A stretch of DNA of 64,000 bases from Amphiscolops sp. MND2022 (taxonomy: Eukaryota). The notes beneath the pieces are model-generated. The model saw only the letters and a list, made by a program, of their open reading frames with translations, searched no databases and had not been told where the DNA came from. A program made the translations under genes and the position numbers. The DNA is taken from assembly GCA_964187785.1 (NCBI GenBank), contig OZ076412.1, positions 16,616,001 to 16,680,000 on the forward strand, in the 5' to 3' direction. Shown piece by piece: positions 1 through 64,000 of this stretch. Each line of letters starts with the position of its first letter. The first letter of the stretch is position 1.

Positions 1-1289
1 ATTACTTAGAAACCTTTGAATCAAGACCAGAAAGATATGCAGAGACTGAGATTTGGATAAACCAAAGTGACCCGCTAAGCTGATATAAAAGAAAGGACAT
101 CACGCTATAGAACCACAAGCCAAGTCACTTTGCATGCAACGCAAGTCACCGGGGTAGCTTTCTACTTCAATGGAAAATTAGAAAACGAATTATTTGAAGT
201 TGAAACTGACCTTGAAACTTCGATCATTGAGGCGAAGATTGATTGAAACAATATGAAAAATATCTGCGTTGTGTACAAACATTACCCATTCAAATTTAAT
301 TTCATTTTTCCAACAGTTTGAGGGAATACTTTTTTGCTAACTCAACTTGGAAAGATGAAACGATAGATTTTGAGGACGTAAAGTCGACTTAGTGAAACAT
401 TTCCTTGAAAAGTTAGGGTAAAAACTTACTAGCTGCTTACGGTTTTGAGTTTCGCAAATTTTTTTGTCCAACAGAGTTACAGCTTAGTCCGAACGAAAGT
501 TGTCGTGATCAAATGATGACAAAAAATCACTTGAAAACGGAAACACTGTCGGTAAAATTAGCGATCACCATATGTTTTGATATTTTGATTTTGACCATTG
601 ATATTTTACGTATATACAGAAAAAAAATAGTTCTGATGAACCCAACTTTAAAAACAGGTTTTTAAACAGCAACAAAAGTGAAGACCGGTCATTTCTTTAT
701 ATGCTTAACAACAAATTCAAACAAACAACAAATGATAACCGTTAATATGGTGCAGTTTAATGATTTGCGCAGACCCTTAAGAAGTGTTTTGAAAATTGCT
801 CTGAAAAGCTATGATAATCTTGCTATGCTAATTGGATAACAAACAAACAAACGGCAATACTATAAGGAATAAATCTTCCTAGAAGCTAATAAAATGTTCA
901 AATGGATTTTTCAAAAAGTTATATGGCAGAAGCAACGCAATACCGTTACGTAAGACGTACGTAAAGCAAGAAGAAAAGGGAGCTATCAATCGATGGGCCA
1001 ATTTCAACAACAAAACTTAATAATACGAAAAAGAGCACAAACGACCAAATGTCGACACTTCAAATTTTTAGAATAATTCACATCATTTTGACCAAAAGTG
1101 TCATTGAAACAAAACCAGACAGAGCAACCTAGAGTGTTGAGGTAACCAGGTCACGAAAACATGTTTATATCTCAAACACGATTTTACATAAAACGATGAA
1201 AAAAGAAAGAAAACGATGAAATGGATCAAATTGTATTAACAACGAGATTTCAAATTGCCGCTCAACAATTACTGGATCGATAACCCTAA

Positions 1290-1900
1290 ATGGACCATGG
1301 TACGATTTCGGACCAATTAGTTTCTGCAAACTTCTAAACTAACTTCTAAACTTCTAACTGTACGGTAGAAAAAGCTCTTGAATAAATTTTTCAGACGATA
1401 TTACATAACATTGCACGCCTTTCCAAGGAAAAATGACATGATGTCTCCGAAATCAAGAAAACGGGACTAAAAAATCTATTATCGGTTTTGAGAAATTTGC
1501 CTCAAGTTTGAAGGTTGGCACATGCCACGAAATCTGCGAAAAATAAAAAAAAACGTCACCATATGGGCACCTCGCAACCCACAATGACGTTGGCTATAAC
1601 AATCGAACAAAATCTTAATAAACGAATGATGACCAAAAATTTTTGAACGCAGCCACATGTCAATGTTCGCTGATGATACTAAGATTGTTGAAACACTAGA
1701 CAAAATGCTAGTATGGTTCTCTTTGAACAAGTTACCAGTGAACAAGTTACCAAAATGTGGAACAATTACTTTTGGATTAGTTTTCGTGGACAGGTATCCA
1801 TGATTGGATGAACAGTACCATATTTCAATTTTGACAAGTATCTTGGTGTACATATTGAAAGATACATATTGGTTCAATGAGCACATGAAATACGTCAATC
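1290..1900 (+). pseudogene. Degraded non-LTR (L2/CR1-like) reverse transcriptase remnant
   Basis: Broken plus-strand peptides DFGPISFCKL (NYRPISLL-like) and MFADDTKIVETLDKMLVWFSLNKLPVN (RT FADD motif plus W..NKL.VN); boundaries approximate. Confidence 0.5.
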
Positions 1901-1902
1901 AA

Positions 1903-2425
1903 ATGTAATGTCAAGCTAACAGCTACATTCTAGAACTGGGACAATGCCTAGATTGCTTCAACAAGAGACCAGTGTCTTACAACAACCTAACCATTAGTTT
2001 TTGATCCCGAAACGGTCTCAGTAGGGACTTTCCACTTGTCTAAGGAGACTCCTCATATTAGAGCTCCGTGGCGACCATCATTGCCGATCTGCAATGTAAC
2101 ATTCAAAACTATGAAATTAACTTTTTCGGAGTTTTTAGGGCTTTCTGAGCAAACCATCGATGGGTAGTACTTCTAATCTTCGGGTTTTCCAAGACATTTT
2201 TTGGACAAGATGGCACAACACTGGGTTTTGGACATTTCTTCTCCTCAGGGATGATCTATCTCGTCTCCAATAGGGTGTCAGGAGTTTTTGGGTGGCCGGG
2301 CGGGGTGTTCTTCACTCTTTTTTATCGTCTTTTTTGATTTCAACGACCTGCCAGGTCGGCCATTTTGGTTCGCACATTTTTGGTGTTTTCATCGAATTTT
2401 TTGGATGTTGACTGGTGGACGTTAC
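1903..2425 (+). repeat. Dispersed repeat, copy 1
   Basis: Reverse complement of 19828-20544 (ATGTAATGTCAAGCTAACAGCTACATTCTAGAACTGGG ... GGTGGACGTTAC); no ORF, no TSD seen. Confidence 0.85.
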
Positions 2426-4073
2426 ATCCTACCCGGGCCGAAGTTTGACGTCCTCGGCAAACGAGAGAGAATGCAAAATTACATACCCAGTGGGTTTTAG
2501 CAACATTTCAATTTTTCCTTAGATCTTACTGCTCAAAAACTCTATATCAATTTGGTAGCACTTTTGGATCTTTTGAATTTAGCTCTTTTTCAATATTTCA
2601 AAAGACAAAAATCAATTTCGCTAAAAACTCTTTTCATTCTGTTTCAGTCTGGTTAAAACTTCTTTTAGGGGAAAGTTTCACTTCAGCGACACTCAACCAG
2701 TAAAACTAAAAACAGTTTTAATGCAAAGTTTCAAATGCACTTTTCAAGGCGACGAGCGAAGCGAGGGTCCTCATTGTTTGCGTCGGGTTTTTTTTTCGCC
2801 AAAACGTGACATCCCTTTGCATTTGTAACAGTTTCTGCTGTTTTTCTCCAAGCCTATTTCTCCGAGACTATTCGAAATTGTAAAAAAAGAACCGCAACTG
2901 AATGCCCTTTCTGGCCATGTGAGAAGGTTCCAAAAATTTTCCGCCTGGGCGATTTTATTAGCTTCGAAAACACAATTTTTGCGAAAATTTTTAGGTTTTT
3001 TTTCCGATTTTGCGTAATTTTACCTTTTGAACCATATCGAACAGTCTCAAAATAGATACCAACCGACGCAAGAGGATGTCTTCTTTAAGGTCGTGAAAAT
3101 TTCATTGTCTTACAATTATTGGGCGTTAAGAAAATGGCGATTAAACACTTGCTTAATTTACTACTCAAACGACATCGACGAGGCTCATAATTAGTACCGA
3201 CCGACAGAACAGAATGTTTTCTCTAAGCTCGTGAAAATTTCTTTATCCTACGATCATTGGTCGTTGAGAAAATGGCCAAAAATAATCGGAAACTTTTTGG
3301 GTTTTTTGCAAAAAAAAGTGTATTTTGACGTACCCCATAAATTTGGGGGTGCTTTGGATCACTTTCGTAGAAACTATTACTCCTGGGCGCTCTCGGAGAT
3401 TTTCCAAGAATTTAAGGCCAGCGCGATTTTTTAGGCTTCGGAAACGTGAAATTTCTGATAAATTTGAAACTTTTGCAGATTTTGCCTTTCTTCGGTTGAT
3501 AAACCACATCAAACTGGACAAACATAGGCGTCAGTTGACGTATCAGGGCCTCTCGTTTCAGTGACTGAAGGTTTTATTAGTGGGCGATGAAAAATGGCAA
3601 TTAAAAGTGGATTTTTTTGAACATCACTATTACTTACTGTAAATCACATCGTCTCGTACAAGTGACCTAGCCAACGCTCTTTGACATAATACAATGCAAG
3701 ATCATATGATTCCTGGACGCGAGCTGGAATCTAAATTTCACTGCTGAATATTTTGAAGCCTCGAAGAGATTGTCTGCTCGGAGCCGTCGCGCAATGACTG
3801 TTGCGCCTGTTTTTTTGCAGGAACCAAGCTGGGAACTACCTACCAGGTAGTTATACTAATTTCAGTGGTAATTTTTGATTGAACTAAAATTGCACAAAGT
3901 ACTTCAACTTGCAATTAGGTAGGAATGTTTTCAACGACAGTTTCTTGGTAAGTTTAGTTTGATTACTAGAGTTCATTTTCAGTCTTCTTCACTACTCTTT
4001 GTCCGTATTGTCAGCAACTGTAGTGTGGTTTTGTAGTTTCGCTCAACGTCTCCAACAGCACATCTATCAGTGG

Positions 4074-6101
4074 TCAATCTTGCTGATCAGGACTGGGAAC
4101 TTCATTCAGCTCCAATTCAATATCAAACTTGTCTGACTCTTCTCGTGGCGTTGCCAAACCATCAGATGGAACAATAGGAATGTCCGCTTGTATCGGGTTG
4201 ACTTGATTCGTGTTGTTGGTTAATCCTTTTGTTTCTGCGGTTGCTAGGGTCTGTGACGAATTGGCTTGGCTCAGACTTGATACTATGGAAGTCGAACTGC
4301 CGCTGGCAGAAACCTCAATATGTCCTGCTGCCTGTCTTTCTGTGGTACAGCCCAACGGGAGTAGATCTGGCAGCTGGTCGGCAAGCTGTTGGTGTCCATA
4401 TCTCTCAAATACCTCTTTGTATGTCCTGACGACGGTCAGATAGCCTTCGGAAACGGAGTTTCCTTCTTGTTTTGGTTTAGCTATCAAATCCGAAAATAGT
4501 TCTATTGCCATCTTTGGATTTTTTGGCATTTCTTCACTGATGGGCAGTATTGTTCGGTTTGGTTCCTTGGCAATCTTTGGTACAACGGCTTTCAATATTT
4601 GGTATTGTTGGTAGATTGCCCAATCCACCATTGGAGGTTCTGTCCAACAAGTGGTATTCGTTAGGATCGTCGCGGTGTTGACTCGTGGTTCCGTTCGTGG
4701 ATTGTACATTCACGATGTGTCTGTTAAAATTCGATATTGCTGCTTTTCTAGCGTGAAGCCTTTCCTTCGTCCTATCAAGCGCTGTGTGGTATTGGTCTGC
4801 GTCCTGAAGGTTGCTTCTTCATCCCAACTGGAGAAATCATGTACGACACAAGTACTGGGTATTATTGGAACATGCAGCAATTCTACCGGGTGGAATTCCA
4901 GGGACAAGGGCAGGGAGCACCGCGCTCTGACTCGAACTAAGATAATGACATTGTGCTCGGCCTGTTTTTTGTCCTTGATAATGGTGTACGCCATCGGTGG
5001 CCTCTTATTCGCAAATTCGCGTACTAATAGCTGATAATCAGGTGGTCAGGCGTCACCTTCTGGGTCCACAAAGTGTAGGATTGACAACGTGGGAGTGCGG
5101 ACAGCAACTCTAAGAGTTTGCGTAGGATAACGTAGTGCCATCACGGAACCGAATATGGGCCATATGTTAGGAGCAATCACTGGGATTGGGTCTTCTGTTT
5201 CTACCAGCATCAAGTTGGCCATCTGAGACGGGAAGAGAAACCCTGGCAGGTTTTTGTCATTGCGTTGCTGAATCTGCGAGTCGTCCAGGTTACACATTAC
5301 ACCCGACAATTTTACCCATGCTGAATAAATCCAGGCTAGGATCATCTCGACATTTTCGGCCAGCTGGGCACGCAATCTCAATGCTCCTGCAGGGTCCAGT
5401 GTGTTCAGGATCGCATGTATCCAACCTCTTTGGTTTCGTGCGTATACCAGGAAGCTGAATAGGCTTGAGTTGACCTTGTTCACGATTGACCTCTGTACCA
5501 AATGCACAGGACCTTTGAGTCAAAGCCGACTGTCATCAGGTAGGCTGAGATTTCACTGATTGTGGCTCTTTCATCGCTTCTATCTATAATTTCATTTGTT
5601 GTTCCTCTAGGCTACTTTCACACTGAACCATCGTTGGTACCCAAAACAGAGAAATGTTGTACATGAAAAACGGAATTGTATTTGGTGTCGCTCTGATAAC
5701 TGTGCTAAAGTTTCTTGCAATACTTCGTGCCAAGACTGGTACGAGTGTTCACGATTAGCTCGATTTTCTTGTGCTATCTTTCGGGCAAGTACTGCTAGTA
5801 GCATTAGAGTGAAGGAGACCATATTGGGTTGAGAGTCCACGGCTATTGTGGTCACAGGAAAGACGGTGTTATCAGTGCGAGTTTGTTTTATAACTTCACT
5901 CTTCCTGAAGAGAGCTAGCTGCTCTTTGTGGAACGTCGCATTCTGCGTTTTCGCGTCCTGGGTCGACACGTCTCTCTTCTCAAACCACAGGTTGTCTATG
6001 ATCTTTGCTTTCTCCTTCTCGTTTGGCTCATTAACCTGACCCACTCCATTCTCGTCGAACGTACGATGTGCCACTTGCATCGAAGGCGTTTGCTTCATCA
6101 A
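4074..6101 (-). pseudogene. Distal accessory ORF fragments of Gypsy 1, unknown function
   Basis: Consecutive same-strand ORFs 5607-6101, 5046-5507, 4710-4994 and 4074-4709 that nearly abut, consistent with one disrupted long ORF. Confidence 0.5.
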
Positions 6102-6123
6102 CTAACAGCTGTGAGTTGCCCTC

Positions 6124-7011
6124 TTATCCGGTGTAAGCCTGCAGGGCTTTCGATACCTCCGGCAGGAAGGCGGGATATGAGTTTTCGCAAGGGCGCCAAG
6201 TCATGGCACAGATCCTCAAATAAGGAGCAACAACATAGAAGTACAGGTTTTGGGCAGAAGCACCTTCCGATAGCAAATACAGAAACTGTTGCAGTGGCTT
6301 TGGAAGGTATACGTACCCTGGGTGTGATTCAAAGATTTTTCTTGCTGTGGGCTTCTTTCTTTGCACGCAGCGGATCACAATTCTCATTGCTTCGATGTAT
6401 GATACGACTTCGCTGGTCATCACTTCCTCGGTCAATCGTCTATTTCCGCCTTCAAGATCTTTTAAGAATCCCCGGAGGGATAAGTGGTCGATCACCTTGC
6501 TGTACATCAGCAACGGTGGAAATGGAATCGTCTCAGTAGGATTGGCAGCAGGGCTAAAGACCTTACAAGTCACCTCGACTATATCCTTCAACAAAGAGCA
6601 AGACAGGTTCATTACTCGATCGTCCATCAGTGTATTGTTCATAATTGACGTTGCCTTCATTGTTGAGTCTATGAACAAGGCGATACGTGTTTTCTGAAGA
6701 ACCTCTTTTCCCATGGGAAGCAGCGTAGTCAGATCCCTCTCAAAGTTGCGACTTCGCAGCAGTTGCTCATCATACCTGGCTGGACGTTGCGTTTTTAACT
6801 TTACTTTCGATAGTAGTGGTCTCGTAAATGGAAATTTGTCTCTGTGGAGATCTTCTTTCACCCTTTCGAACCATGAGGGAATGCGATCCAATAACAATGT
6901 CGGCTTTTTCACAGGCCTGAGGTAATGCATTCCAACTGAGGCTTTTTCTAATGTTCTTATATTCTCCGGTTCCCCTTTGCTTGTATCTGTCTCGAATTTT
7001 TGAACATCCAA
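6124..7011 (-). CDS. Accessory ORF fragment, SGNH/GDSL-esterase-like fold
   Basis: RIALFIDSTM (block I GDS-like), LLMYSKVIDHL (block III-like), YIEAMRIVIRCVQRKKPTARKIFESHP (helix-strand pattern typical of SGNH). Confidence 0.4.
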   Translation of the reverse strand: MDVQKFETDTSKGEPENIRTLEKASVGMHYLRPVKKPTLLLDRIPSWFERVKEDLHRDKFPFTRPLLSKVKLKTQRPARYDEQLLRSRNFERDLTTLLPMGKEVLQKTRIALFIDSTMKATSIMNNTLMDDRVMNLSCSLLKDIVEVTCKVFSPAANPTETIPFPPLLMYSKVIDHLSLRGFLKDLEGGNRRLTEEVMTSEVVSYIEAMRIVIRCVQRKKPTARKIFESHPGYVYLPKPLQQFLYLLSEGASAQNLYFYVVAPYLRICAMTWRPCENSYPAFLPEVSKALQAYTG

Positions 7012-7473
7012 ACCTGACTCTGGATATCCCGATTAGATATCCCGCTGCAGACGCACCGCGTCTCTGGCTGTAATGTCATACTGTTGTGCCCCAGTCTGCG
7101 ACAGGAGCTCTCCGGAAAATTTTACTCTTCTAGCCTCCGGCTGTCGCACGGGGAGGGGTTTGGGCTTAAGCTAGCAGCAACTGAATTTGCAGGTTCTTTT
7201 TCTGGACCAACTGCTCTAATTTGTTCTTCTGCTAATTCTGATTCAATAAGTCTCTTAAGTCTATCGGCGGGTTTGCTGCTTGTCTTTCTGCTTTTTGATG
7301 TTCCTTTTGTCGTTCTTGCAGCTCCGGGTTGGCCTGGAAACCAACTAGATGTTGCGGATCCGCAGACGTCTAAGGCATTGAGGCAACGTACGAATCTTGG
7401 ACCCCAGTCAAGCTCTTCGTCATCGGTACGTCGTAGGGATTTCGCATTTGTATGGTTCTTGGTCTCTCGTTCG

Positions 7474-8190
7474 TCATCGTGTTTTCCTCCGTTGAATTGT
7501 TGGTGTTCTGCGCATTTGTGCGCACTTCTTCCACCCCTTCCCCCTGAAAGAAGAAGGGAGCATGAGTTCGGGGTTATCAGGTTCCAAGCGTCTAACGCTG
7601 ATGAACGCGGTCAATGGCTGTGGTGTCAGTTTAGGCGGGGGTATAACGGGCAACGTACATGTGAATTGGTGTGACAGCGGCTCTAGGGTCGGCAAGATGT
7701 CTCGGTTGGGTTCTGATAGCATCATAGCTGTCATCGATTGTATCTGTGTCGGTGAGACCTGTAGAGGTTGTTGCCGTTCCATAGGGGGCCTAGCAGGCTC
7801 GCCATATGTTAAGTGCGATCGATGATCTTCAAAATGGTGAGTGAGATCATGTCCATGCCAAGCTCCATTGCTAAGTTCCGCGGTTTGGCGGAAGGATCCG
7901 ATTCTCACGGAAAAAGATAGAACGAAGTCTGGGTGCGTTTCCAACGATTGCATTTGGGTAATGAGCATAGCCATTCCGGTGACGAGGGTCGGCGAAGCGC
8001 CGGATTGAAGTTGGGATTGGACAAGACCAAGCTGGTCTACTCTACCGTGTGGATCCTTGACATGCAGCGAGAACACTGGAGGTTCTGGCGCAGCCGTTGC
8101 TGGGGCTCGAGTTTGGTCATCCTTGCTGGTGCTAGCCGGTGAATTGGATACGGGTGGTAGTGGCATTCTAATGCGGGAGGATTGGTCCAT
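7474..8190 (-). CDS. Pro/Ser-rich N-terminal part of a long accessory ORF of Gypsy 1
   Basis: Open frame MDQSSRIRMPLPPV...; continues through frameshifts toward 7011. Confidence 0.4.
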   Translation of the reverse strand: MDQSSRIRMPLPPVSNSPASTSKDDQTRAPATAAPEPPVFSLHVKDPHGRVDQLGLVQSQLQSGASPTLVTGMAMLITQMQSLETHPDFVLSFSVRIGSFRQTAELSNGAWHGHDLTHHFEDHRSHLTYGEPARPPMERQQPLQVSPTQIQSMTAMMLSEPNRDILPTLEPLSHQFTCTLPVIPPPKLTPQPLTAFISVRRLEPDNPELMLPSSFRGKGWKKCAQMRRTPTIQRRKTR

Positions 8191-8524
8191 ATGTAACAAT
8201 AGTAGCACCTTCAAATTGCAACTGTTATTGAATGACAGCAAAGATGATATGTGACTGGGAGTGTCGCGTAGTAGCGAGAGGACAGGACAGAAACGAGAAA
8301 AAACAAGCATCAATTTTGTGTTAAAACATTTTATTGGTAGTTTCAGGTTTGGTACAGTCCATCGTTTTCGAAAGTTTTCAGTAAAACAAACGCAACAATC
8401 TGCTGTAAGAACCAGTCCAACTATTGGTTAAAACGACACACGCATAAAAGAAGGCCATTGGCCTCCAGAAAGGTTATTTATGGGGGCTACTGGTGCTCAA
8501 TCCAATTTGTGCTTCGGATCGTTG

Positions 8525-9037
8525 TCATGGGTTTACCGATGCAATTGACACATAGACCATATCATCGTGGAGAACTATGTCAATGTTTGACTCGATGAAG
8601 TGATCTCTCAACATTGAATACCAAGCTGGTAGTTTGTTGACTGACCTTTCGCGATCATAGATAGGAAAGCGAAATTGTATGGTATGAGCTTGCGTGAACT
8701 TTTTTACTAGATCTGTAAGACACAAATGTAATACTTCATGCAGCATGGGATGTTTGCTGGAGGCTCTGGTGAATAACAGAAAAATGTCATTGTTCAATGG
8801 AGCATTTGGTGACATGACTAGGTGCATCTCCTTTCCAATGCCTGGTCGTAGTCTAAAGATCTCTCCTAGTCCGGATTCCCGAATGACGTAACGCGTCATC
8901 GCTGAGTAAGAAATAAGATGTACTGGACAGCACACTACCACGGAACCACCTGCTCGCAAGATATTAGTTTCGTCGTAGGTTATCCAAGGTCGATAGTTCG
9001 GCTTGAATTTAGGATGCGTTGTAAACAATTTTCGCAT
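8525..9037 (-). CDS. Accessory ORF of Gypsy 1, degenerate macrodomain-like fold
   Basis: WITYDETNIL..SVVVCCP..IFLLFTRASSKHPMLHEVLHLCLTDL..FRFPIY..LRDHFIESNIDIVLH follows the element order of TARG1-type macrodomains; compared by eye. Confidence 0.5.
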   Translation of the reverse strand: MRKLFTTHPKFKPNYRPWITYDETNILRAGGSVVVCCPVHLISYSAMTRYVIRESGLGEIFRLRPGIGKEMHLVMSPNAPLNNDIFLLFTRASSKHPMLHEVLHLCLTDLVKKFTQAHTIQFRFPIYDRERSVNKLPAWYSMLRDHFIESNIDIVLHDDMVYVSIASVNP

Positions 9038-9039
9038 GA

Positions 9040-9617
9040 AAGTGCTTTAATTGTCGTGACTTGGCGCGAGGTGTTCCAGTATAGCTTTGCGGTCTTGCCA
9101 CACTGTTCGGCGTAGTTGTCTATTTCCCATGTTCGTACAAGACCAATCGTGGACTACAGAGGATGCTTCTAGCACGGTCACGGGGTTCTCGAACGTATAA
9201 GTGTGTTTATCCAACAAGCGAATTTTGGCTTGACGAAAGAAAGTTATAGCCAGTAGCTGTAGCCAATGTTGACTAAGAAATTTTCCGCGATATATCTGCT
9301 GGATGGAAACAAATGGTGTCTTCGAACTCTACGATTGTGCGTAAATTCTCCAGACAAATCAATAGAGTTCCGGGATTCACTGGTGATGTTTCGTCTAGGG
9401 AGGTGACTAGTTGCCACCAACCAGCGGTTGGGTGATATAGATCTCCGGGAGGGGAAGTCATACCATAATGTTGCAATAGCTGGTGCGCGATGATACAGCG
9501 TACCACAGTTACTTTCGTGTCCTCTGGCTCTACTTTCCCAAACACCATCGTTGGTGTAAGTGGGGGAATAATGGCAGCTAACGTGAACTCTAATTCGCCT
9601 TGTCGTGCCATGTCCAC
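9040..9617 (-). pseudogene. Upstream accessory ORF fragment of Gypsy 1, possible second macro-like repeat
   Basis: VTVVRCIIAHQ..WWQLVTSLDETSPVNPGTLLICLENL..ICFHP, broken by a frameshift near 9273; weaker resemblance than the downstream ORF. Confidence 0.35.
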
Positions 9618-9834
9618 TCTTTGAAACGGTAGGTAGGGCCGTCCGTAGGGGATGTTTCGTGCATTCCTTTTGATATGGTGTCTAGTGGCGGAAAAATTCC
9701 TTGTTCGTTACTTGAATACGTTTTTCTATCGTTATCAATACATGATGTATTAACTTAATCTCCTGGTGTTTGGCTTGAACAGCAAGAACTTTATGTTGTG
9801 CATACTTTGTACTTGTCTGATGTTTCTGGGTCAA

Positions 9835-12800
9835 TCAAAATCGGATCAGGAGCATCCGCTCCCCGGCACATAGCTTGTCTGGTGTTATCACTTCAACTAA
9901 GTTGACGCCACTACAGTCGCGGGAACCGCAGGTTCCACACCTATATCGTGGTGCTCTATTACGTCGTAGCTGATAAGGCGGTGCTTGTGAAGGAGATGTT
10001 TGCTCTGCACCCTGCTGATCTGGTAACATAGTATCTGGTATATTCGGTAATGTCATTACACGCTCTAGAGTTCTAGACCGAGCTCTGGTTCTCATTCTAA
10101 CTCTTGATCGAGTGTATGGTCTATTCGCTCTTGAAGTTATCCTGTTCGACGAAGTAGTACTTCCTTTTCTACGACCTGGAGGTCTGCCTCTTCGTCTGCT
10201 TCTTCCTCGGGCATTTCCCTCCGACGTGAGCGATGTCTCTTGACTTCGCCTGGTGGTTGATGTTCCCCATCAGTTCCTTCCTGGGGCTCGTCTTCTTCAG
10301 CAGGTTCTGGTTCTTTTGAGCTACCAGCTCGGGAACTGAATAGTGGGAACTTGCTCAGTGTGTCGGTCAAGGCTGGATTTGACAGCAATGGTGCTGACGT
10401 CCTTGTTGGAGAAGAGAAGGTAAAAGGCTGCTCGCTGGGTCGGGCAAGCTTTCCTCCTGGTTCGAAAACTGGTTTTAAATTATCTAGTTCGGGAGAAACA
10501 AATGGTTGCTGTTTTTCTTCCCCAGGTTGTTCATTTGGTTCCTGGTCAGATTCAGACTCAGATGGGTATCCGAAGTAGCTGAATCGCCTACGTGGGATTC
10601 CTTGTTCTAATGCCGTTTGGGTACGCGTTTGAATTGTGCGAGGTGGAACATGCGCGGTTGGTTCCATTTCGAATGATGCCTCCGGCAGTTGTTCTCGAAA
10701 GAATGAGTCTCGCGATATTTCTTGTGTTATCTCCTTATCATTGTCTTCCACGTATGGATCTGCGATGATGGCTAAATTCTGGTCCCACGGGAATGGTTGA
10801 TGTGCTGCGCAACCCCACGGTGCAGGCACGGGTTTCTTCAGGCGCTCGAAATGAATTTTTTGACTGGTATCCAAAACGTATAGTCTTCCATCTTGTAGTA
10901 CATCAGTGACCTTGTGAGGTCCACGTCAGGCACGAAGAAGTTTGCGGCTACCATCCTTGAGAATTATGTGACAGAAAACCCAAACGGCGTCACCCACGAG
11001 ATGAGCCTTTGCTTTCAAATGTCTGTCAAGCTTCTGCTTTTGTCGTTCTTGCCTCTGATGTGTATTCCTGCGAACAAGCTCATGGATTTTTGCTGTCTAG
11101 CAAGTAGATGCTCTACCAATTCTTCTTTAGATTCGAACTCTCGTGCTGCGAATTCTGGGTATATTTGGTATATGAACGAGAGCGGAACGGATTTTTGTGC
11201 GCCATGTTGGAGCATGTACGGAGAGACTCCGGTTGTTGCATGTCTTGTTGAATTGTAGGAACCCGAAAATCCGTCTATGTCCTCATCCCAATCCAACATC
11301 TGCAAGATGCGTAAACTTGGAGCAAGGTTATCAGTGTGCAATTCTGGCGTTCTACCAAAGCATTGCCTCCCGGAAGAGCTGGATTGGACGTTACTTTGGT
11401 GACCTGCGAGGCTTTCATCAGTTTTTGTGCAATTGCTGCAGTGAACTTTGGGGCATTGTCGGACTGCATTCTGGCAGGAGTGCTATGTCTTGCAAACCAT
11501 TTGTTCAAGATGAGCTTTGCAGTTGTCTGGGCATCGTACTCATCATGTGCACACGGAATGGCCTCTGCAAATTTGGTGAAATGGTCGATGATGACCAGCA
11601 GTCCATTGTTTCCCGACGTTGTCTTGCACAGTTTCATCAAATTGCGCTAGGTCATTGAAATTGCTACTGCTGGTACTTTGTAGAGGGTAGCACGGATTCC
11701 CAGCGGAAGGTTTCGTTTGTTGACACGTTAAGCAGTGCTTAATATGGTTTACTACATCACGCTTGATACCTGGCCAGGTGTGGCGCTCTTGTATTCTTGC
11801 GAAAACTTTGCCAATGCCTTGGTGTCCTGACTCATCATGCGATCTGTACAAAACTTCGTGTTGGTTCAGCTGGGGTATGACAACCATCGACGGTCGTACG
11901 TGCATCGCGCGTTGCAGCGGGATGTAATTGACACATAAAATGTCGTTCTTGTTCAGGAACAGTAAGTCCTTCTTCTGATAATAGTACCGTTTGGCAAAGT
12001 CCTGCACGTCTTCTGGGAATAAGATATCATCCAATCGTTCGTTCTTCAAAAGCTTTTTCAACGCTGGAAGGTGTACATCCATGTTTTGAGCTAGGTGTAG
12101 ATCCTTCTCCTTCAGGCCACGCATTGTCAATTGATGCTCGTGCAGTTCAGTTCCAATTAGTTTGAGAACGTCAGCTTGCTCTTGACACTGCGTAGGCAAT
12201 CTACGCAACGATGGGTCGCGTTTAGTGGTGTCGAGACGTGACGGCGGCAGTTTGGTTGTTACACTCAAGATACAATTGGTCTGTCGTTTTCGGTTGATTT
12301 TGGTGTTGTTTCCCATTGCACCTGTGGGTACCATGGTATGGAATTCAAAGATTGATCTGAGGTCGATTCTTCCTTTGGTAGCTTCTTTAAGATATAGAGC
12401 ACAGGGAGTTGTGCTAGAGTTTCCGTTGGAAGCTCCGGGTGATTCGAAATGAACTTTCCATGTTTGTCAATGTATGGTACGGTGGGGACGTTCTCGTAGT
12501 CGTTCTGGGACATGAAACTAAATCCCTTGCTCACTTCCGGGAGGGTCGCCACAATTGTTTTCCAGTGGACGTACTTTTTGGTCCTTTTGCTGAGACCGTC
12601 TGCACTTCTGTGATGCGTGGGTGGTCGGTGGACAGTCTTGAAGTGATATTGGCGTGCAATCCAGCGTCCAATCATGGCCTGATCCCTTGAGTACCTCTTC
12701 AGCTACAAGAGAGCCTGGTTATCTACTCGCAGCGTAAATTCTCGACCTGCAAGGTACGAATGGAATTTTTCGATAAATAGAACACTGCATACATCTTCAA

Positions 12801-15136
12801 ATTCGGAGTGCCATAATTCCATTGTGTTCGAGTCAGTGACTTGTTACCATAAATGATAGGAAGAAGGATGGTTTTTCCATTATACTCCTGTTCCTGGTGA
12901 AGGATACCGGCTATAGCAACTGCACTGGCATCCGTATCCAAAACGAAAGGTTTTTCTGCATTTGGCGCTGCCAAAACTGTGGCGTCGGCTGAAGCCTTTT
13001 TCACTGAATCGAACGCTTCCCGATGTTTCTCCTTCCAGTAGAAGTGTTGGTTCTTCCTCAACTATTCCTGCATAGGTTGTACTTTAGCAGCCTGAAAGGG
13101 AAAATAAAGTCTCGGTAGTAGTTAGCGAATCCGAGGAAGCTCTGCAGCTCCTCTTTATTCCTCGGGGCGTCCATTCCTGGATCTTGCCAACAGCTGCCGG
13201 GTCTGGCTTTATGCCTTCCGCAGAAACTACTCGTCCGAGGTTCTTGGTTTCGGTGCGCATGAAATAACATTTCTTAGCTCGCATTTTGAAGTCTGCCTCT
13301 CTGAGACACTCAAACACTTCCATGATTCTCACCAAGTGATCTTCAATGGTTTCTGTTGCAATTACTATATCGTCAATGGATGCCATGATAACACCTCCAT
13401 GTCGTTGTTGAATCTTCTGAAGAGCTCTGGTAATCGATCTTTGAACTGTGGCCGATGCATTGCATAGCCCAAAGGGCATGCGCCGCCATTCGACCAGGCC
13501 GAGCTCACAAGCAGACGCGGGTTCTCTGCGATTACGCTCTTTCAGCGGAATCTGCCAAAAGGCTCACACCAAATCGATGCTCGTTAAGATTTTTGCGTTC
13601 CCAATTCTCGAGAGGCTCTCATCTATTCTGGGTAGTGGAAACGCGTCCTTCACTGTTACATAATTTAGCGGGCGGAAGTCACAGCAAAAGCGAAGTTCGC
13701 CTGATATTTTACCATGACTATCCAACTATCCCACAGCAAGTAGGGAGTTGTATCAGACCGAGGGCCAGTACGTTTTGTACTTACTGATCCCCCCTGTCAG
13801 GGGACATTCGTGTAGCTCCTTCTTGGTATGGTACAGCCTACGGCTCCATCTCTATTCTATGTTTTGATATCTTACACCTACCTATGTCAGACTTATTTTT
13901 CATGAATAGATCTTCGTACTCATTTAAAATAGTCTCTAGCTTTTCTTTCGCCTTTTCCTCCTAGAAGAAAGAACGGAAGAGAGGTCAGGGCCAGGAATTG
14001 CTCTCAGCAATTGAGGATCTGTCCGCTTGTGTTTCTCATTTTCCGATGGACATATCTCTGACGGCTCTGTTGAAAACAAGAATTTCTGTGCAAAGGAACT
14101 AAATTCTGAACTAGTGTTCTTATCAATGTCTCTATGCATTTGATTTATAAATTCAACCGAATGTTTCGAAGCTTCACTTTTTTTGCATGGAAACAAAGTT
14201 CAATACAAAAGCGATGAACGTCGCATTCCCATTTACAGTTTGTTCCTTAACTTTTACCCGCTCTTTATCAGTTTGATTTCGCAGGGTTAAAAAAAATAAT
14301 ACCTTCTTCTCCCACGGAAGTTGGTGTACCTTCTGAAACAAATACTGAAATGGACTCCATGCTACATGACTAAACCATTACATTGCGAAAATAAAACTCA
14401 TTGGGCTGTTGCCTTTTGACTTTTGCGCGCACAATTTTTCTTTCGAAAGGTCCTAAGACAACCTCTTCGCGGAAATTACAAATTATGGTTCTTTGTCTTT
14501 CACCTCATGGACGGCTTTAAAGATCCTGGGCGTTTTGGGATCTCGAATGGTGACCTTCATGGCTGTTAGGTCCACCAATACGGACGTTGTATATGCGCAG
14601 AAAGTTGCTACCCAAAAGACAATCCTCTGAATCAATGTGGTCGGCTATGATTACGGAGTTGGTCTTCAGAGTGTGTCCGCCAAGCTGAAAACTTACGTCT
14701 CCGGCTAAACCAACGGTAGTGATGTTTTTGCCATTGGAAGCGTAGAGCTCAATCTCCTATGGTGACAAACTCAGCTCATGCGGAGATGCGATTTTCTTAT
14801 ACGCTCTCAGTGAAAGAATAGAGACCCCTGAACCAGTGTATATCTTGCCGAAAAGTGGTATCGGCTTTTGCAAACGAGTTCCGAATGCAACTACTAACGA
14901 CGTTCTCTCATCAATCTGGACCTCTTCTTGTGCATTCTGCATTCAAATGTTGTAGCAACGCAGTTCTTCCTTGCCCAAATACAATCCTTGCGGAAAAGGT
15001 CATTCCAGGACAACAATCGCGTCAAACCTCATGTCGACACCGTCAATCGTGATTGGCATGGGGACTGTCGCAATTGTTTTGACTTTCTCTATCCGGGCAA
15101 GCTTGGTCTCATCTTTTCTAGTGGAATGTGGTAACG
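9835..15136 (-). pseudogene. pol: pol of Gypsy family 1, frameshifted and stop-ridden
   Basis: ORF fragments 13084-13479 (RT), 12723-13061 (RNase H), 11543-12334 and 11275-11640 (integrase), 10137-10874 (low-complexity tail). Confidence 0.9.
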
Positions 15137-15141
15137 ATTTC

Positions 15142-16057
15142 CGTAACGGCTGCTTGCCCTTATCCTGCGCTGAGGCTTGACAAACTGTACGCCGCCCTGA
15201 TCCGTTACTTGGTACAGTGGACCGTTACTAAACAATTCTTGGTTTTGTCGTTTAAAAGACTGAATCTTGTGGCTGGTGGGTCCGATGTGACCCGTGGAAT
15301 CTCCTGCGATCCATCTCTGCACTTTTTTGGATCCGATGTGATCCGTAACACTCTACCCTCACTGGATCTTCACGCGCTTCGGCTCTCCAATTATGAGAGT
15401 AGCTTTTTAGTCGCTCTAACTCTAGTAAAAAATTATGAAGATTGAGAAGTTGATTATTTAGTCTCTTGGTCGTAAGACCCAACTTGACCATAGCTATTCG
15501 TGAAAATCTTTGCCTAACTATGGTATAATTGTTGTTTACAATTCTACAGTAAACATAGAGCAAATATCAGTTGAAAGATGCGGTATAAATAGATGACAGT
15601 TAAGTGAATAATTAAAGTTATTAGCTATGTAAACAAAGCACATGGCGAGGTCTTGAATGTGGGTTAGGTATGCTCACAAGCATGTTTACATATGTAAATA
15701 TCTTCAATTTCAACAGAGTCACATTCTAAAGTGGTCATAAGGGTAAGTAGCAATCTTAACATTTTGACTCAATGACCTTGAAAATCACCCATGTGAGAAG
15801 TGAAGGGAGTTAATGTGAATGAATGGCCTTGCAACTTAGTTGGTGTGTTCGCGTTGGGTACTTTCTCACGTGTGTCAAGTTTCATGGCTCCCTGGTTAAT
15901 AGTTATTGAGAAAATCCCGACTGGAGGGGGTTTTTCGATTTTGTCACACTTGTTATTTCCTCAAAACTTCATCGAAGTTTTTATGTGTTTAAGTCTTGTT
16001 TCTCAACCAGCTTGTTCCCAATCGACTTTCTTTGTCTGCTGATGACTGGCGTCAACA
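15142..16057 (-). repeat. BEL/Pao 3' LTR
   Basis: Starts TGTTG after the purine-rich GGGAGAAAAACAGGGCCGGCAA, ends GCCGTTACG; roughly 88-90% similar (by eye, first ~170 bp) to 26506-27404. Confidence 0.85.
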
Positions 16058-17331
16058 TTGCCGGCCCTGTTTTTCTCCCGGAAAACACTTTCATTGAACA
16101 GGGGTGCCAGTTTCACTACTGGTCTTTTGAGTTTTCCATCTTCAGTTTTCACCAGCGCTGATCTCACTCGCCCATCACTTCCATGGTAGAGTTCCAACAC
16201 TCTACCCATCGTGCAGTGAGCTCCGTTCACATTTTTGTCAACTATCCAAACCAAATCAGTGACTTCCAGTTCTCTAACTTTTCTTTATTCCATTTAGATC
16301 TCTCATTCCATTGTGGTAAATAATCTGTTCCATCTGCTCCAGATCATGTCTGCGTATGCTTGTGACACTCTGAATACTCTTCGCTGATCTGTTTATCACT
16401 GCGCGTCAGGAATGAGTGGTTTTGCTAAACTTGTACGTCCTAGCAGGACGTGGTTTGGAGTCAAAGCTTCCAAATCTTCAGGATCATCACTGACACTAGT
16501 CAGAGGTCTCGAATTCAATATCTCTTCGACCAGACACATTGTTGTGGATAACACATCATCTGTCAGTGTTCTGTTTCCCACTATTGCCTTTACAGATTTC
16601 TTACAGCTTCTGACCATTCGTTCCCAAACACATCTAAAATGCGGCGCATATGGGGGGTAGAACTTCCATTTTATTTGCTTTTGAGCCAAACTCTGCTCAA
16701 TGTCTGATTGATTCCAAGCTTGTATCCATTCTCGCAAATCTCTGGATTCACCCACAAGCCTTGCTCCCTTATCACTTAGAATGATATTCGGTTTTCCTCT
16801 TCTTGCGACGAATCTCGTAATTGCAGACATGCGTCGGCTTCCAGGCTGGGCACGATTTCAACATGCACAGCTCTAGTTGTCAAACATTTGAAAAAAACAC
16901 CATCGTTTCACTGATTTCCTCATGAATCTCACTTTGAATGGTCTAAAGTAGTCAACTCCAGTGTTGGCAAAAGGAAAAACTCCTTCTTCCATTTCTTCCA
17001 ATCTTTCTTTAGGTAAGTCTGCCATGAAAGGTTGAACTCCTCCAACATGTTGCTTTCTGCACTTAACACACTTCAACTTCGCAATTCTGAGAGCATTTTG
17101 GAGTCCAATTATCCAGTTATTTTGCTGAAAAATGCTGCGGACATACTCCGGTCCTTCATGGTAGTTACTTTCATGCGCATCTTCAATCAATTTCCTCACT
17201 ATTAGATGCTTCGCAAATAGCAAAATTGGATGTTTCATTTCATAACTCGCATTAGCATGACGTAGTCGTCCTTTTAAACGCATCAGTTTCTGATTGTCCA
17301 TAAACGGTGATAGTTTGTTCAAGTGATCAGA
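16058..17331 (-). mobile_element. BEL/Pao 3' half (integrase region), decayed
   Basis: LSPFMD..LKGRL, HPILL, H..NYH..CVKC, TGVDYF, RRGKP..ILSD, WERMVRSCK, LNSRPL, GRVLELYHGSDGRVRSALVKT..KRPVVKLAPL. Confidence 0.92.
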
Positions 17332-19486
17332 TGCACCCATGGCAGCTCCAGTGGCTCTGAAAAAGACACAATGCGGTCAACGAACAGCTGCCAGCAAAGA
17401 ACTTCACCGTGAATGTAGACATGTCCGTATCTTTCTTGACAACGTTATCCTTTTTAGGGCTATGAAGTTTCATCGGAATTAGTAAAGCCCAAACAGAAGC
17501 ACGTTCAAAAACTTCTTCAACTGCAACCACTGAAAAATGTCGGAAAAATTGAAACATTTATTTGTCTTGACAACTACTTTAGGCGAAAGATTCCGAACTA
17601 TGCAGTCATGATGCGATGCAATAATCTCAAGTACACCGATGAATGTCAAAATGAATTCCAGTCACTGGTATGTGAGCTTACAAATGAACCATTGGTACAA
17701 GAAGTGACTCTGACAACGGATGAAGTAAAAAAACCATTGGTGCTGTATTAACGCAGAATATTCACACTGTTATTTACATATACGGAAACTTAACCTCGGC
17801 GAAACAGAAATACAGCAACATTGAACGGCAAGCGCTTTTTGTGGCGTTTCCGGTGACACGACTACCACAATTTTTATTTGGGAGGAAGTTCACTCCGAGA
17901 ACAGATCAAAAGCCACTACAACTTTTTTTCAATCAGAAAAACCAGATACATAAAGTTGTGTCAGCGAGACTTGCGAGAAGAGCAAAAACTCTGATGGCCT
18001 TCGGCTATGATGTAATATACACTCTCGGTCAAGATATTGGCCATGCCGATGCAATGTCACGCTCACGCTTCGAAGACGATAAAGACAATTTAGTTGCGGT
18101 AGCATTGGCTACATCTGAGAAATCCGCGGTTGATGTCGAGAAGTCAGGGAAAGCTATTCAATCGAATGAGATCACAAAACGGAATATGAACAGGTTCCGA
18201 TCTGGTTATTGGAAAACTGTACCAAAATGGAGATATCTGTTTTGAATGTTTCAAATGCCTTAGAAGTACACACTGACTTGTTATATGATGGATCGAGTGT
18301 TTATACCAGTAACATGCCGAAAACAAGTGATCGAAAAGTTTCACGACGTCCATCAAGAAATCAATGCTTTGGAAATCTTGGTGAAAAATAATGCTCGGTC
18401 GCTGTTCATGAATAACGATGTCGAACAAATCGTCATTAATTGTCCGGATTCGAGCAAACATTGACAGAGACTGACTGAGTTTACCGACAAATGGGAAGAA
18501 TGCGCTACGTGGGAAAGACAGCAAATGGACTGGTTTTATGAAGCAGAATACGGCAACAATATGATTATTGCTGATGCTGTCTCTGGTGGGCTGGAAGCTT
18601 GTGCGTGCACGGACCGATCAAAGCGGAACGTATTGAGATGTCTCCGAAAACTCTTTTCTCCGTTTGGAATGCCATTTACGATTGTGTCCGATAACGGAAA
18701 AGAGTTTTTATCCAAAGACCTGAAAAACTGGTTGGCCGCACAAGGAAGCAAAAAGAATGGCACACCTCTGTATTCACTGAGAAGCATTGGCGTGGCCGAG
18801 AAAGCTGTTCAAACATTGAAAAGGAGCCTGAAGTTTTACAATAAAGACATAGGTTGTTCACTAACTACCTACAATGCTGAAAATTTTTTCGGTCATAGAA
18901 GTTCTTCAATTGCTAGAAGTGACACTCCTGTCAAATCCTTATTTAGAAAAAACTGGAAAAATCTTGGGAAAAACGGGGAATTTTCGAAGTTGTTGAAAAA
19001 GTGCTGTACAACCCCACTTCAAACGATGATCCGGAGAATTGTCTTACAATATCCGGAAAGGATGAAACACAGCTTGGCTTCGTGACAAGTAATCGCACTA
19101 TACCATCATCAGACGTAGTGAAAGTGGAACCTCAACCGAACATTGGACATGATGTTGGACATGAAGTATCAAGCAGGTTTCACATGAGTCAACTGAAAGA
19201 GAGGATGTGGTGTTCTCATCGTGACTTGTTGTTATTTGGTACAAAACAACTGTTCGCTACCGAAGAAACTATTATAATTTCATTGGTTCCTAGGTTCAAC
19301 TTTTATAACACCGAAGAATGGATGATGAAACATCTCAAATGAACTCTTGCATAACAGTATGTATTTTAACTGGTGTCGACAACTTTTGAATTTTATGTAC
19401 TGTACTGTACGGACCATAATATTTGAAAAGGGGAACCTGAATTGGACTGAGTGTAAAACAAATTATTTTCAAACCACTTTACGACA
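17332..19486 (+). mobile_element. Gypsy family 2, 3' half (RT C-terminus, RNase H, integrase, 3' LTR), decayed
   Basis: CTHGSS..KNFTVN..LSFLG..NYFRRKIPNYA; FTPRTDQKPL; IGHADAMSR; IVSDNGKEF; AEKAVQTLKRSL; PPT GAAAGAGAGGA. Confidence 0.88.
19206..19486 (+). repeat. Gypsy 2 3' LTR
   Basis: TGTGGTG...CACTTTACGACA directly after the PPT; homologous to the split minus-strand LTR at 44072-44218 plus 35937-36099. Confidence 0.75.
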
Positions 19487-19827
19487 CTTTCTATTAAATG
19501 CTCATTCGGTACATTGAAGTCAAGCATCCTCAATGGGGAAACACTAAGTACTTGATGAACTTTTTTGTAAACACCACCAGGTATAGTTCAGATTCTGTTA
19601 GTCTTTCGATCGACAAAAGTGTGTCTCCGAAAGAGACCGATTTGTTTTTTAACAAGATCCTAAAATTTTGTTATTTTCTAGATTCGAGTTTGCTGCACTG
19701 AAAAAAAATAAATAGTCCGCTTAGTTTTTAGGATATTCCAAACAAAAGATGAAACTTTACGAAATAGTTCTTGGAATAGCTGTGCTGTGAACGATAGACA
19801 CAACCATAAGAATTGGTTGGTTTTTTT

Positions 19828-20544
19828 GTAACGTCCACCAGTCAACATCAAAAAAATTCGATGAAAACATCAAAAATGTGCAAATCAAAATGGCCGACCT
19901 GGCAGGTCGTTGAAATCAAAAATGACGATAAAAAGGACTGAAGAACACACCGTCCCCTTCACCCAAAAACTCCTGGAACCCTATTTGAGACGGGATAAAA
20001 CATGCGTGAAAAGAAGAATTGTCCAAAACCCAGTGTTGAGCCATCTTTTCCTGAATATGTCTTCAAAAACCCGAAGAAAAGAAGTACTACCCATCGATGG
20101 TTTGTTCAGAAAGCCCTAAAGACTCCAAAAAAGTGCAGAGTGTGATAATAACTACAGTTAATTGCATAGTTTTGAATGTTATTTAGCAGATTGGCAATGA
20201 TGGTGGATCTATTAGATCCCCATTTTGGTGGCTTTAGACGTTATTCCACTAATCAAAATGTAAATTAGCTAAACCCCTATTTTTGGACCTCAGAGGTATG
20301 TAGGATCGCAGGAATCTTTAGGACCGTTTTTACGTGCTTTTGGAGCGTGTCCGGACTTTGAGTGTGCCCGCACGTCGCCACAGAGCTCTATTATGAGGAA
20401 TCTTCTTAGACAAGTGGAAAGTCCCTACTGCGACCTTTTCGGGAAAAAAACTAATGGTAGGTTGTTGTAAGACACTGGTCTCTTGTTGAAGTAATCTAGG
20501 CATTGTCCCAGTTCTAGAATGTAGCTGTTAGCTTCACATTACAT
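19828..20544 (-). repeat. Dispersed repeat, copy 2 (with ~190-bp insertion)
   Basis: Reverse complement of 1903-2425. Confidence 0.85.
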
Positions 20545-22621
20545 CTAGGATAGTTTTTATGGCGCCCCACAAGGGACATTTTCCAACTTTGCGTCATAAT
20601 AGGAGTTTTTCCTGCTTTCCGGCCCTGCTAGGTCCGGATCAAGGAAAACTTTCTGGAGAGTCCTACAATGTTTTTATTGCCTTTTTCTAGCGTTTCAGGC
20701 TTTGTATCAGTTTTTTTTGCGTTTCCTGCGTTTTTCTGAGGTCTCAAATGAGAACCGATTTATAGCAAAGTACCGTTTAAATACCGTTTATGCTGGTCAA
20801 AATTAACCATCTGGCTTCACGGATTCTGTTTTAAAGGGTTCTGTATTCTAACTTCAGCAAATTTGCTATGTATGGGGACGAAAGGACGTGCCGTGAAGGT
20901 TCACGCTAGCTGTCACGAAGGCGTGACGTCCTAAACGACCACACCTCCTGCACCCTTGTAATTGCAGCACTCCCACGTCAATTGAGTTACATCTCCAATT
21001 TTCCCTATTTACCAGCCCAAAAGGCCTATTCCCAGGCTTTTTTTCACGTAAACTAACTAGGAAAAACACCCTATGGGTGTTCGGACCAGTTGTTAAAAAT
21101 TTGAGCGCGAAAACCTTGAAAATAACATTATATATAGCTCATATTTCGATTTGACTGATTTTGAAAGCCAAAATTTCGTGGGATAAAATACGGCCTGTGA
21201 AATTACAATAGAAACGATCCATCAGACCTGTTGAGTCAGCAACAGAAACATTTGTTTGGCTAAAATGTTGAAACATTGAAAAATTCAGCGATTTTTGTTG
21301 GAAAAACGTCGAATTTGGCCGAAAATACCAAATTTGGCGAGGGCGAAGCCTTCTGCAATTTGTTACCAAGCTTTTGAATTAGCCCAATATTGATGCCCCC
21401 GAGCTTGGTAGTATGGAACACTACTGCCAAGAGGTTTTTCAGCATCCGCCAATATAAATTGAGATTTTAACAGTTTGTTTTTTTTTATAAGCATAGACCT
21501 GAGTAGAGGACCCCATAGATCTGAGAATTATAACATCAAAACTAAAAATTGAAACAACCCCAGTCCCCTGAATAAACTTAGTGCACCTCATTACGGTACT
21601 TTAGTGAACTATCCTGAAAATCTGGGAACCAAGGAATAAAAAGTTCTGAGGGAAATTACGTAATTTTCGCATTGTTCCCAGAGTGTTAAAGGTGTAACTT
21701 GCAAATTTTTTGAGAGACATTGTTTGGAACCTGCCAGGTTTTGCTTGCCTATTTTCTGTTAGTATAGAGCATAACGTTGCAAACGCAGAAAACTGCGAGT
21801 GTATCCAACCAGTAGTTGCCGAGAAATAACCAAAAACGTCTTATTTTTGCGACATTTTCGGAACACTGGAGTAGCGTTCCTGAGACAGTTCGAAATCTCT
21901 CCTAGTAGACGCAGCTCAATGCGGATTGCACCATCGTGTAGACCACAAAACGTTACGTTAGCAGTGTAATTTTCGTAGCGTGAGCATTACTAGTGATTGA
22001 GAAATCTTAGCCGCAGTTTTTCTCAAAAATTGTATGAAAATGTCAAAAAAATCGAATTCTATTTGAGCATAGTGCAATACCTCGCAGGTATCCCAGCACT
22101 AAAATTCGTGCATTACACACGGCACTAGATCCCGACGATTTGTGCATTTTGAGCAGCTTGCTACTCTCCACCTGTGAGAAATTGACATTTTTGTGAATTT
22201 AGACCCGAGAAAGTTTCTAGTGTACATCAAAGTTTTGTGAACTCCGATTGCAGAATTTTGACATGGGCACCCCTTTATCACCCCGTTATATTGTTTTTAT
22301 GTTATGTGGGCATAATTCACGCTCGGATACAAAATTTAAGGTAGCCAGAAAGCCTAGAAGGCGAGTTTGACTGACTTGTGTGAATTTCACGACATTTTTC
22401 AATTCTTCCAACAACTTTGTTGAGCGACCCAAATCACGTGTAATCAATTTTAGCGCAATCGGTGAAAATTTTTTCCACGATTCAGTCACTGTAATATACC
22501 GTGTTAAACTTTCAGGTTGCTACTAGCTCTAGAAGTGATTTTCACTTTTCCCAGACGTGCACATTGGCTGAAAAAACTGCCGATTTTGTGAATTTTTGTG
22601 GAAAATGAGAATTTTTGTGGG

Positions 22622-25600
22622 TGTAATTGCAGGCAAGGGCTTCAAGCGACCCTAGTACTACGGTAGCCACCCAAAGCAGGTCCTGTTAAGTCACTTCGAC
22701 GTGAGCTAATTTAACCTTAAGATGTTGGGTTCATAAAAAAAACAGCCTACGAGACGTAGGAGCGAAAAACACGAAAACAGTGTTTTCTCTCTCAACAGAC
22801 ACCAATGTCACTTAAGTGCGACCTCCTTGTTGCGCTCACGCGTAGACCAACCTGGAAACGCCGTGCAAGAGCCAAAACGTAACTAACGGTCTCCAGGAGA
22901 CTTAGACTTTGGTCGCTGCGCGTCTCGGAACAGAACATCAAGTACAGTTAGATCTAACAGTATGAAGAACCGTGTTTCCCTTGATCGTGTTACGATCTGA
23001 ATAGCAAAACTCTCTTGTTCGCAAGTGTCCTATTACCTACTCATTCCCAAGGTCTGTTCTCAGTGCCCCCTTTTTGTAGCAACCTTGCTTATGCTCTTCA
23101 ACTGTAGAGCAATGCGAGTGACCTAGCATACGCTTAAGGAGCAAAGCGTGATTTCTTCAACTAATCACCGCAAAACGCGTTTAGCGTGCCTGAACATTTC
23201 TGTTCGTTCCAACCGCATAGCCGGTGGCTGGACAAAACGTAGATTAGTGTTAGTTACCATTGATAAGCTTTACGCAGTAGTACTAAAAAAACTGATTATC
23301 GTTTTCGTAGAATAACTATCTCCAATTAGTGGGGAAGCAAACTTTTCTGTTTTAATTAGTAGTGATTAGCACCAGTGTATGTAATCTAGAGTCTGAAGTT
23401 TGTGGATTAGCTATTGTTGACTTAGAACCTAGAAGGTAACCGCGAACTGCAAGCTCCAGAACGTGGTAGTACAATAGCTTAGTTTGAAAATTAGAGGTAG
23501 TAACACCAAGACTACCGTTTAGCTGTCTTTAACTTCAATTTTCCGGAGGGAGTGAGTGAGGTACGAGAAAATTTTTTGAAAAAATTTGGTCGTTTTGAAA
23601 AATAGAAGTTAGAAGCAAGTGACAATCAATGAGTTTGAATGACTGCGAGTATTTGATATCTTTGAATGAATGGTCTTGGGAATCTAATGGCTTTCATGCC
23701 ACCAAACCATTCGCGCAGCAGTGGAATTGTTCAAGCTTAGTACACGTGCCGAAATGGAATAGATGACATGGTCACGAACATGTTTTCAGACGACGCCATG
23801 TCAGATAACGTATCTAACGCCCAATAAAACTCGCGAAAAACGCATGCCAGCCAACCAAACACCTCTAAGGCATCTTCGGATTGTGCCGATCTCGCCAATG
23901 GCACTCCCAGGAACTGTGACAGCGTGTACCTCCTCTAAATACTTCCCTGATTGTTTTGGGGGACTGGCCAATCTCAACTAGAAAACGAGCTACGAGCTCG
24001 AACACCAGCGAATGGGTAGCAAACATGAATGCAGGTACGACTCAAGTAGAGACTACGCCACAAGTTAGTGTAGGAGCGGACCCGCTGGGTTTCGGAAATC
24101 CAGTGTTTAGCGCTAGTAGAAACGCATTCACTGACACGGCAGGTACTCCTTCAGGAAACCAATTGGGAAAGCGGGAGACGAGAAAAGAGATAAACCTCCA
24201 GAACTCTACCTTCACAACACCACCATTGCTAGGCCCCAGCACGGTACGACTGGAACGCACGGGAACTTCCCAACCTTCTGGCTCAAATGGCTTGGCGTCT
24301 CCAAACTTGACCATTACAAGAGGCATTAAGGAGACTGAAGCAATAAAAGAAGACTTTGGATGGAGCATGGCACAGTTGAAACAAGTCCAGTCGAAGCTAG
24401 CCCAAGAGAATAATGCGAGCTGAGGCCTTAGTGAAGGAAGTGGAAGAGCTGAAATGAGAATTGAGTGAGATAAAATAAGGAAGGGTGCATCAATCAGGGC
24501 AAGCTAGAAACGTCAACGGCATCAATCAAGAGTCCAACTGAAGAGCGCATTTCGGAAATGACAGCGGTAATGGCGCAGAGGGATCAACAAGCTGACGAGC
24601 GTATGAAATTCATATCAGAAACTTTGCATCGCAGAGACATAGATGTCGACAAACGCATGATGGACCTCATGACTACAGTTCAAGAATTAACGCAAGGGGT
24701 GAAAGCTGTAGTGGCGACGGTACCAAGTCGTCTTTCACCTGTGCCGATGGCACTAAACCCTGCGAATGTATCATTTACAAGTGCATGTCCACCTCAGCAG
24801 TCCACCTATACAGAAGTACGTCAATGCCAGAGCGAAACAAAGCCCGACCAAGTGAAACAACCAAAGTTGCAACCACATGCATCGTACAAGAGCATGCCTG
24901 CGAAAGCTCAAGTCGCATCAGCTAGTCACACCCAGTTGCGGCGATGTGAAGTACGCAGCCCCCCTTCATTCAACCCCTATGCGAGAGGTGCCACAACGAC
25001 TGGAGAATACTACTCGGCGGCCAGTGGCCTAATGACCAGGGACGCGATGACTTCAACGGGAGACACTGAGTATCAAACTGCCGTCTCGTCGAACCCCAGC
25101 ACGAAGCACCCAGCGTTAATCTCCAGACCTGATCAACTGAGACCGTTCGCCTCCAGTACGCGAAAAAAAACCACCTCGAAGAGGAACCTAAATCTAGAGA
25201 CAAAAAAAGGAAGTGCAAAAGACAACGTTCCGAACGCGATACGCAGTCAAGCAAAAGCTGAAGCAATTACCACCGCGATGTCCAAAGGTCTGAGACCGCT
25301 GCTAGCGGCAAAAGAAACCAAAAACAAACTGACCAAATACCGCGGTGCCCATGATGGGTTAGTAAATGGTTGGTGATTGCTCATGAAACAGAGCATGGAC
25401 CATCGTTGAATTCCTAGAAAACGAGGCACGAGACTACATTACGAACAAATTTGAGTCTGAACGCGACACGGACGAAAAAATCTTTGCGCTGCTAGCGCGG
25501 CAATTTGGCACAGGATCCAACAAGATGCAAAAAATAAAACAGCAGTTTCGCATACACAATCAGTCGAACTATGAAGACTACATGCGATTTTTGACGCACT

Positions 25601-26505
25601 TGAAGGTTTGCGCAGCCAAGGCTTCCCTAACGAGGAGGTGACGGTGAGGCGCTACGAGATTCATTAAAGGGATACGCAGCTTTTAATTGAAGCGAAACCT
25701 CGCACTCATGTACGCACAAGAGCAACACGTAGATGCACCTCGAACAGTGGAAGCACTACGATTCACGGTACAGCAGTACTTGCGTATGCGTGGTCCTGCC
25801 CGCACCGAGAATAATCTAGCACCCCAGCAACGGCAACAACCTGTACTTGCAGGTCAACAAAACCAGATACCGGCAGCGGCTCCCCAACGCCTAATCTTCA
25901 GCAACCTCCACAGCAGCCTGCGGCTTACAGACAGTAACCACAACAAGCATATTTCAACTGTGGTGACCAATCGCATTTTGTGATAGATTGCCTTTTGAAA
26001 GACAGAGCACGGAAACAGGTACAACAAGCATTCAACTCATGTCGTATGAACATAGCTGGTGAATGGGTTTGCCCTTCGGCCCCTCGTGGCATGAACGATG
26101 ATATTGTACCTGCGGCTTTAGCAGAACAAGGAAGAACGGCATTCTGCATCAATTGTGGTCACACGGGCCACTTGGCATCTGAATGTATTGTGCCCGAGAA
26201 AGCAGCAACAGAAGAACAAGTGAAAGGGGCGTGGTACGCACCTGTCACGAACTCCGCGGACTTTGCTGATACTGGTGATCAGATACGGGTAATCTCAACT
26301 TTAGATCCCTCACGTCCTGTGATTGTGACTTGTGGCGAGAAACAAATCCTTACCACTCTCGAAGCCCCAGCACCTAACTGTACTGAAACACTGATTTCTG
26401 TTCACCTTTTATAATCGGCAGAACAAACGGCACGTCCAAACCTCACATTAGCACAACTGAAGGAAGAGCTTTGTCGCAACACCAATCTCACGATAACCTC
26501 AAGAC
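22622..26505 (+). mobile_element. Gypsy family 1, 5' half (putative LTR/leader and gag), decayed
   Basis: gag fragments 23956-26414 with knuckles YFNCGDQSHFVIDC and CINCGHTGHLASEC; the frame ends ELCRNTNLTITSR at the BEL insertion. The 22622 start (TGTAATTG) is tentative. Confidence 0.75.
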
Positions 26506-27404
26506 TGTTGGCACCAGTCATCAGCAGGCAAAGAAAGTCGATTGGGAACATGCTGGTTGAGAAACAAGACTTGAACATTTGGAAACTTAGATGAAATTTC
26601 GAGGAAACAACAAGTGTGACAAAATCGAAAACCACCTAGTCGGGATTTTCTCAACAACTATTAACCATGGAGCCATGAAACTTGGCACACATAAGTAAGT
26701 ACCTAACGCGAACACACCGGCTACGTTTCACGGTCATTCATTTTTTATAACCCTTTACTCCTCACATGTGTGATATTCAAGGTCATTGAGTCAAAATGTA
26801 AAAATGGCTATTCACCCTCATGACCACTTTAGAATTTGATGATGTTTACATAGTGTAAACAAGCTTTTGAGCCCACCTAACCTACATTCAAGACTCACCA
26901 TGTTCATTGTTTACATAGCTGAAAACTTTAATAATTCACTTGAATGTCATACATTTATACGACATATTTCAACAGATACTTGCTCTATTTTAACTGTAGA
27001 ATTTAACCACATTTATAGCAAAGTTAGACAGAGATTTTCACGATTGAATAGCTTTAGTCAAGTTGGGGCTTAGGACCAAGAGACTAATTAAACAACTTCT
27101 CAATCTTCACAACTTTTCGCTACAGTTAGAGCGACTAAGTAGCTACTCTCATAGTTGGAGAGCCGGAGCGCGTGAAGATACAGTGAGGGAAGTATGTTAC
27201 GGATCACATCGGATCCGAACAATAGCAAAGAGGGATCGCAGGAGATTCCACGGGTCACATCGGACCCACCAGATACAAGATACAGTCCTTTAAGCAAGAA
27301 AACCAGGAGTCTTTTTAGTAACGGTCCACAATACTAAGCAACGGATCAGGGCGGCGTAAAGTTTGTCAAGCCTCAGCGCAGGATAATGGCAAGCCGCCGT
27401 TACA
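26506..27404 (+). repeat. BEL/Pao 5' LTR
   Basis: TGTTG...GCCGTTACA followed by PBS-like TGGTCCGCCGACC at 27407; homologous to 15142-16057. Confidence 0.85.
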
Positions 27405-30400
27405 TTTGGTCCGCCGACCCGAACTAGAAGAAGAAGACGAGGACAAAGACGACTCGTTGGTGGACAACTGAGAAGACTGCCCAAGAAGAACAAGTGTCTG
27501 GATCTTGGAGTCTCTAATTTTGTGTCTCTGGGAGATTGGGCTGCTGTGTCTCTGGGAGATTGGGCTACTGTGTCTCTGGGAGATTCGGAAACTGTGTCTC
27601 TGGGAGATTGGGCTACTGTGTCTTTGGGAGTTTGGGCTACTGTGTCTCTAGGAGATTGAGCTACCGTGTATCTGGGAGATTGGGCTATTGTGACTTTGGG
27701 AACTGAGTTCAATCAAAACAAAAAGAGATAGCTGAATGAAAGAGAATTGATTACAAAAGAATCGACAACCATTTGAAGAGCTTTATGGACAAGCCACAAC
27801 ATGAAGGCAATTCAAATGTTTGAGGCTAAAGTGGATACAAGATTTGCTGACCAGCGCAAAGTCAACGTGACAAAGGAGCACCTTGCAGATCTTCTGCCAA
27901 ACCGGCAAGACTTACTGACCAGATTGGAGAAGCTCTTCGCGGCGAACAAAGCGCTCCTGAATGCCAAGTTATTCCAGCCAGAATGGACTGGTAATAAAAG
28001 CGACAGGTTATCCAGGTATCGTGATGAATTAACGTCCTTGAAAGGAAGAAGTAAAAACATTGGTCAGATGATCACAATGATGCGAAGCCTAAAATCCGAA
28101 GGAGAGTTGAAGGATTTCCTACAGCTTCAAAACTCCAAAGAGAACTGTGATGAAAAGATTGACAAAAACGAAGATGATATCGAAAAGAACCGAGATGCGC
28201 TTTGCAATTCAGAGGATTACAAAACATTGTTAGAAAAAGAAGTTCTCGAGCGGAGAGCTGAAATTGTAGTTGAAATGAATGGGATGTTGAAACCTGGTGG
28301 AGATTCGTCGATCTACCGTGAACTGCACTGCATGGAAAGAATCTTACCCCGTGGCCATGTGAATTGGCAAGAGCAACACTTGAAGTCCTGTGACACTTCA
28401 CCACAGAAGGAGCCACAACCAGACGATTAGCAAAAAAAGACAATGGTCATAACGCGGATGACAGCCAAGAGCCACAAAGTGGGTCTAGATCAATGCCAAT
28501 AGAAGAGTTGAGCATAATTTCGCAAGGTGGAAAGAACAAAAGCAACAAACCCCCAGTGTTTTCAAAAACATCAAGTGTAACACGAATCTTTGATTTGGAG
28601 TGGAAAACTTTGAAAGCTGGAGAAACTCAGACGAGAACGGAACAAAAGGAAATAGCTGACTTGCAAGAAGAGTTGGCTCGCAAAGCTAGAATAGCCGAAA
28701 AGGAAATAGAAAGAGCGAAAGCGTCGAGTAGTTGTAATTCTAGTTTCCGAAGTATCTCACCAGTCGGGCTTCCAGATGACAATCTGACGTAATTTCCGGA
28801 TGGATTGACAGGACAGAAGAAGCTGAAAACGTGGCATCTTCGATAAACGTGCCAACAGGTTACCAGCAAACGTCCGTCTCTGCACCAGTGATTACAGTAC
28901 GATCAACTCATGGAGGGCAATGCTCAGCTTAAGTGAGGGACTTGAAGTCCTCATTGAAACCGGTCCTGTCCACAGAAACCGCTGTTCGAGATATTGGAAA
29001 GATGGAACAAAGACTGTCAAAGGCGCTGGCAGTCAAAGAGCAACAGCGCAACCAGACGTGAATTTTGCCACATGGAAGCCGTCGATCACCCTCAGAGCAG
29101 ACCAGAATCGGTTACAGCCAACGATTGGAGGCATCCATAGTGGTGCATTTCAGGTACCACAGGTTGTGAACACACAGAAGCAGTACCTGCCAAGTCAAGG
29201 GCCAAACATAGCGTCAAATACGCGAGACGACTATTTCATCAGATCCAGCTTGCCAAAACTGAAGCTTGCTGAAATTTCACGTGACCCATTGGAGTGGCCA
29301 GAGTGGTTACAACTATTTCGAGCAATCGTCCACGCAGTAAATATGGTCGACTGTGTAAAGATGAATCACTTGAAAACAATGGTAACGGGCAAATCCAAAG
29401 AGGCGATTGCTGGCCTTGGGTACACCGCTGAGATGTACAATGTGGCGTGGAACGTTCTAATTTGAAACTTTGGAATACCGCAGAGTGTTGCGAATGCTCA
29501 GCTGAAGCGAATATACTCCTTTCCTCCGATGAAACCTCATGATGGTTTGTTTCGGACGTTCCGACACAATTCAACTACTTGGGAGACCTAAACTAAGAGG
29601 GAGTTCTGGGCAGTTTCACAAAGAATTTAACACAGAACATGAAAACGAAGTGGTTCACTCATGTGAAGCAGATGAATCTGTATCAACCTGGACTCGCTGT
29701 GTTCAATGAATGGCTCAAGGATATAGCAGATGTTCAAGAGGAATTGCCTTTGTCTTCAAACCCGAATGCTGATCGCGCGAAGTCGAGCTACAAAGAGAAG
29801 GCAAAAGGCTCCACGTTTGCAACATCAACAACAAACATCAACCGCGAGTGACATATCGAAGTACGCGAGAGTGTATGCTGACAGATGGTAATCATCCAGT
29901 TTGGAAATGCAAAAAGTTCAAGAAAATGAACGTTCAAGAGATAGGACAAAAAGCAAGAAAATTGAGTTTGTGCTTCAAAAGTTCATCAGATGCACACCAA
30001 GCAAGGAACTGTTCTGGCAGACTCTGCAACGTTAATGGTCGCGTAAAACCTCATCACAGATTACTTTACAGACCATAGAAGAACGTGGAACAAAAGTGAA
30101 ATGTCGAAAATGTCGATGAGGTCTCCAACCAGTCATCAATGAAAAGCAGTGGTGTGCTTCCAGTCATTCCAGTAACAATAAGGAGTGGGAGCAAAACACT
30201 GAAAACGTTCGCTTTGTGTGACTCTGGAGCATGCTTGTCCTTTGTGGACGAGAGCCTCATTAAAGCGCTAATTCTGACGGACAGCCAGTGGATTTGAATG
30301 TTGCAGGGATTCATGGTACGTCAGATACTAGTAGCAAACGACTTCGAGTCAAGATTGGAGATCCAGACGGAAAGGTCAATGAAGCTATCATGGCCTGTAG

Positions 30401-32280
30401 TTATACCAACGAGAATGCAGGCAATCGAACGTACAACGTCAAGAAATTGAAGGAAACATATCCTCATCTGTCAGCTTTCAAAGATTCTATCGTCAACTTG
30501 GGAGATGTAAAAATCATCATGGTCCAAGATTGTTATCATTTGCATCATCAGTGAGTCAATTGAAGTCTCTCGAGCGCCGATTGGAAAGGGAAGAGAACTT
30601 GAAACAACGCTACAGAGAGACAAATGCTGTGGACGTACAAAAGGGATTTGTGAGAATTCTGGATGAAGCAGAGCTTGAAAACACTAAATCAGACATTCAG
30701 TGGTACGTTCCGCATCTTCCTGTGCTGCAGCCGAAAAAGCCAGACAAAGTGAGACGAGTATGCAACGCTGCCTCAAAGTTCGGAGGTGCTTCACTTAATG
30801 ATACCTTGATGGCCGGTCCAGACCTCCTACAATCGCTGATAGGAATTATCTTCAGATTCAGGGGGAACAAATTGCCTTGGTAGCAGATGTCGAAGCGATG
30901 CTTCTCCAAGTGAAAGTACCCCCTGTTGATTGCAAAGTGCTCAGTTTTTTGTGGAAAGAAGGCAACACGGAACCTGTCTCTGTGTATCAATATCGAACAC
31001 ACAATTTCGGAGCTACGAGTTCGCCAACATGTGTCAACTATGCTTTGCAGCAAGTCGAAAGAGACTGCGGAGGCGACAATGGGATGGTCACAAGTTTAAT
31101 TACCAGAAATTTCTATATGGATGAATTTGTGAAGTCAGTAGCTTCAGAGGAAGAAGCTCTGGAAGCGTGCAGGATCTTGCGAAAGTCCTTAGCGGACCGT
31201 GGTTTTCAACTAACGAAATGGATTTGCAACTCAGAGAAAGTGATGGAAAAAGTTTCCCCGAAAGATAGATCAGTCGCGCTAAGCAAACCATTCGAAGCTG
31301 AACCCTTGGCACCCTCTATCTTAGGACTCCAGTGGAATGTGGAGTCAGACAGTCTTGAGATTTGCAGCGGTACGGGAAAATAGAAGCCCGCCAAGATTAT
31401 TCAGAGATTTGTTTTATCTCACGTATCCCCTGTGTTTGACCCGTTGGGACTGTTCGCCCCTTTCACAGTCAGGATGAGATTGAAGGAATGTGGAAGAAAA
31501 ATGGGCAATCGTGGGACGAAAAGTTATCTCCAGACGACGAGATAGCATTCAAGGATTGGTCATCGGAGTTGAATCAAATGAATGAAATGTTATCAAGAGA
31601 AAGTATTTATCAAAAAAAGCTGAAGTAGTGGATTCGCATATTTTCGCCAATGCAGTCCTAGGGATGCATTGTTGCCTATGTTCGAGATCAGCAACTGGAG
31701 AATTTGCCTATGTAGTAGGGAAATGCCGAGTAGCGCCAATGAAGCAACAATCAATTCCCCGACTAGAGCTACAAGCAGCTATGTATGGAACCCGATTGAG
31801 TATGGAACCCGATTGAAACAACTAATCGTAGACGAACACGACGTTGAAATTTAACGAACATTCTTTGGGACTGTTTCGACGACTGTTTTACAATGATTGC
31901 ATGGAGCTGATCAGAAACAACCGGTGTTTGTAGCAAACAGAGCTGCTGAAATCCTTGACAGTTCAACCATTGATCAATGGAGACCCTAAACCCTGCGGAC
32001 ATCGGAAAAAGAGGAAAATTTGTTCGGAAACTAGAAGAGAGTGAATGACTCACAGGGCCGGCATGGTTTCCAGAGGAAGAAGATGCTTGGCCACAAACTT
32101 CACCACAGTTGTTTCAACAAAAAACAGATGACATCGAACAAGTTTTTGAAGTCGTGTCGTAAGAAAAAGACTTAGATTGGGAGAAGTTCGGTTCTTTCAG
32201 AAGAATGACACGAAGCTTCACCTACTGTTTTCGGTTCCAATCTAAAATCAAAAAAGTCAAGAAGTGCAGAAGAATTGCAG
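27405..32280 (+). mobile_element. BEL/Pao 5' half (gag, protease, RT, RNase H), decayed
   Basis: LPKLKLAEISRDPLEWPEW (gag), ALCDSGA (protease), WYVPHLPV..KVRRVCNAA, GPDLL, NFYMDEFV (RT), VVGKCRVAP..IPRLELQAA (Pao RNase H). Confidence 0.92.
27521..27706 (+). repeat. 24-bp minisatellite, ~7.7 copies, in the BEL leader
   Basis: Unit TGTGTCTCTGGGAGATTGGGCTAC repeated with few substitutions. Confidence 0.95.
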
Positions 32281-34350
32281 CAAGTCATCCAAATGCTACT
32301 GCGAAAAAGCCAGATGGAAAGCTTTGGTCCGCATGTCAAGTACTCCAATGGCAGCCATCCAGTCATTTGAAAACTTCTCCGATTGCTCGCTGGAAAATTT
32401 CCGCTGAATTTTCAATCCTTGTTGTAGAGAAGTGACTCAAATTAGGCCTCGGGTTGTATTCACTGTACATACATGCTGTCACTTTTCATCAAGTGGAATT
32501 TGACAATAAGCATTTCATAGATCATATTTCGCGTAAAATTTAGCGCCTGACACTTTTGAGAAAATTGTTTCACTAGAATGGAGGGGGTAGGCTTCGGTAT
32601 TATTTTTATCTTTCACATGTACTTTGTAGTCAGCAAAAATTTGTAGTTTGTCACCTTCTTTCACCCACACAACCGGAAAACAGTTATCTACATCATCGTC
32701 TTCAACCTGCTCAATAATTCCTAACATGAGTAGTTTATCAATGGTTTTATTGCCTTTTCGTTCAAGTGGCAACAGTCCGTTCCGTGCCGCGCCAAATAGC
32801 ACAGTGTTTCATTTTCTTGGAAGCTTTAGCGCCCTTCACTGTCGGCAAGTTTTCGATTACTTCTGCTTTGAAGCACCGGCTAATGGTTTTTTCGCTATGA
32901 TTTAATATATCAAGTCCTAATAAACTAAAGTTTTTATCAGCATTAACAACAGCAATGTTTACACTTAGTTGTTTGTTACAAAACCAGCTTCGAAACGAAA
33001 ACACCCAAGTAAATCTTTTTATGTTTGTCAAAGGTTTCAATCCTGCGTTCTTTTTTTCAAGTTTCAGTTGCCGAATCTGTTTCCACTTCTTGAGAAAACT
33101 AGCTTCTTGAGAACTAGCGTCAGTAATGCTCCAGTGTCTTTACCATTCATCATATTTTTCTCCATTGTATCATTCCAGATAATTTCGGTATCCCCAACAA
33201 AACACGAATAGTCGGAGCCCTTGTTTTCTTCGATATTGGCTCTTTTTTCAGCAAAGCGGTTCGTTTAATTCAACAACCGACACACTTTTGCGAAACACTT
33301 CGGCTTTTCACAGTTGCTGCAGGACTTGCCAAGGGCTGGACCACTCCTTGGTTCATAACTTGTTCCGCATTTGTAGCATTCTTTGGATTGTTGGAAGTTA
33401 ATTGCTGAGATTTTGCCATTTCCGGTTGTTTTGTCAGTGGCCGTTCCGCGCAAAAGAAACTGTTTCATTAGGTTCTGTGTGTTCGAATTGTACGGTTTGT
33501 TCACATTGCTGAATAACCTACATAATTTTGTCTATTCTAGCGTTCGCGTTTTGTTGAGGATGTTCAGCACTTTTAATTTTTGTTCAGAACTTTGTAACCC
33601 AGCAATGAAGCCTAAAGGTATCATGTAAGCTTGCAGATCAGCAATCATTTTCAAATTACCGAATTCACAATATCGTGCTGCTTCCTTCAGACGTGCCAGA
33701 AATTCTTTCGATGATTCTCCATTCCTCTGGGTGAGAGCCACGAAGTTTGTTTGTTCGGCAATAGCAAGTCATTTTTTCGGCTGCAGGTTTTTCCCCATAC
33801 CGTTTCAATTTCTTTGAATGCCATTGTTTCTACTTTTGTCCGTGCAACAAGCGATTTGAACTTCAAAAGACTTTCCAGGCTGCAACAAAAAAGAAATTGA
33901 TCAGTCACTTGTAACTTGTATCGTTCCAGCTGCCGGAACTCGAGTTTCTTTTCTGACTGACATCGTGTTTTGAATGCATCAATCCAGGCTATAGCAGCTC
34001 CGGGTTCGTGCAGGTTAAGTAGTTTTTTGTCTCAGTGGCATGCATTTCAATCATTCACATAACGAATTGAATATAATATAATGTTCCTTAATTCGATTCA
34101 AATGAAATAATGGTAAAAAATCTTCTGTTTCTTTTGCTATTAATTTTCAAATCAAAAATAAATTACGTCCGCAGGCAGGAAACCATTTGTCGTAAAGTGA
34201 TTTGAAATGAGTTTGTTTCAAACTCAGTTCGATTGAGGTTCTCGTTTTTATTTTTATGGTCCGTACAATACAGTATATAACTTTCAAAAATAGTAGATGA
34301 CACCAGTCAAAACACAAGTCTTTTATGCAGTATTTCATTGAGTTCTTTCA
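32281..34350 (-). mobile_element. Gypsy family 2, 5' half (LTR end, PBS, gag, protease region, RT to LDD)
   Basis: LTR end CACTTTACGACA then TGGTTTCCTGC PBS-like; FLARLKEAARYCEF; CYKCG..CSNCEKPKCFAKVC; GIIEQVE..FPVVWVK; YQIPLDE; HLDDL. Confidence 0.85.
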
Positions 34351-34925
34351 CTAGTTTTTCTATACTATGAAGTATGGGAATGTATGCTTGTAACAGTATA
34401 TTTATATCTTGTTCTAAATACAACTGATTGTAAACGAACGTATGCGTATAATAAAAATGTACATGTACAAGGAGTATACAGTGATGAAACTCAGGAGCTG
34501 ACAGGTACTTTACTGTATAAGTATAATGTCGAATCTCCAATGATCTGAACTTAAATTGTGACGTAATACATAATGTCAAACTGCCCCCTTACGAAGGTTT
34601 GATGAGCGTATATAAGTTTATTGTTTACATGACACTTTAAAGGTAGTTAACACAAGCCAAGTACAAGACAATTTGTTGTTTTGTTTACACTGATCAACCT
34701 CTCTCGCCTTCTTCTATCTCCAATTTTCTACTTTGTTTTCTTATTGGCTTACTCTCTGCCAATCTCTGCTTCCCCTCCGGTTATTCTGCTAGCTGTCTGA
34801 CTGGTCGTTTTGTTTATCCCACTTGTCTACTTCGTTCCCTGTAACAGTTAATGTGTTGTTGGATTTCCATAACGTAATATAAGATTTACGGTTTTGATTC
34901 ACAATACTTTGCGGGTGGTTAGTTC

Positions 34926-36672
34926 GTCATCCAAATGCTACTGCGGAAAAGCCAGATGGAAAGCTTTGGTCCGCATGTCAAGTACTCTAATGGCAGCCAT
35001 CCAGTCATTTGAAAACTTCTCCGATTGCTCGCTGGAAAATTTCCGCTGAATTTTCAATCCTTGTTGTAGAGAAGTGACTCAATTTAGGCCTCGGGTTGTA
35101 TTCACTGTACATACATGCTGTCACTTTTCATCAAGTGGAATTTGACAATAAGCACTTCATAGATCATATTTCGCGTAAAATTTAGCGCCTGACACTTTTG
35201 AGAAAATTGTTTCACTAGAATGGAGGGGGTAGGCTTCGGTATTATTTTTATTTTTCACATGTACTTTGTAGTCAGCAAAAATTTGTAGTTTGTCACCTTC
35301 TTTCACCCACACAACCGGAAAACAGTTATCTACATCATCGTCTTCAACCTGCTCAATAATTCCTAACATGAGTAGTTTATCAATGGTTTTATTGCCTTTT
35401 CGTTCAAATGGCAACAGTCCGTTCCATGCCGCGCCAAATAGCACAGTGTTTCATTTTCTTGGAAGCTTTAGCGCCCTTCACTGTCGGCAAGTTTTCGATT
35501 ACTTCTGCTTTGAAGCACCGGCTAATGGTTTTTTCGCTATGATTTAATATATCAAGTCCTAATAAACTAAAGTTTTTATCAGCATTAACAACAGCAATGT
35601 TTACACTTAGTTGTTTGTTACAAAACCAGCGTCGAAACGAAAACACCCAGGTAAATCTTTTTATGTTTGTCAAAGGTTTCAATCCTGCGTTCTTTTTTTC
35701 AAGTTTCAGTTGCCCAATCTGTTTCCACAGCTTCTTGAGAACTAGCGTCAGTAATGCTCCAGTGTCTTTACCTGTTTTTTGTCTCAGTGGCATGCATTTC
35801 AATCATTCCACATAACGAATTGAATATAATATAATGTTCCTTAATTCGATTCAATTGAAATAATGGTAAAAAATCTTCTGTTTCTTTTGCTATTAATTTT
35901 CAAATCAAAAATAAATTACGTCCGCAGGAAACCATTTGTCGTAAAGTGATTTGAAATGAGTTTGTTTCAAACTCAGTTCGATTGAGGTTCTCGTTTTTAT
36001 TTTTATGGTCCGTACAATACAGTATATAACTTTCAAAAATAGTAGATGACACCAGTCAAAACACAAGTCTTTTATGCAATATTTCATTGAGTTCTTTCAC
36101 TAGTTTTTCTATACTATGAAGTAAGGGAATGTATGCTTGTAACAGTATATTTATATCTTGTTCTAAATACAACTGATTGTAAACGAACGTATGCGTATAT
36201 TAAAAATGTACATGTACAAGGAGTATACAGTGATGAAACTCAGGAGCTGACAGGTACTTTACTGTGTAAGTATAATGTCGAATCTCCAATGATCTGAACT
36301 TAAATTGTGACGTAATACATAATGTCGAACTCCCCCCTTACGAAGGTTTGATGAGCGTATATAAGTTTATTGTTTACATAACACTTTGAAGGTAGTTAAC
36401 ACAAGCCAAGTACAAGACACTTTGTTGTTTTGTTTACACTGATCAACCTCTCTCGCCTTCTTCTATCTCCAATTTTCTACTTTGTTTTCTTATTGGCTTA
36501 CTCTCTGCCAATCTCTGCTTCCCCTCCGGTTATTCTGCTAGCTGTCTGACTGGTCGTTTTGTTTATCCCACTTGTCTACTTCGTTCCCTGTAACAGTTAA
36601 TGTGTTGTTGGATTTCCATAACGTATTATAAGATTTACGGTTTTGATTCACAATACTTTGCGGGTGGTTAGT
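34926..36672 (-). repeat. Tandem duplicate of 32284-34925 with ~0.9-kb internal deletion
   Basis: GTCATCCAAATGCTACTGCG restarts at 34926; both copies end GGGTGGTTAGTTC; copy 2 lacks about 33145-34025. Confidence 0.9.
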
Positions 36673-39600
36673 TCGTTGTTGTTGTCTTGGTTTGTGTTTT
36701 CTATTTGTTCAATTTTTGTTAAATCAATTTTAACGTTTTTGTCAGTTAAGGTTATGACATTTGGGTCTTCTTCCGTTGTGGGGGTTGCATTGTTTTGTAT
36801 TTCTCCTGATTCGTTTAGATTCTCCAGATACATCTGTAAATTGGGTTGTAATGGTGATCTTTGAATATTTCGGTCTCTTACCAACTTTCTCTTTCTGAGC
36901 TTGCTTTTGAGGCTTGCTTCTGTTTGACTTGTCGTAGTTGTTTCTAATACGCTCTCCTCCAGAATTGGGGTGCTCTCCCTAATTGGTTGTTCCACGTGTT
37001 CACTTGCTTCTGGTTGGATGGGCATTGCTGTGAATCGACCGTCCCGTCTTCTTGAGTTTTCTCATCGTTTGGATAGTGGGTTCTGAAGTGAATATTTTGG
37101 CGGATTCCTTACTCTTTTCAGGTCTATTATTTTGTTTTCAATTGTTGTAATTGTGTGTTTTGTTCCAGCTATTTGTGGTTTAGTGTCGTATGCACTCCCG
37201 AATTTCTTTTTATTTACTTTCTTTTCTAGCAAAAGGTATGGAAATTTGTTAACAACGTCTTTCTTTAGCTTTGGTGGTGCTTTCATCACTAGTTCGTCGT
37301 GTTGTCCCTCGTTGTTTGCAAATGTGTATACTTGCAAGGTTTCCAGTTTCACTGAAATCGCATCAGTTTTAACGTTAGGTGGAAGGTTGAGGTAGTTCGT
37401 TAGTTCCGTTCTAGATTTTCATCCAAAGTGTCGTTCGAAAAGAGTTTCTTTAATGCTTGAGTGGACCGTTGTTCTCATTACGTTTAACGAACGGCTTAGT
37501 GCTTCATTAATTATGCAACCATCCCATAAATTTGCGCGCATGTAATCTTTCAGCGTTTCATTTCCCCTTTCTACCAGACCGGTTGGCGTATGTATATACG
37601 GTGTTCCGTATATTTATTTAATCTCCATCTTTTTACAAAAGTCTGTGAATTCTTTTCCAGTCAAGGCCGTGCCTTTGTCTGTTCTTTTGGTTTGTGGTAC
37701 ACCATTCCGACTTATATATTGTTCTAAAAGGCTTTTTGCCGTTCTGCTTTCACAACTACACGCTGCAAGCTATCTACTGTATCGGTATATTGATACTAAC
37801 ATGAAAAAACGTTTGTTTAAATCTTATTGGTTCGATGAAATCCAATTCGATTCCTTGATTGGATATTTCGGTTGGTGGTAAATAATTAACCTCTGTCATT
37901 GGTAATTGTGGCCCAATGCTCTTACCTGTCATTTTGCAGGGTAAACATTCGTCGCAATTTTGTTGGGTATCTTTGCTCATCCTTGGCTACCAAAATAGTT
38001 TTGCTGCGCGTGACATCTTGTTGATCGAAGGAGGTCCTGTGTGAAGTAATGTAATTACAGTGCTTCTCAGACTTTTTGGCACTATTGTTTTGTCACCGTA
38101 AAACATTACTCCGAATCATGTCGATATGTTTATGGTAAACTGTTTGTATTCGTCTGGGACTTGTCTTGTTGTTTTCCGTTCCAGGCAGACTGAAGTGTTT
38201 AGTAATTTGTCGTCGTTTGTTGTTTCCATAGCGATCATTTCTAAGTCTGCTGAAAAATTTTGTTCAGCCTGCCTTATCGTTTCTTCTTGGTTCCTTTCGT
38301 TGTTTTCTTGTACGTGACTGGCTTGGCCAGTTGAATGTATCCGATTCCTGTTGCTCCCAGATACTTTTTGAAATTTATTGCAGGTACATCCATCGAGTTG
38401 TTTGAACTGCTGGATGTTGTTTCTTCGCTGTAATCCTACGTTTCTTCCATTTTCGCGTTTTCACTAGTCCCTTGTTCGTTTGTATTGTTTTGGATTGGTG
38501 TATTTCTGATTTTCGATCACTCTGAACAGTTCTTCTCGTCTGCTTTTTTCTTAAGGGATTTTTTTGATATGCCGTTCCATTTTCTTCCAGATGAGTCTAT
38601 TTATTTCCTGGTAAATTTCCATTTCGATTCGTTTGTTTTACATTTTGTGAAATTGTGGGGGGTTACATCTCTTCCATACGCCATTTTTCATTTTATAACC
38701 GTTCGATTTTAGTAATTTTTTCCATCTGGTAGGTACTGCGAGTGTTTCTGCTGTTGGATTTTCTCTTTCCAAATGTTCGATCTTTCTGTAATCCATTTTG
38801 ATTTTGTTTTGTTTGGTAGCGTTAATGAGTGAGACTTTCTGTTTAATTGATAGCAACTGACTGCGTTCGTTCGTTTTGTCGTGGCTTGACTTTGGTTTAT
38901 TTTGCTATCAGTTCTCTAATTGGTCGGATTTCTGTTCACGCCTTTAAGTGGTCTGTTTTTTCGTCCTCGACTCGTTAATGCTGCCGTGATTATTGATGAA
39001 CTCAAATAATGGTTTTATGCAATTAATTACGTACTCTTCGTCGTAAATATCTATTGGTTCTGGTTTTGCCAATGGATTTCTCCTCAGGAAATCCGTTAGT
39101 CCCAAGTGTTTGCCGGCAACGTGTTTCGTTTCGTTGTCAAAATGTGGTAATCTGTCTAACCAGCGTGTAAATCTCGCGCCATATGTTTTGTTTGATCATC
39201 TAGTTCATTGTATTAATGGTTCGAGCGCTTGATGATCTGTCAATAGTTCTATTGGTCGTCCATAAATGTGAAGTCTGAAATGCTCCAATCCCCACACTAT
39301 TGCGAGAAGCTCCAATTCGTTTATATCGTATTTCTTCTTGGTGTCCGATATGAACCTACTTGCGTATCCGACTGGTTTTAAATTACCATCTTTCTGTCGT
39401 TGCCACAGTGTTACTTCCAATCTTTTCGTACAGGCATCCGTTGTTAAGATACTTTCGTTATTCACTTTATAATGTGCTAGACAGGGATTATTCGGTATAT
39501 GTTCTTTTAGCTTATTGAATGCGTTGATGGACTCTTCCGTCCAGATCCATTTGTTTTGTTTCTTCAACAATTTTCGCAAAAAATCTGTGCTTGCGGATAA

Positions 39601-42600
39601 ATTTTCAATATCTTTTGAGAGATATTGAATTGCTCCCAAGAAGGATTTTTATTCTTTTTCGTTCTTTGGTATGCTTATCTTCATTATTGCTTCCAGTTTA
39701 TCTTGTAATGGTCGTATTCTTCGTTTGTCGATTTTATGGCCCACCCATTCAATCTCTCGTTTGACAAATTCGTACTTCTTGGGGTTTAATGAAAAAACGT
39801 CTGTTTAAATCTTATTGGTTCGATGAAATCCAATTCGATTTCTTGATTGGAATTTTCGGTTGGTGAAAAATAATTAACCTCTGTCATTGGTAATTGTGGC
39901 ATAATGCTCTTACCTGTCATTTTGCAGGGTAAACATTCGTCGCAATTTTGTTGGGTATCTTTGCTCATCCTTGGCTACCAAAATGGTTTTGCTGCGCGTG
40001 ACATCTTGTTGATCGAAGGAGGTCCTTTGTGAAGTAATGTAATTACAGTGCTTCTCAGACTTTTTGGCACTATTATTTTGTCATCGTAAAACATTACTTC
40101 AAATCGTGTCGATGTGTTTATGGTAAACTGTTTGTATTCGTCTGGGACTTGTCTTGTTGTTTTCCTTTCCAGGCAGACTGAAGTGTTTAGTAATTTGTCG
40201 TCGTTTGTTGTTTCCATAGCGATCATTTCTAAGTCTGCTGAAAAATTTTGTTCAGCCTGCCTTATCGTTTCTTCTTGGTTCCTTTCGTTGTTTTCTTGTA
40301 CGTGACTGGCTTGGCCAGTTGAATGTATCCGATTCCTGTTGCTCCCAGATACTTTTTGAAATTTATTGCAGGTACATCCATCGAGTTGTTTGAACTGCTG
40401 GATGTTGTTTCTTCGCTGTAATCCTACGTTTCTTCCACTTTCGCGTTTTCACTAGTCCCTTGTTCGTTTGTATTGTTTTGGATTGGTGTATTTCTGATTT
40501 TCGATCACTCTGAACAGTTCTTCTCGTCTGCTTTTTTCTTAAGGGATTTTTTTGATATGCCGTTCCATTTTCTTCCAGATGAGTCTATTTATTTCCTGGT
40601 GTATTTCCATTTCGATTCGTTTGATTTACATTTTGTGAAATTGTGGGAGGTTACATCTCTTCCATACGCCATTTTTCATTTTATAACCGTTCGATTTCAG
40701 TAATTTTTTCCATCTGGTGTTTCTGCTGTTGGATTTTCTCTTTCCAATTGTTCGATCTTTCTGTAATCCATCTTGATTTTGTTTTGTTTGGTAGCGTTAA
40801 TGTGTGAGACTTTCTGTTTAAATGATAGCAACTGACTGCGTTCGTTCGTTTTGTCGTGGCTTGACTTTGGTTTATTTTGCTATCAGTTCTCTGATTGGTC
40901 GGATTTCTGTTCACGCCTCTGAGTGGTCTGTTTTTTTGTCCTCGACTCGTTAATGCTGCCGTGATTATTGATGAACTCAAATAATGGTATTATGCAATTA
41001 ATTACGTACTCTTCGTCGTAAATATCTATTGGTTCTGGTTTTGCCAATGGATTTCTCCTCAAGAAAGCCGTTAGTCCCAGGTGTTTGCCGGCAACGTGTT
41101 TCGTTTCAATGTCAAAATGTGGTAATCTGTCTTACCAGCGTGTTAATCTTGCGCTATATGTTTTGTTTGATCTATTTCATTGTTTTATTGGTTCGAGCGC
41201 TTGATGATCTGTCAATAGTTCTATTGGTCGTCCATAAATGTGAAGTCTGAAATGCTCCAATCCCCGCACTATTGCGAGAAGCTCCAATTCGTTTATATCG
41301 TAATTCTTCCCGGTGTCCGATAAGAACCTACTTGCGTATCCGACTGGTTTTAAATTACCATCTTTCTGTCGTTGCCACAGTGTTACTCCCAATCTTTTCG
41401 TACAGGCATCAGTTGTTGAGATACTTCTGTTATTCACTTTATAATGTGCTAGACAGGGTTTATTCGGTATATGTTCTTTTAGCTTATTGAATGCGTTGAT
41501 GGACTCTTCCGTCCAGATCCATTTGTTTTGTTTCTTCAACAATTTTCGCAAAAGATCGGTGCTTGCGGATAAATTTTCAATGTAATTTGAGAGATATTGA
41601 ATTGCTTCCAAGAAGGTTTTAAATTCTTTTTCGATCTTTGGTATGCTTATCTTCGTTTTTGCTTCCAGTTTATCTTGTAATGGTCGTATTCCTCGTTTGT
41701 CGATTTTATGGCCCACCCATTCAATCTCTCGTTTGACAAATTCGCACTTCTTGGGGTTTAATCTGCATCCCGCGTTTTCGAGCTTTTTGGTTGTTTCCCT
41801 GACTTCTGCTTCGTGTTTCTTTACATCTCTTTCTGTTACTATTATCATGTCATCGAGCCAAGCCGGATGTTTATACTCCAGGGTTTTATCTATCCGTTCT
41901 TGAAAAATTGTTGGAATCTCCGCCAGACCGTAAAATCATTTCACGAAACGGTAGTAACCAGTGAATTCTCTGCCTGTAACGGTAAAAATGCATAAATTTC
42001 TCGTTTCTTTGTCCAAATTGATCTGTCCGTACGCCTAATCGAAATCTAATTTCGTTGCCAAGATTTCGCCGTCCTCTCCTTCTGATAGCTTTCTTGAAAT
42101 TCTTGATATTAATTTTTCCATGTTCGGCAATTGTGCTTTCCTTTTTATTGTTTACCTCGTATAGTTTTCGTGAATCCAATGCTATCTTAATTAATTTATT
42201 CTCCTGTACCGTTATTACTGCAGGATGCAGGAAGCAGTCTTCGGTTATTTCAGTTGCTCTTTCATTGTATCCGTTATCTATCGATCGTACCATTCTTTTG
42301 CCTTTTGTTCTTGTAAGTGTATTGGTATTGGTCGTCCTTTTTGTGGTATTATTTGTGCTCAGTTTTTTAGGTTGATTTTCACTGATATGTCTTTGATCTC
42401 TTTATTGTTGTAGAACAGATCCTTGAATTCATTTTTAGTTGAGCTGCTTTTCTTTCTTTCGATGTCATCCGCTTTTACGTTGTGTAATTGAATTTCACTG
42501 TTGATTGTATTGAGGTGTATTCCCAGCCCTTCGATCCAATCTAATCCCATCAACGGTGATGTTGTCTCTTTTGTTATTAGTAGTGGTAATTTGTTATCAT

Positions 42601-44071
42601 CTTGTTATTTTTTTCCACCGATGCTTCTGTTTGTCCAATAAATTCGATTTGATGATTATTTACTTCTCGATAAGTGGTTATTAATGGTTCCACTTCAGTT
42701 GTTTTGTTGCTTAAACAATACGGGATTAGTGTGACTGTTGATCCACTGTCTATAAGGAATTTGTTTGGTCTCTCGTTGACCAATAGTGTTGTATTATAGA
42801 AGACCTTCTTGTTTTTCCCGTTTATCTTCTGAGTTTTGTTCTAATCCCAATTGTCTTCTACTGCTGATGATGACTTTCTTTCGATGTGTTGTATTTCCTT
42901 CATTGATCTGCATATCTTTTGGTAATGTCCTCTTCTTTTGCAGTTCCCACATTCTGCGGATTTCGCTGGACAGTTGTGCATTCTTGGCCAGTTTGGTGCA
43001 CCGCACTGCCCGCATCTGTTATCTCTGTATTTTGCCTTTCGACTGTCCAGTTTTTTTGGGTCTTTCGTAACTGAATTTATCTGACCACTGATCTGAATAT
43101 TTCTTTTTTATTGCCGATCTTGAATGTGTGGTATTTCTTTACCATTGTTCGAGATCTTTGCTTCGTTTAGTCTGTCGTACATATACTCATGTATCAAGTC
43201 CGTAATTACGTAATTGTCTCGAAGGTCATGTCGCTTTTTCGCGTTTTCTTCTTCAATTCATAATCACCCGTTGAACTTCCGATCGATAGTGATAGAAGTT
43301 TTGAGGCGATTGATTCTGCGGGGGTAACGTTTTCGAAATCGCAATTCTTCTTTACCTGTAGGATTCTTGTCCAGACGTCTTCAGCCGTTCAATTTTCTGT
43401 CTTGAAATTCCAAAAAATCGGCTCGACTGTGGAACTTGTTGCGTTCTGGAATGAAATGTAGTCTGAATAGGGAATACAATAGGTTTATATCCATTCTGTT
43501 CGGATCATTATCTCGAACGGTCCGTGTCAACTTGGTAATTGCAGATTCGCCCTGTGCCCATATGAATAAAATTTTAATCCGTTCCTCGAGTTCTGTTCGA
43601 TATTGTTCCATTATTTCTCTCTCGGTGGTCACTATGTTCAGATCGATGTTTTGGGTGATCTTTATGTTTTGTGTAAGTTTGCGCCACACAGTTTGGCTTC
43701 GTGGATTCCGCTTTTTTCGAATGTGGGTAAGGTGATTTTCTGATGTGTTTTCTCGTTTTTTGTGGCTCCTCGATCCGAGCGTCTCCATTTGAAGAGCTTG
43801 TGCTCTCCAAATTTTTGTCATTTTCCATTGTTGTCCAATCTGACTGCGCCATGTTCTATACTAGGAAGTAAGGGAAAATCGGCTTGTAACAATGTATTGA
43901 TATCATGTTCTAATTACAACTGATTAAAGTCGAACGTATGCGTATGATAATAATAATATACATGTACAAGCAGTAGTGAAACTCAAGAGCTGACAGGTAC
44001 TTTACTGTCTAAGCTTAATGTTGACCTCTGATGATCTGAACTTAAATTGTGACGTATTACATAATGTCACA
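36105..44071 (-). mobile_element. Gypsy family 3, full length but decayed, inserted in a Gypsy 2 LTR
   Basis: LTRs 43852-44071 and 36105-36329; PBS TGGCGCAGTCAG; PPT AAGGGGGGAG; TSD ACTGG/ACTAG; gag knuckle CGNCKRRGHYQKIC; FLIDSGS; IALDSRKL; TTDACTK; ELDFIEP. Confidence 0.9.
37800..41761 (-). repeat. ~2-kb internal tandem duplication within Gypsy 3 pol
   Basis: 37800-39789 is repeated at 39790-41761; junction CTTGGGGTTTAAT|GAAAAAACG. Confidence 0.92.
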
Positions 44072-44560
44072 CCAGTCATCTGTAACGCGTATTGGAACTC
44101 TGCATTCTTCAATCGTTTAGAACCGGACCTCGAAACCAATGAAATTAGAATGGCTTCTTCGGTAGCAAACGGTAGTTGTTTACCAAATAACAACAAGTGA
44201 CGATGTCGTCACCACATCAGCTCTTTTATGTGACTCAGTGAATCCTACTTGATACATCTGAGTTCGTGTTCGTAGTCGCTTCGGTCTTTCATTGGTTGCT
44301 GCGGCATGCTCTTCGGTAAGCACCGGACTCAAGCTATCAGTGTTGTTAGTCTCCGGGATAACTGGATCTTGAATAGTATCATGTCCAATGTTCGATTAAG
44401 GCTCCATTTTCACTACGTCGGTGATGTCGTCACAGAAAGTAGGTTGAAAACACCACGCTTTTGTCGAACTTTGGTAGAACATAAATCACCTTTCGGCATG
44501 GGAGAAACGGACTTCTACGTCTAAGAGTAACCGAACTTTCATCACCAAATGTTATATTAC
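44072..44560 (-). mobile_element. Left part of Gypsy 2 LTR preceded by a truncated Gypsy 2 3' internal region
   Basis: Minus strand AAAAGAGCTGA|TGTGGTGAC and GACGTAGTGAAAATGGAGCC match 19110-19320. Confidence 0.7.
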
Positions 44561-46884
44561 GAGTCTCAGAAAATTGTTCATCGTTGATAACAGAGATTTA
44601 TTATTTTTGTTGCTCTGAAATATTTAGAAAAATTAAATTTTATTCTCAAGGGTTCAAACAAGAAGCGTGGCAATACCTATTTTGCGTCCCTATTTGATGT
44701 TTTTGCTCATGTTTCAAATATCTTTAACCGTCAATTTTGTAAAAATTATATCCAATGAAATAAAAGCTTATGTAGTTTTATGTCATGTTATGCTGTTCGA
44801 GATAACTAAATTAAGAAAAAACTTCAGCATTCTGAACATCCTAAAGCAACATACCAGCGTTGTCCTTGCCATGAGAAATGTTGATGATACATATATGTGA
44901 TTGTGTTTGTTGTTCTAACAGCGACACAGGTGCTTGAAACTGGACCTCAACTCTTTGAACCATTTTGGAGCCAAAAACTTTGATTAAAGCCGGACCTAAA
45001 TATATACTCGTTTTAAAAAGTGTCTCCTTTCTTCTCAACTACCAGTCAATTAATTTTTGATGAGGTGGTTCTAAAATCGATACGATTCTATTCAAAAGTA
45101 CAAAACTATTGTACATGTATGTTCATAGCAAGTTTCGTGCTCAGAATTAATTGCTCTCAAAAACATCGATGTAAAAACTATCTCAGACGATACTTCATGA
45201 TTGTATATACACTCCATTTTTAACGTCTCGTCTACAATATTAAACAACGCAATAGTAGTTAGATAGATACTGAATTGTGCTTCATATTGTGAAAATCATG
45301 TGGTTTCGTTAATAGTTCATTATCTAGAACAAATACAAAAACACTCTCAATTTTATTTTTAATTTCAATTTTATCGGATTTTAAATTTGAAATCTGCAAT
45401 TGAGTTATCGAGTTATTTTACAAGCCAGTTTCCATGTCTCAAGGTATTTTTTTTGTTAATCATGAAAGAAAAATCGAAAACGTTTGGGGCAAGTAAAACA
45501 TAACACTCCAATGAAAGACAAACTCTTAACAATACTCTTTGAAAAGCTTGGAGTTTGAAAAATCCCATCAGGCACCGACATAGTAAAGTAAAACTGTTCA
45601 TCCCATGCAGACTCCGCGGAACTAGGGAAACCTTCTTCTGCTTCTACTTAATTTTCGACAATTTTATGCAACTTTAGTTAATAATTTTTGGAATTTTTTA
45701 GATTTCAGTATTCACAGAACCCAACAACTCAAAAAAAAAGAAAAAAATAGACCAAAGTGTTCAAAATCCTCGAACTTCATTAGCTTTTCGACAGTGCGAG
45801 GGTTTTCGACTGCGTTGGAGCCTTAATAAATCGCTGTGGCTGCTATAATTTGGCTCGGAAATATAATTCGACGCCTTGCTAGACAAAACAAATTGTCACT
45901 GATTCGAGTCAGACCGTTTTTGGGCAAAAATTGGTGTTTATGATACTATAGGACAGACCCAGTTTTCCTGTCTAACCCTGGTCGAAGTTGCCGCGAAGTT
46001 TTACATGCACCTTCAAAAAATGCCGGCCAATTTTTTATAAAACATGGAAAATTCAGGGACCATGCCTGAAAAAATTTTGTAAAATTACCAGGCAACTTGG
46101 AAAATGCTGGCAGCATTTCAAGGTGTTTTTAAAAAATTTCCCTGCAACCTATAAAACAATTTTTAAAAAATCCATGTAGTTTTACTCAAAAAACTCGACA
46201 AAAAACTCTGAAAACGACCTTTCAATTTGAACTCAATTCTCATTCTGACGAAGTCTAATTTCTTCATTTCTAATGTTCTTGTAAAAAAATCAATAAGAAT
46301 GAAACTGAATTAAACTCAATCAAAATATACAAAATTGAGTCACAATATACAAAATTATTGGCTCTTTTCTGTCCCAATCTTTTTTCAAGTTAAACTTAAG
46401 TTAGTTTCTAGCCGTAGATTGTACTCCTTTTGATGGATGCTACTGTCATTTTTGTGACTATTAGAAATCAGGTAAAAATAGCAAGAATGTTTAGTACTTG
46501 GAACTATGAGGATATATAAATATACAGATAATTGAACTTTTTTTGAGAAAAGTGTCTTTTCAAAAAGTTCGAAAAAGAGCGCTAGGAAAAATTATGTTTT
46601 TTAACTAATTGAATGCAGAAATAATCGGAATTTTTGTATTCGAAACAAAGTGCTCAAAATACACCAAAAGGTAAAACATTTTTGCAATTTTTGTGCAAGT
46701 TGAGCAAACTTTAGTTGGAAAGAATCTTCGGTGTTTTGTCTACTCTCTAGCCTCGAAAACAAGTTGTTGTTAAAATCTTTTATGGTTTAAAATATCCATG
46801 AGTTGAGAGGGCGTGTTTCTTATAGAAAAAATTGGTTGCATTTCAGGCAACCGAAAAGGCGCGAAATCATCGAAAGCGTCGACC

Positions 46885-47086
46885 ATGTCCGATGATGACA
46901 GTCAGAAAATCATCTCAAGTCTGACCCCTGATCAAATTGCAGAGTTCAAAGAGGCCTTTGACCTTTTCGATGTGAGTGGCAATGGGGCCATCGGCTTTGA
47001 GGAGCTACAGACATGTTTGACCTCCATGGGGTTCTCCCCTGACCCCGCAGAGATCAAAGCTATGATTGACGAAGTCGACGAGTCAG
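46885..47086 (+). CDS. Calmodulin/troponin-C-like EF-hand protein, first coding exon
   Basis: MSDDD..LTPDQIAEFKEAFDLFDVSGNGAIGFEELQTCLTSMGFSPDPAEIKAMIDEVDESG; acceptor TTTCAG at 46846; donor GTCAGT at 47087 inside EF-loop 2, a position that also carries an intron in calmodulin genes. Downstream exons not found. Confidence 0.85.
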
Positions 47087-47457
47087 GTCAGTGGCAAAAT
47101 TTTATCAAAATTCATGCCTAAATTTTATCTGAACATGAATGATTCTTGCAAAATTTTGATGCATTAACCGCTGCACTGTTAAGCATCTTGAATGACGAGA
47201 GAAGTTTAGAATGAATGGATAATTGCTAAAAATCATTTTTGCATGTGTTTGTTGTTCTATTTTAATATCCAGTGAAGTGAAACAATTCTTTAAAAAGTTT
47301 TTACAGTAAGTCTAATTTTGATGTATTTTTCTCCACTCATTTTCTACCAGTTGCCATGATTTGCTTTTTGCCTCAACAAATGAAGAAACCTTTAATGATT
47401 TGCAAAGTTGTACAGTTTCTCATTATGAATTAGTTATCACTTGGAAATCATTACCAA

Positions 47458-48154
47458 TATAGCGGACAGCAAACAGGAAATGAATTTTTTAATACATGTG
47501 AGACTTCATACACGTTACATATACACATCTATATATTGAAAAATATTAACAGCGTTGCTTAATATACATTGTAACAATTGTTGTGCACATTTTACTTTTT
47601 TTAAAATATTTTACAAACAATTATCCAGGCAGTTCCAGGCAGTGTGCATTTTAAAAAAGCCTTGTGGTCGTTTCTAAAAATTCAGCTGCCTTGCAGTAAT
47701 AAATATTTTGTTGAGTCTGATTCAGCTTCCCAATTGTTCAGCCGCCCCCTTATTTCAGCTGCCCCTTATTTAAAGCTGCTCTTATTATTTTATGCGCCCA
47801 ATTCAGCTGCTCCTTTATTAACATTCATCAAAAGCCCCACTCTTACCCAGTGCAGGATTAATTATTTATTCGTTTCTTGCACCTGCAGAAGTATCTTCAG
47901 AAACCGAAAACTATCACAGCCATAACATCATCCATCAAGCCAAATGTAAGTTGCTGTGTGTTACTTAATAATTTTGGTCAGTAAATATCGTTCTTTAAAA
48001 TTGAGTTTTCATTTTCTTATAGACTTTTTTTTGTTCTTTTTTTAGAAATATCCACTAGTCACTTTTAAAAACAAAATATATCCATTTACCCCAACAATCG
48101 CCCTGCGCATCGAAACTTGAAACGAATTCAAATCTAGTAAAAAGCGATTGTTAA
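47458..48154 (+). repeat. 5' LTR (697 bp)
   Basis: Direct repeat of 59355-60051; 2 mismatches seen (GTGTG/GTTTG; AAACTT/AAAGTT). Confidence 0.97.
47946..47951 (+). promoter_or_regulatory. Splice donor GTAAGT in the LTR, preceded by AT
   Basis: Perfect consensus donor: CCAAAT|GTAAGT. Confidence 0.65.
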
Positions 48155-48156
48155 AA

Positions 48157-48174
48157 TGGTGACAAGGGTGGGAT
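48157..48174 (+). promoter_or_regulatory. Primer binding site (18 nt, tRNA-Leu-like 3' end)
   Basis: TGGTGACAAGGGTGGGAT = reverse complement of ATCCCACCCTTGTCACCA; 2 nt after the LTR. The tRNA identity is an inference. Confidence 0.85.
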
Positions 48175-48561
48175 ATTTGTAAAAAGAGAAGTTTTTTTTA
48201 CAAAAAAACAATAAAGTAACTTAGAACCCCCATCAAAACATTCTTAGTCCTAGACCCGATCCAAAAATTTTTTTTGAAATGTGCCATTTCCTGGTTCGCC
48301 AGTGTTGCCCATAAGATTCCCAATCCGGACATGGTCCGTGCCTAGTTTTCCAGCTCAATGCTGTGACTTTCCGCTTCGGCGTGTCTCAGGCTTTAAAATG
48401 GCACATTTGACCCAATGCCCTTAAGTTTTAAGAAGTTACACGGTAAGTGCTTGTCATAAAACAAACAGTAGCCAATTTTTTGTAACATTTCTATCAAAAT
48501 AGTTCCGTTTTCTTTTTGATAACCTAAATTTTATTAACCGCCGCGAGTTTTTTTTGTTGAT

Positions 48562-48831
48562 ATGCCTTGTGCTCACAATACGCATTCTCACCTACCGTTG
48601 TACGTTTTTCCCCAACGACCGCTTCGACCATCAAGTCCTCCGCCCTCTTACAGCGAAACACGTGAAAGACCGATATTCACGCCCTGTTTTTTAAGTTTTC
48701 TACTCTTGATCCTCTGTTTTGCGCTTCTCTTGACCGTTTTAGCCCTTTGTGCGATGTCGTACGAAATCAACAAGATAAATATAACTTGTAAAGCACTTCA
48801 AACCCAAAGAGTGGACTATACGTCTCTGTAG
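48562..48831 (+). CDS. Leader ORF-a, 89 aa, PPxY motif plus single transmembrane segment
   Basis: ATG start; PPPSY; FLSFLLLILCFALLLTVLALCAM; NIT sequon after the TM. Confidence 0.45.
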   Translation: MPCAHNTHSHLPLYVFPQRPLRPSSPPPSYSETRERPIFTPCFLSFLLLILCFALLLTVLALCAMSYEINKINITCKALQTQRVDYTSL

Positions 48832-48841
48832 GAGCGGCCTA

Positions 48842-49240
48842 ATGTATACTTTTAGCATACCTGTTTCCGTTTTGTCAAACACACCGCCTCAAAACTTCGT
48901 TATTCCTTGCTACTTCTGCCAAGTGAAACTTTTCAAAATTCCATTATCGCATCAACCAGAACGTCGTTTTACGGCACATGAACTGTCGATTCATTTGCGT
49001 CTTGAGGCTATCCACAATTGGCAACATCGAAACGTTTGTTCAACTTTCCCGTATGGTCGTGTTGATAACAATGCAAGTGTAAAAGCTTCCTGTGCGTCCT
49101 TTTTCCCTCAATTATCCAATATTTGGGCTTCTCATATTCAATTTCTAGCAATACACGTAACGAATCCATTCTATTTGGTCTATCCCGACTGCAAACCACC
49201 TAGTCTCAATTTTGGTCCGCTGCGAATGGATCGCATGTGA
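48842..49240 (+). CDS. Leader ORF-b, 132 aa, unknown
   Basis: ATG 10 nt after the ORF-a stop; ends just before the gag ATG; Cys/His-containing (CYFC). Confidence 0.35.
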   Translation: MYTFSIPVSVLSNTPPQNFVIPCYFCQVKLFKIPLSHQPERRFTAHELSIHLRLEAIHNWQHRNVCSTFPYGRVDNNASVKASCASFFPQLSNIWASHIQFLAIHVTNPFYLVYPDCKPPSLNFGPLRMDRM

Positions 49241-49281
49241 AACGTTCTAGACCTAACGTAGACTTTAAGCGTTCAAATACA

Positions 49282-50502
49282 ATGAGCACTCAACCAAGCA
49301 CCCCCACAACGGCCACCTCGACAGCGGTAACCAATACCACTACAACCCCAGTTACTAGTGGTGGTGCAAGTAGCTCCCAAGCACCAGCACAAGCACCTAC
49401 CGTGGGTTCTACAACTCCTAACACTAGTACAACCCCAACAGCTTCCTTTTTCACTCTGCCTGGCGGTAGACAAAACCCAACAAGTGTTCCATACATAGCC
49501 CCGCTTCCGTCATGTCTGATGCCAGAGTCTTTCACAGGAAAAGGTGATTTCGAAGATTACCTGCAACAATTTAACACAGCAGCACTTCTCTCAGGCTGGT
49601 ATTCGAACGCACACGATAACAGACCACATTATTTTGCGTTGCGATTGAGAGAAAATGCTTTGCATTTCTACACTACGTTGTCTCCATCACAACAAACTAA
49701 CTTCGATATGCTCGTTGACGCGTTCCGCCAGAATTACACAACTAATGGCGATATTCTGAAAGCAAGATTGAAAGCCGCGAAGCAGCAACCCAACCAAGAT
49801 ATTTCATCTTTCCTATGTGACGTTCGGACGCTGGCGCGTCGTGCATATCGAGATCATCCTGCTATGATTGATCCGGTAGTTCTGACGTGCTTCATTGAAG
49901 GGTTAAGCGACAAAACGCTTCGATGGGAGCTCCGAAAAGCCAAGCTAGCCACAGCGGATGATGCTTTGTCCTTGGCTATGGAGCTGAATTCGTTCCTGGA
50001 GATTGAGAACGGAAACCCCCAAGCCGCTCAAACAGTTAACCGAGTTAGTACTTCTTCTGAAGCGGAGCCATCAGCGTCCAAAATTATGGCTGATTTTGTT
50101 CGATCATTACAAACTGAACTTCAGTCGTCAACGTATCGGTCCAATAATGATTTCCATCAACGAGGAGACACAAAATCATCAAACAGAAATGATCACTCGA
50201 GATCGCAGAGTAATGATTCCAATCGGAGTGGCCAGTCAGTACGATTTCAGTCGTCACAAGGACGCGAACGACCAAATAACGCAGGCAGATCTGACAAAAC
50301 ACAAAAACAACAGTATCGCCAAGATTCCCCCCATCCCAAGAAACAAGGCAACAATAACAACACGCAAAACAATCGGAAGCCGTGCGAGCGTTGCACACGC
50401 AAAAATCATACAACGAAGGAGTGCAAAGCTTGTTTCAATTGTTTGAGAGTCGGTCATTTCCAGAATGAATGCAAGGCTCCCAAAAGGGAACATTTAAACT
50501 AG
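49282..50502 (+). CDS. gag: Gag with capsid-like core and two CCHC zinc knuckles
   Basis: PESFTGKGDFEDYLQQF..W; CERCTRKNHTTKEC and CFNCLRVGHFQNEC; first ATG at 49282. Confidence 0.95.
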   Translation: MSTQPSTPTTATSTAVTNTTTTPVTSGGASSSQAPAQAPTVGSTTPNTSTTPTASFFTLPGGRQNPTSVPYIAPLPSCLMPESFTGKGDFEDYLQQFNTAALLSGWYSNAHDNRPHYFALRLRENALHFYTTLSPSQQTNFDMLVDAFRQNYTTNGDILKARLKAAKQQPNQDISSFLCDVRTLARRAYRDHPAMIDPVVLTCFIEGLSDKTLRWELRKAKLATADDALSLAMELNSFLEIENGNPQAAQTVNRVSTSSEAEPSASKIMADFVRSLQTELQSSTYRSNNDFHQRGDTKSSNRNDHSRSQSNDSNRSGQSVRFQSSQGRERPNNAGRSDKTQKQQYRQDSPHPKKQGNNNNTQNNRKPCERCTRKNHTTKECKACFNCLRVGHFQNECKAPKREHLN

Positions 50503-53500
50503 AAATGTCTACGCTAGCGGGTCAGAGCGCAGACAAGACCACAAACCGAGGCCCGCAAATTCAGACTCTTAACTCTGTGGTGGATCACAGAAGTGTATTC
50601 GTCCAATTATCCATTTTTAATACGGTGATTGAGGCTGTGTGTGATAGTGGAGCAAGTGTGTCTTGCCTGAGTTCTGATGCATTTGGGAAATTGAAGAACG
50701 GGAAGAAATTAGAGCTAAACCCGTCAGACACGAAGCTAGTAGCAGCCAACAAACAACCTATAGTAACACGCGGCATTGTGCAACTACCTTTGCAAATCGG
50801 TCCGAGACATTACGAACATTCGTTTCACGTTCTGGAGCAAGCAGAAACTGACTGTCTACTCGGCTTAGACTTCCTCAAAACTCATAAATGCGACCCGTTG
50901 TTTTCCCAAGATATTCTGCGTCTGGATGAAAAGACGACAGTCCCCCTGTATCATCGTCAGCTCACAGATGCTAAGACAACTGTGTTCAGGGTGGTGGTGT
51001 CCGAGACAGTTTCGGTACCACCACGACATACAATGATTGTGCCAGCGCACATCAAGGATTGGAAACGCCCATTGAATGAGGGTGTAGCAATTTTCGAGCC
51101 GCACGAACGGTTCGATGGCTCAAAAGAAGCAGTGGCACCAAGTATTTTGTTCAACTTTGCTGAGGAAAACATCCCGGTGACGATCGAAAATTCTGGAGAA
51201 GAGCCACTGATCTTGTATGAGAAAACAACTTTGGGTACTTCAGAAGCAATCCCTGATTTACCCATACAAAACGTTGTAACCGAAACAAAAAGCTTGAAGT
51301 CTAAAATAGACGAAAAGGACGAATCGTACGATTTGAAAAATGTAGTGGATGGAGTTGATCCGGAAATTCCATTCAAAACAAAACAGAAATTCGCAGAACT
51401 TGTTTACGAATTCGAAGATGTGTTTTCGCAAAACCAATGGGACATTCGTCGTTGCGAAGCTACAACACACAAAATAAACGTATACCCCGGATCAAAGCCG
51501 ATTAAAATTCCGAATCGCAGAATGCCCCTCCACTATAAACAGGATCTCCAAGAGAAATTAGACGCGTTCCTGGACAAGAGGTTAATAGCTCCTTGTCACA
51601 GCCCTTACAGTGCACCCGCCATGCTAGTCCCGAAGAAAAACGGAAAACTCCGCCTCGTCATTGACTACAGACAATTGAATAGTCAAACAATCAAGTCTTG
51701 TTGGCCAATCCCTTCGATTGAAGAAATTTTTGACACTCTAGATGGAAGTTCAGTCTTTTCCACTATAGACATGAGTTGGGGATTTTATCAGCTGCCCTTA
51801 GACGAATCAAGTCAAGATTATACTGCTTTCAGCACACCTTTTGGTTCCTTCAAATGGCTTGTAATGCCGATGGGACTCACAAACAGTCCACCGACGTTCC
51901 AAAATTTAATGGAAATCGTTTTGGCGAAACTTATCTGGAAAACAACAGTCCCCTACCTTGACGATTGTATCATCTTTGCCGCTTCCCCGGAGGAACACTT
52001 AGAACGAGTCAGGGAAGTTCTAGGCAGATTTAGACAAGCCAACTTGAAAATAAACCCCCTAAAATGCGAGTTTTTCCGCACCAAAGTCCACTTCTTGGGC
52101 CATGTCATCAGCAAAGAAGGCCTTCAAGTTGATCCCACAAAAATTGCAGCCGTTAAAGAGTTTCCGGTCCCAATTAACCAGACCCAGGTGAAGTCATTCT
52201 TGGGCCTTTGTTCCTACTATAGACGTTACATCAAAAATTTCGCTGAAATCGCTCGTCCCTTGCATAAAGCGAGTGAAACCAACTCGCCTTTTAAGTGGAC
52301 AACTGAGGCAGAGCAAGCGTTTGAAGATCTAAAAGCACGACTCCTCACAACACCAATTTTAGCCTTTCCAACAATGGAAGATCCTTTCATCCTCTACACG
52401 GATGCCAGCCAACTAGCAATGGGAGCCGTTCTAGCCCAAGTACAAAATGGCCAGGAACGTGCTATTTGCTATGCATCAAAGGCATTCTCCAAATCCCAAT
52501 CAAAGTACTCAGCGACGAAACGAGAACTTCTCGCAATGGTCCATTTCACTCGGTACTTCCGACATTACCTACTCGGTAGAAAATTCAAAATTGTCACAGA
52601 CCACAGTGCACTTCGCTGGTTACACAATTTCAAGGACCCCGACGGTCTCATTGCACGTTGGATTGAAAAACTAGCAGCTTTTGATTACGAAGTGCAACAT
52701 AGACCAGGCAAATCCATCGGACATGCCGACAGTCTGTCCAGAATACCAACTGAATCCGTCCAATTAACGCAAGAATGCCGAACAGGAGTCCCAGGTGCAA
52801 CAAAGACGAAGAATTGCAACAATGACGAGGAATGGCCCAACGCACAATCTAACTACAGTATTCACCTATTGCCTAGAGATACAGCATCAATACCACTCCA
52901 AGCTATCATTGAACTCAAGGAAAAAGCTAATAATCACAGCAAAGTTAAAACCGGCGAACTTCTCGAACACGAGCAACCACAAGAAAAGCCTCTACAAGAA
53001 GAACTAGTCATTACAGAAACAGGCATTGTCAAGAATCGCGAGGTGAAGGGCGATTTGTTCAGTTCTTCGGAGTCCCTAGCTCACTGTATCTCAGCTGATT
53101 TTAAAATGAGTTCTGGAATAGCCCGATCATTCAAAAGGAAGTTCCCAGCACAGTATCCAGAGGACTTATCAAAGCAAACTGTGCCACTTTGGGTACAACC
53201 ATTACCTGGTGACGGCCGTTTCCTGTATCACTTGCTGACTAAGGAACGTTACTACCAAAAGCCAACATATACTTCGCTTCGAGCTTCTCTGGAACACATG
53301 CGTAGCCATGCTGAAACGAACGACGTCCTAAAGATTAGTATGCCTCAAATAGGCTGTGGAAATGATAAACTTGACTGGGATTTGGTTCGCAGACTCATCC
53401 GAGAAGTCTTTGACGGATCCAATGTATGTATAACTATTTATTTGCCTCCATCAATTTCACTTGAGAGCGAAGGCCCACCCGTAGAAACCGCTAAAGATAA

Positions 53501-55409
53501 TGAACCAGTGCATGCGGACATTGATGTCCGCAATGCTCAAGATGAGGACGAGGCCCTGAAGATCGTAAAAGAATGGGTTCGCAGGGGTCGTGTGCCGCGG
53601 AATAACGACCTACAAGGAAGTCCCGAGTTAGCATGGAAGCTGTACAATCAATTCCACAGTTTATATCTGGCCAATGACGTCCTTTGTCGACGGTATGAAC
53701 CAGTTGGAAGTGAACTTCCGTACCTACAGCAAATTGTTCCCCGTACCTTGGTAGAACATATCCTAACAAACTTGCACTCTTCCGCTACCAGTGGACATCT
53801 AGGTTTAGCCAAGGTGATGGAGAAAGTTCGACAGCGTTTTTGGTGGCCTGGTTTCAAAGAGGATATCAAGCTTTTCATAAAACGTTGTTCCGAATGTCAG
53901 CGACGCTCGGATCCTCCTAAAACACATCGTCATTCCCTTGTAGAGTGGAAAGCTAGTTATCCCTTTCACCACATTGGAATCGATTTCATGGGCCCATTGC
54001 CGGCCTCGAATGGAAACAAAGTAATTCTGTTGATCGGGGATCATTTCACAAAATGGTATGAAGCAATTCCCTTGCCAGATCAGCAAGCTACAACAACGGC
54101 TACCGCTCTTATCGAACATTGGATCTGTCGATTTGGTTGTCCCTACAGCATACATAGTGATCAAGGACGTAATTTTGAGTCCAAGTTGTTCCAGACGCTC
54201 ATGACAAGCCTTCACATTGACAAAACAAGAACAACTGCTTTTAGGCCCCAGTCTAATGCAGTGATCGAGCGAATGAATCGAACAATCCAGAACATGCTAG
54301 CAAAATGCGTAAACGCTGAACAAAGTAACTGGTCCCAACAGTTACCCTACGTAATGATGGCCTACCGGTCATCTGTACATGAATCAACCGGATATTCGCC
54401 TCAATTTCTTGTTCATGGGCGAGAAATTTCCTTGCCAATCGATTTGATGCACCCTGCACCTGAAGCCGAAAAACCAATGTCGCCTACGGATTTTGTATAC
54501 AATCGAAAATTGGCCTTCCAAAGAGCTTTCGAACTAGTGCGAGCCAACATTAATAAAAACCAAAAACGTCGCAACGCCATTTACAACGAGAAGATCCATG
54601 GTCCTACCTACGAACAGGGACAGAAAGTGTTGCTCCACACACCAGTGGTCCCAGTTGGCCAAACAACCAAGTTCCACAACCCATGGCGTGGTCCATATGT
54701 GATACTTGACTGTTTCAATGAGGTCACATACAAGATAAGAGAATTGTCTACGTCCAAAGAGCTGATCGTTCACTACGATAGGTTGAAACCTTTTTGCGAA
54801 AAACCAGCTACTTCAAATGTGCCTACTGGAAATACTAGCTTAACCCAGCCCACAAAACCAGTTCACTCCAATGTCCCAACACGGAATAACGACTTGAACA
54901 CCACACCACCTGAAACCTCGCATCGATGCTGCATGCATTTTCAACAGCCACCACTGCAGCCTATGAATCTCCACAGCCCTGCTCACCTAAACCACCAGAC
55001 TACTCCAACGCCACAATCAACTAGCCACAATGCTCAGTCACCGACCCAAACCCGAACTCCCGCTTTCCTCTCCGGTAATCAGCATTCCCAATCTTTTCAA
55101 TCTCCTGGCGTTCAGACGATGGCCACTCCCGCAACTCCTTCAGTCGACAACCCTAGTTATCGTCAAGCACCAGCATCCCATTCACCTTTGTCAAACGAAT
55201 CCCGAAACATCGTTGAAAACGCTGCTGTTCAGTTTCGAGATATGATAAACAGACCATACAATCTCCGCGCAAGTACACGCACACAGCGATTGGCGGAACC
55301 CCTGTGTAATTCCTCAATACCTTCTGAACTAACCGATTTCAACTCGCCGCCACTGCACAGCATGCCACATTCCACCAAACGTTCCAAAAACTATACAAAA
55401 AAGAAATAA
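50469..55409 (+). CDS. pol: Pol: protease, dUTPase-like remnant, RT, RNase H, macrodomain, integrase
   Basis: CDSGAS; YLDD; YTDASQLAMGAVL; GDLF..LAHCISADF..LLTKE..MPQIGCGND; H..H..CSEC, IDFMGP, HSDQG, IERMNRT, WRGPY. 1646 codons with no stop. The dUTPase-like call (VPPRHTMIV region) is weak. Confidence 0.97.
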   Translation: MQGSQKGTFKLEMSTLAGQSADKTTNRGPQIQTLNSVVDHRSVFVQLSIFNTVIEAVCDSGASVSCLSSDAFGKLKNGKKLELNPSDTKLVAANKQPIVTRGIVQLPLQIGPRHYEHSFHVLEQAETDCLLGLDFLKTHKCDPLFSQDILRLDEKTTVPLYHRQLTDAKTTVFRVVVSETVSVPPRHTMIVPAHIKDWKRPLNEGVAIFEPHERFDGSKEAVAPSILFNFAEENIPVTIENSGEEPLILYEKTTLGTSEAIPDLPIQNVVTETKSLKSKIDEKDESYDLKNVVDGVDPEIPFKTKQKFAELVYEFEDVFSQNQWDIRRCEATTHKINVYPGSKPIKIPNRRMPLHYKQDLQEKLDAFLDKRLIAPCHSPYSAPAMLVPKKNGKLRLVIDYRQLNSQTIKSCWPIPSIEEIFDTLDGSSVFSTIDMSWGFYQLPLDESSQDYTAFSTPFGSFKWLVMPMGLTNSPPTFQNLMEIVLAKLIWKTTVPYLDDCIIFAASPEEHLERVREVLGRFRQANLKINPLKCEFFRTKVHFLGHVISKEGLQVDPTKIAAVKEFPVPINQTQVKSFLGLCSYYRRYIKNFAEIARPLHKASETNSPFKWTTEAEQAFEDLKARLLTTPILAFPTMEDPFILYTDASQLAMGAVLAQVQNGQERAICYASKAFSKSQSKYSATKRELLAMVHFTRYFRHYLLGRKFKIVTDHSALRWLHNFKDPDGLIARWIEKLAAFDYEVQHRPGKSIGHADSLSRIPTESVQLTQECRTGVPGATKTKNCNNDEEWPNAQSNYSIHLLPRDTASIPLQAIIELKEKANNHSKVKTGELLEHEQPQEKPLQEELVITETGIVKNREVKGDLFSSSESLAHCISADFKMSSGIARSFKRKFPAQYPEDLSKQTVPLWVQPLPGDGRFLYHLLTKERYYQKPTYTSLRASLEHMRSHAETNDVLKISMPQIGCGNDKLDWDLVRRLIREVFDGSNVCITIYLPPSISLESEGPPVETAKDNEPVHADIDVRNAQDEDEALKIVKEWVRRGRVPRNNDLQGSPELAWKLYNQFHSLYLANDVLCRRYEPVGSELPYLQQIVPRTLVEHILTNLHSSATSGHLGLAKVMEKVRQRFWWPGFKEDIKLFIKRCSECQRRSDPPKTHRHSLVEWKASYPFHHIGIDFMGPLPASNGNKVILLIGDHFTKWYEAIPLPDQQATTTATALIEHWICRFGCPYSIHSDQGRNFESKLFQTLMTSLHIDKTRTTAFRPQSNAVIERMNRTIQNMLAKCVNAEQSNWSQQLPYVMMAYRSSVHESTGYSPQFLVHGREISLPIDLMHPAPEAEKPMSPTDFVYNRKLAFQRAFELVRANINKNQKRRNAIYNEKIHGPTYEQGQKVLLHTPVVPVGQTTKFHNPWRGPYVILDCFNEVTYKIRELSTSKELIVHYDRLKPFCEKPATSNVPTGNTSLTQPTKPVHSNVPTRNNDLNTTPPETSHRCCMHFQQPPLQPMNLHSPAHLNHQTTPTPQSTSHNAQSPTQTRTPAFLSGNQHSQSFQSPGVQTMATPATPSVDNPSYRQAPASHSPLSNESRNIVENAAVQFRDMINRPYNLRASTRTQRLAEPLCNSSIPSELTDFNSPPLHSMPHSTKRSKNYTKKK
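50493..50540 (+). promoter_or_regulatory. -1 ribosomal frameshift signal
   Basis: T TTA AAC heptamer directly before the gag TAG; pol is in the -1 frame; stem GTCTACGCT/AGCGCAGAC begins 7 nt downstream. Confidence 0.85.
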
Positions 55410-55489
55410 CTTCAAATAGTTGCATTTTATTTCTCTCTCCAGGTCATTTCCCATCACCAATGGCCTAACAAGGCTCCTCTGTTTTTCAG

Positions 55490-57836
55490 GATTTCCTACT
55501 TTCCAAACTCTCAACATTTCTGGTTTCTCTTTCTGTTCGTCCGTTGGTCGGTCCTGATCTTTGCGGATGTGCAGTTCACAACACACCTCAACGATGACCT
55601 GGAAAAACCCGTATTCAAGAAAGGTGCAGCGTTTGTGTTCAAATACCAAGCTGTTACCTCGGAGAGCGAAAGCAAAGTCCGCGTGTTCTCTCCCTTCCCC
55701 AAGATGCCTCTAATCAACATTACCAATGCCATTAACATGATCAATGCCTTCCAGACAGCCCCTCGAAGCATCGGAGGTATGTACATCAATACAAACTGCA
55801 AGTTTACAGACGTTAATGACACCTATGACCTCCTCCTGCAACAACTTGTGACAAGAGTCAATTTCCTGCAAACAGAGTTGGCAGCAGCTCAACAAGAGGA
55901 AGACACTCTTCTGGAAGTTGTGAATTCTTTCATTCCACCAGCTGTTAGACAATCTGATGACATCGCACGACCACGTCGAGCAATTGCCGCTATTGCTGCA
56001 ATCGCAGCAGGTGCCGGAATGGTCTTGGGTGAACCAATCAAAGACGCCGCTTGTAGTGCGCTTTCTATATTTAACCTCTGTCACACCAATGAAGATCTGA
56101 GTCGCGACGTGGAACGCATAATGAGCACACAGCAAGAAATTGTTGATACACTGCAGCGTGTTCAAACTCGAAACGACAAGAATTTCTTCCTTCTAGGAAA
56201 CGAGATTAAACAGACCCAGGAAAGTGTCCAGAAACTAAAAGAAAGTGTCGGTCTCCGCTTCCAACAAATGGAGTTTTACCTAGTTAATGCTACTCGCTAC
56301 TTGGCTGCGACTAGCCTTGAGTGTGATAGAGTGATTATTCGTCACCTTAGCCTTCAGCAATTCTTGCGAAATTACGTCTATCAGCTAGGGACACTTTACA
56401 CTCATCTCAAGTCGTACCGTGCAGCGTTTTACGCTTACCGCATTTCGCTCTACTCCACCATTTCCTCGTTAGCTAGTGGCTACATCACACCTCAGTTTCT
56501 TCTGCCTCAACAAGTGGCGCAAATTGTCAAAGACTTAGCAGATGACGAAGTAAAGCGAGGCACCAAACTGTCCCCAGCTATTCGACCTGGTTTTGAGGCA
56601 ATATACTATGAGATACAATTAGTACTCGAAGTAACTTTGATACCACGTGGTATATCTGTCATTCTTGGGATCCCAATGAATTCAAAGTCGTCGACGTTTG
56701 ACATTTACCATGCCACGCCTCTGTATCAGCCCAACAATGACCAGAAGACTGCGTCGCTCTTCAATTTTGCGAACCCTTTTTTGGCCGTATCTACTGACAA
56801 TAGTAGATTTGCAGAACTCGGTGCTAATACGCTGCAGCAATGTTCGGGTAACAATCGTATCAAATTATGTAGAAAAGGCTTCTCGACAACAACCGATGAA
56901 ACTCTTCTTTGCTTAGGATCCTTGTTCTATAACTACGATGTTCCCGCCTTACGCAATTGCGAAGTCCGCGCAGTACTTTTACCCGACGCTCCTCAGGCAT
57001 TTTATTTGGCGGATGGAATGTACCACGTCATATCGCGGTCTCCCACCCTCAAATTCAAAAACGATAGCCAAATTGACGGCCTTTCTATCTCTACTATCAC
57101 CTGTCAGGCGTGTGTCATACGCCCTAGCTGTTCGAGTACACTGTCTTTCAACCAGGGTGAACTGGTTCTTCACCCTGACATGGATTTTTGTGAGACCCGA
57201 CCGGAGCCTTTTCTTGCGTCGATTGAGCTGACACCGTCTTTGAATCAAGTCTTCGCGCATGTACCCGCCATTGGTAGCGCCGAATTTCAGGCATATTCTA
57301 CTAGTGAAGCTCGTCAGTCAGTTCTTGGCAGTCTACGAATGGAACTAGCCGAACTACCTGACGTCCAACACATGTCGCCGGAGACTCTAGATCAACTGAC
57401 AGAGCCAATCGCTAAGTATTATTCTTCGATCTCGCCGGCCACATCAGCGGCTTTACAGTCATATTTACCCACCCGTACTGCTTTTTTACTTTCGTCATTG
57501 TCCATTACAATGTCTATTTTAACATTTTCTATAAGTTTTACTTTGTTTAGACGTCATTGGCAGCGTCTTTTTACCAATCCTCAACGCTTTTTCCGGGCTA
57601 CTTCCGGTAGATTCATTAATATAGTCGAATCAATTACCGCGGAGTATGATTTGACCAATTCTCCATTTTTGTATTTGACGGACGCTGAATTCCGCGCACT
57701 GATTTTGCTGGCTCGCGAAACCATTCGTCAAGCTGAACCGAAACCATCTAATTACACTGCACCCAACGCCCCTACACTTCCACCACGTGTTTATCCTAAT
57801 ATTAGTGCGCCTACTTATGAGTCTACTTCGACATGA
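55490..57836 (+). CDS. env: Env, class I F-type fusion glycoprotein (predicted 782 aa after splicing)
   Basis: Signal-like HFWFLFLFVRWSVLIFA; furin site RPRR (55968-55979) then AIAAIAAIAAGAGMVLG; heptad region; ITPQFLLP motif; Cys-rich ectodomain; TM AFLLSSLSITMSILTFSISFTLF; tail with YPNI. Confidence 0.9.
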
Positions 57837-57908
57837 TTTAATTGCTTAGCACATTTCTGTCTCACTGTCAATTTCAGCTTCTTTATCAACTACTTAGGAT
57901 TTCCCTTC

Positions 57909-58195
57909 CTAGATGCTTTCCTACGCAGCTAGTGCCTGTTTTACACGTTTCCGTGTTCCGTTACTTTCCCTTAGGTTGTCTTTTCCTTCCTAGTTGCTTC
58001 ACTACGCAACTAGCGCCTGTATTGATACACGTTTCCGTGGTGAATCTCTTTTCGCTAAGCTGTCTTTTTCTCCTAGTTGCTTCGCTACGCAACTAGTGCC
58101 TCACAACACACGTTTCCGTGTCCGCAATTAAGTTTTTTCCTAATTGTTTAAACAATTAGTGTCTAGCAGATGCGTTTCCGCATCCTAAGTAGGAT
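57909..58195 (+). repeat. Three ~82-bp tandem units with embedded hairpins plus a 20-bp palindrome
   Basis: CTAGTTGC-N8-GCAACTAG at 57990 and 58073 (variant at 57909); CACG-TTTC-CGTG in each unit; CTAATTGTTTAAACAATTAG at 58140-58159. Confidence 0.85.
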
Positions 58196-58242
58196 TTCCG
58201 TACAAAGTGTAATCGGTGCAATCAGTTTTTTTGTTGTTTCAG

Positions 58243-59314
58243 GTTCCAGTTTCCAGCAGCTCCAGTTCCAGCGCCCTCCCTCCTCAGCAGCGGTCGCGTG
58301 CAGCCTCTGGCAGAGGGATATGTAGTCCGCTTGTTGGACAAAGACGATTATCGTATCAAGAGAATAAACCCCGCTACACAAACTGTTGTGCTACAAAAAA
58401 TTAATTCAAGTAATCGTTGCTTTGCTCGACCAGCTACGGAAATCTGGCTTCCTCCTCCAAGCAGTAACAGCCTGAGCGTGGAAGTGGACTGCCCTCCCCC
58501 TCCAGCAATCTGTGATTGCTCGCCAGTACCCCCTAAATTAATAGTGGACACCTGCGATGTAGCAGTGGATGCGTCCCTCGACGCTGACGACAGCATGGAA
58601 CTCTTAGTATCAGAGTTTTCTTCGGTTGGCGAACTCAATAAGGGTTTTGAAGAAGCCCGTGCAGCAGCTAATAAGGCTCGCATCGAGTGTGAGCATACGT
58701 TCGACCTCCTTTGCGAGGAAATGACTCTTCGGAAGGCAAAGGAAAAGGAAATTCATGAAGCAAAAATCGAGCTCGCTGGTTTACAAACCAACATTGCTTC
58801 TCAAGTCGTCGCCCTCGCCAAAAAAGACAGTGAAATAGCCGCCCTGAAGAAGCGCCTCAGTGCCCTCAGCGACGAAAACAGCTCTTTGCTGCAACACAGT
58901 CTCCAGCAAAGCGAAGAACTCTCTAACCTTAAACTAGCCGCCAACAGGGTTTCAGATGCCCATCTAACCACTGACATGCTAATTTATCAACTTTCCACAT
59001 ATACTCCTGAACTCGATTTCGCAGATGAGAACATATTCTTTGATATACTTGGCCTACCACCCACCGCCGATGTCGAAAAGATCAATCGTCATGCTAGACA
59101 TCTTTTAAGACTCGTACACCCCGACAAGAACCCTTCCATCCCAGCCGAAGTGTCCCAACTGGTCCCCTGCCTTAAGGAAGCGAAAAACGTCCTCACGGAT
59201 CCCCGGCTCAACAAAGTATACCAGTGTTGCGGTATGACAGGTGTTCGCCGGGCCCGTCGTAACTTACGGACCTGCATGGATTGTGACTCCCACATGTCGG
59301 ACTGGTTCGAGTAA
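58243..59314 (+). CDS. ORF4: coiled-coil plus J-domain (DnaJ-like) protein with Cys-rich tail (predicted 357 aa after splicing)
   Basis: FFDILGLPPTADVEKINRHARHLLRLVHPDKNP..LKEAKNVLTDPRLNKVY; heptad-rich middle; CC..CMDC tail; acceptor TTTTTGTTGTTTCAG at 58242. Confidence 0.88.
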
Positions 59315-59340
59315 TTTGGCTGGCGGGGACGCAGCCTTTC

Positions 59341-59350
59341 ACGGGGGAGG
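59341..59350 (+). promoter_or_regulatory. Polypurine tract
   Basis: ACGGGGGAGG, 4 nt before the 3' LTR. Confidence 0.8.
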
Positions 59351-59354
59351 TTAG

Positions 59355-60051
59355 TATAGCGGACAGCAAACAGGAAATGAATTTTTTAATACATGTGAGA
59401 CTTCATACACGTTACATATACACATCTATATATTGAAAAATATTAACAGCGTTGCTTAATATACATTGTAACAATTGTTGTGCACATTTTACTTTTTTTA
59501 AAATATTTTACAAACAATTATCCAGGCAGTTCCAGGCAGTGTGCATTTTAAAAAAGCCTTGTGGTCGTTTCTAAAAATTCAGCTGCCTTGCAGTAATAAA
59601 TATTTTGTTGAGTCTGATTCAGCTTCCCAATTGTTCAGCCGCCCCCTTATTTCAGCTGCCCCTTATTTAAAGCTGCTCTTATTATTTTATGCGCCCAATT
59701 CAGCTGCTCCTTTATTAACATTCATCAAAAGCCCCACTCTTACCCAGTGCAGGATTAATTATTTATTCGTTTCTTGCACCTGCAGAAGTATCTTCAGAAA
59801 CCGAAAACTATCACAGCCATAACATCATCCATCAAGCCAAATGTAAGTTGCTGTTTGTTACTTAATAATTTTGGTCAGTAAATATCGTTCTTTAAAATTG
59901 AGTTTTCATTTTCTTATAGACTTTTTTTTGTTCTTTTTTTAGAAATATCCACTAGTCACTTTTAAAAACAAAATATATCCATTTACCCCAACAATCGCCC
60001 TGCGCATCGAAAGTTGAAACGAATTCAAATCTAGTAAAAAGCGATTGTTAA
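59355..60051 (+). repeat. 3' LTR (697 bp)
   Basis: Near-identical to 47458-48154; followed by TSD ACCAA. Confidence 0.97.
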
Positions 60052-60084
60052 ACCAAACTTAGCTTCTGCTCAAAGTTCAATCCA

Positions 60085-60793
60085 TTATTTTCTTCGGATA
60101 CTATCGTTTCTGGCAGCATTTACGAAATCAACCAGTTTTATAACCAAAAAGATTAGCATTGATATAAATATCAGACTCAGTAGCATAAGCTTAACGTCAA
60201 CCACAGTCCGTTTTGCTTTCTCAGAAGCTCCGTTAACTGGTATAGTTTGTAATGGCAACGATAATTGCATGTCATTCCACCAAAAACATGCGTTTGGCGG
60301 GTACCCCATTTTCTTGAACAGCTCATATGGATCAGCCCCTCCTGCGTTGTACTTCAAAATTTCCAGCACATCTGTTTCTCGCACAAATTTTGGACAATCC
60401 GGAAGCTGGTTTCTAAGTTCGTCCAGCTGGAAAAAATAATCAGCCAATTTTAGCTGGTAAGATTTGACGTCTTTATCACCCGCAAACCATTGGGGTCCCT
60501 TGTACAATAAATCATGTCCCCAGTTACTCCACATATCTGTATAAGGGGTTCCAATTTGCAATTCAATCATTTTATTGCCGACCGATTCTTTTACAAGCAA
60601 GATCAGATGAATGCGTCTGTATCCAATCTCTGTGTATTTGCCGGCTCCGGGACACATTCCATAGCATTTGGTAGTATTGACCTCAAAGTGGGCTGAGTCA
60701 TTTGAAACCAAGTCTTTCAGTCTCAGCGCTTCGTCAACTGTTTGACACGTCAGCCTCATACCAATAATGTCAGTTAAATCCGTCAGTCGCACG
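60085..60793 (-). CDS. Terminal exon of a RelA/SpoT (p)ppGpp-synthetase-domain protein with C-terminal membrane anchor
   Basis: DIIGMRLTC, GYRRIHLIL, IELQIGT, MWSNWGHDLLYKG in canonical order; TTTCAG acceptor at 60799-60794; hydrophobic LMLLSLIFISMLIFLVIKLV near the C-terminus. Confidence 0.85.
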
Positions 60794-61959
60794 CTGAAAC
60801 ATAATCACTATAGATAACGTTGTAACTTGAAAGTGACCCACGCCAATTTTTCTAAACTTCTGTCAATCAAAAGCTAGTTTCATTTGATACTTCAAACTTT
60901 TTTTTAATTTTTCGAAGAAGTAAATTTCCGAATAAATTGTCAATAGATCCGCATCAGAACTATTACTAAAACTCCTGATGGACTGGCTGCCAAATATAGA
61001 ATGAAGCTTTCATGCATCTTGTGAAAAGTCGGATACTCAAAGGAAATATAAATGACTGAAATTTTCCGTGAACGTTTCGTACAATCATTATAAAAGCAAC
61101 AGGCAACCTTCAAAAACGTGTTTTTGTATTAATTCGGATGAAAAGCTACAGCGGAGAACTATATAGATAGAAAGCAATTCATCTGCAATTGTATTTTCTC
61201 AATTTCTTCGAAGCACTTAAAAAAGTTTTTATAAAGTGATTGTACTCAGCATTTTGGTACCTTTGGTAAAAGAAGGTCAGGTCAACTTCAAGTCTTTCAT
61301 AAGTCGTACAACAAGAAATGACCAATGATGCAACTTTCGAATTTGAAAAAGAATTTTTACACTGGAAACAATCACGAGACTTGAGTTAGAACTTTATGTT
61401 CCAAAGAAGTCGCATACCCTTGCACACAAAGGTGAAACTCGTTTATTGAACTGAAAGTAATTCAAAGGGGACCCTTTAGTGTTTTTTCGAACTTTGTAAG
61501 CATAGAAAATATTTATTTTAGCACGGGACTTGAACCCACGTGCATGCAGTGGAACTAACTCACCAATGTGAGAAGTCCGCGTTATCAGCTAGTTCAAGTG
61601 GAAACTTTCCACCAGTGCTTCTAGTAAGGATTGGCTGAAACTGGGGAGAAAAAGGTGGAAAAATGTTCCAGTAATAAAACTGAAGGAAAACTATAAATCA
61701 CAACATTGGTTGTAGCTGATTATGATTCTGTAATTCAGATATATTTAATCGATTTGACCCACTAGATATTAATGTGTGACTGTTATACGATGGTTCCCTT
61801 TCGAATGAATAAAAAATTGAACAGCCAATAGAAATTGTTTTGTAACAACATCATGTTGTAATATAGAAAATATAGAAAAAAATATAGAAATAACAATGTA
61901 ACGCTGACGAAACGCAAATGCAAAAACAAACCTTAAAAAAACACATTTGACTGCAATTA

Positions 61960-64000
61960 ATGCTGACAGAACATTCAAATAAAAACTTTAAAAAACGTGT
62001 GGTAGAGGGGTTGACTTTTCTGTATAATAATATAAGATCAGTATCTGCAAATTTAGAAGATCTTGAAATATTGGTTGCACAAACAAAGCCGTCCGTAATC
62101 GCATTAACCGAAACATGGTGGAAAAACGAAAATGAAGCAGGACTGTATTGTCTCGAAGGATACCAAAGACCTTTCGCTAGCACCAGAAACCGCAAACGAG
62201 GTGGAGGTGTAGCAATTTATGTTACATCGGACCTGGAAGCTGAATTACTTCACACGGATGAAGCCTACGAGTCATTATCTGTAAAAATTAGTGACTTCAA
62301 AAAGAAAAAGAAAATAATAGTTTCTTGTTTCTATTGTGAACCGTCGAGGAATAGAAGTCAGTATCTGGACCATGTTGAAGAAGTTTTGGATAAAAATGGT
62401 GAAGGTATGCAGATAGCTTGTGGAGACTTCAATATTGATTTGTTAAACGAAAACCTTGCAGCACGGATAACGTTAGAAAATTTGATGACAGCCCAAGGGT
62501 TGGAATTGGTTAGCTTGCGACAACCTACAAGAGAAACTGCTACATCTAGTACTTGCATAGACTCCATATACAGCAATATTCCGGTGCAACTAACGCAGAT
62601 TAAAAAAACAACATTCTCTGACCATTACAGCTTAGAACTGTCTTTCGAAATTTTTTATGAAATTGCGGAAAACATCTTTGAATATCGATCACTCAAGAAA
62701 TTAGAAGACTCTTTTTACTGTGAAAAATTCCTTTTCTTCTTGAATCATTCGTTGGGTAAAATTAATGAACAAGATTCAGATGCCGAATCATATCTAGAAG
62801 AGATCGCGCATGTAATCAAAGATTCAACTGATAAATATTTCCCAACCAAGCAAGTGAAACGCCATGAACCCAAAAAGTCTTGGATAACAAATCGTATTAA
62901 GAGGCACATAGCAAATAGAGATAAACATTATCATTTATGGTTAAAAACAAAATCATCTGTTGATTACGAGAAGTACAGGAAAAAAAGAAATGAAGTCAAT
63001 ATGGAAATTAAAAACGCAAAGCGGAATGAAGTTCAATCTAGAATTGACCGCAATAATTCGAGAGAATTTTTCAGATACATAAAAAAGGTGAAAGGCACTT
63101 TGAATCAAGTAGCAAAATGTGATTTATCTGCAGAAGATTTTAATAATTATTTCTTAACTGCTGCTGATACCTCAGACACAATTTTAACTCATCGTTTTAA
63201 AAGTCAGCAGGTTGAACAACCGCAATCAATATTCATGCGCCCAGTTACTGAGGATGAAGTTTCGAAACACATTTCCACATTGAAAAACAAAAAATCTGTT
63301 GGCATGGATTGCATTGAGGTCGCCGTATTAAAGAAAGCTTCCCGAATTGTTAGTCCTTATCTAAAAACTGCTTTCAACAATTGCATATATGCAGGAGTGT
63401 TTCCTCAAAGTATGAAAATTGCTAAAGTAATACCAATTTTTAAAGCTGGTGCAACAAGTTTAGCTTCCAATTACAGGCCGATTTCTATTCTGGGTAATTT
63501 ATCAAAGCTCTTCGAGAAGGTAATACACAGAAGATTGATGAACTATTTTGAAAAATTTGGAATTCTTTCGGAAAATCAATATGGGTTCAGAAAAAAGAAA
63601 GATTCTATCCAAGCCGCAACATCACTTTTTAAAGAAATAGAAGCAAATTGGAGGTCCAAAATTAAAACGAACTCTGTTTTTATTGATTTCAGGAAAGCTT
63701 TTGATGCAGTTGATCACAGCGTTCTGTTGAATAAATTGAATCGAATCGGTATCAGAGGAGTTTCTCATAAACTCCTAACGAGTTACTTAACGAATAGGTG
63801 TCAGTATGTGAAAATTGAGGATAAATGCTCATCCATGAAATTAATAAAACGTGGAGTCCCACAGGGATCTATACTTGGCCCTCTCTTATTTCTTGTTTAT
63901 ATTAATGATTTGGGCGCCGATGAAAAATGGCAGAGTAAAATAATAAAGTATGCGGATGATACAGTTATGATCGAAAAGCTAAATACAAAGTCTGATGATA
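61960..64000 (+). CDS. LINE ORF2 (APE endonuclease plus RT), L2/CR1-like, open to the window end
   Basis: NIRS, LTETW, RGGGVAIY, GDFNID, TCIDSI, SDH; NYRPISIL, QYGFR, DFRKAFD, GVPQGSILGP, YADD; no stop seen on manual translation. Confidence 0.95.
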   Translation, partial: MLTEHSNKNFKKRVVEGLTFLYNNIRSVSANLEDLEILVAQTKPSVIALTETWWKNENEAGLYCLEGYQRPFASTRNRKRGGGVAIYVTSDLEAELLHTDEAYESLSVKISDFKKKKKIIVSCFYCEPSRNRSQYLDHVEEVLDKNGEGMQIACGDFNIDLLNENLAARITLENLMTAQGLELVSLRQPTRETATSSTCIDSIYSNIPVQLTQIKKTTFSDHYSLELSFEIFYEIAENIFEYRSLKKLEDSFYCEKFLFFLNHSLGKINEQDSDAESYLEEIAHVIKDSTDKYFPTKQVKRHEPKKSWITNRIKRHIANRDKHYHLWLKTKSSVDYEKYRKKRNEVNMEIKNAKRNEVQSRIDRNNSREFFRYIKKVKGTLNQVAKCDLSAEDFNNYFLTAADTSDTILTHRFKSQQVEQPQSIFMRPVTEDEVSKHISTLKNKKSVGMDCIEVAVLKKASRIVSPYLKTAFNNCIYAGVFPQSMKIAKVIPIFKAGATSLASNYRPISILGNLSKLFEKVIHRRLMNYFEKFGILSENQYGFRKKKDSIQAATSLFKEIEANWRSKIKTNSVFIDFRKAFDAVDHSVLLNKLNRIGIRGVSHKLLTSYLTNRCQYVKIEDKCSSMKLIKRGVPQGSILGPLLFLVYINDLGADEKWQSKIIKYADDTVMIEKLNTKSDD

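What the first reader, a model, noticed from the sequence alone, without database searches (positions are those of the whole stretch)
47458..60051. Intact, very young complex env-bearing Gypsy element with a set of accessory genes
Seen: near-identical LTRs, TSD, PBS, PPT and uninterrupted gag, pol and env. It also carries a macrodomain inside pol, a J-domain ORF4 and two leader ORFs. Known: errantiviruses and similar Gypsy elements have gag-pol-env, usually without extra genes. Inference: a potentially infectious invertebrate retrovirus-like lineage with a host-manipulation toolkit (ADP-ribose eraser, Hsp70 co-chaperone, PPxY membrane protein). I do not recognise this combination from described elements.
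Basis: partly seen in the sequence, partly recalled or inferred. Interest (0 to 1): 0.92.

Follow-up and report, generated by a model that had tools for sequence, protein, structure and literature searches.

The report
Six-gene retrovirus-like mobile element
A recently copied retrovirus-like element in a large eukaryote genome carries the usual gag, pol and envelope genes plus four conserved extras (a small membrane protein, a zinc-binding protein, an ADP-ribose-removing domain and a chaperone-recruiting protein), a complexity known mainly from vertebrate retroviruses.

Summary
Confirmed, with corrections: the element spans 47458-60052, LTRs are 698 bp (2 differences) and the target duplication is 4 bp, not 5. 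It is a Ty3/gypsy element with gag, a -1 frameshifted pol holding a TARG1-type macrodomain between RNase H and integrase, a class I (F-type) env, two leader ORFs and a J-domain ORF4. The extras are not one-off captures: the layout recurs in diverged subfamilies of the same genome, all six ORFs show purifying selection, and env followed by the J-domain ORF recurs in 2 of 2 informative metagenome contigs. New here: env and ORF4 lack usable in-frame starts, and a conserved LTR splice donor would create their ATG at two acceptors. This is inferred from sequence; no RNA run was listed. Each module has a precedent (env-F gypsy across metazoans, MDG1 leader ORFs, macrodomains in fish ERVs, spliced CERV). 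Ten literature searches listed no retroelement with a J-domain gene or this combination; Repbase, Dfam and GyDB could not be checked. Infectivity and counter-defence roles are untested. Verdict: new variant of a known kind.

The parts
47454..47457 (.). left target-site duplication, 4 bp
   Evidence: 4-bp duplication also in 9 of 10 siblings
47458..48155 (+). 5' LTR, 698 bp
47942..47955 (+). predicted major splice donor inside the LTR (exon ends AT at 47945, intron starts GT at 47946)
   Evidence: kept in 11 of 11 close copies and is one of three plus-strand blocks (E<0.01) shared with the subfamily B LTR; splicing itself not observed
48157..48174 (+). primer-binding site, tRNA-Leu
   Evidence: two alleles among copies, 4 and 7 of 11
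48562..48831 (+). leader ORF1, 89 aa: PPxY motif, one transmembrane helix (46-64), N-glycan sequon after it; likely type II membrane protein
   Evidence: 47% identical and open in subfamily B
48842..49240 (+). leader ORF2, 132 aa: invariant CxxC and HxxxH, likely zinc-binding
   Evidence: 4 sequences; duplicated in a subfamily C leader; no Pfam, PDB or Atlas match
49282..50502 (+). gag, 406 aa, capsid plus zinc knuckle; no PPxY/PTAP/YPxL motif
50493..50499 (+). X XXY YYZ slippery heptamer directly before the gag stop; pol lies in the -1 frame
   Evidence: 11 of 11 close copies; subfamily B
50469..55409 (+). pol frame: protease, RT, RNase H, macrodomain, integrase, long low-complexity tail
   Evidence: catalytic motifs present
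53040..53441 (+). TARG1/OARD1-type macrodomain between RNase H and integrase
   Evidence: E 2e-34
55490..57836 (+). env, F-type class I fusion protein; predicted acceptor at 55489/55490; signal-like stretch, furin site RPRR (55968-55979), fusion peptide, heptad repeats, transmembrane anchor
57907..58120 (+). about 80-bp tandem repeat between env and ORF4, 3 to 5 units among copies
   Evidence: 4 copies counted
58243..59314 (+). ORF4, about 357 aa from the predicted acceptor at 58242/58243: small beta module, proline-rich linker, long coiled coil, J-domain (59036-59221, HPD), Cys-rich tail
59343..59354 (+). polypurine tract
59355..60052 (+). 3' LTR, 698 bp
60053..60056 (.). right target-site duplication, 4 bp

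Best explanation
A recently active, complex Ty3/gypsy (Metaviridae) family with six selected genes that spreads between cells of its host in enveloped particles. Shown by sequence: LTR pair, tRNA-Leu priming site, 4-bp target duplication, six open and conserved frames. Inferred, strong: full-length RNA gives Gag, and Gag-Pol by a -1 frameshift at the heptamer before the gag stop. Inferred, fairly strong (about 0.75): env and ORF4 are made from spliced RNAs that share one LTR donor, whose last two exon bases join the first base of each acceptor to create the start codon. Inferred, moderate: Env is a furin-cleaved class I fusogen; leader ORF1 is a membrane adaptor whose cytoplasmic PPxY recruits Nedd4-type ligases and ESCRT, supplying the budding signal that this Gag lacks; ORF4 is an oligomeric J-protein that brings Hsp70 to a client picked by its N-terminal beta module, most likely the element's own capsid or RNA-protein complex; the macrodomain travels in the particle with RT and integrase and strips ADP-ribose from them or from the new cDNA, countering PARP-type restriction or repair signalling; leader ORF2 is a zinc-binding regulator.
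For: Layout recurs: of 56 env loci, ORF4 lies downstream in 21 of 22 (>=84% identity), 8 of 9 (75-79%) and 21 of 25 (<=69%). A subfamily B copy has both leaders, gag, a 1617-codon pol with macrodomain, the start of env and ORF4 open in the two stretches read; its env is open. Against it synonymous sites are near saturation (pS 0.71-0.88) while pN is 0.22-0.36 in all six ORFs; ORF4 dN/dS is 0.11-0.31 against 6 nearer copies. Env plus J-domain ORF4 recurs in metagenome contigs L059 (env 46%, ORF4 25%, DnaJ E 1.2e-9) and L060. Splice model: of 4 pyrimidine-rich YAG/G sites in 11.4 kb, 2 open frames of 781 and 356 codons; the first adds a signal-like hydrophobic stretch absent from the first-ATG product; the 105 aligned codons ahead of ORF4's first ATG are under selection; the T-run before the ORF4 acceptor varies in length among 19 loci (of 20 scanned) without touching the frame behind it; the same in-frame acceptor is in subfamilies B and C and in L060. 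Env: Baculo_F in 4 of 29 family members, solved fusion protein 9w4c/9w4d at E 3e-5. Macrodomain keeps the Lys and Asp that align with TARG1's catalytic pair (the assignment as K84/D125 is recalled). Gag has no late-domain motif in 2 of 2 subfamilies while PPxY is in 3 of 3 leader ORF1s. Youth: LTR pairs differ by 0-3 substitutions in all 10 siblings; two PBS alleles occur in both LTR subtypes.
Against: No expression, splicing, particle or activity data were obtained. Only 2 of 10 fetched siblings have all six frames open; 7 carry a stop or frame break (some may be assembly errors) and 1 is internally deleted. Subfamily B env has its own ATG and an acceptor that would not create one, and the distant L059 ORF4 has no in-frame AG/G acceptor, so the splice-made start is not universal. 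A second strong acceptor at 55443 would give only a 37-codon off-frame peptide. The env model was too poor to show the F fold (pLDDT 46). The macrodomain also sits in another high-copy group, which fits a general replication aid as well as an infection tool. How gag is translated behind two ORFs and 14 upstream ATGs is unexplained. The RNA structure after the slippery site is modest and was not tested against shuffles.
Confidence: 0.6

Rival explanations
1. Same six genes, but the extras are housekeeping aids for the element's own replication (folding, assembly, RNA handling), not counter-defence factors; 'host-manipulation toolkit' is then the wrong frame.
For: The macrodomain is shared with a high-copy group that matched no env locus in my lists. 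Cer1's spliced accessory protein CERV serves export of its own genomic RNA (PMC10309623, abstract). All extras show purifying rather than diversifying selection at the whole-ORF level.
Against: PPxY, HPD and the TARG1-type active site all act through host partners by their known chemistry (established knowledge). Site-level positive selection was not tested.
Confidence: 0.35
2. env and ORF4 are expressed without the LTR splice, from internal promoters and downstream or non-AUG starts, as in Tor3b/4b elements.
For: Tor3b/4b env RNA starts at an internal promoter (PMC4402516, passages). Subfamily B and L062 env have their own ATG. The repeat array before ORF4 could be a promoter. L059 does not fit the AT+G rule.
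Against: The window's env has no ATG before its signal-like stretch; ORF4 conservation begins at the acceptor; the donor is one of three conserved LTR blocks.
Confidence: 0.2
3. An intracellular germ-line retrotransposon whose env and extras are relics or serve the host.
For: 7 of 10 siblings are broken somewhere; env loss is common in drosophilid gypsy elements (PMC13486581, passages).
Against: Env is 76% identical between subfamilies A and B, above pol's 65% over its matched length, with synonymous saturation in the part measured; every gene is multi-copy inside LTR-bounded units.
Confidence: 0.08
4. The family is already catalogued with this architecture in Repbase, Dfam or a genome paper.
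For: The proteins are in public collections as unnamed predictions; libraries could not be searched and most subscription papers are outside the library.
Against: Ten full-text searches listed nothing with this layout; the widest env-gypsy survey has no 'macro', 'DnaJ' or acoel term in its main text, and in its 7 supplements no 'DnaJ' and only species names in the 4 'macro' places shown of 10.
Confidence: 0.12

Closest known systems
Env-F 'ancient errantiviruses' of metazoans (Chary and Hayashi, PMC13524379)
   Same: Ty3/gypsy pol, gag-pol-env order, F-type env with furin site and fusion peptide, multi-copy, tRNA-Leu among known primers.
   Different: The sections read (5 and 6 in part, 7, 8, 14) describe RNase H-like, 'mini' or chromodomain extras in pol, no macrodomain, no ORF after env, no leader ORFs. 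Clade placement not testable here.
Drosophila MDG1 group (412, mdg1, Stalker) with sORF1 and sORF2 (PMC11952523)
   Same: Two short selected ORFs ahead of gag, one a small single-pass membrane protein.
   Different: MDG1 elements lack env, and no co-occurrence of sORF2 and env was seen in drosophilids (PMC13486581). Here the membrane ORF comes first, has PPxY, no myristoylation motif and no polybasic patch, and coexists with env.
Cer1 of C. elegans and its CERV protein (PMC10309623, abstract)
   Same: A gypsy-type element with an accessory protein from a spliced RNA.
   Different: No similarity was tested or seen; ORF4 is a J-domain protein.
Tor elements of Oikopleura (PMC4402516) and bdelloid env/ORF3 elements (PMC5408684)
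   Same: Non-insect env-bearing LTR elements with 4-5 bp target duplications (Tor); variable extra ORFs from spliced RNAs (bdelloids).
   Different: One third ORF each (env, GDSL or DEDDy); 'macro' and 'DnaJ' occur 0 times in the bdelloid paper.
Fish epsilon-like ERVs with macrodomain ORFs (PMC4977317, one passage citing Basta et al. 2009)
   Same: A retroelement carrying a macrodomain.
   Different: Retroviridae, described as additional ORFs; here the domain is inside a Ty3/gypsy pol and of TARG1 type.
Viral J-domain proteins (baculovirus BJDP, giant-virus DnaJ; polyomavirus T antigen recalled)
   Same: A J-domain with HPD encoded by a virus-like agent.
   Different: Only the J-domain aligns; the beta module, coiled coil and Cys tail arrangement had no match, and none of the listed hits is a retroelement.

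Membership tests
Ty3/gypsy (Metaviridae) | LTR pair, PBS, PPT, target duplication | tested here: met
Ty3/gypsy (Metaviridae) | pol order protease, RT, RNase H, integrase | tested here: met
   best solved relative Ty3 Gag-Pol E 2.6e-102 against E 4e-34 for the best retroviral RT
Ty3/gypsy (Metaviridae) | RT phylogeny within a named clade | not testable with these tools
   no GyDB or Repbase reference sequences held
Env-F errantivirus-like elements (PMC13524379) | gag-pol-env order with intact env, multi-copy | tested here: met
Env-F errantivirus-like elements (PMC13524379) | F-type homology, furin site, fusion peptide, membrane anchor | tested here: met
   the window protein alone does not reach Baculo_F, 4 of 29 family members do
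Env-F errantivirus-like elements (PMC13524379) | four-domain F ectodomain fold | tested here: inconclusive
   model pLDDT 46, fold matches meaningless
Env-F errantivirus-like elements (PMC13524379) | 'mini' or 'pseudo' RNase H in the pol bridge | not tested
   bridge holds a macrodomain; the remaining linker was not modelled
MDG1 sORF2 / FAST proteins | short single-pass membrane ORF ahead of gag | tested here: met
MDG1 sORF2 / FAST proteins | N-myristoylation motif (MGxxxS/T) | tested here: not met
   ORF1 starts M-P in subfamilies A and B; some sORF2 also lack it (PMC11952523)
MDG1 sORF2 / FAST proteins | polybasic patch after the membrane helix, N-out topology | tested here: not met
   3 scattered basic residues in the 25 after the helix and a conserved N-glycan sequon there
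TARG1/OARD1 macrodomain | sequence homology and catalytic Lys and Asp | tested here: met
   Lys motif in 4 of 4 and Asp motif in 3 of 4 related pols; residue roles recalled
TARG1/OARD1 macrodomain | ADP-ribosyl-hydrolase activity | not testable with these tools
   needs an assay
J-domain proteins | J fold with HPD | tested here: met
   (Z about 10, rmsd 1.8-2.5 over 71-74 residues); HPD in 6 of 7 aligned sequences
J-domain proteins | stimulation of Hsp70 ATPase | not testable with these tools
   needs an assay

The most novel reading that the evidence does not exclude
The first described lineage of 'complex' metaviruses: an invertebrate counterpart of complex retroviruses, still passing between cells or even individuals as enveloped virions, using one LTR donor to create the start codons of several genes and carrying a dedicated set of host-interaction genes (budding adaptor, Hsp70 recruiter, ADP-ribose eraser in the particle). 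It would imply ADP-ribosylation as a restriction on retrotransposon cDNA in this host group.
Probability: 0.2. Interest if true: 0.9.

Novelty: new variant of a known kind. Interest (0 to 1): 0.68.

Why it matters
Accessory-gene complexity is usually treated as a mark of vertebrate retroviruses. A gypsy lineage that keeps env, a PPxY membrane protein, a zinc protein, a J-protein and a TARG1-type domain under selection across deep divergence shows the same solution arising in Metaviridae. It gives small, separately testable parts: whether ADP-ribosylation acts on retroelement replication, whether a budding signal can be moved from Gag to a membrane adaptor, and what an Hsp70 recruiter does for a retrotransposon. 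It also shows that ATG-based annotation truncates env and ORF4 in this family.

Tried and rejected
Env structure: AlphaFold model pLDDT 46, pTM 0.28; Foldseek on it uninformative. Leader ORF2 and the ORF4 N-terminal part: no usable Atlas hit, no Pfam or PDB match; the ORF4 fold searches were filled by the J-domain and coiled coil, so the beta module is barely tested. Macro-in-pol search of the protein collection returned only 4 clusters among 605 candidates; it is word-limited and says little about spread in other hosts; I recall OARD1-like domains annotated in other animal retrotransposon polyproteins, unverified. Viral contigs: no env relative and one unrelated J-domain hit. Cluster look-ups gave no source names. 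Earlier-findings look-ups returned nothing. The 5-bp target duplication was rejected. FAST/sORF2 membership of leader ORF1 was rejected. A guess that window 8525-9046(-) is a related macrodomain found no support. The second PBS allele matches a tRNA-like 3' end present 769 times, but the one locus scanned held no whole tRNA gene. A whole-element DNA search was not scored. No RT tree against named clades could be built. Host group not determined; my recalled guess (an acoel flatworm) comes from no call.
Full report
Observation. The element is real and lies at window 47458-60052 in a 1.07-Gb eukaryote genome. Its LTRs differ by two transversions. The PBS is complementary to a tRNA-Leu(TAG) gene of the same genome. 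Two PBS alleles occur (4 and 7 of 11 copies) in both LTR subtypes, which fits recopying from different primer tRNAs during replication (inference). Sibling LTR pairs differ by 0-3 substitutions and 0-2 gaps, so the burst is young; no rate is available for a date.

Core genes. Gag (406 aa) has a capsid domain and zinc knuckle; pol runs protease, RT, RNase H, integrase, with Ty3 as best solved relative and catalytic motifs present. Pol is in the -1 frame behind an X XXY YYZ heptamer that ends at the gag stop, kept in 11 of 11 close copies and in subfamily B. Between RNase H and integrase sits a macrodomain of TARG1/OARD1 type (E 2e-34) with the Lys and Asp that align to the human catalytic pair (roles recalled; TARG1 as a hydrolase: PMC4695847, passages). 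Env has a furin site, fusion peptide and membrane anchor. The window protein alone misses Pfam Baculo_F, but 4 of 29 family members match it and the family profile finds a solved fusion protein at E 3e-5. The profile matched 1068 cluster representatives, including full-length proteins at about 20% identity. The structure prediction failed.

Extra genes are fixed parts of the family. I merged the search rows into loci and typed 56 env loci (from 70 rows), 78 ORF4 loci (from 139 rows), 58 of 69 leader-ORF2 rows and 48 of 150 macro rows (leaving out by eye those of the other high-copy group). ORF4, macro and ORF2 all lie at the expected places in 19 of 22 loci at >=84% env identity, 8 of 9 at 75-79% and 4 of 25 at <=69%; ORF4 alone in 21 of those 25. 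The lists are capped (63 of 852 env and 150 of 978 macro candidates scored), so misses are not absences. A subfamily B copy, read in two stretches, has the same order with open frames, and a subfamily C leader has an ORF1-like gene, two ORF2 paralogues and one more ORF. Against subfamily B, pS is 0.71-0.88 and pN 0.22-0.36 for all six ORFs (env measured on 90 N-terminal codons only); ORF4 dN/dS is 0.11-0.31 against six nearer copies. Outside this genome's copy set, 4 metagenome contigs carry the env; the 2 that extend past it both show ORF4 (L059: 25% identity, DnaJ E 1.2e-9, same beta, coil, J, Cys order; L060: N-terminal part up to the contig end). Their hosts are not known to me. Against full activity: only 2 of 10 siblings have all six frames open.

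Anatomy of the extras. ORF1 has PPxY before a single membrane helix and a glycan sequon after it, conserved in subfamily B, which suggests an N-in membrane adaptor; Gag lacks a late-domain motif in both subfamilies checked. ORF2 keeps CxxC and HxxxH in 4 of 4 aligned sequences and has no database match. ORF4 models (mean pLDDT 71) as a small five-strand module, a proline-rich linker, a 138-residue helix, a J-domain and a Cys-rich tail.

Expression. Env has no ATG before its signal-like stretch, and ORF4 is conserved for about 117 codons ahead of its first ATG. The LTR holds a donor whose exon side ends in AT; it is one of three plus-strand blocks conserved between the otherwise unalignable A and B LTRs. 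Of four pyrimidine-rich YAG/G sites in the 11.4-kb interior, two would complete an ATG in frame with 781 and 356 codons, at the start of env and of ORF4. The T-run before the ORF4 acceptor changes length among copies, breaking the frame before the acceptor but not after it, and the in-frame acceptor recurs in subfamilies B and C and in L060. I recall a splice-made env start in Drosophila gypsy, but one search listed no paper confirming it. Against generality: subfamily B env has its own ATG, L059 does not fit, and a second acceptor at 55443 yields a short off-frame peptide. No RNA was available to test this. Translation of gag behind two ORFs remains unexplained.

Mechanism. The best reading is an enveloped, cell-to-cell spreading metavirus in which ORF1 supplies the budding signal, ORF4 recruits Hsp70 to the element's own assembly or RNA complexes, and the particle-borne macrodomain removes ADP-ribose from RT, integrase or cDNA. 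The gene set and its selection are shown; these roles are inferred from domain chemistry. The main rival is that the extras are replication aids without a counter-defence role, which the presence of the macrodomain in another high-copy group supports.

Comparison with print. Read: PMC13524379 (abstract, sections 7, 8, 14 whole, first parts of 5 and 6, term searches of main text and 7 supplement files); PMC11952523, PMC13486581, PMC4402516, PMC5408684, PMC4695847 (passages); PMC4977317 (one passage); PMC10309623 (abstract); PMC6338049 (first quarter and a term search); one irrelevant passage of bioRxiv 2022.06.16.496473. Env-F gypsy elements are widespread in invertebrates; MDG1 elements have two leader ORFs but no env; bdelloid elements capture varied third ORFs; fish ERVs can carry macrodomain ORFs; Cer1 has a spliced accessory gene. 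Searches listed no retroelement with a J-domain gene, no TARG1-type domain in a gypsy pol and no element with this six-gene layout; I judged most listed papers by title and abstract start only. Repbase, Dfam, GyDB, subscription papers and the supplements of the other papers were not seen and could hold a prior description.

Verdict. A member of Ty3/gypsy by structure, working like an env-F errantivirus, with a gene set not found in the literature searched: new variant of a known kind, interest 0.68.

Noticed in passing
window 60085-60804 (-): An uninterrupted 239-codon frame resembling small alarmone synthetases (Pfam RelA_SpoT E 2e-5, below cut-off; YjbM structures E 1e-4) with a hydrophobic C-terminal stretch; 10 matches at 8 places in this genome. 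Unusual for an animal-like genome, possibly a horizontally gained family. The element inserted about 30 bases past its stop codon.
   Followed up: partly
window 46885-47121 (+): Calmodulin-like EF-hand exon ending at a likely splice donor near 47087; the element probably sits in this gene's intron, in the same orientation.
   Followed up: no
L053:238-1801: Subfamily C leader with an ORF1-like gene, two tandem ORF2 paralogues and a further frame of about 100 aa without Pfam match before gag: the accessory cassette can expand.
   Followed up: partly
G000:C8:35.59-35.65 Mb: Dense tandem array of tRNA-like 3' ends matching the second PBS allele; 769 exact matches genome-wide.
   Followed up: no
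G000, many contigs; protein cluster P0377: A second, far more numerous gypsy-like group carries the same TARG1-type macrodomain at about 50% identity, often in open frames of about 835 codons, suggesting a pol interrupted at a shared place.
   Followed up: partly
window 57907-58120: About 80-bp tandem repeat between env and ORF4, 3 to 5 units in the 4 copies counted; explains the 12.6-12.76 kb length classes.
   Followed up: partly
window 4000-13600 (-), 16400-17400 (-), 28800-31400 (+), 39900-43900 (-), 62000-64000 (+): Decayed gypsy-like, BEL/Pao-like and LINE-like fragments judged by eye from translations and sequence; labels are recalled, not searched.
   Followed up: no

Follow-up and report, generated by a model that had tools for sequence, protein, structure and literature searches.

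In Drosophila gypsy and the springer subclade, the env start codon is assembled by splicing an AU at the donor to a G at the acceptor, according to the available text of two reports (PMC2585583; 10.1101/2023.08.03.551782), and the accessible part of a third gives the Springer donor as GTAAGT (PMC13097621). The text available places these donors beyond the LTR (at a distance of 43 nt in Springer; "in the gag region" in gypsy) and reports that they serve env. We analysed an element at 47458-60052 of the window, the whole 64,000-nucleotide stretch of Amphiscolops sp. MND2022 DNA, in which all features below are on the + strand. By sequence and conservation, a donor-side AT and an acceptor-side G match the frame of its env. 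It resembles gypsy and springer, as far as their available descriptions go, in the split AU/G env start, the F-type env and the furin site. In contrast to theirs, its donor falls within the LTR itself, at 210 nt from its end and upstream of the primer-binding site (PBS), and two genes are predicted to use it. The element thus appears to work like gypsy and springer without being classed as a member. The sequence-only reading of this locus cited the spliced leader of gypsy env as precedent, and understated it, because gypsy and springer use the same AU/G split.

In foamy viruses one donor serves several acceptors, and we know of no split start codon among them. They share with the window element a major splice donor inside the LTR, and hence at both ends, as described in the accessible text of PMC3694450. 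However, foamy viruses belong to the Retroviridae rather than to Ty3/gypsy, and their donor lies upstream of the poly(A) signal, whereas here it lies seemingly downstream. The Oikopleura Tor elements are also env-bearing LTR elements of a marine invertebrate, and Tor3a splices env from LTR-initiated RNA; unlike the window element, Tor3a has non-canonical donors close to where gag begins, and Tor3b/4b rely on an internal promoter, according to the part of PMC4402516 available. The "Ancient errantiviruses" (non-insect Ty3/gypsy; PMC13524379) share gag-pol-env between LTRs, an F-type env and multicopy intact elements. A term search of the main text and seven supplements of that paper found neither "splic" nor "DnaJ", and by this search ORF-b and ORF4 of the window element are extra to its description.

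The window element is a young, intact, env-bearing Ty3/gypsy element. Its 698-bp 5′ LTR (47458-48155, termini TATA...TAAA) differs from the 3′ LTR (59355-60052) at 2/698 bases, and the 4-bp target-site duplication CCAA (47454-47457 and 60053-60056) is consistent with 7/8 paired close copies. The PBS begins 1 nt past the LTR (48157-48174; TGGTGACA(A/G)G(A/G)GTG in most sibling groups) and is presumably tRNA-Leu-like, and a polypurine tract precedes the 3′ LTR (59343-59354). As expected of Ty3/gypsy, gag (49282-50502, Retrotrans_gag and zinc knuckle by profile) is followed by pol in the order PR-RT-RH-IN (50469-55409; protease, RT, RNase H and integrase by profile), which also gave a weak macro-domain match below cut-off. 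The gag/pol overlap contains TTTAAAC (50493-50499), a heptamer that we assign to the slippery motif class and that would support a −1 frameshift. A candidate poly(A) signal, AATAAA (47698-47703), lies 246 nt upstream of the donor; in groups A-E similar hexamers precede the donor by 76-254 nt, and several E and F copies lack them. Imperfect repeats of ~80 nt occupy the env-ORF4 spacer (57942-58071).

The donor, CCAAAT/GTAAGT (slashes mark junctions; AT/GTAAGT at 47944-47951, with AT at 47944-47945 and GT at 47946), is predicted to supply the first two bases of a start codon, and a second copy is carried by the 3′ LTR at 59837-59848. The donor, acceptor and branch-like motifs named in the sequence-only reading were all present, and the unspliced donor bases read ATG-TAA, as it had claimed. 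The donor was intact in 30/30 close LTR loci, and AT/GT[AT]AGT was present in 23/28 loci spanning six LTR groups, at a position that precedes the LTR end by 190-260 nt in every group (in A-E, −194 to −257 relative to the PBS; in F, a comparable place in the 3′ LTRs); single LTRs of five older copies carried a mutated donor. The donor flanks of the six groups resembled each other no better than shuffled sequence does (identity 0.43-0.59, shuffled baseline 0.50), and the base preceding AT varied among A, T, C and G, whereas AT itself was fixed. Since AT precedes only 1 of 38 GT[AT]AGT sites in the rest of the window, finding such an AT at a matching LTR position in all six diverged groups exceeds chance expectation. 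In 11 LTRs from the six groups, the 100 nt before the donor contained 2 ATGs versus 12.0 expected, a count as low as in none of 300 shuffles. An ATG at 47792 of the window copy opens a 9-codon uORF, which would fall within exon 1 if transcription starts upstream. An SL-RNA-like reading of the donor region was dropped because the Sm-site-like AATTTTGG downstream of the donor was not conserved in other groups.

The env acceptor, TTTTTCAG/G, with the branch-like CTAAC found at 55465 as claimed (55465-55490), places CAG/G at 55489/55490 and opens a 781-codon frame. Its first Met is codon 72, in agreement with the reported lack of an ATG near the 5′ end. The env exon (55490-57836) encodes a hydrophobic leader (residues 1-25), a furin-like RPRR site at 160 and a fusion-peptide-like stretch; a hydrophobic stretch near residues 665-690, considered as a C-terminal transmembrane anchor, contains no 11-residue window with a hydropathy above 2.0. 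The proposed 26-aa signal peptide was assessed from its hydropathy alone, which peaks at 2.15 over residues 13-23. Env had no Pfam or PDB match of its own, the PDB sequence search giving one chance match, but two of the five env relatives scanned (P0064 and P0065, 48% and 47% identical) exceeded the Baculo_F cut-off. Env, which follows pol, is F-type as judged by these relatives, as in errantiviruses in the broad sense. Searching the genome with four outside env proteins revealed no additional families.

Across the sibling groups, the best AG before env was in phase in 20/24 rows, followed by G in 12 and by A in 8. In all eight A-type rows an in-frame ATG follows at codon 4-6. A single clade of the A-type groups B and E was rejected (p-AU 0.00011), indicating that the acceptor G was lost twice; group C retains the G although it has its own ATG. 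Upstream of Met72, env codons 26-71 showed dN/dS of 0.04-0.16 in 10 of the 11 comparisons giving a ratio, the eleventh, with a frameshifted copy, reaching 0.34. The phase-matched acceptor, the selection upstream of the first Met and the loss of G only alongside an own ATG all argue for the proposed split ATG of env. The strong rival acceptor noted earlier (CAG/G at 55442/55443, within 55440-55443) is real, and it opens 37 codons out of frame with env. Only close copies have it, several older siblings carrying a dead version, and it would compete with the env acceptor in the subfamily of the window element.

The ORF4 acceptor, TTGTTTCAG/G (58232-58243), places CAG/G at 58242/58243 and opens 356 codons (58243-59314), with the first Met at codon 118; the absence of an ATG near the 5′ end was therefore read correctly here too. 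The best-scoring AG near the ORF4 N-terminus was YAG/G in the required phase in 24/33 rows, at least one per group, so that a phase-matched YAG/G precedes ORF4 in all six groups. Taken together, the nine remaining rows and the four env rows out of phase were mostly frameshifted or decayed; in one locus with an open 356-codon frame (L151) the phase-matched TAG/G ranked second by 0.1, and in another with LTRs 98.9% alike (L157) both acceptor and frame were lost. Codons 1-117, upstream of the first Met, gave dN/dS of 0.035-0.22 in five close comparisons. Purifying dN/dS in these codons, as in env codons 26-71, indicates that they are translated, and together with the phase-matched YAG/G in all groups points to a split ATG for ORF4, as had been proposed.

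The ORF4 product would comprise a small beta region (residues about 22-63), a coiled coil (114-234), a J domain with HPD (265-326) and a Cys-rich tail. It matched PF00226 (DnaJ) at 40.6 bits (cut-off 27.8), HPD was found in 12/20 loci with at least one per group, and the top fold matches were all J domains (best E 6.6e-4). By profile and fold match, ORF4 is a J-domain protein of the DnaJ/Hsp40 co-chaperone type, which probably recruits host Hsp70. A viral example of a J domain is the polyomavirus T antigen. ORF4 differs from known J proteins in that its J domain lies near the C-terminus, after the beta region and the long coiled coil, and is encoded by an LTR retroelement. The literature searched (titles and abstract openings) described no J-domain protein in any LTR element, and the extra ORF3 types of bdelloid elements given in the available text of PMC5408684 (GDSL, DEDDy, CC and TM) include no J domain. 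Against a split start, the protein calls of one outside family (the P0011 cluster), from contigs of 10-12 kb, give the ORF4 N-terminus a Met. A metagenome scan with P0011 found nothing, an Atlas search gave no usable match for ORF4 or ORF-b, and viral contigs scanned with the ORF4 alignment yielded two weak loci matching the J region.

The sequence-only interpretation thus held for env and ORF4 in the sibling-family comparison and was not supported for ORF-b, for which it had tentatively suggested a spliced start at a weak TAG/G (48831/48832, within 48829-48832), a site that opens 135 codons. It had omitted an in-frame ATG four codons later, at 48842, which is conserved in all six groups, whereas the TAG/G is present in close copies only. 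ORF-b from its own ATG (48842-49240) encodes 132 aa containing Cys/His and has no Pfam match. The sibling comparison revealed no conserved acceptor before ORF-b or gag.

Acceptor strength was ranked by an ad hoc T-rich score devised for this analysis. On this score the env and ORF4 acceptors (9.4 each) surpassed every other CAG site from the donor to the 3′ LTR, and the only higher value of any kind went to a U5 TAG/A at 48045 (9.8) that is not conserved; in groups B and C, among about 260-280 AG sites, both acceptors ranked below sixth place. A G following AG also belongs to the ordinary acceptor consensus. Among the best candidates listed (42, 77 and 40 matches), no spliced genomic copy started at an acceptor or ended at the donor, and an internally deleted copy (L190) extends from inside pol as far as the ORF4 end, not between the predicted splice sites.

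Taken together, the invariant donor AT, the phase-matched acceptors, the purifying selection and the loss of G only with an own ATG make it very likely, on comparative sequence grounds, that env and ORF4 obtain split start codons by splicing from one LTR donor. Transcription would begin in the 5′ LTR, upstream of a donor presumably located in U5, and a short first exon would end in AT at 47945. Splicing from 47945 to 55490 would add G and create an ATG in frame with env, supplying the signal peptide, and splicing from 47945 to 58243 would do the same for ORF4. Unspliced genomic RNA would retain the PBS and start neither protein, ORF-b and gag would start at their own ATGs, and the 3′ genes would be expressed as in a complex retrovirus. 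We hold this scheme as a whole, including Hsp70 recruitment by the coiled-coil/J-domain protein, with good confidence.

One alternative, which we hold very improbable, keeps the acceptors and changes the upstream exon to one ending at a second leader donor or to a short peptide exon as in ZAM/Beagle, the ZAM-type arrangement being described in the accessible part of 10.1101/2023.08.03.551782. Groups A, B, D, E and F do share a donor-like site in the leader, 234-321 nt past the PBS (G/GTAAGT, 48443-48448, in the window copy). Yet the acceptors require two upstream bases, and the LTR donor alone gives phase 2 throughout: the leader site has no conserved upstream ATG phase, its nearest open ATG being in phase 1 in A, 0 in B and H, and 2 only in F, and absent in D, E, G and T. 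Just as improbable is an origin of env and ORF4 RNAs from internal promoters or host spliced-leader trans-splicing, with non-AUG or downstream starts, which would work for env in groups B, C and E with its own ATG. The flatworm leader ends in AUG, and such a leader would be one base out of frame at both acceptors. Internal env promoters are documented in Oikopleura Tor3b/4b in the text available (PMC4402516), and in one invertebrate 30% of genes receive a trans-spliced leader, although the leader given in the accessible part of that report (10.1101/2022.08.27.505549) ends in AGA and forms no ATG with the env and ORF4 acceptors. This origin would leave the invariant LTR AT/GT and the phase lock unexplained, and upstream of ORF4 neither a Met nor an open frame is conserved, stops occurring at −3 to −31 codons.

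We consider it still more doubtful that the LTR motif is kept for another role (U1 control of LTR polyadenylation, or a DNA-binding site) and fits an ATG by coincidence. U1 pairing favours AG, not AT, ahead of GT, whereas here AT is fixed though its neighbours vary, and the G at the acceptor goes with the lack of an own ATG. An LTR-located donor does control polyadenylation in foamy viruses, according to the available text of PMC3694450, and by analogy such control may be a second role of the donor here. Read-through of the pol stop, in frame with and abutting env in the window copy (55409/55410) and in close copies, was rejected as the least credible route, because the pol-env frame relation is not conserved (groups B and C have the stop in another frame than env, and extra in-frame stops intervene in D, E and F); the signal peptide would end up inside the product, and ORF4 would be left without an explanation.

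Returning to splicing from the LTR donor, the AU/G split for env was already known from Drosophila gypsy and springer; the donor inside the LTR and its predicted service to ORF4 are new, placing the split start outside insects and extending it to a second gene on comparative evidence. This raises the question of whether the split start is ancestral to env-bearing Ty3/gypsy elements or convergent. We lean towards viewing the element as a Ty3/gypsy lineage with complex-retrovirus-like control, in which one LTR donor carrying two-thirds of a start codon acts as a joint switch for Env and an Hsp70 co-chaperone. If so, genomic RNA would make neither Env nor ORF4, host control of one splice event would silence both, and ORF4 would represent a type of accessory chaperone gene undescribed for LTR retrotransposons in the literature searched. 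The conserved J-domain gene suggests host Hsp70 recruitment by elements, as in some true viruses, and the sibling families provide a natural experiment in which gaining a downstream ATG frees the splice-site G. ORF-based annotation truncates proteins of the env/ORF4 type, as in the database entries P0013 and P0001, whose called starts lie 26 and 19 residues too far downstream, and it may therefore systematically overlook signal peptides and accessory genes in non-insect errantiviruses.

The complete LTR retroelement at 47458-60052, an env-bearing Ty3/gypsy element with the gene order ORF-b, gag, pol, env, ORF4, carries 698-bp LTRs differing at 2 positions between the 5′ and 3′ copies, a 4-bp flanking target duplication, a PBS at 48157 and a polypurine tract at 59343. 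Its pol contains PR, RT, RH, a weak macro match and IN, and its LTR termini read TATA...TAAA rather than TG...CA. In the host genome (1.07-Gb assembly, an animal), at least 16 LTRs reach ≥98% identity, and matches came to 42 overall (the best 40 of 78 candidates were scored). The sequence-only reading had proposed that the AT of an LTR splice donor (47944-47945) is joined to an acceptor-side G to make the ATG of env (55490), of ORF4 (58243) and possibly of ORF-b, and every motif and frame it named was present. No processed (spliced) genomic copies were seen among the matches listed, and the case rests on comparison with sibling loci. Protein searches of the genome reached siblings down to about 50% (Env) and 25-30% (ORF4) identity, and about twenty of these, hand-picked to span the identity range, were compared in their 5′ and 3′ regions. 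A conserved donor, phase-matched acceptors and selection ahead of the first Met supported the proposal for two genes, and the start codons of env and ORF4 are very probably built by splicing from the LTR donor.

Of 28 loci examined, 23 have the donor AT↓GT(A/T)AGT, which occurs a single time in an LTR, some 190-260 nt ahead of the LTR end, and is represented in all six LTR groups (A-F, A being the element's own); between the groups the donor surroundings aligned no better than shuffled DNA (0.43-0.59 vs 0.50). The donor was intact in 30/30 close LTR loci. Two of the five exceptions (L105, L173) had a mutated site and three (L112, L174, L183) no alignable LTR there; three more older copies had the donor mutated in a single LTR. 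As background, AT precedes 1 of the 38 other GT(A/T)AGT sites in the window. All four nucleotides occur ahead of the AT across groups, and the unspliced site gives ATG-TAA or ATG-TTA depending on the group, so the conserved feature is neither an extended motif nor a start-stop. In 11 partly non-independent LTRs, the 100 nt upstream of the donor contained 2 ATGs vs 12.0 expected; the leader downstream was also ATG-poor (14 vs 24), and far U3 was close to expectation (29 vs 38.5), a pattern that would fit a first exon that is not translated. In groups A-E the hexamer AATAAA, which several copies of E and F lack, stands 76-254 nt ahead of the donor; should it be the poly(A) signal, U5 would contain the donor and the TSS would have to lie upstream of the donor. 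A second, recurring donor-like site at 48443, with equivalents in L147, L158, L160, L164 and L166 and no acceptor found for it, could shorten the uORF-rich leader, which has 8 ATGs before ORF-b and 14 before gag.

The ORF4 frame that follows the G at 58243 is 356 codons long and has no Met before codon 118, and no conserved frame or Met was found upstream of ORF4 in the siblings compared. Ranking the AG sites around the ORF4 N-terminus by our own ad hoc T-rich acceptor score put YAG↓G first, in the phase that requires two bases from upstream, for 24 of 33 rows, representing all six groups. The nine misses were mostly decayed or frameshifted copies, but two speak against the reading: in L151 the phase-matched site ranked second, and L157, a fairly young copy, had lost both acceptor and frame. 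Purifying selection acts on codons 1-117 (dN/dS 0.035-0.22 across five close pairs; pN far under pS in distant pairs), and a small beta region, predicted with modest confidence at residues 22-63, lies entirely ahead of Met118. Many database relatives, available as proteins only, repeat a start of F-R followed by conserved sequence, the translation of T-rich CAG G. ORF4 has a J domain over the Pfam cut-off, with the HPD motif in 12/20 loci and fold matches of the structure model that were J domains throughout; it may be an Hsp70 co-chaperone that serves the assembly or uncoating of capsids, or the folding of Env or Pol. In the decayed siblings L173, L180, L174 and L183, either ORF4 alone or the env end together with ORF4 is repeated in tandem, with three copies in L173 and L180.

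Translation of Env by read-through from pol was rejected, the arrangement not being conserved among siblings. The decoy acceptor at 55442 was CAG↓G in the youngest copies only and dead in L047 and L049-L051. From the G at 55490, env is open for 781 codons, the earliest Met being codon 72. The top-scoring AG had the required phase for 20 of 24 rows, with an acceptor-side G in 12 and A in 8. In the G-type groups A, D and F no Met preceded codon 72-95, except for one decayed copy with Met15, and one copy had an immediate stop; group C kept the G and had a Met at codon 5. The A-type rows, groups B (with R) and E, carried an ATG at codon 4-6 in 8/8. The tree, rooted at its midpoint only, placed B sister to A and E sister to C, and a single B + E clade was rejected (p-AU 0.00011; 14 rows, short and long-branch rows left out). 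The simplest reading of these alignments would be an ancestral split start, a downstream ATG gained twice and the G then lost twice; the AT donor would be kept in groups without the env G because ORF4 still depends on it. In Env, residues 1-25 are variable and hydrophobic, and among the better-preserved rows residues 26-71 show 72-89% identity from group to group; the former would be a predicted signal peptide, in line with the one proposed for spliced Env, and the latter the mature N-terminus. Env has an RPRR site and a fusion-peptide-like stretch and, by its relatives, is assigned to the F type. Related env families (the P0011/P0016/P0202 protein clusters; P0042, P0047, P0019, P0036) have up to 188 members and are absent from the host genome, where the best matches to outside env proteins were 50-68%, so the clade is present in other assemblies; in one outside family, relatives of env, ORF4 and ORF-b sit on contigs of equal lengths.

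For ORF-b the frame and acceptor motif stood, but its in-frame ATG at 48842 had been overlooked. Homology begins at this Met, conserved across groups A-F and also in five of the database relatives; the TAG↓G at 48831 occurs in close copies only, and eight ATGs lie upstream of ORF-b. A split start here is, on this comparison, unneeded and unsupported. ORF-b itself (48842-49240), a gene of 130 aa ahead of gag with a PC(Y/F)xCQV motif, is conserved and occurs in all six groups; it is also represented among database sequences by 8 proteins, and no family match was found.

A start codon made by splicing AT to G is described for Drosophila melanogaster gypsy (PMC2585583), and env spliced onto an AU dinucleotide for the springer subclade (10.1101/2023.08.03.551782), with the Springer donor given as 43 nt downstream of the LTR (PMC13097621). 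The split start is thus already known there, whereas here the donor is LTR-internal, reminiscent of foamy viruses (PMC3694450), and is predicted to serve a second target gene. The accessible text and 7 supplements of a metazoan errantivirus survey (PMC13524379) mention neither splicing nor DnaJ, and the open-access literature searched, including the available part of a rotifer paper (PMC5408684), yielded no J-domain ORF in an LTR element. The weight of the finding lies in the shared LTR donor, the repeated G loss and ATG gain and the J-domain accessory gene more than in the split codon itself.

Pol residues about 880-990 (nt about 53100-53440) form a macro-domain-like insert that separates RNase H from integrase (Pfam Macro, E 0.005, under cut-off). 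Oriented like the element and 370 nt upstream of it is a calmodulin-like EF-hand exon (46836-47093, +), bounded by the acceptor TTTCAG↓G and donor-like G↓GTCAGT; the element may have inserted in an intron of this gene, and the exon suggests that host splice signals resemble the element's. An open frame at 60085-60804 (-) ends 33 nt from the 3′ LTR and matches Pfam RelA_SpoT (40.1 bits, cut-off 27), with a hydrophobic C-terminus; an animal genome is an unexpected place for it. By recognition, 1-44000 holds many decayed Ty3/gypsy and BEL/Pao-like fragments, and 61951-64000 (+), at the right end, an endonuclease/RT frame of LINE type.

Follow-up and report, generated by a model that had tools for sequence, protein, structure and literature searches.

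The window analysed here, a stretch of 64,000 nucleotides from the genome of Amphiscolops sp. MND2022, contains a complete Ty3/gypsy LTR retroelement (47458-60052) that carries gag, pol, env and a fourth open reading frame, ORF4, which encodes a J-domain protein and is under purifying selection. From its sequence we consider it likely that ORF4 is a working Hsp70-directed accessory protein. The original prediction of a J-domain gene at this position is upheld insofar as the gene is real, borne by the element and selected; it missed the predicted splice-made start codon and a second lineage of J-gene-bearing elements (family B), both described below.

An env-bearing Ty3/gypsy element with a fourth reading frame

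Paired LTRs, a target-site duplication, a primer-binding site and a polypurine tract are all present in the window element, and Pfam places the domains of gag and pol in PR-RT-RH-IN order, all of which are features of env-bearing Ty3/gypsy elements. The parts of the element are as follows (all on the plus strand; a slash marks a predicted splice break).

47454-47457: left target-site duplication CCAA, with the right copy at 60053-60056
47458-48155: 5' LTR, 698 bp, 2 mismatches against the 3' LTR
47944-47951: predicted splice donor AT/GTAAGT in the LTR, break at 47945/47946, supplying AT for ORF4 and env
48157-48174: primer-binding site complementary to the 3' end of host tRNA-Leu(TAG), by match to the host tRNA gene
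49204-50502: gag ORF, ATG at 49282, with Retrotrans_gag and a zinc knuckle (Pfam)
50469-55409: pol ORF with protease, RT, RNase H, macrodomain and integrase, in Ty3/gypsy order
about 53040-53450: OARD1/TARG1-like macrodomain, inserted between the RNase H and integrase domains of pol (PDB sequence match)
55410-57836: env ORF, F-type by homology; the AG of its predicted phase 2 acceptor ends at 55489
58226-58243: predicted ORF4 splice acceptor, T-rich tract and CAG/G, phase 2, AG at 58241-58242
58243-59314: ORF4 coding exon, predicted to give a 357-aa protein after AT/G splicing
about 59343-59350: polypurine tract, between ORF4 and the 3' LTR
59355-60052: 3' LTR, 698 bp, paired with the 5' LTR

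For the window env, neither an env match in Pfam nor a sequence match in the PDB was obtained; we class it, and with it the family to which the element belongs (family A), as F-type because a homologous env on contig L049 matches Baculo_F above the cut-off (E 6.4e-7). The macrodomain in pol matches OARD1/TARG1 among PDB sequences with E 2e-34, where Pfam Macro reaches E 0.005 only; macro ORFs have been noted in fish ERVs (PMC4977317). ORF4 lies between the end of env at 57836 and the polypurine tract, in a frame (58193-59314) that is open for 373 codons from stop to stop, so that the gene is indeed intact, inside the element and ahead of the polypurine tract, as had been proposed.

Several other features of the window deserve brief mention. 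Between env and ORF4 (57900-58190) lie imperfect repeats of ~84 bp (family D14), a possible RNA signal. A calmodulin-like EF-hand exon (46885-47086) ends in a GT donor; the insertion point of the element lies some 370 bp downstream of this exon, in the same orientation and apparently inside its intron. On the minus strand, an ORF with a RelA_SpoT domain (60085-60804, E 4.8e-10) ends 32 bp from the 3' LTR; it has 8 matches in the genome, several of them clustered on C6, and is unusual for an animal. By sequence inspection, 61850-64000 is an endonuclease/RT-like non-LTR element, and positions 1-46000 hold several decayed fragments of LTR elements.

Barrel, coiled coil and J domain

The protein predicted for ORF4 can be divided into five parts, all again on the plus strand.

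58271-58432: N-terminal small beta-barrel, SH3-like (KOW/Tudor class), from structure prediction and fold comparison
58463-58582: Pro-rich linker with a conserved CxC, low confidence in the AlphaFold model
58583-58996: long helix, predicted coiled coil, differing in length among subfamilies
59036-59257: J domain, HPD at 59117-59125, by Pfam and fold match
59225-59284: [C/H]C-x14-CxxC, a probable zinc site judging by its ligand pattern

A DnaJ profile search had been set beforehand as a test of the original prediction. Pfam DnaJ (PF00226) matches ORF4 residues 282-343 with E 3.1e-10 and 40.4 bits, against a cut-off of 27.8, and matches 17 of 21 aligned members of the ORF4 family at E<=0.01; the other four have no DnaJ match, and several subfamilies lie below Pfam detection. 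The AlphaFold model, built on a 21-sequence alignment (mean pLDDT 78, pTM 0.36), runs from a six-strand beta domain through a Pro-rich linker, which is disordered, into a single helix of 138 residues and then the helices of a J domain, and so agrees with what had been read from the sequence: a small beta-rich module at the N-terminus, a long coiled coil, and an HPD flanked by J-domain helices. Model and sequence together place the HPD between helices II and III of a four-helix J fold. The top Foldseek rows for the model are all J domains, with TM 0.85 and rmsd 1.7 A to a DnaK-bound J domain; in a Foldseek search of the PDB neither the full model nor the barrel model has a match at E<=0.001. 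When the family profile is compared with PDB sequences, solved J domains come first, the best being DNAJC5/CSP (E 1.5e-9), with DNAJB8, DNAJC10 and DNAJA trailing by about 100-500-fold in E. What ORF4 shares with cellular class C J proteins such as DNAJC5 is the J domain with its HPD. Since that domain is C-terminal and DnaJ_C and DnaJ zinc-finger domains are absent (no Pfam match to either in window ORF4 or the 21 aligned members), ORF4 is by architecture a class C J protein, not class A or B.

Folded alone, the beta domain is modelled as an SH3-like barrel (best Z 7.2, rmsd 5.7, 66 aligned), and it carries conserved basic residues. Spt5/NusG KOW, Tudor and chromo domains tie as its matches at Z 6-7, within 1 Z unit; the tie speaks for the fold but for no particular function, so that the barrel says nothing about the client; Pfam finds no match to it in window ORF4 or the 21 aligned members. 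At the other end of the protein, Y-x-[C/H]-C-G is followed by CxxC ~14 residues on, and a zinc site is suggested by the first ligand, which switches between Cys and His across subfamilies. The CC..CxxC motif that had been described as a tail is therefore present, but its CC is not part of a tail: the YQCCG of ORF4 aligns with YDKYG of DNAJC5, which puts CC within helix IV of the J domain.

Does the J domain still work on Hsp70? Over the 13 residues before the HPD, members of the ORF4 family have a mean of 2.5 K/R (n=15) compared with 4.2 in host J domains (n=14); helix II of the window copy has 4 K/R. Given this less basic helix II and the subfamilies below Pfam detection, stimulation of Hsp70 could be weak. 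One might go further and propose that the J fold is used without Hsp70, as a scaffold for the zinc site or as a protein-binding surface, with the HPD kept for structural reasons. The loss of basic residues from helix II would fit such a use, as would putative zinc ligands built into helix IV. The HPD, however, sits in an exposed loop of the J domain. It is retained by 30 of 32 distinct open ORF4 frames, some as low as 25-35% identical (these frames were picked for being open and are thus not an unbiased sample), and by 9 of 10 aligned ORFs of family B, while neighbouring residues vary. We regard this proposal as quite improbable.

An atypical helix II could belong to a decoy that ties up or misdirects Hsc70 and thereby shifts stress signalling or chaperone-dependent small-RNA loading to the benefit of the element, with no specific client. 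There is a precedent in Rki of phage RB43, which treats DnaK in this way: it stabilises sigma32 and differs from a generic co-chaperone (PMC3486835). Yet the selected barrel, the CxC of the linker and the coiled coil exceed what a decoy would need and suggest targeting, which makes a decoy improbable in our view.

A start codon predicted to be made by splicing

The first in-frame ATG of ORF4 is codon 135. Conservation of ORF4 starts just past the T-rich acceptor that ends at 58242, and the start originally given for the gene, 58243, is the first base after its AG. Ranking acceptors with a T-tract score, we find that in 28 of 32 frames the best-scoring one has phase 2 and a G right after it; L023, L028, L044 and L049 depart from this. 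On the donor side, AT/GT[AT]AGT is found in the LTR behind ORF4 at 28 of 31 loci, compared with 0.04 expected from shuffles, even in LTRs that have no blastn similarity to that of the window. Both donor and acceptor counts are inflated by related copies, with about seven distinct LTR types sharing the donor, and the donor pattern was broadened from GTAAGT to GT[AT]AGT after two LTRs had been seen; a stricter scan for AT/GTAAGT gives 10 of 20 loci.

Joined together, the AT of the donor and the G of the acceptor form a predicted ATG start codon for ORF4, and we strongly infer from these patterns that the ORF4 start is made by splicing from the LTR donor into a subgenomic RNA. At the env acceptor (55489) both the phase and the G agree with those of ORF4, and a phase 2 acceptor is found at 10 of 10 other env starts. 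Three of these ten copies (L022, L024 and L033) have A after the acceptor and an in-frame Met within 4-6 codons, as if the near Met compensated for the lost splice-made ATG. Such an arrangement is known from Drosophila gypsy, where the env start codon consists of a donor AT joined to an acceptor G; in that element the donor belongs to ORF1 and is used for env, whereas in the window element it is in the LTR and apparently serves both env and ORF4 (PMC8096092).

If LTR-donor splicing makes the ORF4 start codon, then ORF4 and env have their leader in common. Being expressed along with env would suit a role tied to the particle just as well as a host-facing one, and it is here that a different function must be considered: the barrel might bind Gag or genomic RNA, so that Hsc70 folds, assembles, moves or uncoats the capsid. 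In addition to the donor shared with env, this idea can draw on the conserved basic residues of the barrel and on the nucleic-acid-binding Spt5/NusG KOW domains among its matches, on the company that ORF4 keeps with env (see below), and on the J proteins carried by large DNA viruses and baculoviruses. One of the latter, baculovirus Ac51, has a role in nucleocapsid egress. Against it, a Gag-specific co-factor might be expected not to outpace the structural genes in divergence, which ORF4 does, and most described env-bearing gypsy elements have three ORFs only (PMC13524379). We therefore judge a role as particle chaperone to be unlikely, if still a serious contender.

Copies, selection and relatives

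A search of the 1.07-Gb host assembly returns at least 135 ORF4 matches at E<=0.001, a minimum that should not be read as the number of copies. Among the 19 loci that are >=78% identical to ORF4, 12 have neither a stop nor a split frame, so that the gene is indeed open in other copies, and 7 have one or the other. ORF4 and env travel together: env is directly upstream on the same strand in 18 of 20 chosen diverged ORF4 loci and, conversely, ORF4 lies within 2.5 kb downstream of env at 48 of 53 env loci (70 env matches merged into loci; 58 of the 858 candidates were scored, and 56 ORF4 coordinates served for the comparison). At the remaining env loci ORF4 is 17-30 kb away (three) or there is none on that strand (two). 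Of 15 loci examined for paired LTRs, 14 have them, with 98.1-99.9% identity, and 13 of these also show a perfect 4-bp duplication; because LTR pairs with target duplications are near-identical we conclude that several subfamilies moved recently. There are also tandem arrays of ORF4 or env-ORF4 fragments, mostly with stops (C12:47298629-47302951, C8:55925473-55933250, C5:40871705-40877551 and C12:56781747-56786488).

ORF4 is under purifying selection: dN/dS is 0.11-0.31 in all 59 pairs (of 496) with dS between 0.08 and 1.5, keeping in mind that pairs are non-independent. At the same time ORF4 diverges faster than env and pol of the same copies; in L037, for example, ORF4 is 31% identical, env 59% and pol 55%. 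Identity is also uneven along the gene. The J-coding segment (58943-59242 in the window) is 74-76% identical to L006 and L009, which match at 94-100% just upstream, but reaches 88-96% identity with L013 and L014, although their distal coil is only 58-65% identical. Judging from this mosaic, the J segment is exchanged between ORF4 sublineages like a cassette.

Relatives of ORF4 occur in other assemblies (P0104, P0012 and P0255), with best host-genome matches of only about 27%, 50% and 52%, and a P0104-type ORF4 on contig L049 is located directly behind an F-type env and ahead of a purine tract. A profile search of 1.84 billion proteins gives 144 matches at E<=1e-10; nearly all of the 150 matches listed are family members or fragments, along with a few unrelated J or coiled-coil proteins, and no cellular protein with the architecture of ORF4 is seen among the matches inspected. 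Searching with the barrel profile yields 58 proteins of 146-402 aa. All 12 examined have the barrel-coil-J layout and none is a fused form of it, the latter in a word-limited, weak search. Scans of IMG/VR with two ORF4 relatives return no match, and the ESM Atlas returns low-score unnamed clusters or none.

Could ORF4 simply be a non-functional fragment of a host gene that was captured and is carried passively? Near its 5' end it lacks an ATG, and in 7 of the 19 closest loci the frame is stopped or split, as one might expect of a passenger. The observed dN/dS and the conserved signals for a splice-made start largely refute this explanation, however; the position kept in other assemblies also speaks against it, as does the failure to see the same architecture in inspected cellular proteins. 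We consider passive carriage very improbable indeed.

A second lineage with J genes

A genome scan with PF00226 also revealed pairs of J domains about 1.1 kb apart, which led to a second Ty3/gypsy lineage, family B (L087-L099 and L106-L125). Its env is gB-type, with a Monjiviricetes_fusion (PF24664) match in 5 of 5 fragments, and is followed by two tandem ORFs (for example L108:7483-8202 and 8540-9283, plus strand). In both of these ORFs a short N-domain is followed by a coiled coil and, at the C-terminus, a J domain with HPD (DnaJ E 1e-17 and 1e-13), and both have their own ATG behind a pyrimidine tract. Family B pol is about 40-50% identical to that of family A, its LTR pairs are about 95-97% identical, the start of its primer site corresponds to the same tRNA-Leu, and no macrodomain was seen in it. 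At L120:605-4723, minus strand, there is a 1373-codon open frame with a J domain at its start and no other Pfam match.

In the integrase tree, families A (13 rows) and B (11 rows) are separate with 92% support each. Full-length profiles of the two J proteins align over coil and J domain only (probability 96.9). For the N-domains, hhalign gives a probability of 0.5, within the range of 40 column-shuffled controls (maximum 1.8), and neither N-domain HMM found the other family. The J-domain tree, which included 14 host J domains and not the full host set, recovers A and B as one clade each (100/99 and 100/97), whereas a joint A+B clade is neither supported nor rejected (p-AU 0.525). Phylogeny against host DNAJ proteins, which had been proposed as a way to find the donor, resolved none among these 14. 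The J genes of the two families may thus go back either to one old gain that survived a change of envelope or to the same solution arisen twice.

Comparison with known systems

Both families resemble the env-carrying Ty3/gypsy 'ancient errantiviruses' in LTR-gag-pol-env-LTR organisation, PR-RT-RH-IN order, F-type (A) or gB-type (B) env, tRNA-Leu primer and recent multi-copy spread. They differ in the ORFs added, a fourth in family A and a fourth and fifth in family B, all with a J domain, and in the TARG1-like macrodomain that family A adds to pol (PMC13524379). The main text of that paper mentions no J domain, chaperone or accessory gene, and its 7 supplements no DnaJ or J domain. Captured 3' ORFs other than env are known from LTR elements of bdelloid rotifers, where they are common to lineages and have spliced messages. 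These ORF3s sit at the 3' end of the element, as ORF4 does, but they encode GDSL esterases, DEDDy nucleases, TM or coiled-coil proteins and not a J protein (PMC5408684); 'DnaJ' and 'chaperone' occur 0 times in the text of that paper. Neither 'transpos' nor 'retro' occurs in the text of a survey that covers about 280,000 J proteins (PMC10410713). In keeping with the original prediction, which knew of no standard ORF of this kind in LTR elements, we found no J-domain gene described in a retroelement among the titles and abstract openings listed by literature searches; Repbase-type annotations, subscription papers and bioRxiv supplements were outside the scope of this search, and a prior mention is possible there.

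Parasite J proteins as such are familiar. Phage RB43 Rki, baculovirus BJDP/Ac51 and giant-virus DnaJ are structural matches to ORF4 in BFVD, although these matches span about 60-100 columns, as expected if only the J domain is matched (TM by query about 0.2), with no barrel-coil-J among them. Polyomavirus T antigens, too, have a virus-encoded J domain, which recruits Hsp70 onto a host complex (PMC7356129). Theirs is N-terminal and in a DNA virus, whereas that of ORF4 is C-terminal and in a retroelement, and we see no other domain in common.

A possible function for ORF4

J domains deliver Hsp70 to a client that is picked by the rest of the protein. We take the DNAJ and Hsp70 set of the host to be metazoan-looking, with cytosolic Hsc70 genes present (family labels assigned by us). 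ORF4, which has no signal peptide and no membrane anchor, should then meet cytosolic or nuclear Hsc70. As an accessory gene of an env-bearing, errantivirus-like Ty3/gypsy family, it would act as a class C J-protein adaptor for host Hsc70: the SH3-like barrel, perhaps together with the zinc site, would grip the client, the coiled coil would dimerise the protein and space its ends, and the J domain would trigger ATP hydrolysis by Hsc70 on the gripped client. The most likely client would be a host restriction or silencing complex, dismantled much as SV40 T antigen dismantles Rb-E2F.

At a rough probability of 0.45, we favour the reading that the ORF4 adaptor brings Hsc70 to such a host complex, for four reasons: ORF4 outpaces env and pol in divergence; its J segment appears to be exchanged between sublineages; pol carries a second captured host domain, the OARD1/TARG1-like macrodomain; and viral J domains act on host complexes (PMC7356129, PMC3486835). 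Fast divergence can also be read as relaxed constraint. More tentatively still, the barrel-coil-J genes may form a kind of retroelement accessory gene that has not been described before. Located behind env, they would recruit Hsp70 as a counter-defence; they would have been retained, or acquired on two occasions, in gypsy lineages whose envelopes are unrelated, duplicated in one of these lineages, swapped as a cassette among sublineages and given a splice-made start, and Hsc70 would dismantle a silencing or restriction complex.

Env-bearing gypsy elements of invertebrates are usually described as having gag, pol and env only. The two lineages considered here instead resemble complex retroviruses in that both carry accessory genes that are under selection and predicted to be spliced. 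DNA viruses and phages are known to encode J domains; in retroelements such domains are apparently undescribed. A J domain offers a single activity to assay and, through a change in HPD, a clean null, so that the use or subversion of Hsp70 by a retroelement becomes directly testable, and the barrel may serve as bait for the host factor that the element must overcome.

Follow-up and report, generated by a model that had tools for sequence, protein, structure and literature searches.

A spliced RelA/SpoT synthetase-domain gene with predicted secretion and membrane-anchoring signals in an animal-type genome

The RelA/SpoT-domain exon lying near one end of the window (the whole stretch of 64,000 nucleotides that was analysed) is the final part of an intact three-exon nuclear gene, probably acquired horizontally, whose product would be a secreted or lumenal, membrane-tethered nucleotide pyrophosphokinase. 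The predicted product comprises, in this order, a signal-peptide-like segment, a pro-region, a full SYNTH domain, a Cys-containing extension, one transmembrane (TM) helix and a 17-residue tail. Animals have so far been denied a synthetase: Mesh1 is the only RSH-superfamily member earlier recognised in them, with no synthetase homologue (PMC3153485; PMC9166373), in agreement with the background given in the initial annotation of this DNA. What is found here, by contrast, is an intact, multi-copy family of SYNTH-domain genes carried by animal genomes. Its members in Clytia and Hydra have no introns, the centipede Strigamia possesses a divergent relative, and the genome that carries the window has at least three further paralogous loci. 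The predicted secreted or membrane-tethered build of the family has no described counterpart among eukaryotic RSH enzymes, and it parallels the bacterial exported alarmone synthetases that were reported only in 2025. The Clytia, Hydra and Strigamia sequences were already present, unstudied, in public protein sets, and the literature search found no published description of this gene family. Should the boldest of the readings discussed below be true, an alarmone synthetase activity would for the first time be traced to an animal genome. The family provides a case, open to direct testing, of an animal enzyme with the potential to produce alarmones of the bacterial type; it would likewise offer a clean case of a horizontally acquired gene gaining a signal peptide, a processing site, an anchor and, in this copy, introns.

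The last coding exon spans 235 codons and corresponds to an entry of the ORF list (60085-60792, minus strand, 235 aa), with base 60793 completing a split codon, AA/C for Asn, at the junction of intron 2 and exon 3 (Table 1). Its match to the Pfam profile PF04607 extends over profile positions 21-110 of 113 and reaches 39.9 bits (cut-off 27; E 5.6e-10), which means that the exon misses no more of the domain than the first strand; the paralogues and relatives score 48-81 bits. Fourteen database homologues align at E 1e-18 to 1e-81 with 46-69% identity, sequence matches that are far above chance. The four synthetase motifs that had been reported on the minus strand are all there and in the expected order, namely DIIGMR (with the putative Mg-binding Asp and adenine-stacking Arg), GYRRIH (G-loop Tyr), ELQIGT (candidate catalytic Glu) and W-x4-H-x3-YK (WSNWGHDLLYK, in which HDLLYK would supply the ribose-binding His). 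Downstream of them, the C-terminal extension combines an LDE-R-x2-LPDCP motif common to the phage and bacterial sister sequences with a GYPPNACFWWNDM block restricted to the animal-type family, both with a conserved Cys inside. The stretch LDELRNQLPDCP represents the C-terminal LDxG...P-x-C-P motif, whose Asp and both Pro residues are conserved in at least 90% of 71 sequences.

Table 1. Positions of the gene's parts and of neighbouring elements, in window coordinates; 'equivalent' positions and those on L001 lie beyond the window.
Feature	Position	Strand	Basis or remark
Exon 1 CDS	equivalent of 68783-69001; L001 1792-2010	-	tblastn; beyond window
Exon 2	equivalent of 67733-67932; L001 2861-3060	-	tblastn; beyond window
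Intron 2, 3' part	60794..64000	-	total about 6.9 kb, runs off-window to equivalent of 67732
Intron 2 acceptor GTGATTATGTTTCAG	60794..60808	-	sequence; junction
Exon 3	60085..60793	-	ORF; junction and phase; identity to 14 homologues
SYNTH part matched by PF04607	60496..60783	-	Pfam; roles mapped by spacing from SaRelP
C-terminal domain extension	60190..60417	-	alignment blocks
Predicted TM helix LMLLSLIFISMLIFLVI	60139..60189	-	hydropathy 3.14 over 15 residues; 17 residues after
Basic predicted cytoplasmic tail, 17 residues	60088..60138	-	ORF and hydropathy
Stop TAA of exon 3	60085-60087	-	
3' UTR stub, 32 nt	60053..60084	-	LTR boundary 60052; depth about 70x to >1000x
LTR retrotransposon, 12.6 kb	47458..60052	+	LTR pair; Pol and other ORFs
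ATTAAA, candidate original poly(A) signal	47391..47396	-	sequence

Where, then, is the remainder of the gene? The initial annotation had not found the exon bearing the RxK motif, and within the window this stands, since neither tblastn nor three-frame reading of 60793-64000 revealed any upstream exon; the exon nevertheless exists 6.9 kb upstream, off-window. Exons 1 and 2 are located about 7-8 kb upstream of exon 3, past the window end, the former encoding the predicted signal peptide and the latter carrying the R-x-K ATP-binding motif, and the resulting model has 375 codons in three exons, all of them open and flanked by canonical splice sites. The acceptor of exon 3 is of the TTTCAG type, and joining it to the donor GTGAGT that follows exon 2 produces EKLQRR-N-VRLTDLTD, which aligns without indel to EKLERKGYDLKDLTD of the intronless paralogue P0003. 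Both introns are of the GT...AG type and their phases match; once joined, the exons run colinear with the intronless paralogues, which upholds the earlier view of a spliced gene with a TTTCAG acceptor. Because the family members in Clytia and Hydra as well as the paralogues in the same genome lack introns, the two introns of this copy are derived. A transposon origin, considered for intron 1, found no support, as the only inverted repeats are nested and internal, with none at the intron ends.

This architecture also bears on the trivial explanation that the exon is bacterial or phage contamination, or sits on a chimeric contig. It is true that the domain is typically prokaryotic, and that read depth and alleles were taken from four runs of the assembly's own sample and are therefore not independent of it (these runs represent DNA, because their contigs cross the exon 3 acceptor and cover the intron). 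However, the two introns are of the spliceosomal type, two alleles are present, and the exon has single-copy depth (about 70x) between high-copy eukaryotic LTR and LINE elements on a contig of 1.08 Mb. Moreover, orthologues reside on chromosome-scale Hydra and Mb-scale Clytia scaffolds, and the signature motifs of the animal family occur in none of the 185,579 bacterial and archaeal species genomes scanned and nowhere in IMG/VR. Contamination or chimerism is effectively refuted by these findings and retains next to no probability. The paralogues belong to the same picture: they are spread over three further contigs of this assembly, with read depths similar to that of the exon. The genome is that of an animal-type eukaryote, as had been suspected initially. 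A hydrozoan affinity is suggested by this gene family alone, whose nearest named relatives come from Clytia hemisphaerica and Hydra vulgaris.

The catalytic equipment of the predicted enzyme can be read against SaRelP, whose ATP- and Mg-binding residues are Arg78, Lys80, Ser84, Lys88, Arg91, Asp107, Arg112, Tyr151, Glu174 and His190 (PMC5794853). In exon 2, GRIKSASSVREKLQRR reads R-x-K-x3-S-x3-K-x2-R, with a spacing identical to that of the first five, and D-x4-R, GY, E-x-Q and a His 16 residues past the Glu match further residues of this list. To judge by these correspondences, this gene has all the ATP-binding and catalytic residues that are known from RelP, and across the family all ten listed residues (ATP-binding, Mg-binding and G-loop) are invariant or nearly so. 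In the expected reaction, a purine nucleotide would receive the beta,gamma-pyrophosphate of ATP on its 3'-OH, with products of the (p)ppGpp or (p)ppApp type.

Does conservation of this sort guarantee conservation of chemistry? The initial annotation had cautioned that the Arg of EIQIRT is Gly here, and this substitution is real: the motif reads ELQIGT in this gene, and the 19 sequences of the animal-type clade all have Gly at the position, the only animal-type exception being P0022, sister to that clade, which like most prokaryotic relatives has Arg, Lys or His. The family further possesses two Cys-containing insertions, one of which, the G-loop insertion CYGMCPG-x-GKY, is family-specific and located just ahead of the acceptor-binding Tyr, and in paralogue P0012 of this genome the catalytic Glu is clearly gone, along with other residues, implying that non-catalytic copies are tolerated in that genome. 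It is therefore conceivable, albeit improbable in our estimate, that the fold was kept while the chemistry changed or catalysis was lost, turning the protein into an enzyme with a new acceptor substrate or into a nucleotide-binding pseudo-enzyme. The near-invariance of the ten residues would be unexpected for a pseudo-enzyme, and the prokaryotic relatives themselves differ at the Arg position (R, K, H, Q or M). Even under the preferred pyrophosphokinase reading, the Gly counts as a point against it in that the substrate could differ.

Comparisons with solved structures place the family among the small alarmone synthetases. Its profile matches RelQ/YjbM, RelP and FaRel2 at E 5e-12 to 1e-6, RelQ being the best. 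An AF2 model of P0003, which is 69% identical to exon 3, reached a pLDDT of 86 and a pTM of 0.80, and superposes on RelQ (5dec) with a TM score of 0.78 and an rmsd of 2.7 A over 191 columns at 28% identity. The same model can also be superposed on RelP, on CapRel and on SaEAS (8vx3), an exported enzyme, and in Foldseek it finds RelQ and RelP at E about 1e-9. As modelled for this paralogue, the small-alarmone-synthetase fold is attained, and the original assignment to the RelA/SpoT SYNTH domain is thus backed by Pfam, by the RelQ profile match and by the P0003 model alike. Assignment to any curated subfamily, on the other hand, did not follow. The RelQ/YjbM equivalog NF053588 of NCBIfam has a cut-off of 320, against which exon 3 scored 30.1 bits and P0003 57.7; NCBIfam, PADLOC and PHROGs returned generic, sub-threshold RelA/SpoT matches only, the match to the PADLOC candidate PDC-S33 being confined to the catalytic core (profile positions 36-175 of 349); and searches of the Atlas and of AFDB clusters led to generic bacterial or viral RelA/SpoT clusters.

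How does the family relate to the synthetases already known? RelQ (YjbM/SAS1) and RelP (YwaC/SAS2) of Firmicutes, its best sequence and structure matches among solved proteins, have the same ATP-binding and catalytic residues and are likewise single-domain. They are, however, cytoplasmic bacterial tetramers, whereas the present gene is an intron-bearing animal gene with a predicted signal peptide, pro-region and anchor, and its protein differs from them by Cys-rich insertions and the Gly that replaces Arg in ExQxRT. The toxSAS enzymes (FaRel, FaRel2, PhRel, CapRel) and the secreted (p)ppApp synthetases (Tas1/Apk) possess the same fold, and toxSAS and the animal-type family share a phage and conflict-system neighbourhood in evolution. 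Unlike toxSAS and CapRel, which are marked by an adjacent antitoxin or a fused sensor in a prokaryotic or phage context, this is a spliced eukaryotic gene that has neither a partner gene for antitoxin or immunity nor a C-terminal sensor domain of the CapRel type; its neighbours are retroelements and a calmodulin-like gene. Functionally, the closest analogues would be the exported alarmone synthetases (EAS), a class defined in bacteria, with SaEAS from Streptomyces albidoflavus and VpEAS, of which SaEAS carries a signal peptide and is active outside the cell; the study describing them makes no mention of eukaryotes (Ahmad et al. 2025, PMC12691689). They are SYNTH-only enzymes behind a secretion signal, a layout predicted for the animal-type family as well, and have no immunity gene, and by this analogy the animal-type family might be regarded as their eukaryotic counterpart. 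The structural match to SaEAS nonetheless comes with only 14% identity, and SaEAS is not of the nearest clade; furthermore, EAS are soluble and leave the cell via bacterial Sec or specialised secretion systems, whereas the animal-type proteins have predicted ER-type signals and a membrane or GPI tether.

Calls of signal peptides, GPI signals and TM helices were made by hydropathy only. On that basis, a hydrophobic segment (Kyte-Doolittle 2.1-3.4) begins all full-length members and is followed by a short conserved pro-region, GH-T/S-R-D-Y, and, in 9 of 17 members, by an R-x-[KR]-R site; the window's copy does not have the R-x-R-R site found in most of its relatives. At the other end of exon 3, the hydrophobic TM that had been noted initially holds up as a predicted helix of 17 hydrophobic residues trailed by 17 that are mostly basic. 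A C-terminal TM or GPI-like tail is seen in 13 of the 17 members, which end either with a similar TM and tail (P0166, P0022) or with a GPI-signal-like hydrophobic stretch; P0024 and P0027 of Strigamia, by contrast, appear soluble and have no C-terminal anchor. The window's gene would accordingly specify a type I membrane protein that turns its catalytic domain towards the cell exterior or the lumen of a secretory compartment, where the uncertain supply of ATP outside the cytosol speaks against the preferred reading. Disulfides are likely in the ectodomain. Associated microbes, prey and the animal's own purinergic signalling are candidate targets.

In cnidarians, secreted proteins that undergo processing usually have a signal peptide followed by a pro-region whose end is R-x-[KR]-R. 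Could the family then consist not of ecto-enzymes but of released effectors, toxins or defence proteins delivered in venom, nematocysts or mucus, that act inside prey or bacterial cells? Such effectors might deplete ATP via (p)ppApp, as Tas1/Apk do, or pyrophosphorylate tRNA in the manner of CapRel and FaRel2, both of which are among the structural and sequence matches. The soluble Strigamia members would suit this scenario, as would the fact that hydrozoans and centipedes are both venomous and that the nearest relatives are phage proteins and the C-termini of giant conflict-type proteins. We nevertheless consider it unlikely, because the TM or GPI-like anchor of the window's copy and of most relatives better suits a tethered enzyme; moreover, no translocation domain is visible in these proteins, and the literature search found no paper tying RelA/SpoT to venom.

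The horizontal acquisition proposed at the outset is in keeping with the phylogeny and with an ancestral intronless state. The 19 animal-type sequences form one clade (SH-aLRT 97) among phage and bacterial domains, and this clade groups inside a phage/polyvalent-protein set, the sister branch receiving an SH-aLRT of only 81-86. By profile score, members of that set come nearest to the family (E 1e-26 to 1e-11); they are either phage-borne, such as P0035 beside a phage portal gene, or constitute the C-terminal domains of giant multi-domain proteins of 700-3700 aa that also carry NUDIX, DRAT, InPase, RadC or HNH domains. They have in common with the animal family an extra C-terminal helix and the LDxG...P-x-CP motif, but retain Arg, Lys or His in ExQxRT and are devoid of the CYGMCPG insertion, the NACFWWNDM tail, the signal peptide and the anchor. 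The sister-group signature, too, revealed no relative in the scan of 185,579 prokaryotic genomes, and genes of the sister type were encountered on only five IMG/VR phage contigs. Since a monophyletic family nearest to phage/polyvalent-type RelA/SpoT domains fits an old horizontal acquisition, we infer that the family entered by horizontal transfer and was then fitted with eukaryotic secretion and anchoring signals. The genes of Clytia (P0007, on CACVBU010000362.1) and Hydra (LOC124819215) are single-exon ORFs.

Other eukaryotes have likewise acquired synthetase-only RSH domains horizontally, as exemplified by the divergent 'divRel' SAS of Dictyostelium, Aspergillus and diatoms and by the RelA_SpoT effector domains of fungal NLRs, but these belong to other lineages and architectures, none of them animal. 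Mesh1 is built on an HD hydrolase domain and is reported to be cytoplasmic, whereas the animal-type family carries the synthetase domain and is predicted to lie outside the cytosol; a simple cycle between the two would therefore not be expected. Nor are the reports of ppGpp in flies and human cells explained by the new family, because no relative from either lineage occurs among the named matches. Extracellular ppGpp signalling was speculated upon earlier (Atkinson et al., PMC3153485). A much bolder idea, possible in our eyes though rather doubtful, is that an alarmone synthetase of phage or bacterial origin was captured by some animals, namely hydrozoans and, it seems, one or more centipedes. 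These animals would expose the enzyme on the surface of their cells or within secretory compartments and would use it to form nucleotides of the (p)ppGpp or (p)ppApp type outside the cytosol. Such products might serve as a host-made signal or weapon directed at associated bacteria or prey, or their synthesis might act as a sink for extracellular ATP.

Is the window's own copy still in use? The LTR retrotransposon downstream of it has two LTRs of 698 nt (47458-48155 and 59355-60052) that are identical at 696 positions (99.7%), and it is flanked by a 4-bp target duplication, CCAA; by these sequence marks it is a very young element inserted in the 3' UTR of the gene. In a database search, the Pol of this element matched metagenome-style entries. 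Once the retrotransposon is removed, the candidate ATTAAA signal would lie about 95 nt past the stop. In addition, a LINE ORF (endonuclease and RT, plus strand) occupies intron 2 from about 61960 on, with high-copy read depth from 61843 onward. An LTR element 32 nt past the stop together with a LINE in intron 2 means that this copy may be poorly expressed, and it is conceivable, though on balance we think it somewhat unlikely, that the family as such is functional while the window's copy has been silenced or is decaying after recent transposon hits. The loss of the R-x-R-R processing site and the separation of the ORF from its likely poly(A) signal are in line with such decay, and so is the second allele, in which the stop codon is replaced by Gln and six of seven amino-acid replacements fall outside the catalytic core. 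Against it stand three open exons with canonical splice sites, a full set of catalytic residues and a frame that is kept in both alleles, the core differing between them by five synonymous changes and one conservative change. The LTR insertion is, however, too young for decay to have accumulated, so that intactness says little either way. Turning back to the preferred reading of an intact gene, the allelic pattern, along with a dN of about 0.29 to the paralogues (only dN is given, as dS between paralogues is saturated), suggests that the gene is under selection. Pfam scans of ten large ORFs returned transposon domains only.

On the minus strand at 60085-60792 lies a 235-codon open frame in which the motifs DIIGMR, GYRRIH, ELQIGT and WSNWGHDLLYK follow one another in the order given by the initial annotation, and its placement among RelA/SpoT synthetases is borne out by the Pfam model PF04607 (RelA_SpoT), with 39.9 bits (E 5.6e-10) at a cut-off of 27. 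The match spans positions 21-110 of the 113 in the profile, so the exon lacks nothing of the domain but its first strand. A pyrimidine tract and CAG, the expected acceptor, stand directly 5' of the frame, and the membrane-spanning end that had been described consists of a hydrophobic helix, 17 residues long, and a mostly basic tail of the same length; every detail of that account of exon 3 that could be checked proved correct. The upstream exon with the RxK motif had been reported missing. This holds inside the window, where nothing between 60793 and the window end resembles the N-terminal third of the homologues, and ceases to hold outside it: tblastn with ten homologues located two further coding pieces, both upstream, in L001 (the contig stretch around the frame), and the RxK motif of this gene, GRIKSASSVREKLQRR, is encoded in exon 2. 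The three-exon model, which is based on homology and splice signals rather than RNA and treats the exons as separate pieces, has compatible intron phases (0, then 2; the codon split as AA and C specifies Asn) and a coding length of 219 + 200 + 706 = 1125 nt, i.e. 375 codons. Across the junction of exons 2 and 3, EKLQRR-N-VRLTDLTD is colinear, free of indels, with EKLERKGYDLKDLTD of an intronless paralogue.

Coordinates of the window gene and its neighbours (L001 position x corresponds to window position 70793 - x)
Feature	Position	Strand	Remarks
Exon 1	L001 1792-2010		ATG, hydrophobic signal-like segment, GHTRDY motif; donor GTGAGG
Exon 2	L001 2861-3060		acceptor TTTTCAG; donor GTGAGT
Exon 3	L001 10000-10708 = window 60793-60085	-	
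LTR retrotransposon, 12.6 kb	window 47458-60052	+	lies 32 nt 3' of the RelA/SpoT stop codon
Calmodulin-like EF-hand exon	window about 46900-47060	+	contains FDLFDVSGNGAIGFEEL; convergent with the RelA/SpoT gene

Off-window, intron 1 bears nested inverted repeats at L001 2250-2740 (arms of 19-22 nt, 80-86% complementary) that build a palindromic unit of ~470 nt; it may be a MITE-like insert, and no inverted repeats were found at the intron 1 boundaries. Intron 2, of ~6.9 kb, encloses a LINE ORF on the opposite strand and is polymorphic at window 61389-61430 and 61638-61702, where 40 and 63 nt, respectively, are skipped in contigs from all four read runs.

Does the gene belong to the host? Its contig is 1.08 Mb long, and read depth is ~70x over 60070-61842 and hundreds to thousands on either side, in repetitive sequence, exon 3 being flanked by an LTR retrotransposon and a LINE. 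The only public runs containing exon 3 are those of the assembly's own sample, and they are DNA runs, because their contigs cross the acceptor and continue through the intron. Three of the four contain a second allele that differs at 18 sites over 782 nt and keeps the frame: eight changes are synonymous and seven replace a residue, the stop codon has become Gln with the addition of five codons, and in the catalytic core (the initial 125 codons) five synonymous changes stand against one conservative Ile/Val change. A contaminant or a chimeric contig is effectively excluded by the contig size, the ~70x depth between retroelements and the frame-keeping second allele.

In the complex of S. aureus RelP with AMPCPP, the adenine is stacked by Arg78 and Arg112, the phosphates are contacted by Lys80, Ser84, Lys88 and Arg91, a Mg ion is bound by Asp107 and Glu174, His190 contacts the ribose and the G-loop Tyr151 binds the acceptor base (PMC5794853). 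The window gene repeats this set with identical spacing, in exon 2 (R, then K at +2, S at +6, K at +10 and R at +13) as well as in exon 3 (D, then R at +5; GY; E, then H at +16), and among 71 aligned sequences the catalytic positions either never vary or are conserved to at least 90%. Its sole departure, Gly for the Arg of ExQxRT, was flagged in the initial annotation and is real. Gly is fixed throughout the 19-member animal-type clade, prokaryotic relatives have R, K, H, Q or M, and the exchange may bear on acceptor choice. An AF2 model of the paralogue P0003, built from the 71-sequence alignment (pLDDT 86, pTM 0.80), has RelP and RelQ as its top Foldseek matches in the PDB (E ~1e-9; RelQ 5dec, TM 0.78, rmsd 2.7 A, 28% identity), followed by CapRel, long Rel/RelA and the exported synthetase SaEAS (8vx3). 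Against solved structures, the family profile finds RelQ (E 5e-12) and FaRel2 (E 1e-6). Curated models leave the family unassigned: it scores 30-58 bits with a RelQ equivalog model whose cut-off is 320, and PADLOC and PHROGs give generic matches only.

Could the product be a pseudo-enzyme, or one with changed chemistry? Further paralogues in the same assembly (ERZ25074608), on other contigs of similar depth, bear on this alternative. P0012 (intronless, L006 6001-6990, sharing its contig with the 136-aa fragment P0013) has replaced the catalytic Glu, the Lys of RxK, the ribose His and YK, and is likely a non-catalytic copy; in the more divergent P0167 the ribose His is gone. The key residues are complete in the window copy and in P0003 (intronless, 332 aa, 69% identical to exon 3). 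Between paralogues, dN is ~0.29 with saturated synonymous sites, which fits long-term constraint.

A word-indexed search returned 14 relatives of 320-346 aa (46-69% identity), among them a Clytia hemisphaerica "RelA/SpoT domain-containing protein", and an exhaustive profile search added Hydra vulgaris XP_065674469, Strigamia maritima T1IUF0, EukProt GILJ01000951 and many fragments. The Clytia gene is an uninterrupted ORF on a 1.96-Mb scaffold; that of Hydra, likewise one ORF (L014 3001-4884, chromosome CP147951.1, 44.7 Mb), encodes 627 aa with two complete tandem RelA/SpoT units, one predicted signal peptide ahead of them and no C-terminal anchor. Since Hydra, Clytia and the paralogues lack introns, the two of the window copy are derived. 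The centipede protein T1IUF0 combines the pro-region and C-terminal Cys block specific to the family with its Gly variant and falls inside the animal-type clade with P0023 as its sister sequence; either the family is an older one with a patchy distribution among animals, or capture may have happened more than once.

A maximum-likelihood tree of the 71 sequences gathers the 19 of animal type into a single clade (SH-aLRT 97), the eukaryotic label of members without a species name coming from common family-specific motifs. The sister of this clade (SH-aLRT 86) is P0022, the EukProt entry (residues 260-571 of a 571-aa transcriptome protein) with a TM anchor, which keeps the Arg of ExQxRT, is devoid of the CYGMCPG insertion and looks like an intermediate form. 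Together they are nested among phage and bacterial sequences, where no one branch stands out as their immediate sister. Two groups make up the best profile matches outside the family (E 1e-26 to 1e-11): small proteins, of which one adjoins a phage portal gene (relatives also lie on five IMG/VR contigs), and C-terminal domains of 700-3700-aa proteins with NUDIX, DRAT-like, inorganic pyrophosphatase, RadC or HNH domains. Both share with the animal family an extra C-terminal helix and an LDxG...P-x-CP motif. The signatures that mark the family, IGTPYT[ND]M, IG-x-R-x-TCQT and CYG[MI]CPG, are absent from 185,579 species genomes of bacteria and archaea and from IMG/VR. From the nesting, the common motifs and this absence, the best reading is that the family was probably acquired horizontally and later given its eukaryotic features.

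In animals, Atkinson et al. detected no SAS (PMC3153485), and a 2022 review describes metazoan genomes as being without (p)ppGpp synthetase homologues (PMC9166373). In published full texts on RelA/SpoT or alarmones in cnidarians, Hydra, Clytia, Strigamia, Hydractinia or venom, no description of the family was found; automatically named entries for its proteins already exist in public databases. What is new is a known catalytic domain in a host context new at the kingdom level, in a new secreted and tethered architecture.

According to alignments and hydropathy, all full-length members begin with an N-terminal hydrophobic segment, followed by a short conserved pro-region (G-H-S/T-R-D/E-Y/F), a loop with an R-x-[KR]-R site in nine of 17 members (absent from the window copy), two helices and the synthetase domain, with a CYGMCPG-x-GKY insertion immediately N-terminal of the G-loop Tyr. 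A C-terminal helix (LD-x-R-x2-LP-x-CP) and a family-specific block (GYPPNACFWWNDM) lead to one of three endings: a hydrophobic, GPI-signal-like stretch with 0-8 residues beyond it (10 members), a TM helix with a 17-29-residue tail (the window copy, P0166 and P0022), or nothing (Hydra, Strigamia, P0019 and P0027). Conserved Cys pairs, together with the signal and anchor features, suggest that the catalytic domain lies outside the cytosol. The window gene probably encodes a type I membrane protein. Its synthetase domain, complete and catalytically equipped, would face the cell exterior or the lumen of a secretory organelle and would move pyrophosphate from ATP onto a purine nucleotide; we consider the predicted activity about as probable as its absence. 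The closest working precedent is provided by bacterial exported alarmone synthetases, among them SaEAS, which combines a Sec signal with the lack of an immunity gene; its Km for ATP is low, and in spent medium it produces (p)ppGpp and (p)ppApp (PMC12691689). A rival reading has the product released, as a toxin or defence effector, to act within target cells.

Another alternative concerns the window copy alone, which may have been silenced after recent transposon hits. The LTRs of the adjoining retrotransposon (698 nt, target duplication CCAA) are identical at 696 of 698 positions (99.7%), and gag-pol, an env-like ORF and a J-domain ORF lie within it; the element is very young, and read depth suggests tens of genomic copies. 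Since decay could not yet be visible after so recent an insertion, the intact coding of the window copy is no proof of current expression. When the element is removed in silico, an ATTAAA (47391-47396) comes to lie ~95 nt past the stop codon and the calmodulin-like exon only ~0.4 kb from the 3' end of the RelA/SpoT gene, which explains why that exon had been called neighbouring. In all four runs, an 807-nt exon 3 contig aligns exactly up to the LTR boundary at 60052 and continues with 25 letters that have no match in the window; this end could represent an empty-site, insertion-free allele.
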